A stretch of 64,000 nucleotides of DNA from Deltaproteobacteria bacterium (GTDB taxonomy: Bacteria; Desulfobacterota; Desulfomonilia; UBA1062). The stretch covers positions 40,576-104,575 of the forward strand of contig JAKPPU010000004.1 of NCBI GenBank assembly GCA_029547185.1, written 5' to 3'. This document shows positions 1-64,000 of the stretch, piece after piece (position 1 is the first letter of the stretch; each line of letters starts with the position of its first letter). Made by a program: the position numbers and the translations under genes. The notes below the pieces were generated by a model, which was not told the DNA's origin, ran no database searches, and saw nothing but the letters and a program-made list of their open reading frames with translations.

Positions 1-20
1 CAGTCCCGTCCATAAAAAGA

Positions 21-698
21 CTACTCGATCATTCCCCCATCCTGAGTGAACGAAGGTATGAAAATCCGCTTGATCGCCCTCTTCACGAGGTCGATGTACT
101 CGCCCCTGTCCAGCCTGATCATGGTGCGGAAAAAACTCTCCCCCGAGATGAAGCTGTGGATGGAATTCATGATGGTCAGGACGGCGACCATGGAGAATTG
201 TATGTGCTCCTTGTCCTGCTTGAGGCCCATCGAACGGACGCTGTCGATCGTAAATTCCGGCACCTTCAGGTCTGCAAGCTCCTCATGGCGGATCTTCCCG
301 AAGTACCTGTACAAGACCAGGTTGGATATCTCGGGGTGGAGGAACAGGTAATCGGTCAGCATGTCGATGCCGATTGCCATGCGCTCTTCGAGGGGCCGCC
401 CGTGGATGACCTTTTCCGTTTCGATGAACTTTTCCCTCAGGTCATTGTTGATGTCTATGATCGCTGCCTCATAGAGATCCTTCTTTTCCCCCCAGTGATA
501 ATGGAGGGTCGAGATGTCTATTCCCACTTCATGCGCGATCATCCTCATGGTGGTTCCATGAAAGCCGTATTCACCGAAGATCTTTCTGGCCACAGCCAGG
601 ATTTTTGCCTTCATCGATTCCGGATCTTTTCTTGCCTTCTCGAGCGTCGTTGTCATCAGCATCTCCGTCTGGATCATGATATCCCTGGTTTCTGGCAT
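21..698 (-). CDS. TetR/AcrR family transcriptional regulator
   Basis: N-terminal HTH motif KILAVARKIFGEYGFHGTTMRMIAHEVGIDISTLHYHWGEKKDL. The true start may be a later Met. Confidence 0.9.
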   Translation of the reverse strand: MPETRDIMIQTEMLMTTTLEKARKDPESMKAKILAVARKIFGEYGFHGTTMRMIAHEVGIDISTLHYHWGEKKDLYEAAIIDINNDLREKFIETEKVIHGRPLEERMAIGIDMLTDYLFLHPEISNLVLYRYFGKIRHEELADLKVPEFTIDSVRSMGLKQDKEHIQFSMVAVLTIMNSIHSFISGESFFRTMIRLDRGEYIDLVKRAIKRIFIPSFTQDGGMIE

Positions 699-834
699 GA
701 AGGGACAGGGTATATTATCATTTTCATCTCATTCAGCAATGACAGAAAATGTGCTCTTCACAGAAGATTTTCCCGGGTGATTCATCGATGAGACTCCTCC
801 GATCCAATCTCCATCAGTTTTCCAACTTATGATT

Positions 835-878
835 CCATCATTTGATGGGTAAGATAAGCTCCAGCACGTCTTTGTCAA
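835..878 (-). promoter_or_regulatory. Putative sigma70 promoter of the tetR gene with a palindromic operator
   Basis: Minus strand TTGACA (878-873)-N16-TATCTT (856-851), followed directly by the palindrome CCATCA-TT-TGATGG (835-848). Confidence 0.45.
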
Positions 879-1037
879 GAGGAGTAAAGATATCATTCCC
901 GGACATTACGGGACATATGCGATGCAATTAATAATAAGGCTATAATTATCCTGATAAATATCCAATTGACAAATGACGATAAAGATCAGGTGTGCCTTCG
1001 TGGTGAAAAAAATATACCTGGAGAGAGGAGAGATTCC

Positions 1038-1313
1038 ATGGCGGATCTGAAAGAGATCTCTAAAAGCGATAAGAAGTTGTTTCTTCTGATCAAAACTGCC
1101 ATCGATCGCGAGATCGCGTCACAGGAGATGTACAGAGAGGCTCTCGCATATTGTGCCGATCCAGTACTGAAGAAGGTGCTTGAGAGACTCCTGGATCAGG
1201 AAATTATGCATGAGAAGAGATTACAGCACATGTACAAGAAACTTCGGCAGGAAATCGATCCCGACGGCAAGCCCTTGCCCGGACAGAAAAAAACAGCTCA
1301 TTCATCGAAATAG
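1038..1313 (+). CDS. Small ferritin-like/rubrerythrin domain protein
   Basis: AIDREIASQEMY...LLDQEIMHEKRL (E..ExxH diiron-type motif). ATG at 1038 follows a GAGGAG RBS. Confidence 0.75.
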   Translation: MADLKEISKSDKKLFLLIKTAIDREIASQEMYREALAYCADPVLKKVLERLLDQEIMHEKRLQHMYKKLRQEIDPDGKPLPGQKKTAHSSK

Positions 1314-1321
1314 GGAATCCG

Positions 1322-2581
1322 ATGCAGCGCAATATTTCTGTCAATCTAGGGAACCTGGTACTGTCACTTTCCGATGCCATGGACCTGGCCAGTCCTTTGC
1401 TCATACAGCACCAGCAGAGAGTGGCTTTTTCTGCCTGGCAGATGGCAAAGGCTGCAAGGCTGAGCACTGAAAAACTGGAGAGGACCTTTATAGCCGCCCT
1501 GCTCCATGACATTGGCGCATTTTCCCTGGAAGAAAAGATAGCGCTGCGAAATTCGGAAGTAGAGAATACTGACGAGCATTGCTGCCGGGGTGAATCCCTG
1601 CTTGGGCAAATTCCCTGGCTCAAGGATTCGGCAAAAATCATCCGGCACCACCATACGCAATGGCGGGAATGGGGCGGATCCATTGAAGACACATTCGCGT
1701 TCGAGTCCCAATTGGTGGCTCTCGCTGATTACCTGGAACGCCTTATTCAAAGGGATCGATACATCCTCCACCAGCATGAGCACATCATCCAGGATATAAT
1801 TTCTCTTTCCGGCTCACTCTTTCACCCGCAAGTAGTGGATCTTTTCCTTTTTATAAGCAAGAGCGAGGAATTCTGGCTCGACCTGGTTTCCCCCAGATTA
1901 TATGCAATCCTGCTCAATGAAGGTCCTTTCCGAAAGGTCGAGATAAGCTTCTCCGATATAACTGTCATATCCGAGCTCTTTCGGAATATCATCGATTTCC
2001 GGTCAAGGTTCACCTCGACGCATTCCTCTGGTGTGGCCGCCTCCGCCTCAATACTGGCAAGGATCTTCGGTCTCATGGAGACGGAGATAAGTCTCATGGA
2101 GGTTGCCGGCAATCTTCACGACCTGGGAAAGCTGGCGATACCCAACAGCATACTCGATAAACCGGGCAAGCTCACAAAAGAAGAAATGGCTATCATAAAA
2201 TCGCACACCTACTATACGTATTTTATCATCAACACAATCGGGGGCCTTCAGCAGATTGCGGAATGGGCTGCGTATCATCATGAAAGGCTCGACGGCTCGG
2301 GATACCCATTCCATTGCAAGGCAGGTGAGCTGAGCACGGGAGCAAGGATCTTGATGGTTGCGGATATGTTTACTGCGCTGGCCGAAGACCGGCCCTACAG
2401 GAAAGGCATGTCCAGAGATGAGGTCATGAATATCATCAAACAATTTTCCGACCGTCAACTGCTGGATCGGAGAATAATCAGCCTCCTGTTCGAAAACTAC
2501 GAGGAGGTTAAATCACATATGACGCTTAAGCAGGCCGAGACAAGGGATTTCTATGAGAGGCAATCTGCAGGACCTGCTTAG
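1322..2581 (+). CDS. HD-GYP domain phosphodiesterase (tandem HD domains)
   Basis: N-terminal LLHDIG; C-terminal LHDLGK and HHERLDGSGYP; ADMFTALAEDRPYR. Confidence 0.9.
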   Translation: MQRNISVNLGNLVLSLSDAMDLASPLLIQHQQRVAFSAWQMAKAARLSTEKLERTFIAALLHDIGAFSLEEKIALRNSEVENTDEHCCRGESLLGQIPWLKDSAKIIRHHHTQWREWGGSIEDTFAFESQLVALADYLERLIQRDRYILHQHEHIIQDIISLSGSLFHPQVVDLFLFISKSEEFWLDLVSPRLYAILLNEGPFRKVEISFSDITVISELFRNIIDFRSRFTSTHSSGVAASASILARIFGLMETEISLMEVAGNLHDLGKLAIPNSILDKPGKLTKEEMAIIKSHTYYTYFIINTIGGLQQIAEWAAYHHERLDGSGYPFHCKAGELSTGARILMVADMFTALAEDRPYRKGMSRDEVMNIIKQFSDRQLLDRRIISLLFENYEEVKSHMTLKQAETRDFYERQSAGPA

Positions 2582-2618
2582 GAGAGCGTACGGCGGGTGA
2601 CCGGCTCTTGCCGGGCTG

Positions 2619-2635
2619 TTGCTTTTTGCCATGAT
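2619..2635 (+). repeat. 17-bp direct repeat, left copy
   Basis: TTGCTTTTTGCCATGAT, 16/17 identical to 4093-4109. Confidence 0.5.
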
Positions 2636-2969
2636 GTATATTCCGCATGCCTGGCAAACATCCCACGATAAAATGTTTTTAAACCATTGACAAGAAAGCT
2701 GCAAGGAGGTCGCACACGGCAAGAACATTAAAATGCATGGCGGGTATTTGAAGTCCACGCCTTTGAGGCTGTTCCTGGCTATCCGGGGTAGTTACGGGGG
2801 TAGATTCTGTTGTCCAGGCAAATTAAGAGACTGTAGTGTGTCCTATTCACAGGCAAGAACATATCTTCTTGAGGTATCTATTGTTATCATCTTAGCTTGA
2901 GTGATGTATAATTATTAGTGAATATTCCGATACATCCATTGCTTGGCAGTGAAAGGGATAAGAATTTAA

Positions 2970-4064
2970 ATGCAAAAAAGAAAGTTTACTAATTATACGT
3001 TACCATTAAGTATCTTACTTTCAATTGGTCTTGTTTTAACAATAATAGAGATTGTTTCTTATCGTTCAGAAATTGAGAAAACACGTGCTGAAATTATGAA
3101 GCTACGTGCACAAGTAAGTAGCTATCAATCAGAGTTCTATCAAGCTCAGAATGATCTTATTGATAAAAAGCCGATCTTTATTTTCACAGATAAGCAAGTT
3201 GACTGGAAGGATTTGACGCCCCATTTAGAAACAATCTATGGCAAAAACGTAACGAAAAATATTGTAGGCACATTTCCTGTCCCTCATAATTACAATGGAA
3301 CTGATATAACGAAAATAATATCAGATAACGACAAGATCTATTTCCCGTCATATGGCAGGTTCTATCTGCATACCACTGTCGGATTTTTTAAAATATTACT
3401 CATCAATCCGAATTCATCAGAAGATGAAAAAATTTTGGATATTGCCTCTTTTGTCTCTGGAAATTCGGTTCATTGTAAGGCGGATGAAAGAATAACAAAT
3501 CCTATAACACCAGGAGATCGATATAGAATAAGTAATCTTTTAAGGACCTTTTTTGCAAGTGATCAACCTCTCAAACTGCATTGTGGTCATATCGCTAGCT
3601 TTCTATGCTATATCCTTTTTCATCAGGGATACTCTGTGCAGTTGGTCCAGTTACAGCCAGAAAATCCGAAAAATGGGCATGTTGCCATGCAAGTATTTTT
3701 ACCAACAGCTAATAAATTTGCAATGATCGATCCGGATCATGGAGCTATCGTTAGGGATACTGCACAGAATATTTTATCTATACAAGAGATAGCTGTTTTA
3801 GTTCGCAAGCAACCTGAATCTTTCATCATAGAGGATATTGCCAATAAGAATTGGTTAAAAGGAATATACAATAATCCCGAACCCATGCCGAATTTCGCAT
3901 GGACTCCGGATAAAAGTGGAAAGGAAAGAGCATTAATTAAGGAAAATTATATTCACTTAATGAAAGACTATACTGCTGAGTACTGGATATATGATGAAGA
4001 TACGAATAATGCATGGAAACCGCCAAATAAATTCTCTTGGGATGGCAGAGTATTGATGAAGTAA
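2970..4064 (+). CDS. AT-rich membrane-anchored protein with a transglutaminase-like (Cys-His-Asp) domain
   Basis: N-terminal TM helix and coiled coil; LHCGHIASFL...GHVAMQVF...AMIDPDHG spacing resembles a transglutaminase-like triad; strongly AT-rich codon usage. Confidence 0.55.
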   Translation: MQKRKFTNYTLPLSILLSIGLVLTIIEIVSYRSEIEKTRAEIMKLRAQVSSYQSEFYQAQNDLIDKKPIFIFTDKQVDWKDLTPHLETIYGKNVTKNIVGTFPVPHNYNGTDITKIISDNDKIYFPSYGRFYLHTTVGFFKILLINPNSSEDEKILDIASFVSGNSVHCKADERITNPITPGDRYRISNLLRTFFASDQPLKLHCGHIASFLCYILFHQGYSVQLVQLQPENPKNGHVAMQVFLPTANKFAMIDPDHGAIVRDTAQNILSIQEIAVLVRKQPESFIIEDIANKNWLKGIYNNPEPMPNFAWTPDKSGKERALIKENYIHLMKDYTAEYWIYDEDTNNAWKPPNKFSWDGRVLMK

Positions 4065-4092
4065 AGTCACAGGAGAATCAGAGGGTCAGGCC

Positions 4093-4109
4093 TTGCGTTT
4101 TGCCATGAT
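4093..4109 (+). repeat. 17-bp direct repeat, right copy
   Basis: TTGCGTTTTGCCATGAT, 16/17 identical to 2619-2635. Confidence 0.5.
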
Positions 4110-4175
4110 ATTGGGACAAATGTATTTCTCTTCAGAGCCGATCTTCACGCAAATGGGGATCGATACAGAGGGAAG

Positions 4176-4252
4176 TGGTCGGGAAGCGGGGATTTGAACC
4201 CCGGGCCCCAGCGTCCCGAACGCTGTGCTCTACCAGACTGAGCCACTTCCCG
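4176..4252 (-). tRNA. tRNA-Pro (anticodon CGG)
   Basis: Reverse complement CGGGAAGTGGCTCAGTCTGGTAGAGCACAGCGTTCGGGACGCTGGGGCCCGGGGTTCAAATCCCCGCTTCCCGACCA: 77 nt cloverleaf, anticodon stem CAGCG/CGCTG, TTCAAAT T-loop, encoded CCA. Confidence 0.97.
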
Positions 4253-4312
4253 AATCCGTCGTTCTGTATAGAGGAGAATCTACTGTGAAGTCAAGAAAGA
4301 TCCTGCATCCTT

Positions 4313-5101
4313 CTACCTGTAATTGTGCTCGTAGGTGATGAAAGGCTCCCGAACGACCGGGTGGTCAAGAAACGTTTGAACATTGACCGGGTACTGTCCT
4401 CTCTCGAACTTGAAAAGGTCCCCTATATTCTGCCCCAGGCGATCCATCGGGATCATGACCATTGCCTTGAAGAAGATCTCTCCCCTGTCGTTCCTCCCCG
4501 ACTCGATGGCGTCGTTCCTCCCGCCCAGGGTTAAGCGGAGGGCCTTCACGGGCCTGGCTTCCACTGCCAGGCTGAACCCTTTCATATCGCTCCTGTCGTT
4601 GCCGTTGTAATAGTATGCCCCGGGCCAGACCGTGATGAAGGGGGCATTGGGAATCGGGATCCCGACTGTCGCGTCGATTCCCGGAAGCGCCTCTTCTCCA
4701 TGGTGCGGGTCCGAGATGGGAAGGTAGACATTGAGGTGCGCCGAGAACGTCTGATAATAGAACTCTGCGCCGGTCCCGAGACGTGTGTGGTAATTGTCCG
4801 TCGTGTAGTCGAAAAACAGGTTGTATCCCGCTATGGCGCGCCCGCCGAGGACCGGCATGCGCGTTCCGATGCCCAGATCGATTCCCAGGTCTCGTTCTTT
4901 GACAAAGACCGTCGGATCGAGGAAGATGTACGAGGTGTCCATCTGCCCCAGAGAGACGAACGTTTCTGCCATATAGGCCGGGGCTGACTCATCGGCGAGC
5001 CGCAATGCGCCTCCTGCCCATATGAGCTCCGGCTGAACATCCGCATACAGGGCCGTTCCCCACGAGCATGCCAGCAAAAGCAGGCCGATTATCTTCTTCA
5101 T
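4313..5101 (-). CDS. Inverse autotransporter (invasin/intimin-type) beta-barrel protein with no passenger domain
   Basis: Signal peptide; LGIGTR...AGYNLFFDY...HTRLGTGAEFY...HLNVYLPIS pattern of invasin beta domains; ends PVVREPFITYE. Confidence 0.7.
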   Translation of the reverse strand: MKKIIGLLLLACSWGTALYADVQPELIWAGGALRLADESAPAYMAETFVSLGQMDTSYIFLDPTVFVKERDLGIDLGIGTRMPVLGGRAIAGYNLFFDYTTDNYHTRLGTGAEFYYQTFSAHLNVYLPISDPHHGEEALPGIDATVGIPIPNAPFITVWPGAYYYNGNDRSDMKGFSLAVEARPVKALRLTLGGRNDAIESGRNDRGEIFFKAMVMIPMDRLGQNIGDLFKFERGQYPVNVQTFLDHPVVREPFITYEHNYR

Positions 5102-5140
5102 GATTAACCTCCCTTGGAATGAAGTCTTTTATTTTATTGC

Positions 5141-6157
5141 TCATTCATGCCAGAGCGCTTTCAGCTCACTACATATATCCTCCGGCTTGAGCGTGGTCAA
5201 TGATTCGTTGTGAAGCATCTTCATATAGTTGATCTGGCTGGTGTCGAACGGGGGGATGCTCACCCGCGGGCATATCCTCAGGTGGGGCACAAAGTACCGG
5301 TCTCCGCGGAGAAAATAGAGCGACATGTTGAGGGAGCCCATGTTGAGGGAATCGATGTATCTGAGGATTTTCAGGAGCCCCTCTACAAGCTCACTCAATA
5401 GTCCGTCTCTGATGTCCTCGGGGCCGTGAGCTTCATGGAGGATCCCCAGGATATCGAAGACCCCCAAAGGGGCGAACGCCGCAAGCCAGGTCAGACGCCC
5501 GTTTGCGGATATGCACCTCTCCGAGCGCGACTGTTCCTCATCGCTCAAGTCCGACCAGAAGCTCCTTCCGTTCTTCTCTTCATACCTCGCAAGCGCCGGG
5601 ACCATCTCCGAATAATAGTTTGTCGAGGAGCTCGACGCCGTTATCTGCAGATGGGGGTGGATGAGCGAGCCGCCGGCAAGTGGCATGTAGTTCCAGTTCA
5701 CGGACTGGTAGGTCATCTCCGGCTGCTTGATGACCACATCCTCGAGATACTCGAAGCAGCATGCAAGGGCATCTTCCATGATCCCCGCCGTAAATTCCAG
5801 AAGCGGCATGTAGTGCTCTCTGGTCATGACGCAGACAGCGCCGTTCTCATCATAAGGAAAGACATTGGGCACGCACAGGGCTTCCCCGCGGGAATATCTC
5901 TCCTTGCCCAGGAGATCGGGGTGAAACTTGGGCGTCACGAACTCCACCACGGCAGGGCAAAACGGGCACCAGGCCTTCGAATTCTCCACCTGGGCACGCA
6001 CATCCGCCCTTGCCAGCTCCTTGATCGGAAAGTCCAGAATCCTGCTCGTGCGCCCCGTGAGCGGGTCCACACGGACCTCGGAATACCTTTTCGTCTCGGC
6101 AAAACCCTGCGCCGGGTCCAGGAATCTCGATGTCTTCAATATCTTGGTAAAGTCCAT
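5141..6157 (-). CDS. Galactose-1-phosphate uridylyltransferase-like (HIT superfamily) protein
   Basis: EVRVDPLTG, CPFCP, PNVFPY and GGSLIHPHLQ (HxHxQ) motifs. Confidence 0.8.
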   Translation of the reverse strand: MDFTKILKTSRFLDPAQGFAETKRYSEVRVDPLTGRTSRILDFPIKELARADVRAQVENSKAWCPFCPAVVEFVTPKFHPDLLGKERYSRGEALCVPNVFPYDENGAVCVMTREHYMPLLEFTAGIMEDALACCFEYLEDVVIKQPEMTYQSVNWNYMPLAGGSLIHPHLQITASSSSTNYYSEMVPALARYEEKNGRSFWSDLSDEEQSRSERCISANGRLTWLAAFAPLGVFDILGILHEAHGPEDIRDGLLSELVEGLLKILRYIDSLNMGSLNMSLYFLRGDRYFVPHLRICPRVSIPPFDTSQINYMKMLHNESLTTLKPEDICSELKALWHE

Positions 6158-6640
6158 TTCTCACACCACGCGATCGTTTCGTGCGGGCATACAGGCCTGC
6201 GACTGCACCTGCACGATACAACCGCCTTTTTTTTAGCCAAGCTGTCTCTTCTTGATGAAAGGGAGCTTGGATGAACGGCCTCAGGCCGGTCCTTCCAGGG
6301 AACGGGCTTGACCGTTTTTCTTTTGTATAGAGTACGGAAAAAAACCAAAAGTTCAACTGAACAAATACAATATGATCCCCTCAAGGGTCAAGGAAATCGG
6401 CCGGGTACGGTCGAATTCCATCAGGAATCATCTTTGCGGCCTTCTTGATAATATCCGGCAGAAACTGTATAGTGACTGTAATTTAAAATACACCGTAAGA
6501 AAGCATTCCTTGCAGGGTATGAGCGAGAGGCCGGAGGAAAGACCAGCAGCTCTTTACACACAAGCCATACGGCATCGGCGTGCAATCGGAGTGAGCAGTG
6601 TATGATGACCATCCTTAAACAACGGTACGGGGCTTAGAGA

Positions 6641-7288
6641 GTGAAGATGGATCCGGTGCTCGCCAGGCAGAACATGGTGAAGGAGCAGCTCCGGGAACGC
6701 GGAATCAACGACCCCCGTGTGCTGGCTTCGTTCCTCGAAGTGCCGAGGCACAAATTCGTCGAAGACTACCTCAAGTACAAGGCCTACGAGGATTATCCCC
6801 TCACCATCGGATACGGCCAGACGATCTCCCAGCCATACATGGTTGCCCTCATGACCCAGTCCCTCATGCCCCAGGCCGGCGACAAGGTGCTCGAGATCGG
6901 CACCGGATCGGGCTACCAGGCGGCAATCCTCTCGAAGCTCTGCCGTGCCGTCCATTCCATCGAGAGGATAAGCGCCCTGGCGTCGAGGGCGAGGAAGATC
7001 CACGACGAGCTCAGGTACTACAACATCTACATCCGGATAGGAGACGGGACGCAGGGGTTCCCCAAGGAAGCGCCGTTTGAAGGAATCATCGTCACGGCGG
7101 GCGCTCCGCACGTTCCGGAAGTGCTCATCGATCAGCTGGGAGTCGGAGGGAGGCTGATCATCCCCGTAGGGAGCGAGACGCTCCAGGAGCTCAAACGCAT
7201 CACGAAGACCAAAGAGGGAGTCGTGGAGGAATCCCTCGGGGGATGCAGGTTCGTCAAGCTCATCGGCAAAAACGGCTGGGGAACCTGA
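6641..7288 (+). CDS. pcm: Protein-L-isoaspartate(D-aspartate) O-methyltransferase
   Basis: VPRHKF, IGYGQTISQPYMVA, VLEIGTGSGYQAA, GGRLIIPVG. Confidence 0.95.
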   Translation: MKMDPVLARQNMVKEQLRERGINDPRVLASFLEVPRHKFVEDYLKYKAYEDYPLTIGYGQTISQPYMVALMTQSLMPQAGDKVLEIGTGSGYQAAILSKLCRAVHSIERISALASRARKIHDELRYYNIYIRIGDGTQGFPKEAPFEGIIVTAGAPHVPEVLIDQLGVGGRLIIPVGSETLQELKRITKTKEGVVEESLGGCRFVKLIGKNGWGT

Positions 7289-7290
7289 TC

Positions 7291-8478
7291 TCACTCCGAG
7301 ATGAAGATGGGGACATTGCTCGGTGTCCTCGTGCCGTTTCCGAGCTGCCCACTGCCGTTGTCACCCCATGCCCACAGGGAGCCTCCGGTCTTGAGAGCCA
7401 CACTGAACTTCCCGCCTGCGCTCACGGTTTTCCAGTCCGTGTCGGTGCCGATCTGCACGGGGGCGCTCTTATCGAAATTCGTGCCGTCTCCGAGCTGACC
7501 CATATCGTTCCTGCCCCATGCCCAGAGAGAACCATCGGATTTCAGGGCAAGGGTATGGTAGAGTCCCCCGCTTGCGGCTGTCCAGTCATTGTCACTGCCT
7601 ATCCGGACAGGGGCGCTTCTGTCTATGGTGGTCCCGTCTCCGAGCTGACCGCGGTTATTCCGTCCCCATGCCCAGAGGGTGCCGTCCGACTTCAGGGCCA
7701 CGGTGTGAAACCCTCCGGCGCTGACCTGAATCCAGTCGTTTGATTCGCCGATTTGAGTCGGGACATTTTTGCCGTCGTTGGTGCCGTCTCCGACCTGTCC
7801 GTACTGGTTATCACCCCAGGCCCAGAGGGTTTTATGATCCGGATCATTCACAGGATCCACCATTTTGAGGGCAACGCTGTGGTATTCTCCGGCATCCGCT
7901 GCAGTCCAGTCCATATCGGTGCCTATAAGTACAAGCGCATTTCTATCTATCGAGGTGCCGTCCCCGAGCTGACCCTGGGCATTGTATCCGCAGGCCCAGA
8001 GCGAGCGGTCGGAGCTGATGAAGAGACTGTGATAGCCCCCTGCGCTTGACCAGGCCCAGTCCATCGCACCCTCTATCAGCCTCGGGGCATCCGCACCTGT
8101 GCGGGTACCGTCCCCGAGCTGACCGGACATGTTCAAACCCCACGCCATAAGAGGGGCGCCCGTTTTTATCCCCGTGCTGTGGTAATCTCCCGCACTCGCT
8201 TGCACCCAGTCGGCATCGAACCCGACCTGCACCGGCGCCAGCTTCGTCGCAAAAGTCGCAAGCCCGAGCTGACCATACTGGTTGTTGCCCCAGGCCCAGA
8301 GCGTGCCGTCGCTCCTGAGGGCAAGGGTGTGCTCTGAGCCGGCGCTTACAGCCGACCAGGTGATGATCTCCTCACTCTTGATTTCATCATCGTCGTCATC
8401 ATCTTTGTCGAACAGGCACCCTGTAACAGCAATGCACATGATGAAAAAAAGCACAGTGAGGTTTAATCGACGCTTCAT
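7291..8478 (-). CDS. RCC1-repeat beta-propeller lipoprotein
   Basis: About 7 repeats of HxxALKSDGTLWAWGxNxxGQLGDGT; lipobox VTGC followed by poly-Asp; ATG at 8478 after GGAGGT. Confidence 0.9.
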   Translation of the reverse strand: MKRRLNLTVLFFIMCIAVTGCLFDKDDDDDDEIKSEEIITWSAVSAGSEHTLALRSDGTLWAWGNNQYGQLGLATFATKLAPVQVGFDADWVQASAGDYHSTGIKTGAPLMAWGLNMSGQLGDGTRTGADAPRLIEGAMDWAWSSAGGYHSLFISSDRSLWACGYNAQGQLGDGTSIDRNALVLIGTDMDWTAADAGEYHSVALKMVDPVNDPDHKTLWAWGDNQYGQVGDGTNDGKNVPTQIGESNDWIQVSAGGFHTVALKSDGTLWAWGRNNRGQLGDGTTIDRSAPVRIGSDNDWTAASGGLYHTLALKSDGSLWAWGRNDMGQLGDGTNFDKSAPVQIGTDTDWKTVSAGGKFSVALKTGGSLWAWGDNGSGQLGNGTRTPSNVPIFISE

Positions 8479-8624
8479 CAGCAAACCTCCTCGGAACAAT
8501 CTCGCCATATGAGGTGAGAACCTTCTGTAACCCATAATAATAACGAAATATGTGTTTAAAAGCAAACAGATTTCATGAAGCTTCCAAAATCGGGAAACGG
8601 GAGCCGTCTTCTAAGACGAAGACC

Positions 8625-9236
8625 TTACTGCCTCCCATCCCACCGGGAGAAATTCTCGAGCACCTTGAGGCCGAACCTGCCGCTCTTTTCGGGATGGAAC
8701 TGGGTGGCTGCGACGTTTTTCCTGGCTATCACCGAGGCGAACTCAATCCCGTACGAGGTGTAGGCAATCCCATCCGAATCCTCAAGAGGATCGGGATAGA
8801 ACGAGTGGACGAAGTAGAACTGAGCATGGGCATTGATCCCGGCGAGGATCGGGTGATCGGTCTTTTTCCTGATCGTGTTCCAGCCCATGTGAGGTATCTT
8901 GTTGCCTGTATCGGGGAATCTCCGGACAGTGCCGTGTACGATGCCGAGGCAGCGCGCACCGTCCTCCTCACTTTTGTCGAGTATGATCTGTGTGCCGAGG
9001 CAGATCCCCAGGAAGGGCGTGCCCCTGTCCACCACCTCGTGGATGACCTCGCCGAGCCCGGACGACTCGATGGCCTCCATGGCCTTGCCGGCGGCGCCGA
9101 CTCCGGGAAAGATGACCCTCTCGGCTGTGCGTATGTCCCGAGGGCGGTTCGTGATCGAACACGCAATGCCCAGATACTTGAGGGCCCGCTCGACCGACCG
9201 CAAATTCCCTGCCTTATAATCAATGATTGCTATCAT
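8625..9236 (-). CDS. hisH: Imidazole glycerol phosphate synthase glutaminase subunit
   Basis: IIDYKAGNLRSV, FPGVG, LGICLG, IPHMGWN, FYFVHS, QFHPEKS. Confidence 0.97.
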   Translation of the reverse strand: MIAIIDYKAGNLRSVERALKYLGIACSITNRPRDIRTAERVIFPGVGAAGKAMEAIESSGLGEVIHEVVDRGTPFLGICLGTQIILDKSEEDGARCLGIVHGTVRRFPDTGNKIPHMGWNTIRKKTDHPILAGINAHAQFYFVHSFYPDPLEDSDGIAYTSYGIEFASVIARKNVAATQFHPEKSGRFGLKVLENFSRWDGRQ

Positions 9237-9348
9237 GCTGATTCACCCGAGCAGCCTGCTTACCTCACTTACGGAAAGAGGATATGAAGGCAGCTTTTCC
9301 CGCCCTTCGGATCTCAATGACCAGGAGAAATCCCTGTTCCTTCAAGGA

Positions 9349-9822
9349 TCAGGTGGCGATCCACGCCCCGACATAGGCCAGGACGAGCCCGATTATGAGG
9401 CCTGCCGATCCGATCTGGAACCTGGTTTCTGCATTCGAGAGCAGCGCCATAACCTTGAGGAAAGCGCCGTCCTGGCTTCCAGAGGGATTGAGCATCTGCA
9501 TCCCCATACGGACGGTATCCGATATCTTCTGGAAGGTCTGCTCCTTGACGAGAAGCGCCACGCAACTCAGGATAATGAGGACATACGCATTGATGAGCAT
9601 GAATGTCCCCAGGATGAAACCCGAGAGGCCTACTTTGGACTGAAGATTTTCCGTGGACATCTCTAGATGGATGGGGGCGATGGCCGCTGATTCCTCGTGG
9701 TGGCTGCCGCATCCTGCAAAAAAGAGCACTGAAACAGCCATTATTGCCAGCAGACAGAACTTCAGCTTCTGCACAAAGGCCTCCCCATCAAATTTGTGCA
9801 GATATATACCCGTATTGTGCAT
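9349..9822 (-). CDS. Hypothetical membrane protein (possible lipoprotein)
   Basis: FAGC lipobox-like motif and two further hydrophobic helices; start uncertain. Confidence 0.5.
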   Translation of the reverse strand: MHNTGIYLHKFDGEAFVQKLKFCLLAIMAVSVLFFAGCGSHHEESAAIAPIHLEMSTENLQSKVGLSGFILGTFMLINAYVLIILSCVALLVKEQTFQKISDTVRMGMQMLNPSGSQDGAFLKVMALLSNAETRFQIGSAGLIIGLVLAYVGAWIAT

Positions 9823-9904
9823 TTCGTGTCAACAAACTTTAAAGTAATCACCAAGATCCTGCCGATTTAGAGGAGATACCACAGTCCGGAGGAGGAGTAT
9901 CGCG

Positions 9905-11266
9905 GTGGGGGAATTTGACGATCTCATTTCTGAATTCGTGACCGAGTCGAGAGAGCATATTGCCGATATCGAAGAAGATCTCATCAGGATCGAGGCCGGA
10001 ATGGAAGATGTCGATCCCGAGGTCATCAACCGTGTCTTCCGTGCCGCTCACTCTATAAAAGGCTCGGCAAAGTTCCTCGATCTGGCCAACATCAGCGATC
10101 TGGCGCACAAGCTCGAAGATGTCCTGAACCTGATCCGGGGAGGCAAGGTGATCCCTTCGAGCGAGGTTGCCGGCCCCCTCCTGCAGGCGGCAGACATGCT
10201 CAAAGTCATGCTCGAGGACGTCACGGCGAGCAACGGCATGGATATCTCCGAGCACGTTTCCCGGCTCCAGAGCATCATCGATGGAACCGGCTCCCAGGCA
10301 AGGTCCGGGCATAGGAATGCACCTTCCCTGCTGACCGAGAAAAATCCCCTGGAGCCTTTCGGGATCGATGACCGGACAATCATTCAGAAGCTGAAGATGA
10401 GCCAGGTGTACGTCCTGGATCTGGAGCCTAAGGAGAGTGCATCCGGTGAATCCGCGGACGACTTGAAGACCCTGGGGGAGATCCTCGGGTCTTACGAGAC
10501 GGCATCGGGCAGGCAAAGGGTCCTCTTTTCCACGATCATGGAATCCGACATGATACCCCAGGTCCTGAGAATCGACAGCGCTTCCTTCATACAGGTCACG
10601 AACGACATGGTTCATCCGGCAAAAGGCGCTCCGCATCAGGCAAAGGCTGAGCAATCCGGGCGGAAAATGAAAAAGACCGCCTGGCCTGCTGCGGAAATAC
10701 CGGAAGAGAAAGGCCCGGCCGGGGACGATGAGGCTCCTCGGGAAAACACCGCGGGACAGCCTCATCAGCCAAAGGGGAAGGTACGATTCAAGGGCGATGG
10801 GGAGGAGGAGAAGAAAGAGGAGAACACATCGTTTATCACGTTCTCCCTTGAGAATGAGACGTATGCGGTACCCATCCAGGCGATTGAGGAGATCATCGGG
10901 TATCAGGACATCAGCCTCCTTCCCAATGTGCCGGACTTCATCAAGGGCGTCATAAACTTGCGGGGCGAACTGGTGCCGGTCATGGACCTGCGCCTGAAAT
11001 TCCGGCTGGAGCCGAGGGAATACAACCCGCTGACCGTATTCCTCATCGTCCGGGTCGAGGACCGGGTCATGGGTCTGGTCGTAGACAACGTTGCCGACGT
11101 CCTCGTCATAGATCCGCTGCGCGTTCAGAAAAAGCCGGTGTTCTCGGCCAAGATATCCACCGATTTCATCAACGGCGTCTACAAGGACACACAGGATCAG
11201 ATGGTCATCCTCGTGGATGTCGCCGCTCTCACGAAGCCCGACGAGTGGGAGGTCAAGGCCGCCTGA
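9905..11266 (+). CDS. Hpt (CheA P1-like) plus CheW fusion protein
   Basis: FVTESREH...NRVFRAAHSIKGSA (Hpt); C-terminal FSLENETYAVPI...FIKGVINLRGELVPVMDLR (CheW); GGAGGAG RBS. Confidence 0.85.
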   Translation: MGEFDDLISEFVTESREHIADIEEDLIRIEAGMEDVDPEVINRVFRAAHSIKGSAKFLDLANISDLAHKLEDVLNLIRGGKVIPSSEVAGPLLQAADMLKVMLEDVTASNGMDISEHVSRLQSIIDGTGSQARSGHRNAPSLLTEKNPLEPFGIDDRTIIQKLKMSQVYVLDLEPKESASGESADDLKTLGEILGSYETASGRQRVLFSTIMESDMIPQVLRIDSASFIQVTNDMVHPAKGAPHQAKAEQSGRKMKKTAWPAAEIPEEKGPAGDDEAPRENTAGQPHQPKGKVRFKGDGEEEKKEENTSFITFSLENETYAVPIQAIEEIIGYQDISLLPNVPDFIKGVINLRGELVPVMDLRLKFRLEPREYNPLTVFLIVRVEDRVMGLVVDNVADVLVIDPLRVQKKPVFSAKISTDFINGVYKDTQDQMVILVDVAALTKPDEWEVKAA

Positions 11267-11270
11267 GGGC

Positions 11271-11858
11271 CTACTCCTTCTCTTTCGAGGGCGTCAGGAA
11301 TATGTGGACGAGAAGGCCCACCATGCCGAGCGATATGTAGGTATCCGCGAGGTTGAACGTGGGCCAGCGGAACCGTCCGACGTAGAGGCTCAAAAAATCC
11401 ACGACCTCGCCGAACAGGAACCTGTCCGTCAGGTTGCCCAGAGCCCCCGCGATGATGAGGCTGAAGACCGCCAGGAGAAGCCGGGATCTCTCCCTGATCT
11501 TCAGGAACACCACGAGGATCGCTATGAATGCGACAATGGTGATGCCGAGGAAAAAATACGTCCGGAAAGGCTCGGGGATGCCCTGGAGCATACCGAAGGC
11601 AGCCCCGGTATTCCTCACATGAATGATGTCGAGGAAGCCCGGAATGACGTTAAAGCCCGTGCCGACCTCGACCTTCCTGCAGATGAGCCACTTCGAAAGC
11701 TGGTCTGCGGCATAGCACGGGATAACGAGAAAAAGGGCCCACGCAAGCAGGGATGCCCTTCTCCCGTCTCTATCCTCCGGCTCTTCTTCGGGAAGATCCA
11801 GCTCCACTTCCTCGTCGAGTGCCGGTCCGCCTTCCTTGTTCTTGTCTTTCTTCCTCAC
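11271..11858 (-). CDS. lspA: Lipoprotein signal peptidase II
   Basis: DQLSK, NTGAAFG, GALGNLTDR, VVDF, FNLAD; directly downstream of ileS. Confidence 0.95.
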   Translation of the reverse strand: MRKKDKNKEGGPALDEEVELDLPEEEPEDRDGRRASLLAWALFLVIPCYAADQLSKWLICRKVEVGTGFNVIPGFLDIIHVRNTGAAFGMLQGIPEPFRTYFFLGITIVAFIAILVVFLKIRERSRLLLAVFSLIIAGALGNLTDRFLFGEVVDFLSLYVGRFRWPTFNLADTYISLGMVGLLVHIFLTPSKEKE

Positions 11859-11916
11859 CTTCCCTACCCTGGTCGTTTCTTAACGCCGGACAGCGGCAAA
11901 CGTCTTTTTTAGCCGG

Positions 11917-14706
11917 TCACGCAAGCTGCTCGGCACAGCGGCTGCAGAGGTCGACAAATTCAGGATGCTTCCCGATATCCTCCCGGTAATGCCAGCACCT
12001 CGGACACTTGCCGCCGGCGGCCTTGGCCACCTCTATGCGCAGCTCGGGGAAGGCCTCGATTTTCCCGAGGTTCTCATCGCCTTGCGCCACTTCAACGCTC
12101 GAGCAGATAAAGATGTCCTCGAGCATGGGCTCTATCTGCCTCAAGAATTCGAGGGTGCCGCCTTTCGCATACAGGGTGACCTTCGCATCCAGGGGATGCC
12201 CGATCACCTTTTCCCTGCGCGCGATCTCCATTTCCTTCGAGACCTCCTGGCGAAGCAGCAGAATGCGCTCCCACTTGCCCGCGAGCTCGCTGTCCATGAA
12301 GGCAGGGTCCGCCGCCGGCATCGACGCGAGGTGCACGCTCTCTTCCTTGCCCAGGAAGACGGGCATGTAATCCCAGATCTCCTCGGAGGTGAACGCCAGA
12401 ATGGGGGCGATGAGCCTCGTGAGGTCCATGATGATCCTGAAGATCGCGCTCTGGGCAGACCGCCTCTCCAGGGAATCTCTCTTGTAGACGTAGAGCCTGT
12501 CCTTGAGGATGTCGAGGTAGAAGGCACTCATGTCCACGACGCAGAAGTTGTGGATCTGCTGGTAGATGACGTAGGGCTCGTACTCCTCGTACGCCCTGCG
12601 GACCTTCTCGATGAGCTTGTTCGTCACATGCAGCGCGTAGCGGTCGAGCTCCAGCATGCTCTCGTAGGGGACCATGTCCTTGTCCGGGTCGAAGTCGGAG
12701 AGGTTGCCCAGCATGAAGCGCGAGGTGTTCCTGATCCTGCGGTAGGTCTCCACGAGCCGGCTCACGATCTCGTCGGAGATCCTGATGTCGTTCTTGTAAT
12801 CCTGGGCGCTGGCCCAGAGCCTCAAGATCTCTGCCCCGTACTTCGAGATGATCTCCTGGGGCGCGATGGTGTTTCCCAGCGACTTGGACATCTTTCTGCC
12901 CTCGCCGTCCACGACGAATCCGTGGGTCAGGACGCTCTTGTAGGGGGCCCTGCCCCTCGTGCCCACCGAGGCGAGCAGGGTGCTGTGGAACCATCCGCGG
13001 TGCTGGTCGGACCCTTCGAGATACATGTCCACGGGAACGCCCAGCCTCGCGTCCTTTTCGCACACCGCCGCATAGCTCACACCGGAGTCGAACCAGACGT
13101 CGACGATGTCTTCCTGCTTGCTGAGCTCGCTTCCGGAGCAGGCCGGACATTTGGCCCCCTCGGGAAGGAGCTCGGCGGCAGACCTTGCGAACCAGGCGTC
13201 CGCTCCTTCGGTCTCGAAGATGTCCGCCACGTGGAACGCGATCTTCTCCGATGTCAGGATCTCGCCGCAGTTCTTGCAGATGAACACCGGGATGGGGACT
13301 CCCCATGCCCGCTGGCGGGATACGCACCAGTCAGGCCTGTTTTCGACCATCGAATAGATCCTGTCCCTCCCCCACGAGGGAATCCACTTCACCCGGTTGA
13401 TCTCTTCGAGGGCCTTCTCCCTTAAGCGGTTCTGCTCCATGGAGATGAACCACTGGCTCGTGGAGCGGAAGATGATGGCGCTCTTGCACCGCCAGCAGTA
13501 CGGGTAGGTATGCGCATACGTCTCGACGGAGAGCAGCGCCCCTTCCCTCTTGAGCGCCTTGTTGACGCCTTCGTTGGCGTCGAACACGAACTGGCCTGCG
13601 AACTCGGGGACCTCTTTCGTGAACCTGCCCTCGTTGTCCACCGGTGCATAGACGTCGAGCCCGTAGACCTTGCCGATCTCGTAGTCCTCTTCGCCGTGTC
13701 CGGGGGCGATGTGGACGCACCCCGATCCTGCATCGAGGGTGACGAAGGGTGCGAGGATGATGAGCGACTCGCGGTCGTAGAGCGGGTGCTTGGCCTTGAG
13801 GTGCTCCAGCAGGCTGCCTTTGAAGACGGCGAGGGTGCTGTAATCGCTCACGCCGATCTGCTTCATGACGTCGTCCACGAGGTCGGTGGCCATGACGAGC
13901 ACGCCGTATTCCTTCGTTTTCACTGCCGAGTACTCCAGGTCGGGGTGCAGGGCAATGGCCAGGTTCGCAGGGATGGTCCACGGCGTGGTCGTCCAGATGA
14001 CGACATACGTATCGTCCTTATAAGCTTTGAGCTCGGGCACCTTCTCGGAGATATCCGATATCATCTTGAAGCGCACGAAGATGGCCGGGGTGTTCTGATC
14101 GTGGTACTCGACCTCCGCCTCTGCCAGGGCCGTGCCGCACTTGGCGCACCAGTAGACCGGCTTGCGGGCCCGGTAGAGGGACCCTTGGCCGATGAACTTT
14201 CCGAGCTCACGGACGATGGTGGCCTCGTAGTCGTAATTCATGGTGACATAGGGCTCTTCCCACAGTCCGAACACGCCGAGGCGCTTGAATTCAGAGCGCT
14301 GGATGTCGAGATACCTGTTCGCATACTCCCTGCACTTCCTCCGTATCTCGACCTTGGACATCTCGGCGATCTTCCCGCCGAGTTCGATCTCGACCTGGTG
14401 CTCGATGGGCAGGCCGTGGCAATCCCAGCCCGGCCGATAGAACGTATCGTATCCCATCATGAAGAGTGATTTTATAATGATATCCTTCAATATCTTATTC
14501 AGGGCCGTGCCCAGGTGAATGTTGCCGTTGGCATAAGGCGGTCCGTCATGGAGAATGAACTTCTCCCTGCCCTTAGATCTCTCGATGATCCTCGCATAGA
14601 TGTCCCCATCCTCCCACCGCTTGAGCATTTCCGGCTCCTTGCTGACAAGGGATGCCTTCATGGGGAAGGCTGTCTGGGGCAGACACAGCGTATTCTTGTA
14701 ATCCAT
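11917..14706 (-). CDS. ileS: Isoleucine--tRNA ligase (type 1)
   Basis: LHDGPPYANGNIHLG, PGWDCHGLP, EGSDQHRGWF, KMSKS, C-terminal zinc finger CPRCW...CSRC. Confidence 0.99.
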   Translation of the reverse strand: MDYKNTLCLPQTAFPMKASLVSKEPEMLKRWEDGDIYARIIERSKGREKFILHDGPPYANGNIHLGTALNKILKDIIIKSLFMMGYDTFYRPGWDCHGLPIEHQVEIELGGKIAEMSKVEIRRKCREYANRYLDIQRSEFKRLGVFGLWEEPYVTMNYDYEATIVRELGKFIGQGSLYRARKPVYWCAKCGTALAEAEVEYHDQNTPAIFVRFKMISDISEKVPELKAYKDDTYVVIWTTTPWTIPANLAIALHPDLEYSAVKTKEYGVLVMATDLVDDVMKQIGVSDYSTLAVFKGSLLEHLKAKHPLYDRESLIILAPFVTLDAGSGCVHIAPGHGEEDYEIGKVYGLDVYAPVDNEGRFTKEVPEFAGQFVFDANEGVNKALKREGALLSVETYAHTYPYCWRCKSAIIFRSTSQWFISMEQNRLREKALEEINRVKWIPSWGRDRIYSMVENRPDWCVSRQRAWGVPIPVFICKNCGEILTSEKIAFHVADIFETEGADAWFARSAAELLPEGAKCPACSGSELSKQEDIVDVWFDSGVSYAAVCEKDARLGVPVDMYLEGSDQHRGWFHSTLLASVGTRGRAPYKSVLTHGFVVDGEGRKMSKSLGNTIAPQEIISKYGAEILRLWASAQDYKNDIRISDEIVSRLVETYRRIRNTSRFMLGNLSDFDPDKDMVPYESMLELDRYALHVTNKLIEKVRRAYEEYEPYVIYQQIHNFCVVDMSAFYLDILKDRLYVYKRDSLERRSAQSAIFRIIMDLTRLIAPILAFTSEEIWDYMPVFLGKEESVHLASMPAADPAFMDSELAGKWERILLLRQEVSKEMEIARREKVIGHPLDAKVTLYAKGGTLEFLRQIEPMLEDIFICSSVEVAQGDENLGKIEAFPELRIEVAKAAGGKCPRCWHYREDIGKHPEFVDLCSRCAEQLA

Positions 14707-14994
14707 CCTATCCTCCTTGTTGATTAACGGGTTACGAATCTATCCCATAGCGTGAAGGGTTGTCAATGCTTCGAGTGTCTTGAAGAGCCTTCCCACGGAG
14801 CGAATCGTGTGCACCTCACCACCCGGGTCTTTTCATGCTCCGGCACGGAAGGCATGACCGGTTTCATCGAACATGATGGACAGCAGGCGGATGCCTTTGA
14901 GCGAGCTATCAGGGGGACAGGATGCACATATCCATTATCCGGTTGCCGGGAAGCCCTCGTTCATGTATAATCTCCTTTAGGATCATCATCTTGG

Positions 14995-15864
14995 ATGTGC
15001 ACCTTGAGATGGAGAACGATCATTTCCTTTTTCTGCATCCTGGCCGGCATGATCGGCATGCCTTCGCAGGAGATATCTGCCGACGTTACGCTGAACGGAT
15101 ACGTCTTTTCGGATGACAGCACCGAGCTGTGGAAGAACCCGTATTTCAGCAATTTCAGCCGGGAGATCGATATCAGCGTCATCCTCTACGGATATGGCGA
15201 CTTCTCGGGCAGGGAATTCAAGCAGATGTGGTGGCAGGAATGGATCGTAGCGGGCATCCAGTGCATTTTATTCCGTGAGCAGGGTTACATCCCTTCCTAC
15301 AATGAAACGACCGCATCCTTCGACATGGAGGAGTACGACTCGGGCTCCCTCATCTATGCAAAAGATACTCAGGACAATATCCATGTCCTCAGCTACTCTG
15401 CAGCTCAAGCGCCCTGGGATTACTCGCTCCTCCCCGAAGGCGGCACCACCCTGAAGTACCCCGCCGATCCGGTCCCCGGGCAGCAGGTGTTCTGCGGTCG
15501 TGTCGAGGCAACCGGGGTGCAGATGGGCGAGATAGAAGACCTCGTAACCATTTCGTTCGACTCCCTCCCCCAGTATCCCTCGAAAACGCTCACTGAATAT
15601 CTGCGGCCCGGAGCAGGGGTGATCGCCGTTTCCTACAACTGGGAGGGGAGAATAAACGGATACTCGTTCGATGCAGTCCCGCCTGAATGGCAGGAAGAAG
15701 ACCAGAGCAAATGGGAAGAATGGAAGGATGATCACTGCTTCATCTCTACGTGTGCGCCGGGAACACCCTGCCGCGGGAGTATCTTGCAGAATTCCGTTCA
15801 TCGGGCCATCCGGATCGGAGAGGCTGCAAGAATCGCCTTGACTTCAATCATAAATAAATATTGA
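14995..15864 (+). CDS. Secreted hypothetical protein with a CFI-box-like C-terminal motif
   Basis: Signal peptide; acidic linker then DDHCFISTCA near the C-terminus. Confidence 0.6.
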   Translation: MCTLRWRTIISFFCILAGMIGMPSQEISADVTLNGYVFSDDSTELWKNPYFSNFSREIDISVILYGYGDFSGREFKQMWWQEWIVAGIQCILFREQGYIPSYNETTASFDMEEYDSGSLIYAKDTQDNIHVLSYSAAQAPWDYSLLPEGGTTLKYPADPVPGQQVFCGRVEATGVQMGEIEDLVTISFDSLPQYPSKTLTEYLRPGAGVIAVSYNWEGRINGYSFDAVPPEWQEEDQSKWEEWKDDHCFISTCAPGTPCRGSILQNSVHRAIRIGEAARIALTSIINKY

Positions 15865-15940
15865 AATAAGCTTTGATATGTTCGGCCGGCTGCCAGGTTA
15901 GGTTGGATGTATTCAATATCACATGCAAGGCAGGTGAGAG

Positions 15941-16396
15941 ATGATAGCATACCAGCTCACGGTACCAGTGGAAAACACACCGGGAAAGCTTGCCCAGGTC
16001 TCGGGAATCCTCACGAGAGAGAAGATCAATATCCGGGCCATCACCATATCCTCGTTCGGCGAGAAGGGCTTCCTCAATATCCTCGTCGACGATCCGAAGC
16101 TGGCTCAGAAGGCCCTTGCCAGAGAGGGTATACCGGTAGAGCTCAAGGCGATCATCGCCATCCTCATCGAAGACAAGCCCGGCGGAATGGACAAGCTCGT
16201 CCAGGTCCTCGCCGGAGAGGGCGTCAATGTCGAGAACGCCTACGGGTTCGTCCTCGAGAGCAGCAAGACCGCCGTCTTCGTCGTGGATGTATCCGACATC
16301 GAGAAGGCCCAGAAGGTCCTGAAAGAGCACAAGTTCAAGACGCTGAGTGCCGAGGCACTGGCCACCATAGAGCCGTTCCACTACATGAAATACTGA
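15941..16396 (+). CDS. Tandem ACT domain protein
   Basis: QLTVPVENTPGKLA...INIRA...IEDKPGGM...VNVENAYGF; paralog of 20013-20444. Confidence 0.9.
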   Translation: MIAYQLTVPVENTPGKLAQVSGILTREKINIRAITISSFGEKGFLNILVDDPKLAQKALAREGIPVELKAIIAILIEDKPGGMDKLVQVLAGEGVNVENAYGFVLESSKTAVFVVDVSDIEKAQKVLKEHKFKTLSAEALATIEPFHYMKY

Positions 16397-16535
16397 CGGC
16401 TCCTTTAGCGTCTCACCCGCTCGCTCCGGTTCATCTGTGAAGAATTCTCGGCCCGTTCAGGATTATTCCCGCTCGGGATATCCTCTCTTCCCCTGACCGC
16501 ACGCACCCAATGCACACTTCGTGACGATGCTGCCG

Positions 16536-17837
16536 CTACTTGACGAGGCTGGGCAGGAAGGTCGCGAGCTGCGGGAACGGGATGAGGAGGAAGGTCACGA
16601 GGACCATGGCGATGAGCAGAGGCAGGGCCCCTTTGAAGATGACGTGCAGAGGCACGTCCCTGGCAATCCCGCCCACCACGTAAACGTTCACTCCCACCGG
16701 CGGCGTGATGACGCCCATCTGGGTGACGAGCACGATGATGACCCCGAACCAGATGGGGTCGAACCCGTAGTGAAGCACCACCGGATAGAAGATAGGGATG
16801 GTGAGCATGATGAGTGCCAGCGAATCGATGAAGCATCCGCCGATGAGATAGATCACGACGATGAAGCTCATGATGGCCCAGGGCGGCATGTTGAACGAAG
16901 ATATCCAGCCCGCTATGTCATAGGGAATGCGCGATACCGCCAGGAAGTGTCCGAAGACGGTGGCGCCCGCCACGATCACCATGATCATGCAGGAGATCCT
17001 CGTGGTCTCCTCGAGGGCCTGTACGAAGCCTTTCCAGTCGATGTTGCGCTTGACGATTGCGACCACGAGCGTGGCGAATGCCCCCATGCCCCCGGCCTCG
17101 GTGGGGGTGAAGAGCCCTGCGAAGAGCCCTCCCATGACGAATACGAAGATGATGAGGATCTCCAGGGTTCCAGGCAGAGAGGCGATCCTTTCCTTCCAGG
17201 TGCTCTTCGGTCCCTTGGGGCCGAGCTCGGGTTTGAGCGTGACCCAGATGAGGATGGTGGCGATGAAGAAGATCGTCAGCACGATCCCCGGCAGAATGCC
17301 CGAGATGAAGAGCTTGCCGATGGACTGCTCGGTGAGGATGCCGTACACGATGAAGATGACGCTGGGCGGGATGAGGATGCCCAGACCCCCTCCTGCCGCC
17401 ACCACGCCGGTGGCCAGTTCGGGCTTGTAGTTGTAGCGCTTCATTTCGGGCAGGGTCGCAGCCGCCATGGTGGCTGCCGTGGCGTTCGTGGATCCGCAGA
17501 TGGCCGCAAAGGCCGCGCACGCACCGACGGTGGCAATGGCAAGACCGCCCGGCAGATGTCCGATGAACTTGTAGGCCGTATCGAAGAGCCGCGACGAGAT
17601 GCCTGCGTGGAAGGCGATCTGCCCCATGAGAACGAAGAGCGGAATCACGGTGAGGTTGTAGGAGTTAAAGACCGCAAAAACGTCCTTGGCCATGAGGCTC
17701 AAGGCCGAATCATAGGAGACGATCGTGCCGAACCCGATAAAGCCGATGAGGGCCATGACGAAGCCCACGGGCATCCTGCTGAAGAGCAGGACGACCAGTG
17801 CCAGAAGTCCGATGATGCCGATGGTTGTTGGACTCAT
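16536..17837 (-). CDS. TRAP transporter large permease (DctM family)
   Basis: IPLFVLMG, GGLAIA, GILIPPS, FTPTEAG, ITPPVG. Confidence 0.95.
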   Translation of the reverse strand: MSPTTIGIIGLLALVVLLFSRMPVGFVMALIGFIGFGTIVSYDSALSLMAKDVFAVFNSYNLTVIPLFVLMGQIAFHAGISSRLFDTAYKFIGHLPGGLAIATVGACAAFAAICGSTNATAATMAAATLPEMKRYNYKPELATGVVAAGGGLGILIPPSVIFIVYGILTEQSIGKLFISGILPGIVLTIFFIATILIWVTLKPELGPKGPKSTWKERIASLPGTLEILIIFVFVMGGLFAGLFTPTEAGGMGAFATLVVAIVKRNIDWKGFVQALEETTRISCMIMVIVAGATVFGHFLAVSRIPYDIAGWISSFNMPPWAIMSFIVVIYLIGGCFIDSLALIMLTIPIFYPVVLHYGFDPIWFGVIIVLVTQMGVITPPVGVNVYVVGGIARDVPLHVIFKGALPLLIAMVLVTFLLIPFPQLATFLPSLVK

Positions 17838-18328
17838 CCTATCTCAGCCCCCCTTAACTGACGCAGGAACTCGATGAGCAGGACTACGCAGAGCATGCCG
17901 CACCCGAGAGCGACGCCGTAGATGAACGGATACACCGGCATCTGGAGCGTGAGCGATACCTCGCCGGAGGCTTTCAGGCCATGTGCATAGACCACGCTCT
18001 GCCAGGTGATGATCCCGAACAGGAACGTTGACACGAGGGCGTTGATCGAGTACACGACCACCCTCACCATCCGGGGCATCTTCATCATGAGAATGTCGAC
18101 ATAGATGTGCCCGTTCTTGACCGAGGTGTACGGCAGCGCAAACGAGATGATCACGGCGCCCACGAACCCCACGATCTCATAGGTTCCCTTGATGGGGCTC
18201 CCGAAGAGACGCCCGACCACGTCCGCAACCGTGAGGAACATGATGAAGGCCACACCGGCCGCTGCCAGAAGGTTTACCTTTTCCGCAGCAGCGTCGACAA
18301 ACTTCTCTATACGCAAAAAAGAAATCAT
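17834..18328 (-). CDS. TRAP transporter small permease (DctQ family)
   Basis: Four TM segments, ADVVGR and GHIYVD motifs; overlaps the dctM-like gene by 4 nt. Confidence 0.92.
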   Translation of the reverse strand: MISFLRIEKFVDAAAEKVNLLAAAGVAFIMFLTVADVVGRLFGSPIKGTYEIVGFVGAVIISFALPYTSVKNGHIYVDILMMKMPRMVRVVVYSINALVSTFLFGIITWQSVVYAHGLKASGEVSLTLQMPVYPFIYGVALGCGMLCVVLLIEFLRQLRGAEIG

Positions 18329-18412
18329 GGGGGGTCCCCCTCGACATGCAGGGGAGGCCTCCGGTTTGTATCCGCCGGAGGCCTTCTCTGCAAATCAAAT
18401 TTTATGAAATCA

Positions 18413-19465
18413 TCACTTTCCGAACTTCGCGATCTTGTCCGCCAGCAGAGCAACGTACTTGTCGCCTTCGATGCCCTTTTCCTTCATGGCCTTGATGTAG
18501 CCGTCGATCACGGGCTTCACGGCAGCCTTCCATTTTTCAGCCTCTGCCGCGGGCAGGGCGACGACGGTGTTTCCGAGACCCTTGATGAAGGTCAGGCCTT
18601 CGGCATCCGCTTCATCCCAGGCCTTGCCCTGGACGTCTATGTACTCGCTGCTCACATCGGTGAAGACCTTCTTCACATCCTCGGGAAGCGCATCCCACTT
18701 CGCCATGTTCATGACCACGAACATGGCCGTGGTGTAGCCGACATTCGTGCAGTCGGTGGTGGCTTTCACGACCTCGCCCTGTTTCCAGCCCTTCATGGTC
18801 TCCATGGGGGCAAAGGTGCCTTCCACCACTCCCTTCTGGAGCGCCTCGTAGGTGCCGGGCTGCGGCATGGCCACGGGCACGCCGCCCAGGACCTCAACCA
18901 TCTTGGCGCTGAGTCCCGTGGAGCGGATCTTCATGCCCTTGAGATCCTTGAGCGTGCTCACCGGCTTCTTGGTATGCAGAAGGCCGGGACCGTGGGCATG
19001 GATGTAGAGCACGTGCACGTCGTCGAGCTCCGGGGGCTTCACCTCGTTGTAGAACTCGTTGGCGATCTTCGTCGCAGCCATGCCGTTTGGGTATCCGAGC
19101 GGCAGGTCTACCGCCTCCATGACCGGGAACCGTCCCCTGGTGTAGGCGAAGCAGGACATGCCGATGTCCGAGATCCCTTTCACGACGCCGTCATAGCAGT
19201 CATTGGCGCTCGTGAGCGTGCCGCCAGGGAACACGTTGATCTTCACTGCCCCGTTCGTCCGCTTTTCGATCTCTTTGGCCCATGCCTCACCGGCCTTGCA
19301 CTGGGCGTGGGTGGGCGGGAAGAAAATGCTGTACGTGAGCTCCACGGTCTTGGCCTTTGCCGCGCCTTCCGAGGATGCCGTTCCCTCTTCCGATTTCTTG
19401 CTGCAGGACACGCAGAGCATTGACGAGACCAGACAACAGATGAGACTGAATCCTAGCTTTTTCAT
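18413..19465 (-). CDS. TRAP transporter substrate-binding lipoprotein (DctP family)
   Basis: Lipobox CVSC; [31 protein letters not shown]. Confidence 0.93.
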
Positions 19466-19582
19466 GAATCCTCCTCTCCATCAACTTCCTTTTTCAATGA
19501 ATTTTTATATCTCACTTCCAAACCCGCTTATATTAACGGGAGCACGCTGTACTGTCCGTCTCCCGGTGAGACATCCTGTCTT

Positions 19583-20011
19583 TCATTCACCTCGATCCCC
19601 GGAGGCGGCCTTCGGCTCGAAATCCGCGTTGCAGTTGGGGCACTTGACGTTGTCTGCATACACGAGGCTGCCGCAGTCGGAGCATATCGATATCGTTCCT
19701 TCCTTCATGCCCGAGATGGCGCCCTTGAAAGGAAGGCCCGCTATCTTCTTGAGCAGGATGATGATCTCTGCGAGCGCATCGAAGAGGACATAGAGGGCGA
19801 CGCACGCGATGAGACCGGCGATTCCCAGGCCGATCCAGAGAAAGGAGGCGGTGAGGATGGTCACCACCACGCCCGCCAGGGAGCCGGCGATTCCCGCAAC
19901 GAGGAATATTCTGGCAACGACCGGCAGAGCGGCCTCCTTGCCTTGAGTATCCCTGAAAGGCTCGGTTACGATCCGGGCCATCTCCCTGCCCTGCGCAAGA
20001 TTCGAGTCCAT
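19583..20011 (-). CDS. Hypothetical membrane protein with a C-terminal zinc ribbon
   Basis: Two TM helices; CSDC...CPNC; starts 1 nt after the ACT gene stop. Confidence 0.65.
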   Translation of the reverse strand: MDSNLAQGREMARIVTEPFRDTQGKEAALPVVARIFLVAGIAGSLAGVVVTILTASFLWIGLGIAGLIACVALYVLFDALAEIIILLKKIAGLPFKGAISGMKEGTISICSDCGSLVYADNVKCPNCNADFEPKAASGDRGE

Positions 20012-20012
20012 G

Positions 20013-20444
20013 CTAGAGCCCGTAGACCTTCTCGCCGGGCAGCACCTTGAACCCGCCCTTCAGGAGCACGTCGATGGCGGAGTCGGTCGAATCGAAGCGG
20101 AAGATGATGACCGCGTTCTCGCCGCTGCGCTCGACGAAGGCGTACATGTACTCCACGTTGATCCCCTCCGCCGTGAGGGCCTCGAGGATGCTGTGGAGCC
20201 CGCCCGGCCTGTCCGGCACCTCGACCGCCACCACGTGGGTCTTGCCCACGGCGAACCCGGCCGCGTTCAGGACCTCCTTGGCCTTCGCGACGTTGTCGAC
20301 GATGAGCCTCAGGATTCCGAAGTCCGACGTATCGGCGAGCGAGAGCGCCCGGATGTTGATCTGTGCGTCCTTGATCGCCCTGGTGACACTCGAGAGACCG
20401 CCCGGCTTGTTCTCCAAAAAGATCGATATCTGTTCCACCTTCAT
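20013..20444 (-). CDS. Tandem ACT domain protein (paaK-associated)
   Basis: [13 protein letters not shown]...[21 protein letters not shown]...INVEYMYAF. Confidence 0.93.
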
Positions 20445-20454
20445 AACAGACCTC

Positions 20455-21756
20455 CTAGATATTCCTCTTGTCGACCACCCTCTGCGCCTTGCCCTCGAAC
20501 CGCTGGAGCTTCTTGGGCTCCACGAGCTTCACCTTTGCCGTGACCCCGAGATAGTCCTTGACGTCCTTCTTGATGCGCTTCTCGAGGTTCTGCAGCTCGC
20601 GGATCTCGTCCGAGAACACCTTTTCGCTCACCTCCACCTGGATCTCCAGGGTATCGAGCGAGCCTTCCCTGTCAACGATGAGCTGGTAGTGGGGCTCGAG
20701 CCCTTCGATGTCCATGATGACGCTCTCAATCTGGGAGGGGAACACGTTGACGCCCCTGATGATGAGCATGTCGTCACTCCTGCCGGAGATGCGCTCCATC
20801 CGCATGAAGGTCCTGCCGCACTTGCAGACCTCGGGCATGAGCCGGGTGATGTCCTTCGTACGGTACCTGATGAGGGGGAAGGCCTCCTTGGTGATGGTGG
20901 TGAACACGAGCTCGCCGGTCTCGCCGTAGGGCAGGACTTCGCCGGTTTTAGGATCGATGATCTCGGCGATGAAGTGGTCCTCGTAGATGTGCAGCCCGTT
21001 CCTGCCCTCGATGCACTCCATGGAGACGCCCGGGCCCATGACCTCGGAGAGGCCGTAGATGTTGAGCGCGGAGATGTCGAGCTCCTTCTCGATCTGGTCC
21101 CGCATCCTGTCGCTCCAGGGCTCTGCCCCGAGGATGCCGACCCTCAGTCTCAGGGACTTCATGTCCACACCCATCTCCCTGCCCGCCTCGGCCAGGAAGA
21201 GCAGGTACGACGGCGTGCAGCAGATGGCCGTGGGGCCGAAGTCCTGCAGGAGCAGGATCTGCTTCTTCGTGGAGCCGCCGGACATGGGGATGACGCTCGC
21301 GCCCAGTTTCTCTGCCCCGTAGTGGGCGCCCAGGCCGCCGGTGAAGAGCCCGTAGCCGTAGGAGTTGTGGATCACGTCGTTCTTCGTGAGGCCGGCCGCG
21401 GCAAAGGACCGGGCCATGAGGGTCGCCCAGGTGTCGATGTCGCGCTTCGTGTAGCCCACCACCGTGGGCTTGCCCGTGGTGCCCGACGAGGCGTGAAGCC
21501 GCACGATGTTGCTCATGGGCACGCTGAACAGCCCGAACGGATAGTTGTCCCGAAGGTCCTGCTTGACGGTGAAGGGGAGCTTCTTCAGGTCGTCGAGGCT
21601 CTGTACGTCGTCCGGGGTCACGCCGGCGCTGTCGAATGCCTTCCGGTAGAACCCGACCGTATGGTACACCCTGCTCACCACCTGCTGGAGCCTCTTCAAT
21701 TGCAGGGCCTCGATCGCCTCCCGGGGCAGCGTTTCGAATTCTTCGTTATAGATCAT
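20455..21756 (-). CDS. paaK: Phenylacetate--CoA ligase family protein
   Basis: [49 protein letters not shown]; start MIYNEEF at 21756 after GGAGG. Confidence 0.95.
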
Positions 21757-21782
21757 GGACCAACCTCCCTTTCTTTCTGCGT

Positions 21783-22343
21783 TTATGCCTGTCTTCCCCT
21801 TTTGAAGCCCTCGATGTTCGCCGCCCTGATCTTTTCCTTGAGCATGTCGTTCATGGTGAGGGTCCAGAGCGCCTCGTCGGCCTCGAGATAGGTCGAGAGC
21901 TTTCCCAGCAGGATGATGTTGACGCCCTTGGGGTTGCCCATCTCGTCCGCTATCCTGCTGCCGTCCACGATCACGATCCTGTCGGTCTTTTCCCGGAGGA
22001 TGGGCAGGACGTCCGGATAGGGCTCCTTGCCCGAGATCACCGAGGGCGGGGAGAGCCGGTAGCGGTTGATGATCACGACCGCGTCCTTTTTCAGGTACTG
22101 AACATAGCGGGCCGCTTCGAGCTCCTCGAAGGAGAGAAGAATGTCGCACTCTCCCAGGGGAATGAGGGGCGAAGCCACATGCTTCGCATACCGCACGTGC
22201 GACATCACGCTGCCGCCGCGCTGGGCCATGCCGTGGATCTCGGACTTCTTCACGTCGAACCCCGCCCTCATCATCACGTCCGCGAGCATGTCCGATGCGA
22301 GGATGATTCCCTGGCCGCCTACACCTGTCATGAGCACGTTCAT
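21783..22343 (-). CDS. iorB: Indolepyruvate (arylpyruvate):ferredoxin oxidoreductase beta subunit
   Basis: [24 protein letters not shown]; ATGA overlap with iorA. Confidence 0.93.
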
Positions 22344-24070
22344 TTGCCACCTCCGATCGCGTCCCGGGCGCAGGGCTCTTCGCACACGCCGCAGCCGGCG
22401 CACGAGCTGTTGATGAAGGATTTTTCATCCCTGAACTCGATGGCAGGGCACCCGAGCCCGATGCACACCTTGCAGCCGTTGCACTTCTCGGGATCGACAT
22501 GCAGGGGTTTTCCGGTCACCTTCCTCGATTTCAGGAGAACGCACGGCGCCTTCGATATGATGACCGAAGGGCCTTCGAAGGCCAGCGCCTCCTTGATGGT
22601 CTTGCGCGTCTTCTTGACGTCGTAGGGATCGACCGTCTTCACCCATTCGATGCCTAAGGCCTTCACGAGCTTTTCGAGATCGAGGCTGATCGTGGCCTCG
22701 CCCCGGATGGTGATGCCCGTCCCGGGGTGGTTCTGGGAGCCGGTCATGGCTGTCGTGGAGTTGTCGAGAATCACGACAAGGGCAGCGCCCTTGTTGTAGG
22801 CGAGGTTCGTGAGCCCGGTGATGCCCGAGTGATAGAAGGTCGAGTCCCCGATGACTGCGGCGATCTTCTCCTTCCCGGCCCCGAAGACCGTTGCCATGCC
22901 GTGGGCGTGGTTGATGCCCGCCCCCATGCACAGGCAGGTGTCGATGGCATCGAGCGGTGGGAGGAAGCCCAGCGTGTAGCAGCCGATGTCTCCCGCGATG
23001 AAGGCCTTATTGCGCCGGAGCGCCCAGAGGAGGCTTCTATGCGGGCAGCCCGGGCACATGCTGGGCGGTCTGCCGGGAAGCGGGGGCTTCACGAAGGGCG
23101 CAGGCGCGACGCCCGATATGGTGCTTTTGATGATGTCCGGGTTCAGCTCGCCGCACAGGGGAAGCCTGTCCTTGCCGTGGCAGTCGATACCTAGGGCCTT
23201 GATCTGGTCTTCCATGAAGGGATCGAGCTCCTCGACCACCCAGAGCTCGTCGACTTGCCCTGCGAACTCACGGATGAGCCTGTCGGGCATGGGATACGGC
23301 ATGCCCAGCTTCAGGAACGACGCCCCGGGGAAGGCCTCTTTCGCATACTGGTAGGCCACGCCCGAAGAGACGATCCCGAGCTTCCGGTCTCCCGTCTCGA
23401 TGACATTGAGCGGGGATGTGTTCGAATACTCTTTCAGCTCGACCATGCGCCTTTCGATGACGGGATGGCGGACCCTGGCATTGGCGGGCAGCATCACCCA
23501 TTCCGCCGGGTGCCTCTCGACGGAGGGCCTCGGAGGCTCCTTCACCTCCCCCATCTCCACGATGCCCATCGAATGGGAGATCCTCGTGGTGGTGCGGAGC
23601 ATGACCGGCGTCCCGAACTTCTCGCTTATCGAGATCGCCTCGATCATGAAGTCCTTTGCCTCCTGGGAGGTCGTAGGCTCCAGCATGGGGATCTTGGCAA
23701 AGCGTGCGTAATGCCGGTTGTCCTGCTCGTTCTGCGAGGAGAAGAGCTCGGGGTCGTCGGCGCTCACCAGGACGAGCCCTCCCCTGATGAGGGTATAGGG
23801 CAGGGTCATGAGAGGGTCTGCAGCCACGTTTACGCCCACGTGCTTCATGACGGCCATGGCGCGCGCCCCGGCATAGGATGCGCCGGCAGCCACCTCGAGG
23901 GCCACCTTCTCATTGGGTGTCCACTCGGCATGGATGCCCGGATACTCGGCAGCGATGTCTTCGAGCACCTCTGTCGACGGTGTGCCGGGGTATGCGGAGG
24001 CAAATGCCACGCCTGCCTCGTACGCCCCCCGGGCGATCGCCTCGTTTCCGCTCAAAATCTTCTTCATCAC
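22340..24070 (-). CDS. iorA: Indolepyruvate (arylpyruvate):ferredoxin oxidoreductase alpha subunit
   Basis: [46 protein letters not shown] (TPP binding), C-terminal 2x[4Fe-4S] motifs. Confidence 0.96.
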
Positions 24071-24208
24071 GTATTCCCCTTGACCATGATAAAATGTGCA
24101 TTCCGGGCTTGCTGAGCCCTGACCGTGCCGTTTCTTTGCCGCCCCACGGTATCACACGTTCGGTGCCTTGTCAGTCCCGGATGTGAATGCCCGGAAAGCC
24201 CCGGCATA

Positions 24209-24243
24209 ATAAAAAAGGCCATGGATTTCGTCCATGGCCTTTT
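24209..24243 (-). terminator. Attenuator terminator (segments 3:4)
   Basis: RNA AAAAGGCCAUGGA-CGAAA-UCCAUGGCCUUUUUUAU; about 140 nt upstream of the iorA start and oriented with the operon. Confidence 0.88.
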
Positions 24244-24266
24244 CCCATCCGGTGAGAGCCCCAGGC

Positions 24267-24338
24267 CTATGGACATAAGCTCATGCGATAATAAAAATAA
24301 AAGTAATAGGCCTTGGTGTCGACTCTTTCTGTCATCAT
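24267..24338 (-). CDS. Tyr/Phe-rich attenuation leader peptide MMTERVDTKAYYFYFYYRMSLCP
   Basis: Manual translation: seven consecutive Tyr/Phe codons (TAT TAC TTT TAT TTT TAT TAT), TAG stop 24 nt before the terminator, alternative pairings present. Confidence 0.85.
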   Translation of the reverse strand: MMTERVDTKAYYFYFYYRMSLCP

Positions 24339-24349
24339 AACGGTTTCCT

Positions 24350-24378
24350 ATATTCTATAGAAGTTCTTGCAGTGTCAA
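24350..24378 (-). promoter_or_regulatory. Sigma70-type promoter of the ior leader
   Basis: TTGACA (24378-24373), then TAGAAT at 15-nt spacing or GAATAT at 17-nt spacing, just upstream of the leader ATG. Confidence 0.55.
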
Positions 24379-24684
24379 GACAATTTCTGGCACCCTTCAA
24401 AGACGGTGTCTGCTGATGGCGCCCGCGGTGCGGCTTTTTAAAGAAAATCATATCGTTGCATGGCGCGGACGAGGCCGCACATCAGCCCGGCGGTGAGGAT
24501 CACCATCTAAAAACCAAGGTGCTGCCTCTCTTAAAATGCCGTAGCGAATGATGCTGCCGGCATATTACAGCAGCTGCCGATGATCATTATAAATTATGCC
24601 TGAATCCTTTTTGCCGGATAATGCATCTTGACATTGACTGACCAGTTCCGATACCTTGCCAAATTCGAAGAGATGGTAGTTGAT

Positions 24685-25767
24685 ATGGATCATACAGAGG
24701 CATGGGTTACTCTGGATCTCATCTCCTGTATCGGGCCCAAGAGTGCACAGAGACTCCTCGAGATTTTTAAAACCCCCGAGAACATCCTCTCTGCCCCGAT
24801 ATCGAAGATCAAGGAGACGGGTTTCCTCAATGCGGCTCAGCTCAAGAGCCTGGCCGGCGGACCGGACAGAGAGGCGGTGGAGAAGGCATTCACCGCGCTC
24901 AAGGCGCACGGTGCCCGTGCCGTGGGGTTCGACGATCCGTCCTACCCGGAGGTCTTGAAGCAGATCGAAGACCCTCCCCTTGTGCTGTACGTCAAGGGAT
25001 CTCTTGCAGACCTCGAGCCTGCGGTCGCCATCGTGGGCACGCGCGCACCTTCCCATTACGGCAGGGAAACGGCCTTTTCCCTGGCCCGCGACCTGAGCGC
25101 AAAAGGCGTCACGGTCGTATCGGGGCTGGCCAGAGGGATCGACACGGCTGCCCATGAGGGGGCGCTCGAAGGCATGGCAAGCACGGTCGCGGTCCTGGGC
25201 TCCGGCATCGACGTGATCTACCCGCCGGAAAACGCAGGCCTCGCAGAGAAGATCGCGCACAGAGGGGCAGTGATAAGCGAGAATCCGCCCGGCACGTTTC
25301 CCGACCCGGGAAACTTCCCCAGGCGCAACCGGATCATTTCCGCTCTGTCCTCAGGGGTCGTGGTGGTCGAGGCGGCGTATCGGTCCGGTGCGCTCATCAC
25401 CTCGCGGCTTGCCATGGAGCAGGGCAAAACCGTGATGGCCGTGCCCGGCCAAATCACGAACGTGAGGTCGCAGGGGCCGCACCACCTGATCCGTCAGGGC
25501 GCTGCGCTCGTACGGGACGCCGATGACGTGCTCATGGAGATCGCACCTCAGGTAAAGAGAGCCATCGGGATAACCGAAACACTCCTGCAGCCGTCCGACG
25601 AGATCGTCGAGCTCACCGGGGGCGATGCACTGAGCATCGAGGATATCGCCCGCGAGCTGGGCCTCGACGTCGTGGAGGCGGCAAAGAGGGTGAGCATGCT
25701 CGAGCTTGCGGGGAAGATCGTGAGGATAGAGGGCAACAGATTCACAGCAAGGAGTACGAATGAGTAA
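24685..25767 (+). CDS. dprA: DNA processing/protecting protein DprA (Smf)
   Basis: DPPLVLYVKG, VAIVGTR, VVSGLARGID, FPRRNRIIS, SGALIT; upstream of topA. Confidence 0.95.
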   Translation: MDHTEAWVTLDLISCIGPKSAQRLLEIFKTPENILSAPISKIKETGFLNAAQLKSLAGGPDREAVEKAFTALKAHGARAVGFDDPSYPEVLKQIEDPPLVLYVKGSLADLEPAVAIVGTRAPSHYGRETAFSLARDLSAKGVTVVSGLARGIDTAAHEGALEGMASTVAVLGSGIDVIYPPENAGLAEKIAHRGAVISENPPGTFPDPGNFPRRNRIISALSSGVVVVEAAYRSGALITSRLAMEQGKTVMAVPGQITNVRSQGPHHLIRQGAALVRDADDVLMEIAPQVKRAIGITETLLQPSDEIVELTGGDALSIEDIARELGLDVVEAAKRVSMLELAGKIVRIEGNRFTARSTNE

Positions 25768-28099
25768 ATCACTCGTGATCGTGGAGTCTCCCACGAAGGC
25801 GAAAACCATCAAGCGCTACCTCGGGAAGGAGTTCGAGGTTCAGGCCACCATGGGCCATATCAAGGACCTTCCCAAGAGTGTGCTCGGAGTGGATATCGAC
25901 AAGGGGTTTGCGCCCAACTACAAGGTGAAGCCCGAAAAAAAGGATATCGTGAAGAAGCTGCGCAAGCTCGCGGAAGACGCCGAGCGCATCTACCTGGCCT
26001 CGGACCCTGACAGGGAGGGCGAGGCCATTGCCTGGCACATCGCCGAGGAGCTCTCGAAGCAGAACTCGGAAGTGGGCAGGATCATCTTCCACGAGATCAC
26101 CAAGAAGGCCATCGACCAGGCCATCAAGCAGCCGCAGCCCTTGAACAGGTCGCTCTACGACGCCCAGAAGGCACGGCGGGTCATGGACCGGATCGTGGGA
26201 TACACCATGAGCCCTCTCCTGTGGAAAAGGGTAAAGCGGGGGCTCTCCGGCGGCCGGGTCCAGTCGGTGGCGGTGCGGCTCATCTGCATGCGCCAGGAAG
26301 AGATCGAGAGTTTCGTGCCCCAGGAATACTGGACCATCGACGTATCGCTCATAGCCCCTTCGGGAGAAGAGTTCACGGCCAAGGTCGTTGTCCCGAAGGA
26401 GATCCCGGACGAGCAGGCCTCGCACGAGGCTGCACGGATGATCAGGGAGGCGACGAAGATCGTCGTCGAGAAGGTGAAGAAGCAGGTGAGGCAGAAGGGC
26501 CCCCTTCCGCCCTTCATCACCTCGACGCTCCAGCAGGCCGCATCGTCGCGGCTGCGCTTTTCTGCCAAGAAGACCATGATGGTCGCCCAGCAGCTCTACG
26601 AGGGCATCTCTCTCGGCAAGAACGAGGTTGCCGGTCTGATCACGTATATGAGGACCGACTCCCCGACCGTGTCGGGCGAAGCCATCGGCCAGGCGAGGTC
26701 TTACATTCCCGCCGCCTTCGGCCAAGACTACCTCCCGGACAAGCCCCGTCAGTATAAGGCCAAAAAGACGGCCCAGCAGGCCCATGAGGCGATCCGCCCC
26801 ACCGACGTCCGCAACGATCCCGAGTCGATGAAGCCATATCTGACGAAAGAGCAGTATGCGATCTACGAGCTCATCTGGAGGCGCTTCGTCTCGTCCCAGA
26901 TGGCGAACGCCGTGTTCGACCAGACCTCGATCGACATCTCCGCGGGAAAGGTGGGACTAAGGGCGACCGGCTCCATCATGCGGTTCGAAGGGTTCCTCAG
27001 GGTCTACGGCCAGCAGGACGAGAACGACGTCCTCCTGCCCGAGGGCATCTCCGAAGGCGATACTTTGAACCTGAAGGACATCTGCGAGAAGCAGCACTTC
27101 ACCCAGCCGCCTCCCCGCTACACCGAGGCGAGCCTCATCAAGGAGCTCGAAGAGCGGGGAATCGGAAGGCCGAGCACCTATGCCCCCATCATCTCCACGA
27201 TCCAGGAACGCGGGTACGTGAGGATGGAGCAGCGCGCATTCGTGCCCACCGAGCTCGGCAGGGACGTGAACGATCTGCTCGTGAAGCACTACCCCAACAT
27301 CCTCGATATCGGGTTCACGGCAAAGATGGAGGATTCCCTCGACGAGATCGAGGACGGCAAGACGAACTACCTCGAGATGATGAGCTCCTTCTACAGCACC
27401 TACAAGCAGGAGCACGACCAGGCCGCCACCGACATGCAGAACCTGCGGGCAGCCCACAGGCCGTCGGGCATAACCTGCGACGTGTGCGGAGGCGAGATGC
27501 TTATAAAGCTGGGCAAAAACGGCTATTTCCTCGGCTGCTCGCGCTATCCGGAGTGCACGAACACCCGGGAGTTCAACCGGGATGAAAACGGCAGGATCCA
27601 TTCCGTAGAGCCTGCCGTGCCCGAGCAGACCGACGCCGTATGCGACAAGTGCGGCTCGCCCATGGTCGTCAAGAAGGGAAAGTTCGGGCCTTTCCTCGCC
27701 TGCAGCGCGTATCCCGCCTGCTCCAACACGAAGCCGGTCACGAAAACCGAGCCCACGGACAAGGTATGCGAAAAATGCGGCTCGGCCATGGTGGTGAGGC
27801 AGGGCAGGTTCGGTCCCTTCCTCGCCTGCAGCAGCTACCCGAAGTGCAAGAACATCCAGCCCTACCCCCTCGGGCTCAAGTGCCCCATACCCGGATGCTC
27901 GGGAGAGATAAGACAGCAGAGGTCCCGGAAGGGCAAGATGTACTACTCGTGCTCGAACAAGGAGTGCAAATTCATCTCCTGGTCGAAGCCCGTCCAGAAG
28001 CCGTGCCCGTCGTGCAATGCCGGGTTCCTCATAAAGAAGGGAAAGGCCAGCGTGTGCCCGAATCCGGACTGCGGCTACCATGAAGAAGAGAGCGCTTAA
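25760..28099 (+). CDS. topA: DNA topoisomerase I
   Basis: LVIVESPTKAKTI, ASDPDREGEAI, GRVQS, ITYMRTD, GIGRPSTYA, C-terminal zinc ribbons. Confidence 0.99.
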   Translation: MSKSLVIVESPTKAKTIKRYLGKEFEVQATMGHIKDLPKSVLGVDIDKGFAPNYKVKPEKKDIVKKLRKLAEDAERIYLASDPDREGEAIAWHIAEELSKQNSEVGRIIFHEITKKAIDQAIKQPQPLNRSLYDAQKARRVMDRIVGYTMSPLLWKRVKRGLSGGRVQSVAVRLICMRQEEIESFVPQEYWTIDVSLIAPSGEEFTAKVVVPKEIPDEQASHEAARMIREATKIVVEKVKKQVRQKGPLPPFITSTLQQAASSRLRFSAKKTMMVAQQLYEGISLGKNEVAGLITYMRTDSPTVSGEAIGQARSYIPAAFGQDYLPDKPRQYKAKKTAQQAHEAIRPTDVRNDPESMKPYLTKEQYAIYELIWRRFVSSQMANAVFDQTSIDISAGKVGLRATGSIMRFEGFLRVYGQQDENDVLLPEGISEGDTLNLKDICEKQHFTQPPPRYTEASLIKELEERGIGRPSTYAPIISTIQERGYVRMEQRAFVPTELGRDVNDLLVKHYPNILDIGFTAKMEDSLDEIEDGKTNYLEMMSSFYSTYKQEHDQAATDMQNLRAAHRPSGITCDVCGGEMLIKLGKNGYFLGCSRYPECTNTREFNRDENGRIHSVEPAVPEQTDAVCDKCGSPMVVKKGKFGPFLACSAYPACSNTKPVTKTEPTDKVCEKCGSAMVVRQGRFGPFLACSSYPKCKNIQPYPLGLKCPIPGCSGEIRQQRSRKGKMYYSCSNKECKFISWSKPVQKPCPSCNAGFLIKKGKASVCPNPDCGYHEEESA

Positions 28100-29399
28100 G
28101 GTCCGAATCGTGGGCGGCGGGCTCGCCGGCGTCGAGGCGGCCCACCTTCTCGCCTCGAGGGGAGTAGGCGTCGACCTCTTCGAGATGCGTCCCGCCAGAT
28201 TCACCCCTGCCCACAAGACCGGACTCCTCGGAGAGCTCGTGTGCAGCAATTCCCTCAAAGGCACCGACCCCGAAACCGCCCACGGCCTCCTGAAGAAAGA
28301 GATGCAGGCGCTTGGCTCCCTCGTGATCGAGACCGCCCTGAAGACCCGGGTGCCTGCGGGCAAGGCCCTGGCAGTGGACCGGGAGGCCTTTGCCGAAAAC
28401 CTTACCCGCAGGATCGAATCGAACGAACTCATCTCCCTCATCCGGGAGGAGGTGGAAGACATCGACCCGGAGATCCCCACGATCATCGCATCGGGTCCGC
28501 TCACCTCCGACAGGCTCGCCGCCCGTTTGTCGGAGATGACGGGAAGCTCCCGCCTCTTTTTCTATGACGCCATCTCTCCCATCATCGACGCGGGAAGCAT
28601 CGACTACGGCCATGCCTTCTTCGGCTCCAGGTGGGCCCCCGAAAACACCGACTACCTGAACTGCCCGCTCGACAGAGACCGGTACGAATCGTTCGTCCAT
28701 GAGCTCATCGAGGCGGACAGGGTCAAGGCCCGGGACTTCGAGGATGCCCGCTTCTTCGATGCCTGCCTGCCGATCGAGGTCATTGCGGGAAGGGGAATCG
28801 AGTCGCTGCGGTTCGGCCCCATGAGGCCGGTCGGAATCCATGATCCGAAAAACGGCAGGCTGCCCTACGCGGTCGTGCAGCTCCGCAGGGAGAACCTCAA
28901 AGGCGATGCCTACAACATGGTGGGGTTTCAGACGAGGCTGACGATTCCCGAGCAGAAGCGGATCTTCTCCATGATCCCGGCTTTAAGATCCGCTGCAATC
29001 CTGCGTTATGGGAGCATCCACAGGAACACGTTCCTCGACTCGCCCAGGATTATCAAAGACGACCTGAGCATGCGGGGATATCCGAACGTATATGTTGCCG
29101 GCCAGATCATCGGGGTGGAGGGATACGTCGAGTCCGCCTCGACCGGCCTTATCGCCGGGCTTTCCGTCCTGGCGAGGCTTGGCGGCAGAAGCTTTATCCC
29201 ACCCTCTGCTGATACGGCGATGGGTGCCTTACTTCAGTACATCACCCGGTTTCCCGGGGACAGATTTCAGCCCTCAAACATCAATTTCGGGATAATGGAA
29301 GAGCCGGAAGCTCCCAAGAGGAACAGGAAACAGGTACGGCTTGAGAAGGAATCGGTATCTTTTGATCGCTGGATGAAATCACTGTCTTTATCTGATTAA
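28080..29399 (+). CDS. trmFO: Folate-dependent tRNA (uracil-5-)-methyltransferase
   Basis: VGGGLAGVEAA, ELVCSNSL, FFYDAISP, NMVGFQT, GVEGYVES. Confidence 0.96.
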   Translation: MKKRALKVRIVGGGLAGVEAAHLLASRGVGVDLFEMRPARFTPAHKTGLLGELVCSNSLKGTDPETAHGLLKKEMQALGSLVIETALKTRVPAGKALAVDREAFAENLTRRIESNELISLIREEVEDIDPEIPTIIASGPLTSDRLAARLSEMTGSSRLFFYDAISPIIDAGSIDYGHAFFGSRWAPENTDYLNCPLDRDRYESFVHELIEADRVKARDFEDARFFDACLPIEVIAGRGIESLRFGPMRPVGIHDPKNGRLPYAVVQLRRENLKGDAYNMVGFQTRLTIPEQKRIFSMIPALRSAAILRYGSIHRNTFLDSPRIIKDDLSMRGYPNVYVAGQIIGVEGYVESASTGLIAGLSVLARLGGRSFIPPSADTAMGALLQYITRFPGDRFQPSNINFGIMEEPEAPKRNRKQVRLEKESVSFDRWMKSLSLSD

Positions 29400-29426
29400 T
29401 CTGACGCACTGAAAAATTTGGAACTT

Positions 29427-29452
29427 CGGGGCAGGCTCATCACCTGCCCCGC
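29427..29452. terminator. Hairpin between convergent trmFO and csp
   Basis: CGGGGCAGG-ctcatca-CCTGCCCCG. Confidence 0.6.
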
Positions 29453-29463
29453 GGATGTTCAGG

Positions 29464-29664
29464 CTATGCCTTCATTACGTTAGCTGCCTGCGGCCCTTTG
29501 GGTCCTTTGACCACTTCAAATGTGACCTTGTCACCCTCTGCAAGTGTTTTGAATCCATCTTCCTTGATGGCTGAGTAATGGACGAATACATCGTTGCCGC
29601 CATCCTCAGTAATAAAACCGAAGCCCTTTTTCTCATTAAACCATTTCACTGTTCCTGTAGCCAT
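29464..29664 (-). CDS. Cold shock protein (CspA family)
   Basis: [29 protein letters not shown]; TTGACA promoter element near 29849 implies a long 5' UTR. Confidence 0.97.
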
Positions 29665-29985
29665 GTAATACCTCCATTTTTTGCTGACCCTTTCTCTGGC
29701 AAGGAGAAGTGGCCCGTAATACTTTTGTCTGGAAAAACGGTATTACCAGAAACCTGAGGAAAACTTACAGAGGGTTTTGCCGCGGGTTACTGTGATAATT
29801 TCGTCTCCAGCTAAAAAAGTTCTATAATCCCAAAACCATGCCCTGTCAAGAAAGAATACACTATAAGTCTGGGGAAATACTGTCGTTGAAGATCGGGCCG
29901 GCGGGGCTTCTTCAGTCATATTCATTAGGTGCTATACTCCGGCATCCGGGGCTGATCTTCAGATTTTAAAGAATCGTTCGGTGGA

Positions 29986-30191
29986 CAGGGAGGCAGGGGC
30001 GGCCCTTCCATCACCGGGGATCGCCTTTTGATGCAGCCGAGACCAGCGTCTTAAGGCCGGACCCGTAAACTCGCCTCCCTTCGGGAAGCTCAAACAGTAC
30101 GGGGCCAGGAGGCCTCCGGCTGAAGGTCGGGCTGCATTCGCAAAAGGCGATCAACGGTTCATCCAGGCTCCCACCTGCCTCCCTGGGCACG
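29986..30191. repeat. ~206-bp nested-palindrome intergenic element, copy 1
   Basis: Stems CAGGGAGGCAGG/CCTGCCTCCCTG and ATCGCCTTTTG/CAAAAGGCGAT; core AAACTCGCCTCCCTTCGGGAAGCTCAAACA; homologous to 56399-56604. Confidence 0.85.
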
Positions 30192-30438
30192 TTCTATGAC
30201 AAGCACAAAACAGACATCCTAAAAAAGCAGTACCAGAAGATCTTAAGGTTTAAAGAATACCACTACTGTCCCAACGTTTAGGGGGTAGGAGTCTGTAGAG
30301 CAAGGGTATAAGAGGATTAGCGGGGAGAAATGGTTGTAATCGATTTGAAAATAAATTCTGGAGAGAGCCATACTTCTGCATACCTGCAGAAGGAGATGGC
30401 ACATGATCTCTGGTCGTACCATATTCCCCCAATTGCAA

Positions 30439-30495
30439 GCCCAACCGGCCACAGCAGCCGATGCGCTCCGCACGCGGCTGACCGGCACGTTATCT
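30439..30495 (+). mobile_element. Integron attC-like site 1 (57 bp)
   Basis: R'' GCCCAAC (matches RYYYAAC), inner palindrome CAGCCG-ATGCG-CTC-CGCA-CG-CGGCTG, R' GTTATCT. Confidence 0.8.
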
Positions 30496-30506
30496 TCTTC
30501 GCGCCA

Positions 30507-30545
30507 TTGACATATATGCATGAAAGACGCATACTGATGCATATG
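30507..30545 (+). promoter_or_regulatory. Cassette-internal promoter/operator of vapBC
   Basis: TTGACA-N17-CATACT; two ATGCAT palindromes (30516, 30537) overlap the promoter; ATG only 7 nt after the -10 box, so likely leaderless. Confidence 0.7.
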
Positions 30546-30740
30546 AGAACGACATTAAACATTGATGATGAAACCTTAAAAAAAGCAAGCAAGCTGACAG
30601 GGATCAAAGAGAAGACGGCTTTGGTTCAGCGTGGACTTGAAGCGCTTATTACGATCGAAAGCAGCAAAAGGCTTTCAAAACTGGGCGGAATAGAGAAGGA
30701 TCTCCAGCCGATTCCCCGGCGAAGACAGTCCGGATCCTGA
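30543..30740 (+). CDS. vapB: VapB-type antitoxin
   Basis: MRTTLNIDDETLKKASKLTGIKEKTALVQRGLEAL; TGATG overlap with the PIN-domain gene. Confidence 0.88.
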   Translation: MRTTLNIDDETLKKASKLTGIKEKTALVQRGLEALITIESSKRLSKLGGIEKDLQPIPRRRQSGS

Positions 30741-31111
30741 TGATGGTCCTGGTAGATACCTCCGTTTGGATCGACCATTTTAAAAAAGGAAATGCCTCTC
30801 TTGAAAAGCTGCTGCTTGACGTAGAGGTGGCATGTCATCCTTTTATCATCGGCGAGCTCGCCTGCGGCAACCTGAAAAACAGCAACGAGATCCTTACATT
30901 GCTTCATTCTCTCCCTATGGCACCAATCGTGGAGCATGACGAGATCCTGTACTTCATCGAGAGCAATAATCTCATGGGAATCGGAATAGGTCTCATTGAT
31001 GTGCATTTACTTGCATCTGCTCATCTTACTCATGCCTATCTTTGGACCATGGACAAGAAACTGCTCAATGCTTCGGATGCTCTCGGTATTTCATACACTG
31101 GCCGAAGATAA
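30740..31111 (+). CDS. vapC: VapC PIN-domain ribonuclease toxin
   Basis: VLVDTSVWIDH, IIGELACG, IDVHLLASA, LWTMDK; the stop TAA lies inside the R'' box of attC site 2. Confidence 0.92.
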   Translation: MMVLVDTSVWIDHFKKGNASLEKLLLDVEVACHPFIIGELACGNLKNSNEILTLLHSLPMAPIVEHDEILYFIESNNLMGIGIGLIDVHLLASAHLTHAYLWTMDKKLLNASDALGISYTGRR

Positions 31112-31163
31112 CCCCGCCACTGCAGACGACGCGCTACGCGCGCGGGTGACCGGAACGTTGAGC
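31106..31163 (+). mobile_element. Integron attC-like site 2 (58 bp)
   Basis: R'' AGATAAC, then CCCGCCACTGCAGACGACGCGCTACGCGCGCGGGTGACCGGAAC, R' GTTGAGC (matches GTTRRRY); closely similar to site 1. Confidence 0.82.
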
Positions 31164-31194
31164 CTTTTATCACTTAACCAAGCAGGAGACATCT

Positions 31195-31659
31195 ATGACG
31201 AGACTAATAGCAATCGTTCAATGCCATCTCGTTCATCAACGGTGCCCCGGGTATTTCTGCGATAGAGCATTCGTGAACCGAACAGGGGGCTTTAACGGGC
31301 TCGATCTATCAGACGATGTCAGAAAGCTATCTTTTACCTGCGGCGGATGCTGCGGCAGGGCTTTGCACCGGAAGCTCGCTCTCCTGAAGAGGAAAGCAAA
31401 ACAATGTGACGACATCGGATCTGAGGATATATTGGTCGTGTTGGCCAGCTGCATAACGAAAGATAATTACCATGGCCCGGCTTGCCCGCATGTGGATTAT
31501 CTCAAGGTATTGATACAAAAAGCGGGATTATCCTTTTCCTGCGATACCCATGTATCGAAAAAAGCTGAAGAAAAAAGAGCCTCGGGTATATATAAATCAT
31601 CAGCCAATGCATTCAGCGGACACGGGACTTCCCTAAAGAAAGGGAATGCTGAGACATAA
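31195..31659 (+). CDS. CGGC domain (putative metal-binding) protein
   Basis: QC...RCPGYFC...TCGGCCG...ASCI...CPH; AGGAG RBS shortly after attC site 2. Confidence 0.85.
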   Translation: MTRLIAIVQCHLVHQRCPGYFCDRAFVNRTGGFNGLDLSDDVRKLSFTCGGCCGRALHRKLALLKRKAKQCDDIGSEDILVVLASCITKDNYHGPACPHVDYLKVLIQKAGLSFSCDTHVSKKAEEKRASGIYKSSANAFSGHGTSLKKGNAET

Positions 31660-31686
31660 CTGAAAAAACACTTCAGCACCGCAAGA

Positions 31687-31720
31687 GAAGGCAGGGTTTA
31701 TTACCCTGCCTTTGTTATTT
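31687..31720 (+). terminator. Rho-independent terminator
   Basis: AAGGCAGGGT-ttatt-ACCCTGCCTT followed by TGTTATTT. Confidence 0.7.
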
Positions 31721-31864
31721 CTGCTGTAATGAATAATCCTCGGATGCATCTCAGAAACATGGAGAGTGCGCACCTCCTTCCCCGAACCACATTTCATCCT
31801 TGATGCACATGGGTGAAGTTGATATCACCTCCGTACTATAATCATATAAGGGAGCTTTCGAGAT

Positions 31865-33316
31865 ATGAACGCAATCGAAGGACTGAAACCGGAGCGCCTG
31901 TGGCACTACTTCGAGGAGATTTCAAAGATACCTCGGGAGTCAAAGCACGAGGGGATGATCAGGGAGTACATCGTCCGGACGGCGGGCCGCCTCGGGCTCA
32001 GGAACGTTGTCGATGCCGCGGGCAATGTTGTGGTGTACAAGCCGGGGACAGGCTCCGGCGGGACCGTCATCCTTCAGTCCCACCTCGATATGGTGTGTGA
32101 GCAGAACGAGGGCGTAAGCCACGACTTCAGGAAGGATCCGATCAGGCTCGTCCGGGATGACGGCTGGATCCATGCCGAGGGCACCACCCTCGGTGCGGAC
32201 AACGGCATCGGCGTGGCCGCCATGCTCGCCGTGATGGAAGACGGCACGCTCGTCCATCCCGACCTCGAGTTCCTCTTCACCATCGACGAGGAGACCGGGC
32301 TCACCGGCGCTAACATGCTCGATGCAGGGCTCTTCACAGGAAGGACGCTCATCAACCTCGATTCCGAGGAAGACGGCACCCTGTTCATCGGCTGTGCAGG
32401 CGGGAAGAACACCGACATCTCGCTCGATGTCTCCTTCGAGGATGCACCTGCCGGTCTCGTGCCCGCGGCGGTCAAGGTCACCGGCCTCCTGGGCGGCCAT
32501 TCCGGCACCGACATCCACCGGGGCCGGGGCAATGCCGTAAAGCTCCTCGTCAGGCTCCTCAAGGGAGCAGCCCAAATCCTGCCGTACCGCCTGGTGGACC
32601 TCTCGGGCGGCAGCAAGCACAACGTCATCCCGCGGGAGGCTTTTGCCCTCATTCTCTTGAAGCCTGAGGACTTCGGACGGCTCGAGGAGCTGGCCAGGGG
32701 AATGAGCGGGACCTTTGCCGCGGAATTGAGCGGGATCGACGACAACGTCCGGGTGATCGTCGGGCAGGAAACCCTCTCCGAAAGGCAGGCGGTTTCTGAC
32801 TCGGATGCCGCCCTGATCCTCGATCTGCTCCACGGTCTGCCCCACGGGGTCATGCAGATGAACGAGGCGCGGGGAAACTTCGTGGTGACGTCCACGAACC
32901 TCGCCATCTGCAGGATGGAGGGTTCGCGTCTGTACGTTCTCACGAACCAGCGGAGCGCCTACAGGTCTTCCATCGAGGACGTCTCCGAGATGGCGGCGTC
33001 CATCGGCAGGCTCGCGGGCGCGCACGTCACCAAGGCCCATGACTACCCTGCCTGGAGGCCGGATTTCCAGTCGAGGGTTTTGCGCATCTCGAAAGAGGTG
33101 TATGAAGGGCTCTTCGGCAGACAACCCGAGGTCAGGGTCATCCACGCGGGCTTAGAGTGCGCCGTGTTCGGAGAGAAGATCCCGGGGCTCGACATGATCT
33201 CGCTGGGCCCGACCATCGAGCAGGCGCACTCTCCTTCGGAGCGCGTCCTCATCGGCGCGGTCGAGAACATGTGGGTTTTCCTTGCCGGGCTCCTCAAGAG
33301 ACTGGCCAGGGAATAG
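31865..33316 (+). CDS. pepD: Aminoacyl-histidine dipeptidase (peptidase M20C)
   Basis: LQSHLDMV, TTLGADNGIG, DEETGLTGA, GGHSG, IHAGLEC, HSPSE. Confidence 0.93.
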   Translation: MNAIEGLKPERLWHYFEEISKIPRESKHEGMIREYIVRTAGRLGLRNVVDAAGNVVVYKPGTGSGGTVILQSHLDMVCEQNEGVSHDFRKDPIRLVRDDGWIHAEGTTLGADNGIGVAAMLAVMEDGTLVHPDLEFLFTIDEETGLTGANMLDAGLFTGRTLINLDSEEDGTLFIGCAGGKNTDISLDVSFEDAPAGLVPAAVKVTGLLGGHSGTDIHRGRGNAVKLLVRLLKGAAQILPYRLVDLSGGSKHNVIPREAFALILLKPEDFGRLEELARGMSGTFAAELSGIDDNVRVIVGQETLSERQAVSDSDAALILDLLHGLPHGVMQMNEARGNFVVTSTNLAICRMEGSRLYVLTNQRSAYRSSIEDVSEMAASIGRLAGAHVTKAHDYPAWRPDFQSRVLRISKEVYEGLFGRQPEVRVIHAGLECAVFGEKIPGLDMISLGPTIEQAHSPSERVLIGAVENMWVFLAGLLKRLARE

Positions 33317-33339
33317 CCCTTCCGCAATGGCCGACCATG

Positions 33340-34992
33340 CTAGACCCCTGCCCTCTCGAAGATCGAGCCGATGATTGCCTGGGCCTCATCCTCGATCCTT
33401 TTGAGGTGCTCCGTTCCCATGAAGGACTCGGCGTAGATCTTGTAGATGTCCTCGGTCCCCGAGGGCCTGGCTGCGAACCACCCGCTCCGGGCCACGACCT
33501 TGATCCCGCCTATGGGGGCGCAGTTGCCCGGCGCGTCCGTGGTCTTGGCGATGATCGGCTCTCCGGCGAGGAGCTCCGCCTCGATCATGTCGGGCGAGAT
33601 CTTCTTGAGCAGGGCTTTCTGGGCGTCGTTCGCCGGGGCATCGATCCGCTCGTACTCGGAGATGCCGAACATCTCCTCGAGATCGCGGTAGTGCCAGGCA
33701 GGATCTTTCCCGGTCGTCGCCAGGATCTCTGCCGCGAGGAGGTCCATGATGAAGCCGTCCTTGTCCGTGGTCCAGACGGTCCCGTCCTTTTTCAGGAAGG
33801 ATGCGCCCGCGCTCTCCTCCCCGCCGAAGCCGCACCGTGAGGTTATCAGGCACTCGACGAACCACTTGAACCCGACCGGCACCTCATAGAGCCTCCTGCC
33901 GAGGTGATGCGCGACATGGTCGATCATGGTGCTGCTCACCAGGGTCTTGCCTATGGCTGCATCCTGCGGCCATCCCTTCCTGGCGCTGAACAGATAGTGG
34001 ATGGCGACCGAGAGGTAGTGGTTCGGGTTCATGAGCCCTGCGGACCGGGTCACGATGCCGTGCCGGTCGAAATCCGGATCGTTCCCGAAGGCGATGTCAT
34101 ACTTGTCCTTGAGCCCTATGAGCCGGGCCATGGCATACGGTGAAGAGCAGTCCATCCGAATCTTGCCGTCATGATCGAGGGTCATGAAGGAAAACGTCGG
34201 GTCTGCATATGCGTCGAGCACGTCGATTTGCAGGCCGTATTTCTGCGCGATGCGTTCCCAGTAGGCGAACCCCGATCCGCCCAAGGCGTCGGCGCCGATG
34301 GAAGGCTTCGCATCGCTGACCACCTGCAGGTCGATGATGTGCACGAGGTCGTCGATGTAGGGGCCGGCATAGTCGTGCTCGCGGGTGGTCGATGCACGGA
34401 GGGCCTTCTTGTACGGCATGCGCCTGACACCGGCATTGCCGTTTTCGAGAAGCTCGTTCGCCTTTTTTGCGATCCAGTCGGTCACGATCGTGTCGGCAGG
34501 GCCGCCTTCGGGCGGATCGTACTTGAAGCCTCCGTCCTCCGGGGGATTGTGGGATGGCGTCACCACGATGCCGTCGGAGAGCCCGGACGACCTGGCGCGG
34601 TTATAGGATAAAATGGCATGGGATATCACCGGCGTCGGGGTGAAGCCGTTTCCTTCCTGGATGAGGACGTCGACGCCGTTGGCGGCGAGGACCTCGAGAG
34701 CGGTCTCCTGGGCCGGCCCAGAGAGGGCGTGGGTGTCCTTGCCCATGAACAGCGGCCCGTTTATGTCCTGGGATTGCCGGTAGAGGCAGATGGCCTGGGT
34801 GATGGCCAGGATATGCGCCTCGTTGAAGCTGCCGGTCAGGGAAGACCCCCGGTGGCCGGAGGTGCCGAAGGATACCCTCTGGGTGGGGTCCGACACGTCC
34901 ACGGGATAGGTATAGTAGGCATTGATCAGTGCAGCGGCATCGATGAGTATGCCCGGTGACGGCGGTTTGCCGGCAAGATCGTGTATTCTCAT
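33340..34992 (-). CDS. pgm: Phosphoglucomutase (alpha-D-glucose phosphate-specific)
   Basis: FGTSGHRG, TPSHNP, DPDFDRH, GGEESAG, RPSGTEDIYKIYAES. Confidence 0.96.
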   Translation of the reverse strand: MRIHDLAGKPPSPGILIDAAALINAYYTYPVDVSDPTQRVSFGTSGHRGSSLTGSFNEAHILAITQAICLYRQSQDINGPLFMGKDTHALSGPAQETALEVLAANGVDVLIQEGNGFTPTPVISHAILSYNRARSSGLSDGIVVTPSHNPPEDGGFKYDPPEGGPADTIVTDWIAKKANELLENGNAGVRRMPYKKALRASTTREHDYAGPYIDDLVHIIDLQVVSDAKPSIGADALGGSGFAYWERIAQKYGLQIDVLDAYADPTFSFMTLDHDGKIRMDCSSPYAMARLIGLKDKYDIAFGNDPDFDRHGIVTRSAGLMNPNHYLSVAIHYLFSARKGWPQDAAIGKTLVSSTMIDHVAHHLGRRLYEVPVGFKWFVECLITSRCGFGGEESAGASFLKKDGTVWTTDKDGFIMDLLAAEILATTGKDPAWHYRDLEEMFGISEYERIDAPANDAQKALLKKISPDMIEAELLAGEPIIAKTTDAPGNCAPIGGIKVVARSGWFAARPSGTEDIYKIYAESFMGTEHLKRIEDEAQAIIGSIFERAGV

Positions 34993-35367
34993 TTCGAGCG
35001 TTCCTCCCTTCGCATTTCACCAAAGAGCCCGTTATCCGTGGAGTACGCAGCGCGCTCCATGCCCCGTATTGTACCCGATTCCCGGGCAGCGGTAAAATGC
35101 TTTGGCGTTCATACAGTAACGTGTAAGGGCATCATGGAGAAAGGAAATACCTGCCGCTTGCCCGAATGAGGCCGCATCGGCCTCAATGAAGCCGGAAGTC
35201 TTCGAGGGCAGGAGAAGGTACGGCTCTTCCATTGCCCTCTGCCCCTCGTGCGGAAGAGGCATGCCGGTCCGAGCCGGGGAGCTCCTGTCCTGCCGGCCGC
35301 GGCAAGGGACCATACATCGAAAGATGGCCGAAGCCCTTCTGGTGCCCGGAGCTTGAATCCGATCCTC

Positions 35368-35526
35368 TCAGTACGTCGCCCCGCCCTGGTCGTAGATCTT
35401 TCTCAGCAGCTCTCTGTCAACGGTAGACGCCTCCACGAAATGGTTGGGCTCTGCGCCGCAATAGGGGCAGTTCACCTCAGGATCTGTAATGATCTCCCCG
35501 CAGATTCCGCATACGAGTTCTCTCAT
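35368..35526 (-). CDS. 52-aa rubredoxin-like / zinc-ribbon protein (not in the ORF track)
   Basis: Manual translation MRELVCGICGEIITDPEVNCPYCGAEPNHFVEASTVDRELLRKIYDQGGATY; CxxCG...CPxCG; GGAGGG RBS. Confidence 0.75.
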   Translation of the reverse strand: MRELVCGICGEIITDPEVNCPYCGAEPNHFVEASTVDRELLRKIYDQGGATY

Positions 35527-35631
35527 GTTCCGTTCCCTCCGGATTTAAAAAAGTGATCTGCTGTATTCTTAAGGGGACGCCGGGGAAAAATCAACTGACG
35601 CCGTTCAAGGACGGAGAATCGAGGTCCACGG

Positions 35632-37077
35632 TCACGGCTTGCGGTGGCTCATTCCGCCATCAAGCGCTTTCCTTGCTGCATTGAACCCGCACATACCGTG
35701 CACGCCGCCTCCTGGAGGCGACGAGGAGGAGCAGATGTACAGGCCGTCTCTGCTTAAGGCATAGGGGTTCAGGGAGCGTATCGGCCTGAAGAAGATCTGG
35801 CAGAAGGTATTGGCTCCGCCGGCAATGTCTCCTCCGATGAGATTCGCATTGAGTCCCTGGAGGACTGTCGGCGGGAGCACCCTCCGGGAGAGGATCCTCT
35901 TTTTGAACCCGGGGGCGAAGCGCTCTATCTGTCCCTCGATCCTGGAAGTCAAGTCCCGCTTCGAGCCGTTTGCCACGTGGCAGTATGCCCAGGCAGTGTG
36001 TTTCCCCTGCGGAGCCCTGCTCGGGTCGAAGAGGCTCGGCTGGGCGAGGATGACGAAGGGCACGTCCGGGTCGGAACCCTCTGCGGCAAGGCGCTCTGAG
36101 CGCGCGATCTCCTCATAGGAGCCTCCGAGGTGCACGACGGACGCCCTGCAGCACTCACCCGCCCTCCAGGGTATCGGGGCATCGAGGGCCCAGTCGACCT
36201 TGAAGGCACCCGGCCCGGAGCGATACCGGGCGAGCTGCCGGCTTACGCCGGTCGGAATGCGTTCCCGTGCGACAGCCAGGATCTGCCCCGGAGTCAGGTC
36301 GAAAAACACGGACCGGCTACCGGGGATATCCTTCATGGAGTTCACCGGGTGCGAAAGCAGGATTTCAGCCCCGAGATTCTTCAGGTGCGCAGCCAGTGCG
36401 CTGCCGATCGTTCCCGCACCTCCCCGCGCTATGGGCCAGCCGGTTTGATGGGCCGAGGCACACATGAAAAGGGCAAAGGACGACGTGAGGGGATGATCGA
36501 GGGGCATGATCGAGTGGGCGCCCAGCCCGGCAAAGAGTGCACGTACCTTGTCCGTCCTGAAGAGCCGCCTCGCGGTCACGCTCACAGGCCACATCCCCTT
36601 CAATCCGAACCGCATCAGGAGAAGCGGATGCCTTGGAACGTGGAACGGGGGGCTCAGGATTTCGGCCGAAAGCTCTTTCCAGGCTTCTGCAAAGGGCCGG
36701 ATGCACTGTGCATAAGGGTCCGCATCCTCACCGAACGCCTGGATGCTCGAATCGATGGATCTTGAGAGGAGCAGGCAGGAGCCGTCATCGAAGGGATGCG
36801 CCAGGGCTGCAGGAGGCACGATCCATTCGACGGGAAACTCTTCCGGGGACAGGCCTGAAAAAAACGGGGTATCGACGGCCATGGGAAAGACGGCCGAGAA
36901 GGTGTCGTGGAGGTATCCCGGCAGGGTCCCCTCATCCGAGCCGGCGCAGCCTCCCGGATTTCGACGCGCATCGACCACGCATACCGATCTGCCCGCCCTT
37001 GCCAGGGTTATGGCTGCTGCGAGCCCGTTCGGTCCGGCGCCGACGACGAGGGAATCATATCCTCCGTGCCCGACCAT
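35632..37077 (-). CDS. Phytoene desaturase-like FAD-dependent oxidoreductase
   Basis: VVGAGPNGLAAA, GWPIARGG, KVDWALD, LYICSSSSPPGGGVHGMCG. Confidence 0.88.
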   Translation of the reverse strand: MVGHGGYDSLVVGAGPNGLAAAITLARAGRSVCVVDARRNPGGCAGSDEGTLPGYLHDTFSAVFPMAVDTPFFSGLSPEEFPVEWIVPPAALAHPFDDGSCLLLSRSIDSSIQAFGEDADPYAQCIRPFAEAWKELSAEILSPPFHVPRHPLLLMRFGLKGMWPVSVTARRLFRTDKVRALFAGLGAHSIMPLDHPLTSSFALFMCASAHQTGWPIARGGAGTIGSALAAHLKNLGAEILLSHPVNSMKDIPGSRSVFFDLTPGQILAVARERIPTGVSRQLARYRSGPGAFKVDWALDAPIPWRAGECCRASVVHLGGSYEEIARSERLAAEGSDPDVPFVILAQPSLFDPSRAPQGKHTAWAYCHVANGSKRDLTSRIEGQIERFAPGFKKRILSRRVLPPTVLQGLNANLIGGDIAGGANTFCQIFFRPIRSLNPYALSRDGLYICSSSSPPGGGVHGMCGFNAARKALDGGMSHRKP

Positions 37078-37103
37078 GGCCTACGCCGCCGCGAGGAAAA
37101 GCT

Positions 37104-38132
37104 TCATGAGAGCCCCGTGAATCTCGCCAGGAGCCGGCCCATGGTCAGAATCTGGGCATTGTACCTGATGTTGCCCGAGCGCTCCCACCTGTAGTCGCCC
37201 GCCACGCAGGTCTTCTTCACGCTCACATCGGCGTCTATGCCGAAGTGACGGGCGAGAGAGGTGAGGACATGCCTCCATATGCCCTCCTGCTCCTTCGAGC
37301 CCATGAGGACGAAACCAATCTCAAAAGCAGGATCGCTCGTCCTGGCAAACCCCTGAACCTGAGCAACAACCGCGCCCTGATCCTCAAAGGAGGTGAAGCT
37401 CACCCATCCGGATTCGGGGTGCCCCTGCGGGGTTATGAACGTGAATGAATAGTCATCCGCGTAGAGCACCCACACCCCGGTGCAGATGAGGCCTGCCGGG
37501 GTCTTTGCATTGATGATCACGACCTCTCCCGGCGCGATGCCCCCAGGCATCGGGTAGAAGCGATTCTTGGCGGGCTGGAAAGATGGGAAATTCTCCTTGA
37601 ACGCCCTGATGACATCCTTCGGGCCTGCGCTTATTCCCGGGAGACGCACCTGGTAGGTCTTCTCCCACAGGGGGCCGAATCCCTGTACGGGGCCGGCGAC
37701 GCTCAAGCCGTCAATGTTGAGGTTGAGAGCTCCCCGAGGCACGACGGGCACTTTCAGCTTCCGGACGGGTCTTGCCCAGGGCCATTCCGGAAGAAGGTCG
37801 GTGACGCCCGCAGAGCAGGCCGGCACATCGAGCGAGATAGCCTCATCGAGGCGGGACGCGATGAGCACATCGCGGTATGCAGGCGACACACCCACTGCCG
37901 AAAGACTCCCGCCTCTTTTTCTCGCTTCGTTATGGAGCTTCACGAGGGCGTTCAAGCCCGATACGTCGATGGACTCCATGCGGGAGAAATCCAGACGGGT
38001 TATCCCTGTACTGCCCGACTTCGCGTATGCATCTATCAGCGCTTCCGCAGCCTGGGAGGTGATCCTCCCTTCGAGGGAAATTGCACCCTGGTGTTCTCTG
38101 ATAAGAAACGATGAGCTTTCTCCCGTTCTCAT
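37104..38132 (-). CDS. STAS (anti-anti-sigma) domain fused to a DUF1990-like domain
   Basis: N-terminal LDFSRMESIDVSGLNAL; C-terminal GPVQGFGPLWEKTY...FTFITPQGHPESGW. Confidence 0.65.
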   Translation of the reverse strand: MRTGESSSFLIREHQGAISLEGRITSQAAEALIDAYAKSGSTGITRLDFSRMESIDVSGLNALVKLHNEARKRGGSLSAVGVSPAYRDVLIASRLDEAISLDVPACSAGVTDLLPEWPWARPVRKLKVPVVPRGALNLNIDGLSVAGPVQGFGPLWEKTYQVRLPGISAGPKDVIRAFKENFPSFQPAKNRFYPMPGGIAPGEVVIINAKTPAGLICTGVWVLYADDYSFTFITPQGHPESGWVSFTSFEDQGAVVAQVQGFARTSDPAFEIGFVLMGSKEQEGIWRHVLTSLARHFGIDADVSVKKTCVAGDYRWERSGNIRYNAQILTMGRLLARFTGLS

Positions 38133-38270
38133 GGGCTCCTCCCTGGAATTATGCCTGTGCTTTTCTGTTTTTTTATCACAAGTGCTGCTGTGAGGAAATC
38201 GGTAAAAGATCAGCCGCTCAGCAAGGCGCCTTTCCCATTCTTCCCGGGACGGGAAGGCCTGCTGCAGGCA

Positions 38271-39005
38271 TTACCGTGCATTCATGGTTTCCACGAAGGC
38301 GGTCTGCTTCTTGAGGTCCTCGTAACGGAACGCATAGCCTTCACTACCAGGGTGCAGGAGATCATCCGCATAGTATCTCTTCGGGTTCTCCGAGAAAGGT
38401 TCGGCACCCTTCTCTCTGAACGGATCCGCGTATTCGGTACCGGTCTCGCGCGAGATGAGGATGAGCATATCCCGGATCTTCCTTGCACGCGAGGTATAGA
38501 ACCAGTCTATCGGGGGGAAGAGCGCAGGTTTGAGGCCGATGTTCTCCGTACCCAGGAGAATGACGCACGGTGCTTTCCTCGAAGCCAGGTGGAGCGCCTG
38601 GAGGAGAGAGCTTTTCAGCGTGTCCGGATCGGTAAGGAAAAGGACGTCGTCCTCCCCTGCAGCAATGAGAATGACATCGAACGGGCCATCCCCTGCCGAG
38701 AGGATCTGATTGAGGATATCCGGTGCCCTGGCCCCGTCCTCGCTGACGTTTTCAATCCGGGTGAAGGGGAAATCCCGGAAAATTCTTCCTGCAAGCGATC
38801 GGGACGGATCTGAAGCCCCTGTGCCCACGCCTATGCTGTCCCCTGCGATGAGCACCCGCTTCGTCGCATTCTTCGGATGTATGCTGAAGGCCTTCGAGCT
38901 TTCGGCGAGCTTCACGGCCTTGTAGATCCTCACCGACAGGAAGAGCGAGCTCGCGACGAGCGCGGTGCACACTGCGATGAAGAGGATGGCGGGAAGCCGC
39001 TTCAT
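38271..39005 (-). CDS. SGNH/GDSL hydrolase family protein
   Basis: GDSIG block I, DLLHP block V; N-terminal signal/anchor. Confidence 0.85.
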   Translation of the reverse strand: MKRLPAILFIAVCTALVASSLFLSVRIYKAVKLAESSKAFSIHPKNATKRVLIAGDSIGVGTGASDPSRSLAGRIFRDFPFTRIENVSEDGARAPDILNQILSAGDGPFDVILIAAGEDDVLFLTDPDTLKSSLLQALHLASRKAPCVILLGTENIGLKPALFPPIDWFYTSRARKIRDMLILISRETGTEYADPFREKGAEPFSENPKRYYADDLLHPGSEGYAFRYEDLKKQTAFVETMNAR

Positions 39006-39084
39006 GAACGCAGACCTCGGACATGCATGAACAGCATGATTACTGTAAAACGGGAGGAATCACAACAGATTTGCTCTTCCCCGC

Positions 39085-40473
39085 CTAGGTGGGGCCTATC
39101 TCGAACGCCCGCACCGTTACGAGGCGTTTGAGGAACGGACCCGAGCGTGTCCCCTCTCCGATGCGCAGGTTCGAAACGACCACCCGGTTCACGACCATGA
39201 GCCGCTCTCCGTCGGGGCCGGATTCGGAATATCCCCGCATGTCATGGATCGCATACGGGTCTCTGTCCACGTTTCCGAGGAAGAGCATGATGTGGCCGTT
39301 CATCTGCAGGATGCTGATCCCGCCGATCGAGTTGTCCGAGAGCGCATCCAGGCGGTTTTCCTCGCTGGAGTCGCCCTTGAACCTGGCTATGAGCCTGCCC
39401 ACCCGCGCCTGCTGGGAAGAGTTCCGGGGAAGCTCAATGCCGACCGTCGAGAATATCTCCTGTATGAACCTCGAGCAGTCCTGCTCGCCGTGCATGTCTC
39501 CCCAGCCGTAAGGGAAGTTGAGGAGCTTGAACGCCTGGAGGATGATGGTGCGCGGTGTGTAGGGAAGATATCCGAAGCTCACGTCGCTGCCGGCGACATA
39601 CGCCTCCTCGAAGGTGCATCTGCCGTCACTGCCCCTGAAGGGAAGGACGATCTCGGATATATCTTCGGATCCGGCATCTTTTGTCGGGAAGCGGCAGCCC
39701 ATCCTGACATATGCATGGTGGTCCCTCAGGTCGTCGTCGAGGAAAAGGTCCACCTTGGTGCCGGTCGTGACGACGAAAGGCTCGGCAGACACATACGAGG
39801 CCATCTCTTCCCGGCTGCACAGCCCGACGTCTTCAGCCTTGATCCATCCCTCGCACAAGGGGGCGACCACATAGATCCAGCTTCCGTCCCTGGTCGCATG
39901 GAGGATGGCTACCGGAGTGCCGATGTCCAGCGCGCTGTTCTGCAGCCTGTCGATGTCGATCCTCTTCATGTCCGAGTAGAGCGCGGCGTTCGTGGGAAGC
40001 AGGCGCTGGGAGGTAAAGCTGGTCACCAGCCCGAATTTCACGCCCACCTTGGAAGGTACGGCCCCGATGTTCATCTGCCCCTGCATGTCCCGGAAAAACG
40101 AGGAATCCGTCTTTCTCCCGTCCTGCTGAACGTACTTCTGTGATGAGACATACTGCAGGGTGTTCTTCAGGGCGGTTGAGATTCTGTTTCCCATGACGGT
40201 GTCCGGATACGAGGCGATGTCATAGACCGTTTTCGTCGACTCGCGGATGTATCTGTTGAACTCGGCGATCTTCTCTTTGGGAATGACGACCCTGTCCGGG
40301 TCGGGATGGATCCCTATCCAGAACCCCGCCGTGTTCATCTCCGACACGGTACCCGGAAGCAGCACCGGGGCGGCATAGCTGTTGATCACGATCTCATTGT
40401 GCGACGTACAGGCACATACGAACGATGCGAGAAAGAAGATAAGGCCGGTGTAACGGATCATGGAGCTGTTCAT
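39085..40473 (-). CDS. SH3 plus NlpC/P60 peptidoglycan endopeptidase lipoprotein
   Basis: Lipobox CAC; LQNSALDIGTPVAILH (SH3); PYGWG...DCSRF...LPRNS...GHIMLFLG. Confidence 0.88.
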   Translation of the reverse strand: MNSSMIRYTGLIFFLASFVCACTSHNEIVINSYAAPVLLPGTVSEMNTAGFWIGIHPDPDRVVIPKEKIAEFNRYIRESTKTVYDIASYPDTVMGNRISTALKNTLQYVSSQKYVQQDGRKTDSSFFRDMQGQMNIGAVPSKVGVKFGLVTSFTSQRLLPTNAALYSDMKRIDIDRLQNSALDIGTPVAILHATRDGSWIYVVAPLCEGWIKAEDVGLCSREEMASYVSAEPFVVTTGTKVDLFLDDDLRDHHAYVRMGCRFPTKDAGSEDISEIVLPFRGSDGRCTFEEAYVAGSDVSFGYLPYTPRTIILQAFKLLNFPYGWGDMHGEQDCSRFIQEIFSTVGIELPRNSSQQARVGRLIARFKGDSSEENRLDALSDNSIGGISILQMNGHIMLFLGNVDRDPYAIHDMRGYSESGPDGERLMVVNRVVVSNLRIGEGTRSGPFLKRLVTVRAFEIGPT

Positions 40474-40842
40474 GGATGATACCCTCTTCTGATGCTTAAC
40501 CAGAGATTGCCGATGATACTCACTTCGGCAATCGCACATGCAAACATTAGCCCGATCGTACACCTTTAAGCAAGCTGATAGATGAGCCCGGAGCACGGAA
40601 TCCGGGTGATGCGCCTGCCCTTGAGAAATCACGCCCTGAGGAGAAAGCGATGCCCATAAAACAACCATGGGAAAACCCCCTGATATCCATGACCTTGTGT
40701 TTCGAGTCGGACGGAAGGATCGGTGGGAGGTTCAATCCTTCACGGGGTCTGACTGATATCGGTACGCCCTGATTCGAATATCCGCCGCTGCAGATTCCGA
40801 TGGCCTCACGCCGCTGACATACACGCCGGTTGTAACGAGGCC

Positions 40843-41043
40843 TCAGTATACGCATGTGATCGTGATGGCATCGTTCGGGCATTTCTCTGCAGCCTCGGCG
40901 CATCGCTGCCGGAGCTCGGGCGGGATTTCGCTCATCCGGGCATAGGCCTTTTTGTTGCCCGGATGGAACCTGAAGACCTCGGGGCATATCTGTACGCAGA
41001 CCCCTATGGTACCGCACTTCACCTGATCGACCTCGGCCTTCAT
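40843..41043 (-). CDS. Small single-cluster ferredoxin (probably 3Fe-4S type)
   Basis: CGTIGVCVQICPEVF...KCPNDAI; the second Cys of CxxCxxC is replaced by Ile. Confidence 0.85.
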   Translation of the reverse strand: MKAEVDQVKCGTIGVCVQICPEVFRFHPGNKKAYARMSEIPPELRQRCAEAAEKCPNDAITITCVY

Positions 41044-41211
41044 GGAGATCATCATCCGGCCTCCCTGTACACACCCTTTTACAAGACCATATCAGCCTAA
41101 AATATTATATGGCCGGGTCTCCCAAGGATTCAAAGGGGGCGTATCGTATTGCGGCACTTGCGTCAGGGTTTCCATGTGGGGTCAGCACATTTGCCCGCCA
41201 TGCCGGAGCCT

Positions 41212-42843
41212 TCATTCATCGAAGCCGGGAGGCAGCTTCCCGAAGCCGTTCTCACCGTTTCCCTCTTCTCCGTACGCGGACGGCTGCTTCACCTCGAAGG
41301 CATATCCGGCATCCCTTCCCGCCTTGATGTACGAGCCCTTTCCCATCCTAAAGGCGCCTTTCGAGTCGATGACAATGGCCGACTCCGTCGGTACGGGGCA
41401 GGCGTGCTCGCAGAATCCGCACCCGTTGCACCTCTTCTCGTTCACAAAGGGCACCGGAGCCTTCGATTCCGGGGTGCGCTTCAGGTCTATGGCCCCGAAC
41501 GGGCATACCTCGTCGCAGACGAGGCATTCCCTGCCGAGGTCCCAGGCGATGCACTTTTTCCTGATCACCGAGGCCGTTCCCACCTTGGCCCAGATCTTCT
41601 CCTCCGGGTCCAGATCCCTGAGAGCGCCTGTCGGGCACACCGAGCCGCATTTCGTACACGAAGGCTCGCACGGACCTCTCCTGGGGGTAATGACAGGGCT
41701 CATGAACCCTGCCACGCCCGAAGAGAGGCCGATGTGCTGCAGGGTGTTCGTAGGGCAGGCCTTCATGCACTCGCCGCACCGGATGCACCGGGCGAGGAAA
41801 TCATGCTCCGGCAGGGCGCCGGGAGGGCGGATGGGCGATGAACCCGCATTCCTGCCCGTGCCGCTGTAGAGGGTTCCCGGCAGGTTGAGGGAAACGAGAG
41901 CTGCTCCCAGTCCGCCCACCCCCGAGAGGATGAGGCTCCTGCGGTGCTTCGAGAAGAGGCTGTCTTCCCCGACGGGCCGGGATCTCATGAAAGCGAACCC
42001 GACGGCACCGGCAGGGCATTCCCTCGCACACTTCCCGCAGGCGGTGCAATCGGGGAACCGGGTGTGCATGGGATTCCCGCCGATGGCGTCCATGGGGCAT
42101 TTCCTCCTGCACACCCCGCACCCGGTGCAGGAATCCGAAACCCGCCTCCCCCAAAAAGGCCTCAGGGAGAGTATGGAGAGGACCGCTCCTGCCGGGCAGA
42201 GGTACCGACACCAGAACCTCTTCGTCATGAGGCCCGAGCCGAGGATCAAAACCCCCATGGTCAGGGTGAACCACTGGAGGGAAAAGGTCTGCACCGGCAC
42301 CGAGGTGTATTCGAGTATCGGGACACCTGCCGCCCGGCCTGCCTCACGGATGCCGACGATCCCGATGCCCAGCAGTTCCGAGACGGCGGGAAAGAAGGCA
42401 AGGCCGTAGAGCCTCGTTGCCAGGCTCAGGGGCGAGGCGAGAAAAACGAAGGATACCCCGGCCAGGGAGGCCCCCAGGATGAACGAGAGGAGGAGATACT
42501 TCGCGATCCTGAGCGATCGGAAGTCAGGCCTCGCTCCCTTTGGGCCGTATCTCCTCCTCGGCCTCTGCAGAATCCAATCGAAGATATCGATCGTGGTGCC
42601 CAGCGGGCACAGGGTCGAGCAGAAGAACCTGCCCAGGACAAGGGTGAATACGGCGATGACGAGCGCCGGAACGAGCAGAACAACAAAGGTGCGGGCGCTC
42701 AAGAGCACGGAGAAAAGCACGAGCGGGTCCATGCGGAGGAACAGATCGACCCTCATCCATTCCATGGCATGGTTCGAGGCAAGGGAGAGGAGGACGAGAA
42801 ATGTAAGGAAGCTCGTCCCCTGGATGATGCGCCGGAACCTCAT
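41212..42843 (-). CDS. Membrane 4Fe-4S protein (NapH/MauN-like fused to NapG/MauM-like)
   Basis: GRFFCSTLCPLG, RFWCRYLCPAG, IRPPGA...CIRCGECMKACP, several CxxCxxCxxxCP motifs; start MRFRR at 42843. Confidence 0.88.
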   Translation of the reverse strand: MRFRRIIQGTSFLTFLVLLSLASNHAMEWMRVDLFLRMDPLVLFSVLLSARTFVVLLVPALVIAVFTLVLGRFFCSTLCPLGTTIDIFDWILQRPRRRYGPKGARPDFRSLRIAKYLLLSFILGASLAGVSFVFLASPLSLATRLYGLAFFPAVSELLGIGIVGIREAGRAAGVPILEYTSVPVQTFSLQWFTLTMGVLILGSGLMTKRFWCRYLCPAGAVLSILSLRPFWGRRVSDSCTGCGVCRRKCPMDAIGGNPMHTRFPDCTACGKCARECPAGAVGFAFMRSRPVGEDSLFSKHRRSLILSGVGGLGAALVSLNLPGTLYSGTGRNAGSSPIRPPGALPEHDFLARCIRCGECMKACPTNTLQHIGLSSGVAGFMSPVITPRRGPCEPSCTKCGSVCPTGALRDLDPEEKIWAKVGTASVIRKKCIAWDLGRECLVCDEVCPFGAIDLKRTPESKAPVPFVNEKRCNGCGFCEHACPVPTESAIVIDSKGAFRMGKGSYIKAGRDAGYAFEVKQPSAYGEEGNGENGFGKLPPGFDE

Positions 42844-43799
42844 CAAACGGATTTCTTGCCGACATTGAGCCTCGAGAGATCCATGCGGCCGAGGCCTCTC
42901 TCGCTTGCGATCCTGATGTGCTTGACCTGCCTCGGCTCCATATGGCGGCCGTACCACTCGAACATGGAGACTGCCTGCGCGTCTGCAGCGACCATGTCCC
43001 TCGATGCAATGACGGTGTCCATCCTGAGCACCTTGCCGGGCCCGCCCGGTCCGTTCGTGCTGAGCACCCTGCTCCCATCGATCACCACGAGCCTGGGCCT
43101 GAGGAAGGAGCACAAATCGACGATCGCGGTGTTCAAATCATGCAGGTAGTGCATGACATCCCGGCTGTAGATGAGGCCCATCATTCCCTTCATGGAAAGG
43201 GACACCCCGGTGCTCGAATGCGATTTCGCCACCGGCGCTGCGATGAGGACATCCGCTTCGAGCACGTCCCTCATCACGTCCGTCTTTTTGAACGTCCGGG
43301 CGCCGGGTATGGCGACCTCGCGGTAGAACTCCTTGTCTTCGAGGGCATGGACCATCCGGTCGTCTCCGAAGACCCGGCAGGCGTCCTTGACCTCCTGGAT
43401 GCAGAGCTCATTGGGCCGAAGCGGATGGTCGAGCACACGTATTCTCGATGCGCCCGCCTGCCTGCACATGGCCACGAGCTCGCGGACCACCTCGGGATGC
43501 GTGTTGGTGCCGCTCTCGAGGCCCCTGGCAAAGCTCATGTTCGGCTTTATCACGACCTTGCTGCCCTTCTTCACGAAGGCCCCCATGCCGCCGAGCATTT
43601 CGACCGCCGCTCTCGTGGCGGCCCCGGGGCTGCCGGTGACCACCGCGATGTTCGGGGCTGCCGCTGCAGAGGCATCACGTGGGCTCATGGCGGGAAAGCC
43701 TCCTGCGGCAGCCGCCAGTGCAGCCCCTGCATTGAGCTTGAAAAACTCTCTGCGCGAGAGCGACTTCTTCAGGATCTTTTCGAACAAGGCATCGATCAT
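42843..43799 (-). CDS. DUF362 family protein with a Tat signal
   Basis: SRREFFK twin-arginine motif; LGGMGAFVKKGSKVVIKPN; AKSHSSTGVSLSMK. Confidence 0.88.
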   Translation of the reverse strand: MIDALFEKILKKSLSRREFFKLNAGAALAAAAGGFPAMSPRDASAAAAPNIAVVTGSPGAATRAAVEMLGGMGAFVKKGSKVVIKPNMSFARGLESGTNTHPEVVRELVAMCRQAGASRIRVLDHPLRPNELCIQEVKDACRVFGDDRMVHALEDKEFYREVAIPGARTFKKTDVMRDVLEADVLIAAPVAKSHSSTGVSLSMKGMMGLIYSRDVMHYLHDLNTAIVDLCSFLRPRLVVIDGSRVLSTNGPGGPGKVLRMDTVIASRDMVAADAQAVSMFEWYGRHMEPRQVKHIRIASERGLGRMDLSRLNVGKKSV

Positions 43800-43904
43800 C
43801 GTACTGCTCACAGGGTCTCTCCTTTCCGCCGGGGCAACCTGCCCCCTCCACTTCATTATAATCGATACAGATGGGTTTTTGAAGGTCTCCTACCCTTTTC
43901 CTCT

Positions 43905-44110
43905 CCCTGTCATTCCATTAGAAGGCACATAGGTGTTAACTCAAGAGTTCAGCGCTAAATTGAACAGCTTGAGGTAAGATGCGAAAGCTTTATCGTCATT
44001 CCCTTAGAAGGCAGGAATCCAGGAAGCGTGAAGAAAAGCCCTGGATCTCCGGTTTCACGTGGATGACAGGGGAAACGACGGGAATGACAGGGGAGATAGG
44101 GAATGACGAG
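43905..44110. repeat. Degenerate REP-like palindromic cluster (GTCATTCC...GGAATCCA / TGGAT...GGAATGAC)
   Basis: CGTCATTCCCTTAGAAGGCAGGAATCCAGG at 43994; CCTGGATCTCC...GGATGACAGG near 44040; GGAATGAC repeated near 44081 and 44100; TGTCATTCC near 43908. Confidence 0.6.
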
Positions 44111-44142
44111 AGTAGGCGAATGGTGAGATAGCTGACAGAGTG

Positions 44143-44712
44143 CTACAGCCCTATCGCCGTCCTGAAGTCCCTGATCTCCCGGTCGGTGAGACGGGCCTCC
44201 TCGATGCCGAGGCTCTTTCTCAGGAGCTCGAGGTCTTCTTCGGGCGGGATGGGCTCCTCTGCGGGGTTTGAGACGCTCTCGATGCTGATGTCCGGGTCAT
44301 CTCCGGCGCCGAAGAGGCGGTACCGGTAGAGCGAGACGGGAACGGTGCATGCCTGCTCGCACATGCTGCAGGAGCCGGAGGGAAAATCCTGGGAGAGGAT
44401 GATCAGGCTTACGGGCTTCGTGATATCGATCTCCTCGGGACTGTAGATCCTCTTGAGGAACTCCCGGTTCTCGCTGAACCACGAGTATCCCATGAGAGAA
44501 CGGAACAGAGCGTGGGGAAAATCCGAAGTGCCTATGGTTACGAGGTAGACCCGGGAGCCGTCTGTTGCCAGGAGATCGATCCTGCCGGTGAAATTGTTGC
44601 CCAGGCTGTGCTCGACGATGCGGTATCCTTTGATCTCCCTGAAGTATTGAGCGCATATCTGGCTCAAGTATTCGACTGCCTTGCCCGGAACGGGCTTGAG
44701 AATCCGGGTCAT
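44143..44712 (-). CDS. Hypothetical protein (possible degenerate PD-(D/E)xK-like fold)
   Basis: GRIDLLATDGSRVYLVTI; ATGA overlap with the upstream gene. Confidence 0.6.
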   Translation of the reverse strand: MTRILKPVPGKAVEYLSQICAQYFREIKGYRIVEHSLGNNFTGRIDLLATDGSRVYLVTIGTSDFPHALFRSLMGYSWFSENREFLKRIYSPEEIDITKPVSLIILSQDFPSGSCSMCEQACTVPVSLYRYRLFGAGDDPDISIESVSNPAEEPIPPEEDLELLRKSLGIEEARLTDREIRDFRTAIGL

Positions 44713-45551
44713 ATCGCACTCCCTGTGGGCGCATGCCCTTGTCCGGACTCGATGAAGGAGGCGCTCATGGCGAGCAGGCTGTCTTTTGCAGCCGAGGCCT
44801 CGTAGCTGAGGACGATCGGCTTATGCTCTGCAATGGAGCCTTCGAGAAGATCGTCATGAACGAGGCATCCCAGAAAATGGGGATCTCTCGAGAGCCGCTC
44901 TTTTACGAAGCCCGAGAAACGGGAGAATATCTCGTGCGCCCGTGTTTCCGAGCCCGGGTTGTCGAAAGCGATGTGGACCCTGCTCGAAGGATCGCGCTCC
45001 CAGATCACCTTGCAGTAAGCATAGCACCGAAGGAGCGATGCGCCGTCGATGGGAGCAAGCAGGATCGCATCGAAGGCAGTGTCCCACTCGAGCACGGACT
45101 CGAGCGAATCGGGGGTGCTCACGAGGAAGAACCGGTCTCTCTCCAGGCAGGAGCTCTCCTTGAGGTCATGGAGCTTTCCTTCCGGCTGCACGTCGGCATC
45201 GTAGACGAGGATATCGGGAAGGCCGTAGAGCTTCACTGTCCCTGCGCCGGGATACAGCCCCTGACGAACGACCTGCTGCAGCATGGTCCCCACGCGTATC
45301 CCCTCGCTCCTGTCACCGTCCCAGATGTCGACATGGAACCGGTTGCGTGCCAGCTCAAGGGCAAAATTCGCGAGGAAGCACGATTTGATCAGGCTCGATC
45401 CGGGATAGAATATCCTGATGACGTGCCTTGTGACGGGCTGTGAATCCGACTTCCGGGTCCTCTCCGATGCGCCCCTGGGACGGCTCGAGAGGTAGAACCT
45501 GGATACATCCTCGAGGCCTCTGCCTAACCTTTTTCTCTCTTCCATGATCAC
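44709..45551 (-). CDS. MinD/FlhG-like protein with a degenerate Walker A and a ParB-like N-terminal peptide
   Basis: RKRLGRGLEDV at the N-terminus; PGSSLIKS at the P-loop position; FLANFALELAR...DIWDGD; FLGCLVHDDLL...KPIVL. Confidence 0.6.
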   Translation of the reverse strand: MIMEERKRLGRGLEDVSRFYLSSRPRGASERTRKSDSQPVTRHVIRIFYPGSSLIKSCFLANFALELARNRFHVDIWDGDRSEGIRVGTMLQQVVRQGLYPGAGTVKLYGLPDILVYDADVQPEGKLHDLKESSCLERDRFFLVSTPDSLESVLEWDTAFDAILLAPIDGASLLRCYAYCKVIWERDPSSRVHIAFDNPGSETRAHEIFSRFSGFVKERLSRDPHFLGCLVHDDLLEGSIAEHKPIVLSYEASAAKDSLLAMSASFIESGQGHAPTGSAI

Positions 45552-45846
45552 TCGACTTCTATGAGGGAATTCTCCCCGAACTCATTCCTTGAGGTTTTAG
45601 GGTTGGCAGGATCTGTCATCCATTTTCCGTCAACGAAGAATTTTTACTCGTACCTGCCCTTTTTCAGAGACACGAGCTTCTGCCAGACACTGCTTCCCTC
45701 GACATGCTGCAGGGGCGTCCGGCCGATTTTCCATTCATTGAAGTCCGCCACGACAGAAACCTTCTTCGCACCCGGGGCGTCGAAGGAGAACAGGACTTCG
45801 CGCTCGGCAGCAGGACCCCGAAACCACAGCTTCAAGCATCAAACAT
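45548..45846 (-). pseudogene. CBM48/AMPK-beta glycogen-binding protein with an internal stop
   Basis: FSFDAPGAKKVSVVADFNEW...LKKGRYE*KFFVDGKWMTDPANP...NSLIEVE; TAA at 45646-45644 replaces the conserved Tyr; the ATG at 45846 is one base out of frame. Confidence 0.8.
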
Positions 45847-45972
45847 CACAGTAATCGGTTTGGATGTGGATAGCATGGGGTAGGTGCCATGTCAACAGAT
45901 TTATTGGCCTTTTTGTGTCGTGGGGTCAAGGCTTGGGGGTCTTGCCACGCCTGACCCCGAACCTCACAAGCC

Positions 45973-46497
45973 TCATGCGCCGTCGAGGGTGTGGCGTTCG
46001 GTTCTCCTGAGCCAGCCTTCGGGGTCCTTGAGGAACTCCTCGACATCCCTGAGGGAGAGGTAGTGCTCCCGCTCGATGCCGGCAAGCAGGGCAAAGAAGG
46101 CCTTTTCCCTGGGATCGGAAACCTCGTCTTTGAGCGTGGTATACAGATTCATGCCCCTGGCCTCGAACTCGACCGCAATCTCGACAGCCTTCAGATAGTC
46201 GGCATCGCTCTCTTCCTTCACGTCGAGCTTCTTGAGCATGCTTTTCGTCGTACTTCCGATGTCCGTCTGCTTCACGGCGAGGGGGACGCTCTCGGGCCAC
46301 TTCTCGGCTTTCTCCCATTTCTCGTGCAGCTCTTTGAGACGCGTGTAATGTTCCAGCTCGTCATCCGCGATCTGCTGAAACATGACCCGGCCCAGGGGAT
46401 TCTTTGTTCTGCCTGCGTGCTCGAGGTAGAACTCACGCTCGTTCTTCTCGTTGTTCAGGGCCAACTCCAGTGCATTGATCCTTTCCGACTGGTCCAT
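45973..46497 (-). CDS. Rubrerythrin/ferritin-like diiron protein
   Basis: ALNNEKNEREFY...DELEHY...EFEARGMNLY...IEREHY; ATG at 46497 after GGAGG. Confidence 0.88.
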   Translation of the reverse strand: MDQSERINALELALNNEKNEREFYLEHAGRTKNPLGRVMFQQIADDELEHYTRLKELHEKWEKAEKWPESVPLAVKQTDIGSTTKSMLKKLDVKEESDADYLKAVEIAVEFEARGMNLYTTLKDEVSDPREKAFFALLAGIEREHYLSLRDVEEFLKDPEGWLRRTERHTLDGA

Positions 46498-46614
46498 GTA
46501 TCCTCCTTGTCTCACATGATCCTTTCCAGCGAAGTCTCCCTTACCAAGGGAACCATGCTCTCTTAATAAGGGATATCCTCTCCGAGTCAATGGAACTCGG
46601 GAACTCTTCTCCAG

Positions 46615-46863
46615 CTATGCAGACGGCATCTCCAGGGTTGAAATGAGTTCGATATCCGCAATTGCCTTGGTAAGCTTTGCCAGATTCTCGATCATGATCC
46701 TGGCATCGGGAGACAGATCGTTTCTCTTTCTGGTGGTGCGCTGAACATACTCACAATACAAACGAATCTGCAGACAAACTTCGGAGATGTTGTCGTAGGT
46801 GATGCTGCTTACATACTGATCGATATCGGTATCTGTCATATTCGCGAGGATCGGAGTCTCCAT
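46615..46863 (-). CDS. Small hypothetical protein
   Basis: GAGGTG RBS before METPILANM; no family recognised. Confidence 0.5.
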   Translation of the reverse strand: METPILANMTDTDIDQYVSSITYDNISEVCLQIRLYCEYVQRTTRKRNDLSPDARIMIENLAKLTKAIADIELISTLEMPSA

Positions 46864-46915
46864 GATACACCTCTTTTCTCTTGTCTCTTGCGCCCTTTTG
46901 AGGCCCTGGACCCGC

Positions 46916-47929
46916 TCAGAATCTCCAGACTGCAATCGTGGCCCACAATCGCCAAGCGGCATATGCCTTCAAATTCGCATTGAGCGGCTGGGAATGGGCT
47001 GAGTAGCATGAGTACCAGTCAACCCCTTCGACATGGGAGTTCTGCCACTGTATTGCCCAGTTCGCGTCCCGTACACCGTCTCTGCCGGAGTCGTAGTCGC
47101 AGTTGTCATTGGGAATCCTGTCACCGTAGTAGACGCCGTCAGGATCATAGGTTTCGATATCTGCAAAGTCATAGAGGATCTTCCCGTTCGCCCTGCAGTA
47201 CTGGCGTATCTGATTGTTGCGCACATTGAGATTCCCGGTAAGCCCGGTACCGTCCAGATGCCCTGTCATATAGACGAAGCATACATCGGGGTAGTCCTTT
47301 TCGAGTTCGCTCATGAGGGAAAGGTAGAGATTGATCTCCTCTGCCGTTCCATCAGCCTGGCTGCACCATGCCCACATGACCACATTGATTTCAGGATGCT
47401 GGTTCAGGTAGCTCCTGGTCGATATTGCCCATGCAGTCCTGTCCGGATCGCCGAGGTCGCTTGCCCCGGAAAAAGGCTGGTCCCGAAGATCGAGCGCCCC
47501 ACCGACACCTCCGCTGTTATAGGCATAGAGGCTGCCTTTGAAGCTTGCGAGGCCTTCCATGCCGCTCGTGATCTGGCTGCCGTGGGACGTATGGCCGTAG
47601 GCGATATGAAGTGTCTCCTTGGCTTTCTCGATCCACTCAGGTGGGATGGCGTCGAGATCGGTCGAGGTATGATCGATGATCAGGGCATTTCCGGACGCAT
47701 TCTGGGAGGGAGAAGCCCCGCTCTGAGGAGCTCCGACCTGTGGTGTTCCACCTTGTGATGTTCCGCCCGGTGACGTTCCACCCTGTGGGTTGGCGGCATT
47801 CCCGCTTTGAATGCTGTTCACCGACGATTCATCATCGCTCGCGCTGCATGAAAACAGCGCGAAAAGGACTATGAGCAGGGCACCGGACAGATACAACCCC
47901 CACATGTGTGTGCCTTGAATCCCGTTCAT
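46916..47929 (-). CDS. Lipoprotein with Gly/Ser/Pro pentapeptide linker repeats and an uncharacterised hydrolase-like domain
   Basis: Lipobox LFSC; GGTSP-GGTSQ-GGTPQ-VGAPQ-SGASP; IAYGHTSHGSQI, FVYMTGHLDG, LYDFADIE. Confidence 0.7.
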   Translation of the reverse strand: MNGIQGTHMWGLYLSGALLIVLFALFSCSASDDESSVNSIQSGNAANPQGGTSPGGTSQGGTPQVGAPQSGASPSQNASGNALIIDHTSTDLDAIPPEWIEKAKETLHIAYGHTSHGSQITSGMEGLASFKGSLYAYNSGGVGGALDLRDQPFSGASDLGDPDRTAWAISTRSYLNQHPEINVVMWAWCSQADGTAEEINLYLSLMSELEKDYPDVCFVYMTGHLDGTGLTGNLNVRNNQIRQYCRANGKILYDFADIETYDPDGVYYGDRIPNDNCDYDSGRDGVRDANWAIQWQNSHVEGVDWYSCYSAHSQPLNANLKAYAAWRLWATIAVWRF

Positions 47930-48097
47930 CCCGGTCCTCCTGTATTAATAGTAAATAATACGTCACCGCAATTTTCAGGCAATTCCCGAGTATGCAGCGC
48001 TGGAGGTTTTGGGGCAATCCGTTGGTGAATCGGGTCCTATCCTGCCGCGGCGGGGGGAAGCCATTCCTTGAGCATCGGGGCAGGCCCGGGCATATCT

Positions 48098-51000
48098 TCA
48101 GCTTCGAGCCCATCCCCTGGAGGCGTAGTACCGTTCTTTGGCTGAATACATCATGGCATCCGCGCTCTTCATCACGTCGTCAGGGGACGTACAGTCGGAG
48201 CTGGCAAGGCCGACGCTGATGCTTAAAGGGATGGATACGGGCTGATCGCCGTTATTGGTAACCACGACGTGCAGTTTTTCAGACGCCTCGACGATGCGCC
48301 GGCAGAGGATCTCTGCCTGGCTCAAGCTTGTCGAAGGCATGAGGACGGCAAACTCGTCTCCGCCGAGTCTCGAGGCGATGTCGGTGTTCCGGCATTCGGC
48401 CTTCAGGAGCTGTGCAACCTGGATGATCGCCTCGTCTCCCTTCTCGTGTCCGTACGTGTCGTTGAGCTTCTTGAGCCCGTTGACGTCGATCATCATGATC
48501 GAGAAGAAGATATTCCGGAACTTCTTTGCATAGAGGATCGATTTGGCAAGCTCCTGATTGAGGAATGCCCGGTTGTAGAGGCCTGTAAGACCGTCGGTGC
48601 TCGCCATCCTCTCCAGCTGGATCATGAGGAGCTTGTTCTGGGTGACAGCGGAGAGCTGCCCCAGGAATACCGTGAAGATCTCCTGGGTGAGGCGATCGAT
48701 GGCCTGCCCCTTGAAGATCATGCCCCCCATGATCTTGCTTTCACGGCTTTCCATGGGGAAAATGGTCCAGACGTCGCCCTCGGACACAGGGACCCCTTCC
48801 CTCACCAGGGCATCGTTCAGCGCCCTGCCGAAGTCCGGATCGAAGATCCTTTCCCTCATCCCAAGGATCACCCTCTGCTCCTCTTCGCTGATCCCGATGA
48901 ACGAGGTCGCCTCGAGGATGTTGCGCCGCATGTTTTCAAGGATGATTCCTCCCCTGAACCCTGCGAACAATGTGTGGAGCTGGCTCAGGATGAATGCGAA
49001 GAGATCGTCCAGATTCTCGATATGGTGGATCCGTGTGCTCGTCTCAAGGAGTGTCCTGAAGATCTGGTTCTGCCTCGTGATGATCTCGTTGTTTCCCCTG
49101 ATCTCCCTCTCCTTCTGCATGGATTCGGCCAGGGCACGGTTCAGCTCTTTCGTCCTCACCTCCACCTTCTCTTCCAGCTCTTCGAGGAGAACGGCGTTCT
49201 CGATCTGGGGGCCGAGGACGAGTGAGATGTTATGCAGAACATCCAGCTCCGAGCTAGTGTATGGCGATCCGTCCGCCTTTCTCCCCAGGAGTATGATCGC
49301 GAGAAGCACTCCCTTGGAGAGGATCGGGATGACGATCTCGGTGTCCCTCAGGGGACCCTCGCTCCCGTCGAAGGCCTCGATGCTCGGATTCATTCTCAGA
49401 ATGCTTTCCTTTGTATGGATGGTCTGCTCGTACCTGCATATCTGGATGAGCGGATGGTCCTTCCCGATATGCAGAGACGAGCTCTCCCTTCCGGATGACT
49501 TCATATCCCCGAAAAGGCCTGCCTCCTGCTGAGAGTTCCATGCCTTCCAGCCGTAGTAGACCCTCTGGCCCGAGAGGTCCGGCAGAGAGAAGAGCGATAT
49601 CAGGCACGAGCCTTCGAGCACCTCAAAAAACCAGGAGCACAGGACCTGGTGAATCTTCTCGCGATGGTGGGCCCTGGAGAGATCGTCCGTCAGTCTGTAG
49701 AAACCCTCGCTCAAGGCATCGGCAGACTTCCTGATGAAGAGGTCCAGCACCGCATCCCAGCCCTTTTTGATATACTGATACAGAACCGCCACCATCAGAA
49801 TGCCCGTGAACACGGAGAGAAACGAATCCCCGCCTCCCAGGAAAAATCCGGGGGCGAGACCTGCCATGAGGCTGATCGCGATCAGGCCTGCCCAGAAGAG
49901 AATGATACGGACATACTGGAGGGCCATCTTGAGATTGAACTTGAAAAGCCCGTAGGCAAAGAAAAAGAGGGCGACAAAAACGAAGGTGCCCAGAGGGTAG
50001 ATCTCGTATCCGTAAATGGCGGGGTTGTTGCTCATGCTCAGGACCGCGAGGATCATGAATGCGGTGAGCACGTATTTGACCATGTTCCTGTTCAGGATGT
50101 CATCCCTCCTGAGGGTCTGAATGAGCAGGTAGATGCTGTAGGCGATACCCAAGCCCCACAGGGAGCTCATCACATCATAGAGGACCGCCTTACGGGCAAA
50201 GTACCCCCAGTAGTACGTGTACATCCCCTGAAAGTAGTAGTCTGTCTGGCTCAACGGCGCCATGACGGGCCCCACGAGATATGCGGCGTAGACAAGCCAC
50301 CGGTGGTCCTTTTTCCCGATCACCAGGTAGACGAGATGAAGGCTTACCCCCATGAGGAGGAGCGACAGGAAGAAGTGGTCCGCCCGGGAGATGAACAGCG
50401 CGAGCTTGATATCCGGAACGATCCCCACGAGGAAAATGTCCAGGTTCAGAAGCGAATAGCAGAAGCAGACGATGCTGAAAAGCTGGCTCTCGAGTCTGTT
50501 CTTCTCCAGTCCCAGCACGAAGAGGGAGAGAAATGCAGCGCTCAAGAATGAGAGGAGCGGGGGAATTCCATAAGGTATGACTCTTGCCGCGATGAAATCG
50601 GGGGTGTACTGTATGAAGATTCTGACGACGCAGAGCATGAGCAGGCAATAGATAAATATGAGGATGAGCCTCAGTCCGCTGGAGAGGATCTGTCTCCTCG
50701 TGTAAATGTTTATGCGCTGAATGTCCCGGTAGAAGATGCCGTATCCCATGAGAATGAGCGGTATGAAGCTCAGATTGTAGAGAGGGTATGAATCGAAGCC
50801 GATGCTCGTGATCAGGCTTCCCGACAGGAGAACCATGGCGGAGACGATCCCGGCAAGGGTAAAGATGATCCCGTTTCTCCGGTAGACGTTCCGCTCGGAT
50901 TTCATCTCCCTTTTCAGCACGACACCGGTGTAGGAAAGCATGGCAAGGAAAAGGGCAATGACGAATACAGGCCCCATTCCCTTGAACGCTATGGGGTCGC

Positions 51001-52123
51001 CGGCAAGAATGCCCTTCTCCGGGAACCACTCGGAAAACAGCACCGGCATGAGCAGAATGCCGGGAAGATAGCATGCCGCAATTTTGCTTACGTCCGTTCT
51101 GCGGGCGACGATCAGCACCAGGTGCGAGCAGATACCGACAATGTTCACCAGGAATATGTTGTTGATCGGGACGATCTGTCGGGAGAGGCCGTCCGGCAGG
51201 AACGAAATGATAAAATCCCTGAGGCTCAGGATGCAGACCAGCAGGCAGACCACCGTATAGAGGAGCGCTTCGATCCTGCTCTCCGCCTTCCTGAAAGCCA
51301 GAGAAGCGCACGTGACGGCAACCGAGAAGGAAACGATCGTTACAATCGTACGGTGGAACAGCCAGGATGCCGTCTCGTCAATATACAGGTCCCTGATATG
51401 GAACGAGATAAACAGCAGATCGCAGAACATGGGGAACATTATGAAGATGATGATGAATGCATTGAACAGATCCAGCCTCACGGAAGGCTCCTCGGCGTCT
51501 CCCTTCGAGAGTGATGCCAGGCCGGATGAAATCAGGATGAGGGGAATGAATGAAAAGCTCAAAGGGGCAGGAAAATCCTTCACGAACGGATTGACTGCAA
51601 AAAGCAGAAGAAAGAGCGATGTGCCCGATGCGAGGAGATAGCCCGGCACGAGGGAACCTCCTCCGGATGGAAGCTTTTTCATGTCCGTGAAGCACGAGAG
51701 GTTATAAGCCAGGGCCGAGAAAGCGAGCACTGCACCGAATACCTTTACCTGAGAATCGTCCGCAATTCCGAACCAGGACGCCCCCATCATCGATACGGCA
51801 AGGGCATATGCAGCCCAGACAAAGACAGTCCGTCGGCGGTTCGCCAAAACGGTATGGGTGAGGTGTAACGTAAAGGGCAGGATGAGGAGAGAGAACGGCT
51901 CCAGGAGAGAGATGCCCGATACAGGACCGGAAGAGGCCATGAAGTGCGGGCTTATGTATGCCAGGCTCCATAAGGAGACCGAAATGCAGGTAAATGCCAG
52001 GATCCTGAACTCTTTGCTTACCTCAGGAGACTTGGTGATGATGAAGATGAGAGAGAAGCACGTCAGCATAGTCGCCAGCGGGGAGAGGACATAGGGGAAG
52101 ATATGGCCGGAAATCATTTCCAA
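48098..52123 (-). CDS. Large multi-membrane diguanylate cyclase (repeated 7TM-like sensors, GAF-like domains, GGDEF)
   Basis: Long hydrophobic N-terminal half; DGLTGLYNR, IDVNGLKKLNDTYGH, RNTD I-site, LGGDEF. Confidence 0.9.
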   Translation of the reverse strand: MEMISGHIFPYVLSPLATMLTCFSLIFIITKSPEVSKEFRILAFTCISVSLWSLAYISPHFMASSGPVSGISLLEPFSLLILPFTLHLTHTVLANRRRTVFVWAAYALAVSMMGASWFGIADDSQVKVFGAVLAFSALAYNLSCFTDMKKLPSGGGSLVPGYLLASGTSLFLLLFAVNPFVKDFPAPLSFSFIPLILISSGLASLSKGDAEEPSVRLDLFNAFIIIFIMFPMFCDLLFISFHIRDLYIDETASWLFHRTIVTIVSFSVAVTCASLAFRKAESRIEALLYTVVCLLVCILSLRDFIISFLPDGLSRQIVPINNIFLVNIVGICSHLVLIVARRTDVSKIAACYLPGILLMPVLFSEWFPEKGILAGDPIAFKGMGPVFVIALFLAMLSYTGVVLKREMKSERNVYRRNGIIFTLAGIVSAMVLLSGSLITSIGFDSYPLYNLSFIPLILMGYGIFYRDIQRINIYTRRQILSSGLRLILIFIYCLLMLCVVRIFIQYTPDFIAARVIPYGIPPLLSFLSAAFLSLFVLGLEKNRLESQLFSIVCFCYSLLNLDIFLVGIVPDIKLALFISRADHFFLSLLLMGVSLHLVYLVIGKKDHRWLVYAAYLVGPVMAPLSQTDYYFQGMYTYYWGYFARKAVLYDVMSSLWGLGIAYSIYLLIQTLRRDDILNRNMVKYVLTAFMILAVLSMSNNPAIYGYEIYPLGTFVFVALFFFAYGLFKFNLKMALQYVRIILFWAGLIAISLMAGLAPGFFLGGGDSFLSVFTGILMVAVLYQYIKKGWDAVLDLFIRKSADALSEGFYRLTDDLSRAHHREKIHQVLCSWFFEVLEGSCLISLFSLPDLSGQRVYYGWKAWNSQQEAGLFGDMKSSGRESSSLHIGKDHPLIQICRYEQTIHTKESILRMNPSIEAFDGSEGPLRDTEIVIPILSKGVLLAIILLGRKADGSPYTSSELDVLHNISLVLGPQIENAVLLEELEEKVEVRTKELNRALAESMQKEREIRGNNEIITRQNQIFRTLLETSTRIHHIENLDDLFAFILSQLHTLFAGFRGGIILENMRRNILEATSFIGISEEEQRVILGMRERIFDPDFGRALNDALVREGVPVSEGDVWTIFPMESRESKIMGGMIFKGQAIDRLTQEIFTVFLGQLSAVTQNKLLMIQLERMASTDGLTGLYNRAFLNQELAKSILYAKKFRNIFFSIMMIDVNGLKKLNDTYGHEKGDEAIIQVAQLLKAECRNTDIASRLGGDEFAVLMPSTSLSQAEILCRRIVEASEKLHVVVTNNGDQPVSIPLSISVGLASSDCTSPDDVMKSADAMMYSAKERYYASRGWARS

Positions 52124-52313
52124 TGCCGCGCTTCCTTTCTACCGCATGCTGCACGCTCTTTGTGCACGTATCCCCCCTCCAGGCTTTGTATCGGAAAATC
52201 GCTCTACGGAAATTAGTCTTTCAGCGATTAATTTCTGTTAGTTTCATACCTTATCGAGCATCGAACCCTTTTTCAGGTTGAGGTCGACCGGCATATCTGG
52301 CTAGATAGTGACC

Positions 52314-54068
52314 ATGCGCAGCAGAGAGTATCGAATCAGGGCCCTTTTCGTCCGTCTGCAGGAAAAGAATGCGGCAGTCTCGGAGGTGCCTTCGGATATC
52401 TCCCGCGCCTTCCTCGGCGGCAGGGGAATCGGCTCCTGGCTCATGAGCGCCTGTCCGGGCCTTAATCCGCTCGACGAGCAGGCGCCGCTCATCTTCTCTA
52501 CCGGGCCTCTGACAGGATCGCGTATCCCGTCTTCCGACCGCATGGTGATTTCGGCCTTCTCGCCGCTGACGAATACCGTCTGCAGCGCTTCCGTGGGAGG
52601 GGGGCTCGGCCTCGCCCTGAAGCGCGCCGGCATCGACCTCGTTCACATAAGCGGCAGATCGGAAGAGCCCGTCCTCCTCGTGATCGATGGCGGGCAGGTG
52701 AGCTTCGAGAGGTACGATCTTCCTCCGGACACACCCGTAAGCGGGATTTTCGACCGGCTTAGGCGCATGAAGGGATCGGCCGCCGTCGCGGGGAGGGCAG
52801 CCTTCGAAGGCTGCCGGTATGCCTCCGTCATGGTCGACGGGACCTTCGCCTCGGGCAGGGGCGGCCTCGGCCTGGTAATGGCATCCAAGAACCTCCGTGC
52901 AGTGGTGGTCCGCGGGAAGGGAGGGTTTGAAAGCTGCGACCCCGCAGGAGAGGAAAACGCCCGCAGGGACATCATCCGGCTCTTCGACGCATCACCCGCG
53001 ATCACCGGCAGGTCGGGGATCAAGCACTACGGGACCTCGACCCTGGTGGACCTCATGGCCTCCCGCCGCATGATGCCGACGGCAAACTTCCGGAGGACGT
53101 ACTTCGAGGATTACCGGTCATTCTGCGCCGCCAGGATCCGGGAGCGGACGCATCCGAAGCACTACGCCTGTCCCGGATGCCCGATCGCCTGCAAACAGAA
53201 GGGGCTCTCCGAGATCCCGGAATTCGAGACCCTCTCCCACTTCGGTGCCCTGAACGAAAACGCCGACTTGGGCGCCATCATCGAGGCCAACCGCCTGTGC
53301 AACGAAGCGGGCATGGACACCATCACCGCGGCCTCCACCATCGCATGCCTCGCCGAGATCAGAAATGAGAGGTATGCAGGAGAAGCGCTCGTGGAGAAGG
53401 TCAGGGAGATCGCATACGGCCATGGAGACGGCCCCCTGCTCAGGCTGGGATCGGCCGGGCTCGCGAATAAGCTCGGAGAGCCGGACAGGTCCATGAGCGT
53501 GAAGTCTCTCGAAATCCCGGCCTATGACCCGCGAGGGGCCTACGGCATGGCGCTCGCCTACTGCACGTCGACGAGGGGCGCATGCCATCTGCGTGCATAT
53601 CCGATCTCCCACGAGATCCTCCGGAAGCCCGTGGCAACGGACCGGTTCTCCTTTTCCGGAAAGGCGAGGATCATCAAGATATCCGAAGATCTGAATGCCG
53701 TCATCGATTCCATCGGCGCATGCAAGTTCGCGTTCTTCGGCGCCTCGCTCGAGGAATACGCCAAGGGGCTCTCTGCCGTCACCGGCCTCGACTGCGACAC
53801 CCAGGACCTGCTCGCCGCCGGGGACGCCATCTATACCCTCGAGCGCCACATCAACAATCTCCGCGGCTTCGACCGGAAGGACGACATGCTGCCCTCACGG
53901 TTCTTCACCGAGCCGGGCACGCACGGGCCCGGCATCGAAATCCCGCCCATCGACAGGGGCGCCTTCGAAGAGACCCTCGACAGATACTACCGGATCAGGG
54001 GATGCAAACCCGACGGAACGCTCACGGGCGAGCGGATCGGAGAGCTGAACATATGCAGAAGCAGATAG
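52314..54068 (+). CDS. Aldehyde:ferredoxin oxidoreductase (W/Mo-pterin) family
   Basis: FLGGRGIG, SPLT, GRGGLGLVMASKNLRA, CPGCPIAC, PEFET, GMDTI, YDPR, RGACH. Confidence 0.93.
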   Translation: MRSREYRIRALFVRLQEKNAAVSEVPSDISRAFLGGRGIGSWLMSACPGLNPLDEQAPLIFSTGPLTGSRIPSSDRMVISAFSPLTNTVCSASVGGGLGLALKRAGIDLVHISGRSEEPVLLVIDGGQVSFERYDLPPDTPVSGIFDRLRRMKGSAAVAGRAAFEGCRYASVMVDGTFASGRGGLGLVMASKNLRAVVVRGKGGFESCDPAGEENARRDIIRLFDASPAITGRSGIKHYGTSTLVDLMASRRMMPTANFRRTYFEDYRSFCAARIRERTHPKHYACPGCPIACKQKGLSEIPEFETLSHFGALNENADLGAIIEANRLCNEAGMDTITAASTIACLAEIRNERYAGEALVEKVREIAYGHGDGPLLRLGSAGLANKLGEPDRSMSVKSLEIPAYDPRGAYGMALAYCTSTRGACHLRAYPISHEILRKPVATDRFSFSGKARIIKISEDLNAVIDSIGACKFAFFGASLEEYAKGLSAVTGLDCDTQDLLAAGDAIYTLERHINNLRGFDRKDDMLPSRFFTEPGTHGPGIEIPPIDRGAFEETLDRYYRIRGCKPDGTLTGERIGELNICRSR

Positions 54069-55198
54069 ACAAATACCTTGCAAAGCTCGAAAAGCAGGGC
54101 CTCATCGAAGGGGAGCACGGCGCCTCGCTCTTCGGGCTCGACGACGAGATCTACACAAATGCCGGGACCGTGCCGGATGAGATACGCACGCTCTTTTCTC
54201 TCCTCAATATCAACAGTCTCATCGTCGCCAGGCCCGAGCCTCTTCTCTGGTCCATCATCACCCGTCTCGCTTCCGAAGATGAGATCATCCGACCGTGCGA
54301 CTGCGAGAGCCTCACCTTCTTCCACGACGTCCCGGTCGTGCAGTCCCTGCAGGCCGGCCCGGTGGCCCGGGCCCTGAACCGCCGCAAGGGCTGCATCGTA
54401 AAGGACACGGGCATCGTCACGTTCGGCACGGTGAACCTGGAGCAGGCGTTCATCACCATGAGCTCCATCTGCTTTGCGAGCTTCGTGAAATTCTTCAGCG
54501 ACGCATTGAACGGCCTGCACGGCTGCGGCTGTACCCCGAAGCCCGATCCCTTGAGGATCGACGCCGTGCTCGAGCTGATCGGGCAGGCGGCGCCCATGCC
54601 CTCGCGGAGCATCCCTGCCGTTCATGAGCTCAAGGACGAGGCTCAGATAATCCGCGCCATGGACGAGGCCGGAAAGGCCCTCGTGGGCTCGAGGCTCGTG
54701 GATTCCTTCTTCGGAAACATCTCGTACCGGCAGGGAGACATCATCTACATCTCCCAGACCGGCTCGTCCTTGGACGAGCTTCCGGGCTGCATCGACCGCG
54801 TCCCCCTCGACGGCTCGTCCACATGCGAGATCACCTCGTCGTCAGAGCTTCTCGCTCATGTGAAGACCTATGAGCTCACCGCGGACAATGCCATTCTCCA
54901 CGGTCATCCGCGATTCTCCGTGATCATGTCCATGTTCGGAGGAGAACTCCCGTTCGGAGAGAAGCGCTTCGTCGAAGACATCCCCGTCGTATCCGGCGAG
55001 GTGGGCGCAGGCAGGCACGGCCTCTCGCACACCCTGCCGCCTGCCGTGAAGGAGCACGGCGGTGCGATCGTCTCCGGGCACGGCACCTTCACGAGCGGGG
55101 CTGTCTCCTTTTCAGATGCCTTCGATCGGCTCTCGGAGATAGAGCACAGATGCTACCTCGCCTACCGGGAGCTGCTCAGGAAAGGGGGCGCCGGGTGA
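54053..55198 (+). CDS. Class II aldolase/adducin family protein
   Basis: VDSFFGNISY, SSELLAH, ILHGHP, VSGHG; overlaps the end of the AOR gene. Confidence 0.8.
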   Translation: MQKQIDKYLAKLEKQGLIEGEHGASLFGLDDEIYTNAGTVPDEIRTLFSLLNINSLIVARPEPLLWSIITRLASEDEIIRPCDCESLTFFHDVPVVQSLQAGPVARALNRRKGCIVKDTGIVTFGTVNLEQAFITMSSICFASFVKFFSDALNGLHGCGCTPKPDPLRIDAVLELIGQAAPMPSRSIPAVHELKDEAQIIRAMDEAGKALVGSRLVDSFFGNISYRQGDIIYISQTGSSLDELPGCIDRVPLDGSSTCEITSSSELLAHVKTYELTADNAILHGHPRFSVIMSMFGGELPFGEKRFVEDIPVVSGEVGAGRHGLSHTLPPAVKEHGGAIVSGHGTFTSGAVSFSDAFDRLSEIEHRCYLAYRELLRKGGAG

Positions 55199-55259
55199 GA
55201 GCGCCGCATATATTCAAGATAAGGATGAAAAACATATCACATTGAGAGGAGGTTGTCCC

Positions 55260-56333
55260 ATGAAGGTTCTCGCAGTCAATTCAAGCCCGAGAAAGGACGA
55301 GCACAGCAAGACGAAGCAGATGCTCACGGCCCTCGTCGAGGGGATGAGAGAGGCCGGCGCGCACGTGGACGTCGTGGACCTCAAAAGCAAAAAGGTGAGG
55401 AACTGCATCGGGTGCCTGAGCTGCTGGACCAAGACACCGGGGATCTGCTCCATCAAGGACGACATGACCAGCGAGCTCTTCCCCCTGTGGATCGAGTCCG
55501 ACCTGGCAGTGTATGCCTCGCCGCTCTACCACTTCACGGTGAATGCCTCGATGAAGGCCTTCATCGAGAGGACCCTGCCCGTGCTGCAGCCGTTTTTAAT
55601 AACGTTCGGAACGGAAACCGTCCACCCGCTGCGCCATAAGCATCCCAAGATCGCGCTTCTCTCCGTGGCCGGGTTCCCTGAGCATTCCGTCTTCAGCCAG
55701 CTCTCGTCGTGGGCAAATTTCATCTACGGCCGCTTCGGCATGCTTTCCGCCGAGATCTACCGCCCCCTCGCAGAGGCGCTCTCCCTGCCTTCGCTTGAAA
55801 GTAAAGCCCGGGAGATCTTCGACGCCACCCGCCAGGCAGGAAGGGAGATCGTGGAGAACGGGAAGATCTCCGACGAGACGATGTCGGGAATTACCCGGGA
55901 TCTTGTCGGCGACGTGAAGCTCTTCCACGATGTGGGGAACATCATGTGGAAAACCTGCATCAACGAGTGCATGAGCCCGGCTGAAATGTGGGAGAAAGGC
56001 CTCGTCCCCGTCCCCGGATCGATTGCCGACTTCAGGAAGCTCATGCTGTTCGGATTCATGCCCCAGGCTGCCGGAGACATGAAGGCAGTCATCAGGTTCG
56101 ATTTCACCGGGAGCCGGGAGGGATCGTGCTCTTTCACCATAGAGAATGGCGGGATCAGGGCAAGCGACGAGACTGCGGATTCTCCTGACCTCACGATCGA
56201 GACCGATTTCGATTTGTGGGCGGACATCATGAGCGGGAAGCTGGACGGGAGGCAGATGTTCACCGAGCAGAGGTATAAGGCGCAAGGAGATCTCGGCATT
56301 CTCATGCGGATGCACGAACTCTTCGGGGTTTGA
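55260..56333 (+). CDS. Iron-sulfur flavoprotein/FMN reductase domain fused to an SCP2 lipid-binding domain
   Basis: VNSSPR, CIGCLSCW...C, ASPLY; C-terminal IRFDFTG...PDLTIETD...YKAQGD. Confidence 0.85.
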   Translation: MKVLAVNSSPRKDEHSKTKQMLTALVEGMREAGAHVDVVDLKSKKVRNCIGCLSCWTKTPGICSIKDDMTSELFPLWIESDLAVYASPLYHFTVNASMKAFIERTLPVLQPFLITFGTETVHPLRHKHPKIALLSVAGFPEHSVFSQLSSWANFIYGRFGMLSAEIYRPLAEALSLPSLESKAREIFDATRQAGREIVENGKISDETMSGITRDLVGDVKLFHDVGNIMWKTCINECMSPAEMWEKGLVPVPGSIADFRKLMLFGFMPQAAGDMKAVIRFDFTGSREGSCSFTIENGGIRASDETADSPDLTIETDFDLWADIMSGKLDGRQMFTEQRYKAQGDLGILMRMHELFGV

Positions 56334-56398
56334 GAGGAATGAATCTCCCTGCCCTCTGAAGAATTTTTCATCTTTTGAGAAATATTTCGTCAGGAGGA

Positions 56399-56604
56399 AG
56401 GGGAGCCGGGGAGGACCCTTCCTTCACCGAAATCGCCTTTTGAGGCATCCACAGACGGCGTCTTAAGGCCGATCCCGTAAACTCGCCTCCCTTAAGGGAG
56501 GCTCAAACAGTACAGGATCAAGAGGCCTTAAGTCTCCGTCTGGTCTGCCTTAGCAAAAGGCGATTAACGGTTCATCCAGGATTACCCCTGACTCCCTAGG
56601 CACG
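56399..56604. repeat. ~206-bp nested-palindrome intergenic element, copy 2
   Basis: Shares ATCGCCTTTTG, GCGTCTTAAGGCCG, CCCGTAAACTCGCCTCCCTT, GCTCAAACAGTAC, GCAAAAGGCGAT and AACGGTTCATCCAGG with copy 1, in the same orientation. Confidence 0.85.
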
Positions 56605-56765
56605 CTTGGTTTTTTTAAGTTCACAATTTATTTTGAACGGAAGACCAGATTGTTCAGACTCATTGTATAAAATAGTGACGGGGGTGCAAAAATAATTGAC
56701 AGGGCGGATTCTGCCACCAATTTTATAACATATTGATTATATACTTTCTTTTTGGAAGGGGCCTC

Positions 56766-56781
56766 TGGCATGGTATTTGTA
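56766..56781 (+). promoter_or_regulatory. Putative sigma54 (-24/-12) promoter
   Basis: TGGCATGGTATTTGTA (GG-N10-GT) about 33 nt upstream of the lytic transglycosylase ATG, preceded by an AT-rich tract. Confidence 0.5.
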
Positions 56782-56813
56782 TCCTTCAGGGAAAACCCTT
56801 GTGAGGGGGCGGA

Positions 56814-57578
56814 ATGAAGGTAAATACGGACTATTACCTCGAGCAGGTGAGGCAGATACTCCCTGCCGTCAGCAGGGATACGGCCGATAACGGCGTAGCG
56901 TCTTCCTTTGCCGACATGCTCGAAGATGTCGTGAACCGGCAGGCATCGGGAAAGCCCGGGATCGATTCGCTGAGCAAGGACCGGCTCAGGATGCTGGCGG
57001 AGATGGTGAGCATCCGGATGGGCTACTCGGTGCTCAACTCGCTCGGCAGCGGCGACCGTGAATCGGAAGATGCATCCCCTGTCCCGGTCTCCCTGTTTTC
57101 CGGGCTGTCTCCCTGCTCTTCTGCCCGGGGGATAGAGCAGGCAGATCCGGAGCTCGGAGGCTTCACGACGGAACCTTCATCCTCAGGACATGGGGAAAAT
57201 GAGTTCGCCTCCATCATCGACCGCGCCTCCCGGAGGTACGGGGTCGACAGCAGCCTGATCAGATCGGTCATCAGCGCCGAGAGCGGCTTCGACCCGCGGG
57301 CCACCTCACCGAAAGGCGCGATGGGGCTCATGCAGCTCATGCCCGACACTGCACGGGGGCTGGGCGTGAGGGACGCCTACGATCCTGAGGAGAACATCAT
57401 GGCGGGGACGCGCTATTTGAAATATCTCCTCGACAGGTACGACGGGAACGTTCCCCTGGCCCTGGCGGCATACAACTGGGGCATGGGCAACGTGGAGCGC
57501 GGGACCGGGAGGTTCCCCGAAGAGACCCGCGGATATGTTGCAAGGATCATGAGGAGCTACAGGGAGGACGGCGTCTAG
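56814..57578 (+). CDS. Lytic transglycosylase (SLT domain)
   Basis: VISAESGF, GAMGLMQLMP, LAAYNWG. Confidence 0.92.
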   Translation: MKVNTDYYLEQVRQILPAVSRDTADNGVASSFADMLEDVVNRQASGKPGIDSLSKDRLRMLAEMVSIRMGYSVLNSLGSGDRESEDASPVPVSLFSGLSPCSSARGIEQADPELGGFTTEPSSSGHGENEFASIIDRASRRYGVDSSLIRSVISAESGFDPRATSPKGAMGLMQLMPDTARGLGVRDAYDPEENIMAGTRYLKYLLDRYDGNVPLALAAYNWGMGNVERGTGRFPEETRGYVARIMRSYREDGV

Positions 57579-57686
57579 GGGCTCACCCGGGGCCTTTCCT
57601 GCCGGCAGCCGAGGAATCCAGTATCACGGATCTTCGTACCCTTGCCTGATTTATCCCTGATTCCTAATATAGTTCTAGCATTGTTC

Positions 57687-59186
57687 ATGAACACGCAAAA
57701 GGGGGCAGTGGTGAAGAGATACTCTTATTACCTTCTTGCAGTAATGTTCGCTCTTGCCGTGTCTGTCAGCGCCTGCACGGGCCAGAAGACCGAGCCCAAG
57801 GGGCAGGATATCGCCCATGAAAAGGCCGAGCCTTCCCGGAAGCCCGCCGCGGGCGACGGGAGCTTCCGTAATGCCGTCATCAATGTTGCAAAGGCCAATA
57901 TCCCGGCCGTGGTGCACATCGAGGTGACGCAGCGCCAGGAGATCCAGAATCCGATAGCACCGTTCTCTCCGTTCGAGAACGATCCGTTTTTCCGGCATTT
58001 CTTCAACATCCCCCAGGTGCCCAAGAAGTTCAAGCGTGAGCTCAAGGGCATAGGCACCGGCATGATCATAAACGAGGATGGATACATCCTCACGAACTAC
58101 CACGTCGTGAACGGTGCGACCGAGATCCAGGTCATCCTCTCGAATGAAAGCCAGTACAAGGCCAAGGTGGTCGGGACCGATCCCAAGACCGACCTGGCCG
58201 TCATCAAGGTTGCCGCGAACGAGAAGCTCCCCTACGTCACCTTCGGCGACTCGGACAAGGTCGAGGTCGGAGAGTGGGTGGTGGCCATAGGGCATCCGAG
58301 GGGCCTCGATCAGACCGTAACGCAGGGGATCATCAGCGCGAAGCACAGGCAGGGAATCATGGAGCCGAGCACCTACCAGGACTTTCTCCAGACCGATGCG
58401 GCGATCAATCCCGGCAACAGCGGAGGGCCGCTCCTCAATCTCGACGGCAGGGTCATCGGGGTGAATGCGGTCATTGCCTCCCAGTCAGGGGGCTTCGAGG
58501 GCATCGGGTTTGCGATACCGAGCAACATGGCCATACACATAGCCCAATCACTCATAGCGAGCGGCAAGGTCGAGCGGGGGTGGCTCGGCATCACCCTGCA
58601 GGACATCCCCTTCGAGAAGATGAAATCCCTGGGCCTCACGTCGCCCAAGGGGGCCTACGTGGTGGAGGTGATAAAGGAGAGCCCTGCGTACGCAGCCGGC
58701 CTCAAGCCCGGAGACGTGATCTTAAGCTATGACGGAAAGCAGCTCAACGATTCGGGCGAGCTGCGGAACCTGGTGGCAGGCACCCCCATCGGAAAAGATA
58801 TCCGCCTCGGGATAATCCGGAATGGAAAGAAGCTTGACCTCACGGTAAAGATCGGGAATCCCCAGGAGGCAGCCAAGATCATGGCCTCGGTGCTCATGAA
58901 CAAGCTCGGCGTGAGCGTGAGGCCGACCACGGAGAGCGAGGCGAGCAAATACGGGCTCGACCAGGGCATGGGCGTCGTGATTACGAAGCTCGATCCCAAA
59001 GGCCCCATGGCCTCGGCAGGATTCGAGATCGATGACCTAGTGATCCAGGCCAACGATCAGCCCGTGGGGAGCGCGGAGGAGCTCTCCTCCATCGCGGATT
59101 CCGTCCGGACCGGAAAGACGATGAACATCCTGGCCGTAGATCACAGAACAGGCCGCGCCGGATACATCAGGGTGAAGGTGCGGTAG
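57687..59186 (+). CDS. DegP/DegQ (HtrA) serine protease with two PDZ domains
   Basis: LTNYHVV, DLAVIK, TDAAINPGNSGG; lipobox VSAC; start uncertain (GTG near 57708 possible). Confidence 0.93.
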   Translation: MNTQKGAVVKRYSYYLLAVMFALAVSVSACTGQKTEPKGQDIAHEKAEPSRKPAAGDGSFRNAVINVAKANIPAVVHIEVTQRQEIQNPIAPFSPFENDPFFRHFFNIPQVPKKFKRELKGIGTGMIINEDGYILTNYHVVNGATEIQVILSNESQYKAKVVGTDPKTDLAVIKVAANEKLPYVTFGDSDKVEVGEWVVAIGHPRGLDQTVTQGIISAKHRQGIMEPSTYQDFLQTDAAINPGNSGGPLLNLDGRVIGVNAVIASQSGGFEGIGFAIPSNMAIHIAQSLIASGKVERGWLGITLQDIPFEKMKSLGLTSPKGAYVVEVIKESPAYAAGLKPGDVILSYDGKQLNDSGELRNLVAGTPIGKDIRLGIIRNGKKLDLTVKIGNPQEAAKIMASVLMNKLGVSVRPTTESEASKYGLDQGMGVVITKLDPKGPMASAGFEIDDLVIQANDQPVGSAEELSSIADSVRTGKTMNILAVDHRTGRAGYIRVKVR

Positions 59187-59229
59187 CACGGGCATTGTAA
59201 GAGATTGCCGGGCGGATTTCCTGTATGGG

Positions 59230-60963
59230 CTAATCCATCGCAGGACGGTGCATCAATGCCCCCTGCTGAACTGCACACGGTTCAGCATCCGTGAGGGATT
59301 CCAGCTCAAGCGCCCTGGCATTTTTCTCATAAAATATAGGCGGCTCATAGGTCCATCCCCTGTCGAGCCTCTTCTGCTCTTTTCCTATGGCGAGATATGC
59401 AAAGATGCCCATGATCGGCGCCAATATTCTGGATTTCCATCCGAACTCCCTGTAGGCATCCCGGAGGATCGATCCGATCTTCCCGCGCATTTCTCTGTCG
59501 TTCTTATACCATCTCTTCATTGCCCAAGCTGCTGCGCAGTAGGTTGTTCCGAGATCTTTCATCTCCCGATGGAAACGCTTGCGGATACAGGGATCGGTAT
59601 GGTTTTTATATCTCTTCCAGCCTACAAGCATGACACGGATCATCCTGGCAAGGCTCGGACCGTTCACCTCGAAGTCACGGCGGAAAGCTCTGCAGAGAAA
59701 CTCTGTTTCACTGCCGTTTTTTATATGCTCGTGGCAATAATTAAACCGGTACTGACCGTGGTTGTCCGCCGCAGGCCGATCAACCTCGGGAAGGAGGGTG
59801 CCGTCATTGCGGAGCTTTTCATGCAAAGGAGTCCCGGGGATGGGGGTATAGAGCATGAACTGGTGGAAGACCGTGTTGTGGCTTGCTGCATATTCAATCA
59901 CGTCATCCATCTTTTCGGGGGTATGGTTCTCCAGCCCGATGATGCTCGATCCAAGGACACGGATGCCGTGGGACTGGAGCTCCTGCACCAGCTCCTTCGT
60001 ATCGATGCCGCCAAGCTTCGAATAATTGCTGTCTTCGCCTTCAATTCCCATCCACACCCAGGATATCCCCAGGCGCACGAGCTGCTCGATGGTATAGGAC
60101 CTCAATACCCTGGCCGAGGAAAAAACGAACAGGGACCATGCCTTGTTATTTGCTTTCATGAGCTCGAGAAGCTTCAATGCCCTGGTGCGGTGGAGAAGGA
60201 AGTTTTCGTCCAGGATGAAAAAAGAGCTCACATTGAGCTTCTTCTCGATAGTGCACATGGCAGCATAGAGGTCATCCCCTGTTTCATAAAAATTGACGAA
60301 TTTCCCCTTCCCGCCGAAGAGGGCCGATGTAGAACAGAAGTTGCAACCCACAGGGCATCCTGCCGAAGGTATCAGGATGGCAGCCGTCTCTTTGGGTTTG
60401 TCCTTTATACGTATACCGAGGATGCGCGTACCGAAGGCGGAGAGCTCACAGGGATGTTTTATCGGAGCGTTCTCATCGAGGCCCAGGAACTTTCTGAACC
60501 AGCGGACCCCGTCACCCCTGCAGATGTGGTCAGTATCCACCCTTTCTGCAAGATCGGGCACGCTTGCGATATGTCCGCCTATTACGATGGCTGCATGAGG
60601 CAGATAGGTGCGGATGAGCTCGCACATCTTCTTCACCTTGCCGATGTTCGGCATGATGGAGCTGATGCCTACGATATCGTAGGCATTGTGAGAGATTTCT
60701 TCGATAAAACGATCGAGATCCGGGAAATCGAGCAGTGTACACGGTGCATCGAGGTTCTCCTTGATCAGGATCAGCCCGAACGATCGGTGGAACATGCGCA
60801 GAGAAAACGGACCCTGCTCGCGTGTGACCTGGTTGTGGTAGAGCTCCATGGGATTGATCTTCCGGCTTCCGTATTCGTCGTCCCTTGCATAGGGTCCGAA
60901 TACGCTCGTGAGCAATATCTTTGCCTTCGAGCCGAGCGGGTGCTTCAGAATACTACTGTTCAT
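59230..60963 (-). CDS. B12-binding domain radical SAM protein
   Basis: IVIGGH (B12-binding domain); GCPVGCNFC (CxxxCxxC); FILDENF; PIPGT. Confidence 0.9.
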   Translation of the reverse strand: MNSSILKHPLGSKAKILLTSVFGPYARDDEYGSRKINPMELYHNQVTREQGPFSLRMFHRSFGLILIKENLDAPCTLLDFPDLDRFIEEISHNAYDIVGISSIMPNIGKVKKMCELIRTYLPHAAIVIGGHIASVPDLAERVDTDHICRGDGVRWFRKFLGLDENAPIKHPCELSAFGTRILGIRIKDKPKETAAILIPSAGCPVGCNFCSTSALFGGKGKFVNFYETGDDLYAAMCTIEKKLNVSSFFILDENFLLHRTRALKLLELMKANNKAWSLFVFSSARVLRSYTIEQLVRLGISWVWMGIEGEDSNYSKLGGIDTKELVQELQSHGIRVLGSSIIGLENHTPEKMDDVIEYAASHNTVFHQFMLYTPIPGTPLHEKLRNDGTLLPEVDRPAADNHGQYRFNYCHEHIKNGSETEFLCRAFRRDFEVNGPSLARMIRVMLVGWKRYKNHTDPCIRKRFHREMKDLGTTYCAAAWAMKRWYKNDREMRGKIGSILRDAYREFGWKSRILAPIMGIFAYLAIGKEQKRLDRGWTYEPPIFYEKNARALELESLTDAEPCAVQQGALMHRPAMD

Positions 60964-61434
60964 TGCTGCTACTCCTTGGTGATGATATGATTGAAATGCA
61001 TAGGGCAGTTCCGTCCTTGCGAACAACGTAAATATTCGCCTTTAATTTAGAATTACACTTTCCTTGCAAAGGTTTTACATTGGCTTCCGATATTCACCGC
61101 GCATGCAGGGACTGGTCCGGGACCGGCTCACCGCACACCTTTGCCTTGGTACGATAACGATGTCCTTCTTTTATGGTTTTCTCAGGTAGAGCTTCCCGTA
61201 TCATCCCTGCACAGAGAGCGCAAATCAATTATTTGGAGTTGAGTTAACATCTCTGCCAGGAGAGGTGCATGGTTCCGATAATACTCTCATATCCGGTTTT
61301 GCCCGCCGCCCCTACTGCCCGTTGATTTATTCCCGATTTACCGGTATGTGAATGCGATACGCATGAGCTGCCGTACAGGGCCGCGGGAACGCATTCATCC
61401 GCGGCCTGAAAAGTACAGCGGGAAAGGACGATCG

Positions 61435-62550
61435 ATGGTAAGAGTAGGATTTATCGGCTGGCGGGGCATGGTCGGTTCGGTCCTCATGGACCGGATGATC
61501 GCGGAGAAGGACTTCAAAGGATTCGAGCCCGTATTCTTTACGACGTCGCAGCTCGGGCAGAAAGGGCCGAAGATCGGCCTCGACACCCCTCCTCTCAAGG
61601 ATGCCTATGACATCAAGGAGCTGAAACCCATCGATATCATCGTCACGTGCCAGGGAAGCGACCATACGAAAAAGGTCTATCCCCTGCTCAGGAAGGCCGG
61701 CTGGAAAGGCTACTGGATCGACGCGTCCTCGGCAATGCGCATGCAGGACGACAGCATCATCGTGCTCGACCCGGTGAACCGTGCCGTGATCGACCGCGGC
61801 CTGAAAAAGGGCATAAAGAACTACATCGGCGGCAACTGCACGGTGAGCCTCATGCTCATGGCCCTGGGCGGACTCTTCAGCGAGGGCCTGGTCGAATGGA
61901 TGACCTCGATGACTTATCAGGCAGCCTCGGGCGCCGGCGCAAAGAACATGAGGGAGCTCATCGAACAGATGGCATACATCGGCAAGGCGTCGAAGAGGCT
62001 GCTCGACAACCCTGCCTCCGCAGCGCTCGATCTCGACAAGAAGGTCATCGGAGCCATGCGGAACAGCTCGTTCCCGACCGATAATTTCGGGTTCCCCCTC
62101 GCCGGAAACGTGCTCCCCTGGATAGACTCTGCCATGGAAAACGGCCAGAGCAGGGAGGAATGGAAGGGCATCGCCGAGACCAACAAGATCCTCGGGACGA
62201 AGAAGCCCATCCCGGTGGACGGCATCTGCGTGCGGGTAGGAGCCATGCGCTGCCACTCGCAGGCGCTGACCATCAAGCTGAAGAAGGACCTGCCCGTGGA
62301 TGACCTCACCTCCATCATTGCGTGTGCGAACGACTGGGTGAGGGTGGTCCCCAATACCAAGGAAGAGACCCTCAGGAACCTCACGCCGGCGGCAGTGACC
62401 GGAAGGCTCGAGGTCCCGGTGGGCAGGATCAGGAAGCTCAATATGGGTCCCAAATACCTCACGTGCTTCACCGTGGGAGACCAGCTCCTCTGGGGCGCTG
62501 CCGAACCGATCCGGAGGATCTTCAGGATCGTGCTCGATCACATATCCTAA
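61435..62550 (+). CDS. asd: Aspartate-semialdehyde dehydrogenase
   Basis: [41 protein letters not shown]. Confidence 0.98.
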
Positions 62551-62573
62551 AAAGTAATCAAAGAACAGCACAT

Positions 62574-62603
62574 GGGGATAAGGCGGTGCCGCCTTTATCC
62601 CCG
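62574..62603. terminator. Hairpin between convergent asd and the TraB-family gene
   Basis: GGGGATAAGGCGG-tg-CCGCCTTTATCCCC. Confidence 0.55.
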
Positions 62604-62664
62604 AATGGATTCTCCCGTAAATCCTCGTTGCAGATCTTCAGGCTGCCCTCTCCCCCCACACATC

Positions 62665-63540
62665 CTACTGCTGAACAGGGTTGTACCCCTTTTTCTGGAG
62701 AAGGCTCAGGATGCCCTCTTCTCCCACGAGATGGCCGGCGCCCACGATGACGAGGGTGTCCCCGTCCTTTTTCATCTGCTTTTCGATGGAGGAAACCCAC
62801 GCTGCGTTCCGCTCGTCGAAGAGGGCACGCCTGATCTCCGGGTATTCATCGAGGCTGATGCTCGTTATGGCATCCATGGCTTTCGCATCCCCGCTCTTCC
62901 AGGCCTTCACGATATCCGCCGAGCGGCTTTTCACCACATCGAGCTCCTCCATGGCCTGCTTGAGGAGCTCTTCCTGCCTGTCCTTGAGCTTCCGGGAGAG
63001 AAGATTTATCTGAGACCGCGAGGTCTCGAGGAAGACCGTCTCTTTCCCGTCTTTTTTCGCCTCTGTATAGAAACGGGCCTCGATGCCCGACTTCGGATCG
63101 TAGCCCAGCCGCTTGAGCTCTACACCGCTCAGGCTGACAGCGCAAAGCCACGGTTTGTAGGTCTCGAACCGGGATGGGGGAATGCCCGCGCCTTTGAGCC
63201 TCTTCATGAGAAGCTCGTACGTCTCCTTCGAGATATTGCCTTTCAGGGTCTCCTTTCCCTGGTACGTGCCGTTTGCAAACAATGCCTTCTGGACGGACTT
63301 GTCCGCCATCTCCTGGAGGTCTGCCTCGAACACGACCCTTCTGCTCTTCTGGTATGCCCTGACGATGCGCTTGTCGAGCTTGTCTGCATCGATCCCCGGA
63401 ACGTGGGCAGAGCCGAGCAGGTAGACGCTCCCCTTGGGCGTGGCCACCGACCAGAGAAATGCATGGCTGCCTTGCCCTGCAGATGCCGCAGAGCTCAGGA
63501 TAAAAACCAGACTGCACGCTGTAAGCAGTATTTTTTTCAT
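62665..63540 (-). CDS. TraB/GumN (Tiki) family protein
   Basis: Signal peptide; YLLGSAH, LET, ERNAAW, VGAGHLVG. Confidence 0.88.
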   Translation of the reverse strand: MKKILLTACSLVFILSSAASAGQGSHAFLWSVATPKGSVYLLGSAHVPGIDADKLDKRIVRAYQKSRRVVFEADLQEMADKSVQKALFANGTYQGKETLKGNISKETYELLMKRLKGAGIPPSRFETYKPWLCAVSLSGVELKRLGYDPKSGIEARFYTEAKKDGKETVFLETSRSQINLLSRKLKDRQEELLKQAMEELDVVKSRSADIVKAWKSGDAKAMDAITSISLDEYPEIRRALFDERNAAWVSSIEKQMKKDGDTLVIVGAGHLVGEEGILSLLQKKGYNPVQQ

Positions 63541-63579
63541 GGGAAATACGCCCCTGCCTCTTGCTTGGGTGTCATGAGC

Positions 63580-64000
63580 TCAGCGCGGCATCCGGTCAGG
63601 AACTATTATCACCGACTCGGAATGCCTTTCCTGGATGACCCGCGTCCCCGGGGGAACGTCATGGGTGAGCCAGACGTTTCCGCCGATGACAGCGCATTTT
63701 CCTATGCGCACCCTGCCGAGGACGGTCGTTCCGGAATAGATGATCACGTCATCCTCGACGATGGGGTGCCTGGGGATCCCCTTGACGAGCCTTCCCTCCT
63801 CGTCCTTGGGGAAGCTGATGGCGCCGAGCGTCACTCCCTGGTAAAGCCTGACGTTCCTCCCGATCTCGCAGGTTTCTCCGATGACCGTGCCTGTCCCGTG
63901 ATCGATGAAGAATCTCTCGCCGATCGTGGCCCCCGGGTGGATGTCGATGCCTGTCTGCGAGTGGGCCATCTCGGTGATGATCCTGGGGATGAGATCGACG
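63580..64000 (-). CDS. cysE: Serine O-acetyltransferase (3' part; truncated by the window edge)
   Basis: TGIDIHPGATIG...FFIDHGTGTVIGET...LYQGVTLGA...RHP. Confidence 0.9.
   Translation of the reverse strand, partial: VDLIPRIITEMAHSQTGIDIHPGATIGERFFIDHGTGTVIGETCEIGRNVRLYQGVTLGAISFPKDEEGRLVKGIPRHPIVEDDVIIYSGTTVLGRVRIGKCAVIGGNVWLTHDVPPGTRVIQERHSESVIIVPDRMPR

Follow-up and report, generated by a model that had tools for sequence, protein, structure and literature searches.

A probable arylacetate salvage operon for phenylalanine and tyrosine, with a predicted leader-peptide attenuator, in a deltaproteobacterium

The iorAB-paaK locus and its leader

The window analyzed here, a stretch of 64,000 nucleotides, contains every element of the gene run described in an earlier note. 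The minus strand holds, in this order, a leader, an intrinsic terminator, iorA, iorB, paaK, the gene for an ACT-domain protein (ACT1), the gene for a zinc-ribbon membrane protein and the TRAP transporter genes dctPQM, with a second ACT gene (ACT2) converging on dctM from the plus strand. The host is an anaerobic sludge bacterium. The iorA gene (22340..24070, minus strand) encodes the 576-aa alpha subunit of an indolepyruvate/arylpyruvate:ferredoxin oxidoreductase (IOR), which scored 739.9 bits against TIGR03336 (cut-off, 650.9) and has POR_N and TPP_enzyme_C domains and a weak Fer4 match. Its stop codon overlaps, within an ATGA, the start of iorB (21783..22343, minus strand; 186 aa, counted from the ATG at 22343), whose product, the beta subunit, matched PF01558 (Pfam POR) at 124 bits and NF005322 at 234.8 bits, slightly below the cut-off of 237. 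The paaK gene (20455..21750, minus strand) encodes a 431-aa member of the AMP-forming, that is, acid-activating, phenylacetate-CoA ligase family with AMP-binding and AMP-binding_C_2 domains; its score of 648.6 bits against TIGR02155 is marginally above the cut-off of 646.3, and its substrate range is not readable from sequence. NCBIfam support for the PaaK and IorB assignments is marginal.

Upstream from iorA lies a leader ORF (24267..24338, minus strand) that encodes MMTERVDTKAYYFYFYYRMSLCP before its stop codon; Tyr/Phe codons form an unbroken run of seven, and Trp codons are absent. It is followed by an intrinsic terminator (approximately 24207..24243, minus strand; GGCCATGGA-CGAAA-TCCATGGCC, that is, GGCCAUGGA / CGAAA / UCCAUGGCC, then U6AUUAU), for which fold prediction gave a hairpin of -15.4 kcal/mol. 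The predicted antiterminator (24229..24275, minus strand) would form between UGUCCAUAGGCCU, the stop-codon region at 24275..24263, and the terminator's 5' arm at 24240..24229; with the terminator 3' arm withheld and a ribosome placed at the last aromatic codon, fold prediction gave this pairing for all 18 leaders of this first ior operon (ior1) in the host's family. The folding of the leader region surpassed that of 200 of 200 shuffled sequences (z = -3.7), and no Rfam leader family matched it at E <= 1. A promoter-like site, read by eye, may lie farther upstream (24350..24378, minus strand), with TTGACA (24378..24373) separated by 15 nt from a downstream TAGAAT or by 17 nt from GAATAT; the site was absent from the list of a consensus scan confined to spacers of 16 to 18 nt.

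Judged by these sequence features, the iorA leader belongs to the classical ribosome-mediated type of attenuator. As in pheL-pheA and trpL-trpE, the classical leader-peptide attenuators of amino-acid biosynthetic operons in Proteobacteria (PMC3082878; PMC1183508), a short ORF contains tandem codons for the regulated amino acid, an intrinsic terminator follows, and the antiterminator that competes with it overlaps the end of the ORF. Unlike those attenuators, the iorA leader has a mixed Tyr and Phe run and would control iorAB-paaK-ACT, not an enzyme of the shikimate/prephenate pathway.

Aromatic-codon leaders in the genome and among relatives

When the whole 4.19-Mb genome was scanned in six frames, only seven short ORFs had at least six Phe or Tyr residues in eight, and just two of these, the iorA leader and the leader of the DAHP synthase gene, have a terminator downstream and lie outside long ORFs. 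An F/Y-rich leader stands 5' of iorA in 18 of the 20 loci of the host's family and is absent from the iorA loci of two genera (L016 and L020). The leader peptides drift in sequence between loci (e.g., MLPNTLELLGFYFFIFRGMKVRP and MQTRALTKFYFYFCFFRPGRCP); all 18 have an aromatic run 4 to 8 codons ahead of the stop codon, at which CCCAUAGGCC is conserved, and a terminator 22 to 28 nt beyond it, and a single Trp codon occurs among them, in L015. A leader with a terminator was seen at none of 56 loci outside the family (16 from family f2 and 40 from a sample of the phylum), four of which had a small ORF with 4 or 5 aromatic residues in 7, the terminator being unchecked there. The iorAB-paaK-ACT arrangement itself is kept in 22 of the 40 phylum-sample loci.

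Related devices precede other genes of the same genome. A second operon, iorA2-iorB2-paaK2 (contig C73), has a leader with WW and a terminator, an arrangement shared by 11 of the 12 family loci, and trpE has a WWW leader and a terminator. The DAHP synthase leader, also with a terminator, holds Phe, Tyr, and Trp codons and is present in 19 of 21 orthologous loci; each of these 19 leaders has Phe and Tyr codons, and all but that of L109 (18 of 19) also have Trp codons. DAHP synthase and trpE are biosynthetic by family assignment. The absence of Trp codons from the iorA leader had been taken to mean that indoleacetate is not the regulated target, a view borne out by the Trp-only leader of the second iorAB-paaK operon. 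A leader of Phe/Tyr codons with a terminator switches genes on when charged tRNA is scarce and would thus be the wrong signal for Phe/Tyr degradation. Relief of attenuation by Phe/Tyr starvation therefore suggests an anabolic role; the earlier note argued the same, and the family-wide attenuator with its drifting peptide, together with the DAHP synthase and trpE leaders, supports the argument.

The de novo route is present (DAHPS, aroA, aroC, pheA, and tyrA), so the earlier thought that pheA and tyrA might be missing does not hold. The genes pheA and tyrA are clustered with aroA and a class I/II aminotransferase gene on the contig that carries the iorAB operon, and the pheA-tyrA operon lies about 15 kb before the window. 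The aminotransferase that had been expected to act from elsewhere thus has a candidate within this operon.

Transporter, ACT-pair, and zinc-ribbon proteins

The transporter genes, all on the minus strand, encode a solute-binding protein (dctP, 18413..19465; PF03480), a small membrane subunit (dctQ, 17834..18328; PF04290), and a large permease (dctM, 16536..17837; PF06808; 338.6 bits against TIGR00786, versus 268.45). The best PDB sequence matches of DctP were 4n6d, 4pgn/4pgp, 4nap, 5i5p, 7nr2, and 7nqg (E = 1e-56 to 1e-37), with all remaining TRAP binding proteins at E >= 1e-24. Its top 15 structural matches (Z, 30.9 to 32.6; 304 to 308 residues aligned; rmsd, 2.7 to 3.2) are, judged by entry titles, mostly aromatic-acid binders and include four entries "specific for aromatic acid ligands" as well as TarP_Rhp with 4-hydroxyphenylacetate. 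The best sequence and structural matches together are TarP-type proteins (among others, PDB 7nqg, 7nsw, 7ntd, 7nr2, and 5i7i; 4n6d, 4nap, and 4pgn from Desulfovibrio), at 28 to 32% identity over about 305 residues; one was solved with 4-hydroxyphenylacetate bound. From this likeness, although identity is only about 30%, we assign DctP to the aromatic-acid (TarP-like) clade among TRAP binding proteins. The entries 4pgn and 4pgp presumably hold indole pyruvate and indole acetate. A review (PMC5812351) names TRAP ligands of this kind only as "indole acids".

The TRAP-ACT2 block occurs in eight family loci and, in part, in one more, and is missing beside ACT1 in six, in two of which ileS directly follows ACT1. 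In relatives, gaps of 100 to 540 nt with a conserved promoter-like TTGATT...TAAAAT precede dctP. Because of these gaps and the six loci that lack the block, attenuator control of the transporter is only putative, and we leave a minor but appreciable share of probability to a division into two units. The attenuator would then govern only iorAB-paaK-ACT1, with or without the zinc-ribbon gene, and dctPQM and ACT2 would form a later, independently transcribed module for other aromatic carboxylates (e.g., arylpyruvates, indole acids, or hydroxycinnamates) that has a loose link, or none, to Phe/Tyr synthesis; the variety of aromatic acids bound by the solved relatives of DctP would suit such a module. 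It is at odds, however, with the gap in the window, which measures just 117 nt between the zinc-ribbon gene and dctP and has no terminator-like fold, with the conservation of gene order and strand across four genera, and with the presence of TarP-like TRAP genes next to ior/paaK genes in three or more other families. Contigs from RNA-library run X18 (>=99% identity) also bridge this gap, as they do the ZnR/ACT1, ACT1/paaK, paaK/iorB, and iorB/iorA junctions; contigs are no proof of a single transcript, and such libraries may contain DNA, so that cotranscription is only weakly suggested.

ACT1 (20013..20444, minus strand; 143 aa) is a stand-alone pair of ACT domains (PF19571, 98 bits), encoded after paaK in all 16 family loci that reach that far. 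Its profile weakly matched the small (ACT) subunit of acetohydroxyacid synthase (AHAS; E about 1e-4), and both are found beside a thiamine-diphosphate enzyme of amino-acid synthesis, an analogy that suggests a feedback-sensing role for ACT1. It differs from the AHAS subunit in being a stand-alone pair whose closest solved chain, 2f06 (E = 7.7e-41), is titled "conserved hypothetical protein" and has no assigned function. Co-folding of PaaK with ACT1 scored 0.33, against 0.00 for the best of three controls, with at least 95% of contacts shared by three runs and a partner pLDDT of at least 84. In calibration, 58 of 80 solved complexes cleared the pass mark, as did 2 of 110 mismatched pairs, and scores of 0.60 or less came from only 7 of the 80 complexes and from both mismatches that passed, counts that hold only roughly here because we used our own alignments; the model thus gives weak support to a PaaK-ACT1 interaction.

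ACT2 (15941..16396, plus strand; 151 aa) is 33% identical to ACT1 and occurs in all eight relatives' loci with a complete TRAP block and in none without the block. Upstream from ACT2, a 289-aa protein with a hydrophobic N terminus and no family (14995..15864, plus strand) has counterparts in seven of these eight loci (43 to 50% identity); L003 gave no hit, and in L013 the contig ends 223 bases past ACT2, with no room for the gene. Its membership in the system is uncertain. The zinc-ribbon protein (19583..20011, minus strand; 142 aa), with two predicted hydrophobic transmembrane helices and a C-terminal CxxC...CxxC, matched no Pfam or NCBIfam family; only 14 homologs were found (62 to 99% identical), and in relatives its gene is syntenic, placed between ACT1 and dctP.

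Proposed function and alternatives

Taken together, our results make it probable that the operon salvages arylacetates for the synthesis of Phe and Tyr and that a ribosome-mediated transcription attenuator gates it. With charged tRNA-Phe and tRNA-Tyr plentiful, the ribosome would pass the YYFYFYY run to the UAG stop and cover CCAUAGGCC, the terminator hairpin would form and transcription would end before iorA. With Phe or Tyr short, the ribosome would stall within the aromatic run and leave the stop-codon segment uncovered; this segment could then pair with the terminator's 5' arm, and the operon would be transcribed. The TarP-like TRAP system may then import phenylacetate, 4-hydroxyphenylacetate, or closely related aryl acids, which PaaK would convert to arylacetyl-CoA at the cost of ATP to AMP. 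IorAB, with reduced ferredoxin and CO2, would carboxylate arylacetyl-CoA reductively to phenylpyruvate or 4-hydroxyphenylpyruvate, and an aminotransferase encoded elsewhere, perhaps that of the pheA-tyrA operon, would complete Phe and Tyr; the ACT-pair protein may act as a sensor of the amino-acid product that holds back PaaK or IOR. Because IOR chemistry is reversible, the direction given here to the enzyme follows from the regulatory logic alone.

It is improbable, in our judgment, that the genes are catabolic, with the TRAP system importing phenylacetate, phenylpyruvate, or Phe and with PaaK and IorAB feeding phenylacetyl-CoA to fermentation or anaerobic degradation, the scheme proposed for Desulfococcus multivorans and Desulfobacula toluolica. 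Standard annotation does label PaaK a degradation enzyme, and in family f26, dctPQM homologs at 58 to 61% identity sit in catabolic-looking clusters beside genes for 3-hydroxyacyl-CoA dehydrogenase, IorAB, a PaaK-like ligase, and an FAD oxidase. The clusters of D. multivorans and D. toluolica likewise unite TRAP DctPQM, an aryl-acid CoA ligase, and IorAB in a deltaproteobacterium; they contain genes for dehydrogenase, hydratase, and thiolase, and aromatic substrates induce them, namely phenylacetate and phenylpyruvate in D. multivorans (PMC5109826). The iorAB-paaK cluster described here, in contrast, contains no hydratase, dehydrogenase, or thiolase genes, encodes an ACT-pair protein, and is preceded by an attenuator of the starvation type. 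None of the markers of phenylacetyl-CoA or benzoyl-CoA breakdown that were sought in the draft genome (96% complete, 5.3% contamination) was detected: the best hit for BamA/Oah had 63 bits against a cut-off of 464 and that for BcrB 171 bits against 487, and PaaA had no match, with the TIGR03200 and TIGR02260 cut-offs being passed by 0 of 14 control genomes, so that the sensitivity of both tests is undemonstrated. An AMP-forming ligase would moreover give no ATP yield, whereas the fermentative model has ADP-forming synthetases for ATP gain (PMC5817080). The use of the same device before DAHP synthase and trpE also speaks against degradation. Least likely of all, and by our estimate very improbable, is a system that is induced by Phe/Tyr shortage and serves mainly to interconvert arylpyruvate and arylacetyl-CoA by redox state (e.g., to supply arylacetyl-CoA or arylacetate for another product), amino-acid synthesis being incidental: reversible IOR chemistry and the de novo route would allow it, but no gene for an arylacetyl-CoA consumer was seen in or near the cluster, and the leader specificity (F/Y versus W) fits the carboxylation products and not a shared by-product.

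The salvage reading has a counterpart in Methanococcus maripaludis, in which aryl acids feed aromatic amino-acid synthesis via IOR (Porat et al. 2004, cited in PMC4162585); common to both, as far as that source describes the route, would be an IorAB-type enzyme working in the synthetic direction, as proposed here, beside a de novo pathway. The present system differs in being bacterial, in adding to the operon genes for a PaaK-type ligase and an ACT-pair protein, joined in some genera by those of a TRAP importer, and in having a predicted leader-peptide attenuator and two paralogous modules with different regulatory codons. With the de novo route present, salvage would be dispensable on paper, and the operon would therefore supplement Phe and Tyr synthesis rather than rescue an auxotrophy.

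Gene content of the operon and its Phe/Tyr leader

The gene set that the earlier note had read from the sequence (a leader, iorAB, paaK, an ACT gene, a zinc-ribbon gene, TRAP P-Q-M genes, and a convergent ACT gene) was found in full, and Pfam and NCBIfam models support the family assignments. On the minus strand, iorA (24070..22340; TIGR03336 and Pfam) is followed by iorB (22343..21783), which shares an ATGA start/stop overlap with it, then by paaK (21750..20455; TIGR02155), ACT1, which encodes a pair of ACT domains (20444..20013; PF19571), and ZnR (20011..19583), the gene of a membrane protein of 142 aa that has a zinc ribbon at its C terminus. Beyond a gap of 117 nt lie dctP (19465..18413; PF03480), dctQ (18328..17834; PF04290), and dctM (17837..16536; PF06808), which overlaps dctQ; ACT2, a second ACT pair on the plus strand (15941..16396; PF19571), converges on dctM. 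The region is flanked by ileS on one side and by divergent dprA-topA on the other, and between ileS and ACT2 lies a plus-strand gene (14995..15864) for a 289-aa protein with a hydrophobic N terminus, which matched no Pfam or NCBIfam family and has homologs, 43 to 50% identical, in seven of the eight relatives' loci with a full TRAP block.

IorA scored 739.9 bits against the equivalog TIGR03336 (curated cut-off, 650.9; residues 2 to 572) and PaaK passed TIGR02155 marginally (648.6 versus 646.3 bits); IorB fell 2 bits under its best equivalog, NF005322 (234.8 versus 237), and clearly carries the POR domain (Pfam, 124 bits versus 27.4). The TRAP components are all present and adjacent (PF03480, 169 bits; PF04290, 85 bits; PF06808, 332 bits), and the ACT proteins, of about 140 aa with tandem ACT domains, match PF19571 at 98 (ACT1) and 70 bits (ACT2). 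The putative activity of IorAB between arylpyruvate and arylacetyl-CoA and the putative substrate of PaaK are assigned by family.

Upstream of iorA, also on the minus strand, a promoter-like TTGACA (24378..24373) precedes a 23-codon leader ORF (24338..24267) that encodes MMTERVDTKAYYFYFYYRMSLCP, with the tandem aromatic codons YYFYFYY, and a strong hairpin with a U-run, an intrinsic terminator (~24243..24207). The fold of the leader region was more stable than those of all 200 shuffled sequences (z = -3.7). Among the relatives, 39 of 41 searched genomes (the window's own included) have an ortholog of iorA, and we fetched the surrounding loci for 20 members of the window's family (f1) and 16 of its sister family (f2). 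An F/Y-rich leader ORF stands at the same position in 18 of the 20 f1 loci, one of them clipped by a contig end that spares the stop region and terminator; the two f1 loci without a leader come from two genera.

The leader peptides vary widely among f1 loci, and what is kept is an aromatic run 4 to 8 codons before the stop, the segment CCCAUAGGCC spanning the stop codon, and, 22 to 28 nt beyond this motif, a terminator whose 5' arm, GGCCAUGGG, is complementary to the stop-codon segment. All 18 leaders have a terminator hairpin (-14.6 to -21 kcal/mol) with a U-run. When the ribosome was modelled on the last aromatic codon and the terminator 3' arm was withheld, the stop-codon segment was predicted to pair with the 5' arm of the terminator in every one of the 18 leaders; the pairing covered all or all but one of the arm bases in 16, 7 of 9 in locus L012, and 5 of 10 in locus L018. 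By its anatomy and these modelled folds, the leader is predicted to be a classical ribosome-mediated attenuator. Fast translation to the stop codon would mask the antiterminator segment and let the terminator form, and a ribosome stalled at the Tyr and Phe codons would free that segment. The leader would work like the amino acid leaders of Rfam (Phe, Trp), yet it stands outside the described families: an Rfam scan of 14000..26000 at E <= 1 gave no relevant match and one spurious lncRNA. A consensus promoter and terminator scan missed both the leader terminator and the TTGACA site, and its nine terminator-like matches, against 6.5 expected, are background.

Each gene junction from dctP to iorA is spanned by contigs of an RNA library; such contigs are not proof of a single transcript, and carry-over of DNA is possible. 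The contigs of two public RNA runs, X15 and X18, end at 24173 and 24171; they extend about 100 nt upstream past the iorA start without reaching the terminator or the leader. Ends like these could mark processing of the RNA, a second start, or a break in the assembly. Because both runs belong to one study and the evidence consists of contigs, they say nothing reliable on transcript start or attenuation. Two further RNA runs, X19 and X20, cover short pieces only.

Aromatic-codon leaders and the proposed direction of the oxidoreductases

A six-frame scan of the whole 4.19-Mb genome found seven short ORFs with at least six F/Y in eight residues, five of which lie inside long ORFs and lack a terminator; the remaining two are the window leader and an ORF that precedes a DAHP synthase gene. 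The latter leader, MTNRNAYRYFGFYFWYGKGEPPVG, is followed by a terminator (on contig C52 of the window's own genome, with the leader at L098:593-667 and the gene at L098:777-1796 of the fetched locus). Orthologous DAHP synthase leaders with Phe and Tyr codons are present in 19 of 21 f1 loci; 18 of these 19 (all except that of locus L109) also have Trp codons, and they always end in PPVG or a similar sequence. The two leaderless loci belong to the same genus as one of the genomes without an ior leader, and none of four DAHP synthase paralogs has a leader. On contig C74 of the same genome, a leader holding WWW (13292-13384) precedes trpE (from 13470), with a strong terminator that runs to ~13446 and ends 20 nt before the trpE start. 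The f1 lineage thus has aromatic-codon attenuators on two biosynthetic genes, with codons for mostly all three amino acids at DAHP synthase, which serves the common pathway, and for Trp at trpE.

The same device is found on a paralogous operon, iorA2-iorB2-paaK2, on contig C73. Its products are 39 to 44% identical to the window proteins and the cluster has no ACT gene; its leader (L099:677-727; 64376-64426 of the contig), ahead of the genes at L099:833-4496, ends in ...SRCPWWRSIFE and is followed by a terminator. A WW, WWW, or WWWW leader with a terminator lies upstream of iorA2 orthologs in 11 of 12 f1 loci; among eight iorA2 loci of the sister family there was one WW ORF, which had no terminator. 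A single Trp codon occurs in only 1 of the 18 leaders of the window-type operon. The earlier note had reasoned, from a leader without a Trp codon, that indoleacetate is not the regulated target of the window operon, and this gains support from the Trp-codon leader of the paralog, whose likely function is salvage of indoleacetate to Trp. Both ior-paaK operons therefore carry the same leader device with matching codon specificity, and it is mainly because of this shared attenuator pattern that we read both as biosynthetic.

The direction in which IOR (indolepyruvate:ferredoxin oxidoreductase) works in bacteria is hard to infer from sequence. In this lineage, the question appears to be answered by the regulatory logic of the cell, as read from the leader codons, since F/Y codons on one operon and W codons on the other match the products of reductive carboxylation. 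Rumen bacteria carboxylate phenylacetate to phenylalanine. The window ligase is an AMP-forming enzyme, and with this type the activation of an acid costs ATP. In the fermentative model of IOR, ATP is gained via ADP-forming synthetases (PMC5817080). In Methanococcus maripaludis, IOR is established to work in the synthetic direction on aryl acids (Porat et al. 2004, as cited in PMC4162585), which is also the direction proposed here.

The genome (96% complete, 5.3% contamination) otherwise appears to have a full de novo aromatic route. Two genes belong to the PF00793 family, among them the DAHP synthase gene with the leader; there is also a chorismate synthase gene and, some 12 to 17 kb ahead of the window, an operon that comprises pheA (CM-PDT-ACT), a class I/II aminotransferase gene, tyrA, aroA, and cmk (L128:3592-8464; 23591-28463 of contig C136), with no aromatic leader upstream of pheA. 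Compensation for a missing pheA or tyrA, which the earlier note had proposed to check, is rejected, as both genes are present in this one operon. Since the de novo route is present, the window operon would be a supplement and not a rescue. The window cluster has no aminotransferase gene of its own; an aminotransferase acting from elsewhere, which the proposed pathway was said to need, has a candidate for the last step in the same pheA-tyrA operon.

A degradative role for phenylacetyl-CoA, the usual alternative, was weighed with three breakdown markers, none of which was found in the genome: the ring-cleaving hydrolase BamA/Oah (TIGR03200; best match, 63 bits versus a cut-off of 464) and the benzoyl-CoA reductase subunit BcrB (TIGR02260; 171 versus 487 bits), two models of uncertain sensitivity, as none of 14 control genomes passes them, and the oxygenase subunit PaaA of the aerobic Paa pathway (TIGR02156), with no match, whose cut-off 3 of the 14 control genomes pass. 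We regard salvage of arylacetates to Phe and Tyr as the probable role of the window operon.

The transporter and the ACT-pair proteins

In a sequence search of solved structures, the closest relatives of DctP were the Desulfovibrio proteins 4n6d, 4pgn/4pgp, and 4nap, marine "aromatic acid" binders, and TarP (E = 1e-56 to 1e-37), with other TRAP binding proteins at E = 1e-24 or weaker. The 15 best structural matches of its AlphaFold model (pLDDT 75.8) had Z scores of 30.9 to 32.6 over ~305 residues (rmsd, 2.7 to 3.2; identity, 28 to 32%); 11 are aromatic-acid binders by title, four have titles that are cut or name no ligand, and the matches include TarP_Rhp with bound 4-hydroxyphenylacetate. 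Because its nearest relatives bind aromatic acids, the ligand of DctP is likely an aryl carboxylate, although sequence cannot tell which.

The block of ZnR, dctPQM, and ACT2 is full in eight f1 loci, partial in one, and absent from six, with ileS immediately after ACT1 in two of the six; it was not assessable in five. Since this block varies within the family, it is, by gene content, an accessory module on a core of the leader, iorAB, paaK, and ACT1. We found no second aromatic leader between ZnR and dctP and no significant terminator-like fold in either the ZnR/dctP gap (z = -1.1) or the dctM/ACT2 gap (z = 0.08) of the window. The ZnR/dctP gaps of relatives are longer (~300 to 540 nt in loci L004, L005, L006, and L011) and hold a conserved promoter-like element (TTGATT, 16 nt, TAAAAT), which was not evident in the 117-nt gap of the window. 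The ZnR protein matched no Pfam or NCBIfam family; it has only 14 close homologs, and its Atlas matches (<0.9) fall in generic zinc-ribbon clusters.

ACT1 follows paaK in all 16 f1 loci that reach that far. Its nearest solved relative, 2f06 (E = 7.7e-41), is without an assigned function, and more remote similarity is to the regulatory ACT portions of acetohydroxyacid synthase and aspartokinase. A third ACT-pair gene lies directly after the gamma subunit gene of another 2-oxoacid:ferredoxin oxidoreductase (alpha, beta, gamma) and is followed by pgk, tpi, and a third paaK (L100:1370-8904, contig C192), which suggests that the partner of ACT-pair proteins may be the oxidoreductase and not the ligase; partnership with anabolic oxidoreductases may be a general trait of these proteins. 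Co-folding of PaaK with ACT1 gave a score of 0.33, compared with 0.00 for the best of three controls (own alignments; calibration only rough), and the runs shared at least 95% of contacts, with partner pLDDT of at least 84. Of 80 solved complexes, 58 attain the pass mark, as do 2 of 110 mismatched pairs; scores of up to 0.60 came from only 7 of the 80 complexes and from both passing mismatches, so that the model only hints at a contact between PaaK and ACT1. Feedback sensing by the ACT proteins is hypothetical.

Distribution, catabolic-looking relatives, and implications

Across the phylum (200 further genomes plus the window's own), iorA of the window type occurs in 93 of 201 genomes, and the order iorAB-paaK-ACT1 is kept in 22 of 40 loci examined (~30 families). 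None of these 40 loci has a compact leader of the f1 type, and the fetched stretches contain no TarP-like dctP; an aromatic-rich ORF of 43 aa was seen at locus L072. DctP homologs at E <= 1e-70 are present in 72 of the 201 genomes; they lie near ior or paaK in at least three families besides f1, and the gene order differs from family to family. In one of these families, f26, dctPQM (58 to 61% identical) is followed by genes for a 3-hydroxyacyl-CoA dehydrogenase, iorAB, a paaK-like ligase, and an FAD oxidase with a CCG domain (L130:3866-14375 and L129:3988-11597). This arrangement looks catabolic by its likeness to the substrate-induced catabolic clusters of Desulfococcus multivorans, as described in PMC5109826. 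The same parts (TRAP, ior, and paaK) are thus in catabolic use elsewhere, and in contrast to such clusters, the f1 operon is marked by its attenuator and by the absence of downstream degradation genes. In a third family, locus L131 (1697-16192) sets two importers beside one ior-paaK-ACT core: iorAB, a further gene, paaK, and ACT1 are followed by five genes for a Liv-type ABC transporter, then by another paaK and dctPQM.

Neither the enzymes nor the class of transporter nor the reductive route is new in itself; new are the attenuator on ior and paaK genes, the paired F/Y- and W-specific modules, and the linked importer. Searches of mostly open-access articles, supplements excluded, turned up no account of ior or paaK genes under leader-peptide control.

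The window stretch, or part of it, is held by 20 of 24 listed public runs from 15 studies, mostly metagenomes of sludge, wastewater, and bioreactors, with some soil; 4 of the 20 possibly represent the source sample, and in two RNA runs only about one tenth of the stretch is present. Such a habitat is consistent with availability of arylacetates from amino acid fermentation.

More tentatively, and with somewhat less than even confidence, we propose that the whole f1 family, made up of anaerobic sludge bacteria, has an "aromatic attenuon," in which two IOR-PaaK salvage synthases, one for Phe/Tyr and one for Trp, are leader-gated beside DAHP synthase and trpE, with ACT-pair proteins as product sensors. 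Taken jointly, and just as tentatively, the first module would make Phe and Tyr from phenylacetate and 4-hydroxyphenylacetate, and the second would make Trp from indoleacetate.

To our knowledge, genome annotation almost always labels iorAB and paaK as genes of aromatic degradation or fermentation. If the attenuon reading is true, the ubiquitous iorAB-paaK-ACT cassette of anaerobes, annotated as degradation, would be largely biosynthetic, and anaerobic communities would trade aromatic waste from fermentation as an amino acid precursor. The salvage reading of the window operon by itself would make the leader a sequence-level marker for anabolic IOR systems and would bring a further class of genes to the few operons known to be under classical attenuation; it also predicts cross-feeding of arylacetates as amino acid precursors in digesters and sediments.

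Follow-up and report, generated by a model that had tools for sequence, protein, structure and literature searches.

In the window, the 64,000-nucleotide stretch of DNA that was analysed, the minus strand ahead of iorA very probably carries a ribosome-mediated transcription attenuator of the trpL/pheL type, controlling iorA-iorB-paaK-ACT and probably also the genes for a TRAP transporter that follow. Most likely it is a starvation-sensing switch of the classical kind that governs an unusual gene set; its mechanism is a textbook one, its target is not.

Leader reading frame, promoter and RNA segments

The leader ORF (24267-24338, minus strand), recognized by reading the sequence and from the list of open reading frames, comprises 23 codons followed by UAG and encodes MMTERVDTKAYYFYFYYRMSLCP; homologous leaders were found. 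As claimed in a preliminary description of this DNA, it contains seven consecutive Tyr/Phe codons (YYFYFYY; TAT, TAC, TTT, TAT, TTT, TAT and TAT; 24288-24308, minus strand). Six of the seven are U-ending minor codons, TTT representing 21 % of the Phe codons and TAT 38 % of the Tyr codons in the long frames of the host genome. U-ending codons also prevail among 37 distinct leader copies (97 TTT vs 22 TTC and 80 TAT vs 40 TAC), whose aromatic residues add up to 120 Y, 119 F and 4 W. Tyr and Phe together account for 28 % of the residues of these leaders (20-38 % per copy), in comparison to 6.4 % in the long frames of the genome. When all six frames of the 4.19-Mb genome were searched, 33 runs of at least five Y/F/W codons were found, 17 of them in stop-to-stop frames of less than 70 codons, and the ior leader is the sole seven-long run of those 17.

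The leader lies between an exact TTGACA hexamer on one side and a perfect U-tailed hairpin on the other, in agreement with the earlier description. The TTGACA hexamer (24373-24378, minus strand), assigned as the -35 motif of the leader/ior promoter, is exact in 37 of 37 distinct copies and is placed at a fixed distance to the leader ATG. The assignment of the -10 motif is uncertain: the GAATAT hexamer at the 17-nt spacing (24350-24355, minus strand) is overlapped by TAGAAT at the 15-nt spacing, and it agrees with TATAAT in only 3 of 6 bases, which makes it poor by consensus. Relatives carry GATATA, GAATAT or CATATA at the 17-nt spacing. Neither the TTGACA promoter nor the attenuator hairpin was reported by a simple promoter/terminator scan, in our view because the -10 motif is weak and the stem lies beyond the loop/stem pattern of the tool. 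The same scan listed a terminator-like site on the plus strand at 24419-24431.

The leader ATG is situated just 6-11 nt past the -10-like hexamer, so that the AGGA preceding the ATG in the window would fall outside the RNA and translation of the leader, predicted here from its sequence features, would need a very short 5' end. There is no same-strand gene upstream of the leader, dprA and topA running the opposite way, so that no earlier gene exists to which the hairpin could belong as terminator.

The four segments of the putative attenuator were read on the minus strand and in a fold of the 151-nt leader RNA. The core of segment 1, AGGCCUAU, occupies 24306-24313, its helix reaching upstream to about 24320 in the fold. 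Segment 2, GUCCAUAGGCCU (24263-24274), includes the last codons of the leader, UGU-CCA, and the UAG stop (24269-24267), and it may pair with either segment 1 or segment 3. Segment 3 (24230-24243), consisting of AAA and AGGCCAUGGAC (core 24240-24230), serves the terminator as its 5' arm and the antiterminator as its 3' arm. The intrinsic terminator is completed at 24211-24225 by segment 4 (UCCAUGGCC, with UCCAUGGCCU at 24225-24216) as its 3' arm and by the U tract, which reaches 24211, as its tail. The terminator is a 13-14 bp GC-rich stem followed by six U, and termination is predicted at this U run.

The minimum-energy structure of the 151-nt RNA combines the 1:2 helix with the terminator (-49.3 kcal/mol, z = -3.45), and none of 200 shuffled sequences reached an equally good fold. 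Masking of segment 1 in an RNA that ends before segment 4 gave the 2:3 helix with one bulged A (-22.2 and -21.5 kcal/mol); the terminator alone was calculated at -21.1 kcal/mol. The three pairings proposed in the preliminary description, namely 1:2, the bulged 2:3 antiterminator and the 3:4 terminator with its U run, were recovered in this way. Its assignment of the element to the trpL/pheL architecture also fits, since the ORF with clustered codons, the intrinsic terminator, the mutually exclusive 1:2, 2:3 and 3:4 pairings and the stop codon inside segment 2 are all present. The hairpin motif GGCC[AG]TGG...CCATGG[CT]C occurs at two sites of the genome only, in the ior leader and before leuA.

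Conservation, covariation and sister leaders

The search for conserved Y/F-rich short ORFs upstream of iorA homologs that had been suggested for this locus gave a positive answer: the leader element, with a conserved frame and the same hairpins, precedes iorA in 26 of 30 orthologous loci (iorA protein identity 67-88 %), and is absent at the remaining four iorA orthologs within the family (L017, L019, L022 and L029). A covariance model of the element (R1) scored at least 50 bits in 40 of the 52 genomes of the family, which consists of uncultured sludge and sediment bacteria, and in none of 70 genomes of the sister family; at sixteen sister-family iorA loci (57 % identity) no leader was found. 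When one genome of each GTDB species was scanned for the motif, 40 matches were obtained, 36 of them in this lineage, with an iorA start directly downstream in 31 of the 40. The named records in which it occurs bear the labels Desulfomonilia, Deltaproteobacteria or Thermodesulfobacteriota, in line with the Desulfobacterota in which the preliminary description proposed to look for homologs.

Among the 37 copies the N-terminal halves of the leaders diverge widely, and residues beyond the aromatic block change freely. The gaps from the aromatic block to the stop come in threes (columns 76-78 and 88-90 of alignment A2), so the aromatic codons stay in frame across the copies. In 37 of 37 copies the stop is UAG and lies inside segment 2, and the last sense codon is Pro.

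Covarying stems, also proposed as a check on the attenuator, were found for both alternative helices. For the 2:3 helix 93.5 % of the cells are paired, and at columns 93/139 CG is replaced by UA in a compensatory manner, with a matching change in segment 4. The covariation score of this helix, 0.159 against 0.119 for shuffles, was reached by none of 500 shuffles. The 1:2 helix shows double changes in 8 of 14 pairs, and its score (0.251 vs 0.184 shuffled) was likewise reached by 0 of 500 shuffles, every slid control being lower. Unguided RNAalifold on a MAFFT alignment recovered the terminator and a 3-bp hairpin only, leaving both 1:2 and 2:3 unrecovered. In several lineages the 1:2 helix was weak or shifted in register, a duplex test giving -4 to -7 kcal/mol in L014, L015 and L027 and -10 to -14 kcal/mol in L021, L023, L025, L026 and L028. 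Cognate 1:2 duplexes were about 3 kcal/mol better than non-cognate ones (-20.0 vs -17.2 kcal/mol), a comparison that discriminates weakly because the segment 2 core, CCAUAGG, is invariant save for one copy with CCCUAGG.

For the RNA with segment 1 masked, the preliminary description had anticipated a switch to the antiterminator. In transcripts ending before segment 4 the 2:3 hairpin forms among the loci listed, whereas in full-length transcripts 33 of 37 copies still have the terminator as their minimum-energy structure, so that read-through would have to depend on which hairpin folds first while the RNA is being made. With a ribosome placed at the leader stop, the terminator folded in 37 of 37 copies, the footprint being assumed to cover about 12-15 nt on each side.

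Related leaders precede other genes. A Y/F/W leader was found before the DAHP synthase gene in the host genome and at 11 further loci, Tyr-rich leaders with the same RNA module before a gene for a LivK-type binding protein in three genomes, and leaders with Leu runs before leuA in the same genomes. The genome-wide attenuator scan misses the leuA leader because its frame is open far upstream. The enriched amino acid of the sister leaders changes along with the pathway they precede.

The invariant end of the leader could also be read in another way. In nascent-peptide arrest of the TnaC kind, an aromatic peptide ending in Pro-UAG would stall the ribosome at termination on sensing a free ligand such as Tyr or Phe, and the dwell time on the stop, not the hungry codons, would pick the hairpin. 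A C-terminal Pro slows termination, and in TnaC itself conserved residues of the peptide sense a ligand in the exit tunnel, the stall occurs at the Pro-stop and termination downstream is Rho-dependent. The constant Pro and UAG agree with such an arrest, as does the recurrence of the C-P-stop ending in the leuA and binding-protein leaders, but the Pro and stop codons take part in both 1:2 and 2:3 pairing, and this constraint on the RNA can be enough to account for their invariance. Leaders of leuA share the ending and yet contain runs of Leu, an indication that the signal is the identity of the codons; the free variation outside the aromatic block and the intrinsic, rather than Rho-dependent, terminator also differ from the TnaC type. 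A ribosome held at the stop would moreover cover segment 2 and favour termination, giving the same direction of control as the attenuator. Arrest of this kind is considered very unlikely.

The cores of segments 2 and 3 hardly vary across the copies, beyond the usual need of pairing, and could mark a binding site. This would suit a switch worked by a protein or a small ligand (a riboswitch, a T-box or an RNA-binding regulator), in which case the short ORF would be incidental. An Rfam scan of 23000-25500 on both strands with E up to 10 found no amino-acid leader, T-box or riboswitch family; its six matches are all to unrelated families and fall far short of the gathering scores, the highest being 22.1 bits against 60. 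An incidental ORF is also hard to reconcile with the retention of its frame, stop position and Tyr/Phe block over 37 diverged copies, with changes among the copies that are synonymous or swap Tyr and Phe, and with sister elements whose enriched amino acid follows the downstream pathway. A ligand- or protein-operated switch is accordingly given very little probability, and the Tyr/Phe attenuator is retained as the preferred reading.

The downstream operon and RNA contigs

The first gene behind the attenuator is iorA (22340-24070, minus strand), encoding the alpha subunit of indolepyruvate/arylpyruvate:ferredoxin oxidoreductase (IOR), as identified by TIGR03336 (739.9 bits vs a cut-off of 650.9) and by Pfam domains; its start is either GTG at 24070 or ATG at 24067. 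It is followed on the same strand by iorB (21783-22403), which matches PF01558 and reaches 234.8 with NF005322 vs a cut-off of 237. The latter match begins at residue 20, and the true start of iorB is probably near 22346, the open frame being listed to 22403. The next genes are paaK for phenylacetate-CoA ligase (20455-21756, minus strand; TIGR02155, 648.6 vs a cut-off of 646.3) and a gene for a protein with a pair of ACT domains (20013-20444, minus strand; PF19571, E = 4.1e-28). A 142-aa ORF with a hydrophobic middle and a Cys-rich C-terminus (19583-20011, minus strand) matches no family and is 44-47 % identical in four related loci. The TRAP transporter genes dctP, dctQ and dctM (16536-19465, minus strand; Pfam PF03480, PF04290 and PF06808) come last and are putatively co-transcribed with the operon. 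The order iorA-iorB-paaK is kept in all 18 loci that extend far enough, and the ACT gene is next in all 14 related loci of sufficient length; dctP follows in four related loci and is absent in at least three.

The distance from the U run to iorA is 140 nt in the window and 16-27 nt in most relatives. The longer spacer would leave room for a promoter, so that the leader could be taken for a separate small hydrophobic protein with its own terminator, and iorA for a gene expressed from its own promoter downstream. One RNA contig (X17) ends at 24171, within this spacer, as might be expected in such a case. The short spacers of most relatives, however, provide no room for a promoter, the peptide is conserved in composition only, and another RNA contig (X18) runs from the leader through the terminator into iorA. 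Two independent units are on these grounds exceedingly improbable.

Contig X18, 618 nt long and obtained from one activated-sludge library, covers 23712-24328 with no differences and thus includes the leader, the terminator and the iorA start. RNA runs X19 and X20 gave fragments of 90-95 % likeness or one 279-nt piece inside iorA and are uninformative on the leader. No RNA contig lies over 24364-24700, an uncovered stretch that gives only a weak hint. The contigs were assembled in one study and give no information on where transcripts end, on their strand or on their level, and carry-over of DNA is possible; X18 reaching across the terminator is accordingly a weak hint of expression.

Proposed mechanism and comparison with known systems

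The course of events proposed for the attenuator takes its starvation-induction logic from the geometry of the leader and the analogy with trpL and pheL. Transcription would start a few bases ahead of the leader ATG. With ample charged Tyr- and Phe-tRNA, the ribosome would pass the seven codons, reach Pro-UAG and cover segment 2, whereupon segments 3 and 4 would form the U-tailed terminator and transcription would end before iorA. If no ribosome is present, segments 1 and 2 would pair and termination would again follow. When Tyr- or Phe-tRNA is scarce, the ribosome would stall on the aromatic codons and cover segment 1, and the free segment 2 would pair with segment 3 before segment 4 is made, allowing the polymerase to read into the operon. 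By this analogy, read-through is expected to respond to the charging of Tyr- and Phe-tRNA.

Induction under Tyr/Phe starvation would imply that the operon serves Phe/Tyr supply. In the proposed route aryl acids would be taken up by the TRAP transporter, activated by PaaK and reductively carboxylated by IOR to arylpyruvates, which would then be transaminated to Phe and Tyr. IOR, PaaK and the ACT protein are compatible with such a route, but IOR is also known as a catabolic enzyme, as noted in passages and the reference list of PMC13285125, and the anabolic direction of IOR-PaaK is suggested by the regulatory logic alone. If the switch works as read, it provides a regulatory argument on the direction of IOR-PaaK in uncultured sludge and sediment bacteria: hunger for Tyr or Phe would turn the operon on, and amino acids would be made from aryl acids instead of aryl acids being fermented.

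The leaders before the DAHP synthase gene (Y/F/W), ior-paaK (Y/F) and the binding-protein gene (Tyr-rich) may make up a small aromatic attenuation regulon, and the shared RNA module could join RNA family libraries and improve the annotation of these genomes. A broader scheme is put forward only tentatively and is thought less probable than not. The family would use one reusable expression platform, Pro-UAG in segment 2 together with a GGCCAUGG-type terminator, with swappable leader cassettes (Leu for leuA, Tyr/Phe for iorAB-paaK, Tyr for the binding protein). Translation of these cassettes would begin on RNAs with little or no 5' leader, and Pro-UAG, at which termination is slow, would act as a timing device. 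IOR-PaaK would then be a starvation-induced salvage of Phe and Tyr from environmental aryl acids, parallel to the de novo route through DAHP synthase with its own Y/F/W leader.

Full-text searches found no paper in which ior genes or Desulfomonilia are linked with attenuation or a leader peptide, or indolepyruvate with Desulfomonilia; the preliminary description was likewise not aware of a characterisation of this control for an ior-paaK operon. The nearest known systems control other genes. In pheL-pheA of Escherichia coli and other gamma-proteobacteria, passages of the review PMC11802643 and the abstract of PMC3082878 describe a leader with aromatic codons, alternative 1:2, 2:3 and 3:4 pairings and read-through under starvation. 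The ior leader resembles it in the short leader with a run of aromatic codons, the four segments and the intrinsic terminator before the first structural gene. As far as these sources describe them, pheL leaders are Phe-only and precede the gene for chorismate mutase/prephenate dehydratase, whereas ior leaders contain Tyr and Phe about equally and precede iorAB-paaK-ACT; there is also no detectable similarity in sequence or model, no Rfam leader family having been matched.

The aroR-aroF leader of Corynebacterium glutamicum (Neshat et al. 2014, as presented in a passage of PMC11802643) carries Phe-Tyr-Phe, and stalling on it raises transcription. It shares with the ior leader the mixed Phe and Tyr codons. 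It differs in controlling DAHP synthase, in responding, according to that passage, to Phe and not to Tyr, in having three regulatory codons in contrast to seven, and in belonging to another phylum. Within the family studied here, the separate Y/F/W leader ahead of DAHP synthase corresponds to it more closely than the ior leader does.

In trpL-trpEDCBA the choice of hairpin depends on where the ribosome stands on the leader, and segment 2 is blocked once the ribosome has arrived at the stop (outlined in PMC11802643). The same logic of ribosome position, with segment 2 blocked at the stop, is proposed for the ior leader. trpL senses Trp via two codons, whereas the ior leader has its stop codon within segment 2 and always ends in Pro-UAG. 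The detailed geometry of trpL is the textbook model.

For the enzymes, the closest parallel is Methanococcus maripaludis, in which indolepyruvate oxidoreductase takes part in an aryl-acid route to aromatic amino acids (Porat et al., as summarized in a passage of PMC4162585). That system is archaeal, and the bacterial operon adds PaaK, the ACT protein and, in some members, the TRAP transporter. To our knowledge no leader-peptide control is known for the M. maripaludis route. Its IOR, as described in that summary, runs in the synthetic direction, which is the function predicted here for the bacterial operon by its regulatory logic.

Organization of the ior leader region

The preliminary description proposed a Tyr/Phe-sensing attenuator upstream of iorA; its observation was confirmed and its interpretation is supported by comparative evidence, leader-peptide attenuation being a highly probable mechanism. 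Reading of the sequence between 24000 and 24600 placed, on the minus strand, a TTGACA hexamer (24378-24373), a −10-like GAATAT 17 nt after it (24355-24350) and a perfect hairpin AAAAGGCCAUGGA-CGAAA-UCCAUGGCCUUUUUU (24243-24211), and the ORF listing gave a leader of 23 codons, MMTERVDTKAYYFYFYYRMSLCP (24338-24267). All four attenuator segments were found as originally proposed, i.e. segments 1 (24313-24306), 2 (24274-24263), 3 (24240-24230) and 4 (24225-24216), capable of 1:2, 2:3 (antiterminator) and 3:4 (terminator) pairing. Among 17 Y/F/W runs of at least five residues in short frames of the whole 4.19-Mb genome, only that of the leader is seven residues long.

The hairpin stands alone between the promoter and iorA, which begins 140 nt beyond it. 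There is no preceding gene that it could terminate, since dprA and topA, located upstream of the element, run in the opposite direction. A plus-strand terminator-like site was detected by a consensus scan in the dprA-ior intergenic region (24419-24431), where no plus-strand gene ends. The terminator-iorA spacer (24071-24210, minus strand) contains approximately 115 additional bases in the window as well as in L002 and L003, the relatives closest to it, the gap being only 16-27 nt in most relatives.

The gene following the leader on the same strand was assigned to iorA (TIGR03336, 739.9 bits versus a cut-off of 650.9) and is followed by iorB, paaK (start at 21756, minus strand; TIGR02155, 648.6 versus 646.3), a gene for an ACT-pair protein, a 142-aa ORF (19583-20011, minus strand) and dctP, dctQ and dctM, all in the same orientation. 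Among related loci of sufficient extent, all 18 carry paaK after iorAB and all 14 carry the ACT gene after paaK; dctP follows in four and is absent from at least three. The 142-aa ORF, lying between the ACT gene and dctP, matched no family; its product has a hydrophobic middle part and a C-terminal CxxC…CxxC motif, and is 44-47 % identical to counterparts at the equivalent position in four related loci (L037, L051, L054 and L063).

Predicted leader translation and alternative pairings

The loci were pooled to give 37 distinct copies of the leader. The N-terminal halves of the peptides are unrelated between genera (e.g. MLPNTLELLGFYFFIF..., MFEKTATKAYYYGFYF... and MSIGGVFFSYSYLYFY...), and all 37 contain the Tyr/Phe block, with 20-38 % Y+F (in total 120 Y, 119 F and 4 W) against 6.4 % in long frames of the window's genome. 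Every peptide ends with Pro followed by UAG, the stop codon occupying a fixed position within segment 2, and the alignment gaps from the aromatic block to the stop are in threes (columns 76-78 and 88-90). U-ending codons prevail (TTT 97 versus TTC 22, TAT 80 versus TAC 40), although in the window's genome, the only one used for this comparison, TTT constitutes 21 % of Phe codons and TAT 38 % of Tyr codons. By these features the leader ORF appears to behave like a translated sensor.

In the 151-nt fold the minimum-energy structure was 1:2 plus the terminator (−49.3 kcal/mol, z = −3.45; none of 200 shuffles as good), and per-sequence folds gave the same structure, in the absence of a ribosome, in every one of the loci listed. 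A ribosome placed at the stop codon led to the terminator in 37 of 37 copies. With segment 1 masked and segment 4 absent, the 2:3 hairpin with one bulged A was formed in the loci listed (−19 to −25 kcal/mol, versus about −20 for the terminator alone), but on full transcripts with segment 1 masked 33 of 37 copies still had the terminator as their minimum-energy structure. Read-through would therefore have to rest on the 2:3 hairpin being formed first as the RNA is made, in line with the accepted view of classical attenuators.

In alignment A2 of the leader copies 93.5 % of the cells of the 2:3 helix are paired. Two of its pairs show compensatory changes, most clearly that at columns 93/139, where C-G has become U-A in the window's clade together with a matching change in segment 4. 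In the 1:2 helix both sides have changed at 8 of 14 pairs, and its covariation score (0.251 versus 0.184 in shuffles) was reached by none of 500 shuffles and was lower in every slid register. In some lineages this pairing is weak or shifted to another position, and unguided RNAalifold recovered the terminator only, finding neither 1:2 nor 2:3.

The leader ATG of each of the 37 copies is found 29-34 nt past an exact TTGACA and 6-11 nt past the −10-like hexamer. From this spacing we infer a 5' end only about 0-5 nt before the ATG, and the peptides would then be made from RNA that is leaderless or almost so. The AGGA preceding the leader ATG in the window would sit upstream of the RNA start. Metagenomes containing the stretch are numerous and come from sludge, wastewater, bioreactors and soil; two RNA libraries of one activated-sludge study contain it as well. 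An RNA contig of 618 nt corresponds to 23712-24328 with zero differences, running from within the leader ORF through the terminator into iorA, and a second one spans 22905-24171; among the RNA contigs compared with 22900-24700 none covered 24364-24700. Such assembled contigs are blind to ends, strand and level, and may derive from DNA present in the libraries, hence they give a weak hint of read-through RNA starting near the predicted promoter.

Distribution of the element and its sister elements

Orthologs of iorA were found in 61 of 61 relatives. Upstream of them the segment 2 and terminator motif was found in 26 of the 30 best loci (67-88 % identity); the four lacking it are L029 and three loci of a single genus (L017, L019 and L022). 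When one genome per GTDB species was scanned with a degenerate motif, 40 hits were obtained. Four, in Chromatiales, Chitinophaga, Solirubrobacterales and Elusimicrobiaceae, lacked a leader and were rejected as chance matches. The remaining 36 all come from MAGs labelled Desulfomonilia, Deltaproteobacteria, Syntrophaceae, Thermodesulfobacteriota, 'Bacteriovoracaceae' or 'Desulfobacteraceae' (L052); an iorA start lies directly downstream in 31, two are cut by a contig end, one is unclear and two precede other genes.

The covariance model R1, built only from ior leaders and spanning segment 2 through the terminator, reached 50 bits or more in 40 of the family's 52 genomes. The class has only one other family, in which none of 70 genomes did so and five gave 34-38-bit hits. 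In this sister family the iorA genes of 16 loci (57 % identity) are preceded by a promoter and a long untranslated leader, with neither a Tyr/Phe ORF nor a terminator. The element is therefore an innovation at the family level, restricted to a single family of uncultured Desulfomonilia-type bacteria. R1 matched in addition, in L142 (G006), L143 (G008) and L146 (G004), a long GC-rich hairpin (…GGCCGCGGGUAGAUCC…) that has no aromatic leader or nearby downstream gene and is probably an ordinary terminator sharing the stem motif.

R1 also matched, at full length (34.5 bits), a region of the window's own genome directly preceding leuA, encoding 2-isopropylmalate synthase (contig C196, ~400-563, plus strand; L090/L092), where a Leu-run leader, …RADLALLLLLCLKAIGCRPHTLGCP-stop (…DLALLLLLCL…GCP-stop), is followed by a GGCCAUGGGC-type terminator; leuA leaders ending with GCP or GYP occur in four fetched loci of relatives. 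On contig C52 (~57490-57640, plus strand; L089) a gene for DAHP synthase lies behind a Y/F/W leader, MTNRNAYRYFGFYFWYGKGEPPVG, that has a terminator of its own. This synthase (PF00793 and PF18152) carries a ferredoxin-like domain at its N-terminus, and homologous leaders (…RYYG[FY]YFWF…PPVG) stand before DAHP-synthase-like genes in 11 loci fetched from other genomes of the family. Ior-type modules with Tyr-rich leaders (e.g. MRNYACIQAYRYVYYYRKKRCP) were found in three genomes (L059 = L126, G022; L127, G030; L123, G012) before a gene for a secreted LivK-type periplasmic binding protein (PF13458), which looks like an amino-acid uptake gene of the same regulon. In L052 (2037-3281, plus strand), from a record labelled Desulfobacteraceae, the module of segment 2 and terminator stands before a gene for the D component of a 2-hydroxyacyl-CoA dehydratase (PF06050), and its leader, MGWCAIFSFLGRSLRP, is weaker.

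Predicted function and relation to known attenuators

Before the common pathway the leaders are enriched in Tyr, Phe and Trp, before ior-paaK in Tyr and Phe but not in Trp, and before leuA in Leu. That the enriched amino acid tracks the pathway is the strongest argument for the codons being the signal, and the ior attenuator is predicted to sense Tyr and Phe. The ior-paaK leader and its sister elements reveal a small modular attenuation regulon. The main value of the element lies in this regulon and in the predicted role of IOR-PaaK in supplying Phe and Tyr. This direction of the pathway is moderately favored. PMC4162585 cites an anabolic IOR of Methanococcus maripaludis that makes aromatic amino acids from aryl acids, and IORs adjoining acyl-CoA ligases are discussed also in a fermentative setting (PMC13285125).

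The preliminary description was aware of no attenuation control of an ior-paaK operon, and as far as literature searches show it is undescribed: full-text searches returned no paper in which ior genes occur together with a leader peptide or with attenuation, or Desulfomonilia with indolepyruvate, and no Rfam family matched. A comparative survey of Actinobacteria reports no RNA elements for Phe or Tyr genes (PMC1262725). According to the review PMC11802643, aroR-aroF of Corynebacterium glutamicum has a mixed Phe/Tyr leader which controls DAHP synthase and responds to Phe only, and the architecture and logic of trpL and pheL, as outlined there, are those of the ior leader.

Follow-up and report, generated by a model that had tools for sequence, protein, structure and literature searches.

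The window analysed here, by which we mean the whole stretch of 64,000 nucleotides, carries a vapBC toxin–antitoxin pair between csp and pepD, with a copy of a short repeat on either side of the pair. The locus raises the question of whether vapBC forms an integron gene cassette with an attC site at either end and, if it does, where the cognate integrase resides and how the cassette came to lie at this place. The first-pass annotation had described two AAC...GTT sites of 57–58 bp flanking vapBC, and two such sites were found, 57 nt and 58 nt long, on the same strand and both matching family models (Table 1). The two copies share a 47-nt direct repeat (30445–30491 and 31113–31159, both on the + strand) with 83% identity, and the start-to-start spacing of sites 1 and 2 on this strand is 668 nt.

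Table 1 Coordinates of the features at the vapBC locus (positions in the window).
Feature	Position	Strand	Description	Evidence
High-copy hairpin-forming repeat, MITE-like	29966..30259		~220–290 bp	BLAST, >20 contigs of the same assembly
IS4-family left end	30262..30436	+	terminal repeat, leader and first 11 codons	aligned to full copies in G001, G004 and G024
attC site 1	30439..30495	+	57 nt, R'' GCCCAAC to R' GTTATCT	R1 54.9 bits, R2 50.2 bits
vapBC gene cassette	30490..31157	+	668 bp, from the TT after the site 1 G to the G of the site 2 GTT	
Promoter-like site TTGACA-17-CATACT	30507..30535	+	10/12 matches	also kept in three orthologous cassettes
Inverted ATATGCAT / ATGCATAT motifs around the -10 hexamer	30514..30545		candidate VapB operator	sequence reading
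vapB antitoxin gene	30543..30740	+	65 aa	PF09957 53.3 bits, cut-off 23.4
vapC PIN-domain toxin gene	30740..31111	+	123 aa	PF01850 24.9 bits, cut-off 23.6
attC site 2	31106..31163	+	58 nt, R'' AGATAAC to R' GTTGAGC	R1 43.9 bits, R2 41.1 bits
CGGC-domain gene	31195..31659	+	begins 31 nt after site 2	PF08821 62.6 bits
Terminator-like hairpin	31687..31713	+	after the CGGC gene	no R2 match with filters off

The terminal boxes of attC sites follow the consensus RYYYAAC for R'' and GTTRRRY for R', in which AAC and GTT are invariant. Both triplets were present in the two window sites and were invariant across the eight-site family alignment described below. The boxes GCCCAAC and GTTGAGC match the consensus; AGATAAC and GTTATCT match it only partly, yet are exact complements of each other. 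The predicted crossover in site 1 is the G|TT at 30489/30490. The annotated reverse complementarity between the start and the end of the cassette was recovered in full, as GTTATCTTC (30489–30497) and GAAGATAAC (31104–31112) are complementary in inverted orientation at nine of nine positions. Further 9-nt inverted pairs arise by chance within the same 1 kb (two of them listed, I3 and I4), and the weight of this match therefore lies in its position: with AAC/GTT fixed, six more bases pair at exactly the predicted places, for which our own arithmetic gives a chance of about 1 in 4096. The vapC stop codon TAA (31109–31111) falls inside the R'' box of site 2 (31106–31112), also as annotated. The outer boxes, GCCCAAC and GTTGAGC, are complementary at six of seven positions, which is weak evidence, since boxes that simply follow the consensus would agree at three or more of the four free positions in about one case in three (again our own arithmetic). 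All that the first-pass annotation stated about the sequence itself was borne out. Two of the six pairs of the L box are mismatched in site 2 and one inner-stem pair is mismatched in site 1, and one or both of the window sites may be decaying.

Folded singly on either strand, the sites gave z-scores of -1.6 to +0.4 relative to shuffled sequence, which are not significant. An Rfam scan of 29300–31900 at E<=10 assigned the sites to no family and yielded, besides chance matches, a cspA thermoregulator below threshold; Rfam has no attC family in it. The sites were therefore judged by comparison, using copies of the repeat collected by a DNA search of 40 related genomes. A 10-site MAFFT alignment (A1) misplaced the extra base of site 2 and was set aside, so the family was modelled without the window's two sites. 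One covariance model (R1) was made from eight gapless-aligned sites of five related genomes and a larger one (R2) from 53 sites, none from the window in either case; the attC identity of the window sites rests on these two models, both built in this analysis. Over the whole window at E<=10, R1 matched only 30439–30495 (E 1.3e-14) and 31107–31163 (E 4.6e-11). R2, run on the 64-kb window with filters off, recovered the same two sites, and its next best match reached 12.4 bits (E 1.2).

The eight-site alignment has in common the AAC...GTT ends and a two-helix hairpin, which was paired in 89.3% of cells, compared with 24–33% when the partners were slid by 1–3 columns. Changes on both sides were seen in 8 of the 21 hairpin pairs, and the observed covariation score was reached by none of 500 shuffles. 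The support for the hairpin is thus family-wide covariation and not single-sequence energy. In attC sites generally, extra unpaired (extrahelical) bases on the R''-L'' arm set the choice of strand. The family structure counts 28 positions in its 5' arm and 26 in its 3' arm, with an A bulging out at column 23, a difference whose direction would fit this rule. A third candidate attC, placed after the CGGC gene (ACATAAC...GTTATTT), was rejected as a terminator-like hairpin.

The same family of sites occurs in dense arrays next to integron integrase genes in genomes of the same genus. In one congener (G008:C43), nine R2 sites, all on the + strand, begin 817 nt from a divergent intI, and another genome (G001:C20) has 12 R2 sites upstream of its intI, every one of them on the - strand; the relative orientation of array and intI is correct in both. 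Sites also lie beside intI in G020:C33 and G005:C4. A further contig of G008 (G008:C8) holds 15 same-strand R2 sites in 18 kb; there, the R' box of a site was found to be complementary to the R'' box of the site listed after it (7/7 and 6/7). The dense same-strand arrays beside intI show the window repeat to be the attC family of this lineage's chromosomal integron. We also weighed a reading in which the repeats are generic palindromes, terminators or Xer-type (pdif-like) module borders that flank a toxin–antitoxin pair by chance. The non-significant single-sequence folding and the lack of an Rfam match for the sites speak for it, but it is at odds with the hairpin covariation across the family, with the AAC...GTT ends and the exact swapping of neighbouring genes at G|TT, and with the same-strand arrays directly beside intI. 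We regard this reading as strongly disfavoured and extremely improbable.

The first-pass annotation had reported no integrase in the window and had suggested looking for intI, and for further copies of this attC family, elsewhere in the genome. The former holds for the entire 264-kb contig of the window (C136), on which none of the assembly's nine matches to the integron integrase model TIGR02249 (E<=0.001) is located, and both searches of the genome were successful. An intact intI is present on contig C210 of the same assembly, as an open 327-aa frame with no stops that scores 452.7 bits against TIGR02249 (cut-off 265). The encoded protein is 94–96% identical to those of three congeners (G006, G007 and G008) and 81% identical to that of a fourth, and the far-side flank of the gene is syntenic with the congeners. 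Similarity stops upstream of intI at an attI-like GTTAGGG, beyond which the first cassettes differ, and the array runs off the contig end. The first cassette past GTTAGGG (G000:C210:28347-29015, L178) codes for a large protein, hydrophobic in an N-terminal segment, that runs off the contig end. The assembly is a 215-contig metagenome-assembled genome with an estimated contamination of 5.3%, in which intI and the window are on different contigs; because of the 94–96% identity and the synteny with congeners, we attribute C210 to this organism despite the contamination.

TIGR02249 scored above its curated cut-off in 11 of the 41 genomes searched, the window's own included. Within the genus, 8 of 11 genomes had a match at E<=1e-40, seven of them above the cut-off. 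The comparison bore out a sedentary chromosomal integron carried by this lineage, with its predicted attI-like point at GTTAGGG. As for further copies of the attC family in the window's own assembly, seven same-strand sites were found in 12 kb of contig C98 (C98:353-11765), an array that is possibly the continuation of the C210 integron. Pairs of sites were found at C117:35259-36069 and C117:76898-77306, and single sites at C211:112516 and C206:21311.

The borders of homology between the vapBC unit and its relatives lie at the sites. The vapBC cassette is present at other places in three congeners (G005, G006 and G008) with 82–84% identity. Homology sets in at the G|TT of the upstream attC or immediately behind it (G005 and G006) and ends a few bases after GAAGATAAC (G005, G006 and G008). 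In other genomes, six sites upstream of the cassette and six downstream of it keep the GTTAT(C/A)... start and the AGATAAC end, while the outer boxes vary. A search with VapC, limited to one genome per species, yielded 433 relatives, the best 80 loci of which, from many phyla, were examined. R2 matches were found in 19 of these 80 best loci, adjoining vapBC in 14 (one of them partial) and on both sides of it in six. The box AGATAAC stood at the stop codon in 22 of the 80, with an upstream GTTATC also present in 14, compared with a background expectation for AGATAAC at the stop of about 0.4 in 80, derived from a background rate that includes these same loci. Sequence comparison with these genomes showed the vapBC unit to behave there like a mobile cassette with G|TT boundaries. 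Separately, three loci (L043, G006:C100, 705–837; L051; L099) have vapBC cassettes with attC variants of about 105–133 nt that carry the same end boxes, from which it follows that the variable loop changes while the cassette stays constant.

The cassette content is that of a VapBC type II toxin–antitoxin pair, with toxicity and neutralisation as predicted functions. The vapB gene is upstream, and the vapC start overlaps the vapB stop by 1 nt. VapC scores only just above the Pfam PIN cut-off, and its match to the NCBIfam VapC equivalog (27.3 bits) is below the cut-off of that model (80). Of the promoter and operator that the first-pass annotation gave to the cassette, the promoter-like site is present, with 10 of 12 matches, and is conserved; candidate operator motifs are the inverted repeats around the -10 hexamer, to which VapB binding is predicted. 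A gap of 7 nt, with no Shine–Dalgarno sequence in it, separates the -10 hexamer from the vapB ATG (30530–30545), a layout conserved in the three orthologous cassettes, so that the vapBC mRNA may be leaderless.

The genomic setting of the cassette differs from that of the arrays. The distance between csp and pepD is 208–413 bp, with no such site in between, in nine of the 11 same-genus genomes, compared with about 1.9 kb of mosaic DNA in the window. None of the R1 matches lay in the csp-pepD loci of the nine congeners, and no match in G001 or G005 was syntenic to the csp-pepD locus. The order within the mosaic is hairpin repeat, IS4-family left end, site 1, vapBC, site 2, CGGC gene and terminator-like hairpin. 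The hairpin repeat has long inverted arms, matches its copies on other contigs of the assembly at 70–89% identity, gave no Rfam match, and is either MITE-like or a structured RNA gene. On another contig of this assembly (G000:C25, 1581 bp), two near-identical blocks of about 230 bp lie about 1.1 kb apart, each after a stop codon and each with a long inverted repeat inside. The IS4-family element breaks off 3 nt before site 1. Its transposase in G001, where a full copy of about 1.35 kb is found (G001:C24), has DUF4372 and DDE_Tnp_1 domains; BLAST found no full copy in the window's assembly. Two other interpretations of the DNA upstream of site 1 were discarded: a non-coding cassette at 30262–30436, as this segment is the truncated left end of the IS4-family element, and a group II intron or IS1111-type element that targets attC, as there was no Rfam intron match and the element is of the DDE IS4 type. 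Elsewhere in this region, the csp leader (29423–29821, - strand) scored 68.2 bits against the Rfam cspA thermoregulator RF01766, below its gathering score of 78. In one congener (L014, G010:C192) a GC-rich repeat of about 30 nt, absent from the other congeners, is present twice in the otherwise empty csp-pepD intergenic region.

On the right-hand side, the 5' leader of the CGGC gene is homologous to that of the G019 gene from just after GTTGAGCC onwards, which makes a G|TT junction with ordinary DNA the right-hand end of the cluster. The possibility that the CGGC gene is itself a cassette was dismissed, as none of 52 homologous loci gave an R2 match. No promoter-like site of its own was seen upstream of the gene, which is absent from the csp-pepD locus in congeners. 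With the cassette lying outside the integron platform and in a mosaic insertion, we consider it highly probable that the unit is a 668-bp self-promoted vapBC integron cassette between two attC sites, and hence an off-platform CALIN of two sites. The first-pass annotation had suggested a CALIN, or a relic served by an integrase elsewhere. This fits a contig without an integrase in a genome with an intact intI on C210, and the data support a CALIN that, if it is served, depends on an integrase encoded elsewhere in the genome.

Three routes may have brought the block to this locus: IntI may have inserted it off the platform, a fragment of an array may have been rearranged in association with an IS, or attC x attC recombination may have placed the cassette in a lone site. 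The 6/7 match of the outer boxes does not discriminate among the three. The last of these corresponds to the insertion into a pre-existing attC put forward in the first-pass annotation. Under it, an attC (GCCCAAC...GTTGAGC) resident on its own in front of the CGGC gene would have received a circular vapBC by attC x attC recombination, leaving two hybrid sites. The 6/7 complementarity of the outer boxes agrees with this, and so does the observation, predicted by this model, that the body of site 2 resembles the attC following vapBC in L042, L044 and G005 while the body of site 1 does not; the same body pattern, however, is expected for any cassette within an array, and the box match itself has the chance expectation given above. 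No genome with a lone site was found among the relatives searched, and site 1 is preceded not by a cassette but by the truncated IS, so that its earlier context is lost. The box match holds but, being weak, does not establish the history drawn from it, and we think this origin unlikely.

A different origin is that a piece of an array, made up of an upstream cassette end with its attC and vapBC with its own, was moved or cut off by IS-associated recombination or by deletion, leaving site 1 orphaned. The IS left end truncated 3 nt before site 1, with the high-copy repeat beside it, points in this direction, as does the presence of the same cassette inside multi-site arrays in G005 and G008, and rearrangement is among the routes to CALINs listed by Cury et al. 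2016 (PMC4889954). Such a break does not readily account for the right border, a clean G|TT junction with the apparently native 5' leader of a non-cassette CGGC gene, which looks more like site-specific recombination than a random break; nor was a full IS copy found in the assembly. We hold rearrangement to be possible, though short of probable. In the remaining origin, IntI would have inserted one or two cassettes at a non-att site (attG, GWT) about 35 nt upstream of the CGGC start, with the left junction later erased by IS insertion and deletion. In favour of such an event are the homology to the G019 CGGC leader that starts right after GTTGAGCC, the non-cassette nature of the CGGC gene, the further isolated sites and site pairs in the same assembly, and the experimental demonstration of genome insertion at GWT (bioRxiv 10.1101/2022.09.11.507474). 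The left junction is not preserved, however, and with the CGGC gene missing from this locus in congeners the target context is not reconstructable; we judge this origin somewhat unlikely.

An empty allele would join 30489 directly to 31158, and the first-pass annotation had proposed comparing related genomes for it. None was found: the nine congener loci are without the whole block, and no lone attC site was present at this locus in the 40 relatives searched. In public metagenomes, at least 88% of the words sampled from 29900–31800 were present in 20 runs from 15 studies, 11 of which are possible sources of this DNA and hence not independent support. Contigs were examined for 4 of the 24 listed runs, from four studies. 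They bridged site 1 in three of the four runs and site 2 in all four, with no differences in X19, X16 and X20 and five differing letters in X12. A joint skipping 30490–31157 was absent from the contigs of these four runs, contigs being prone to drop rare variants, and the sole joint listed in them (31997 to 32187) is unrelated to the cassette. The arrangement of site 1, vapBC and site 2 is stable in public metagenomes.

The way in which the CALIN would work can be outlined from established integron biology, which is the basis of the excision and killing steps given here. Sites 1 and 2, their bottom strands folded, would be recombined by IntI at G|TT, and vapBC would leave as a circle, the attC of which would be AGATAAC...G joined to TTATCT. 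Cells that lose the cassette would be selected against, since a stable PIN toxin would presumably outlast the antitoxin; such 'cassette-loss killing' has been described for toxin–antitoxin cassettes. In addition, transcription from the cassette promoter may continue across site 2 into the CGGC gene, which has no promoter-like site of its own. A more far-reaching proposal is that IntI placed vapBC at a non-att site 31 nt upstream of a CGGC gene that lost its promoter region, and that the cassette now has two roles, those of an addictive anchor and of a promoter for the gene. We consider this quite improbable; if true, it would be a natural, species-wide fixed, genome-inserted cassette that has been domesticated as a mobile promoter.

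Compared with known systems, the locus has much in common with CALINs, defined by Cury et al. 2016 (PMC4889954) as clusters of two or more attC sites, spaced by less than 4 kb, that have no intI in their vicinity; in about half of those published, according to the same text, IntI is encoded elsewhere in the genome. Shared with that description are at least two same-strand attC sites less than 4 kb apart, no intI nearby and an IntI elsewhere. The present cluster differs in its minimal size, two sites and one cassette, and in having been called with lineage-specific models instead of IntegronFinder. Self-promoted toxin–antitoxin cassettes have already been described for chromosomal integrons (Richard et al. 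2024, PMC13108822). With those of the Vibrio cholerae superintegron, vapBC shares a type II operon, its own promoter and an attC end, and by analogy the same stabilising logic, in which loss kills, is predicted here. The difference is that vapBC is the sole cassette of an off-array two-site cluster in a housekeeping intergenic region and encodes a PIN/VapC toxin. The attG cassettes and SALINs (bioRxiv 10.1101/2022.09.11.507474) likewise lie outside attI and the array and have a 3' G|TT junction to chromosomal DNA, but a single attG insertion leaves one attC, whereas there are two here, and an IS remnant has taken the place of the left junction.

Both self-promoted toxin–antitoxin cassettes and CALINs are already well described, and the locus is a clear but ordinary example of them. 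The understanding of integrons is unchanged by it. Its value lies in a clean annotation and in a possible natural case of off-platform cassette insertion. The analysis adds a well-documented off-integron toxin–antitoxin cassette in an uncultured anaerobe lineage, provides an attC model specific to that lineage, and points to a vapBC cassette family with an AGATAAC end box that circulates across several phyla.
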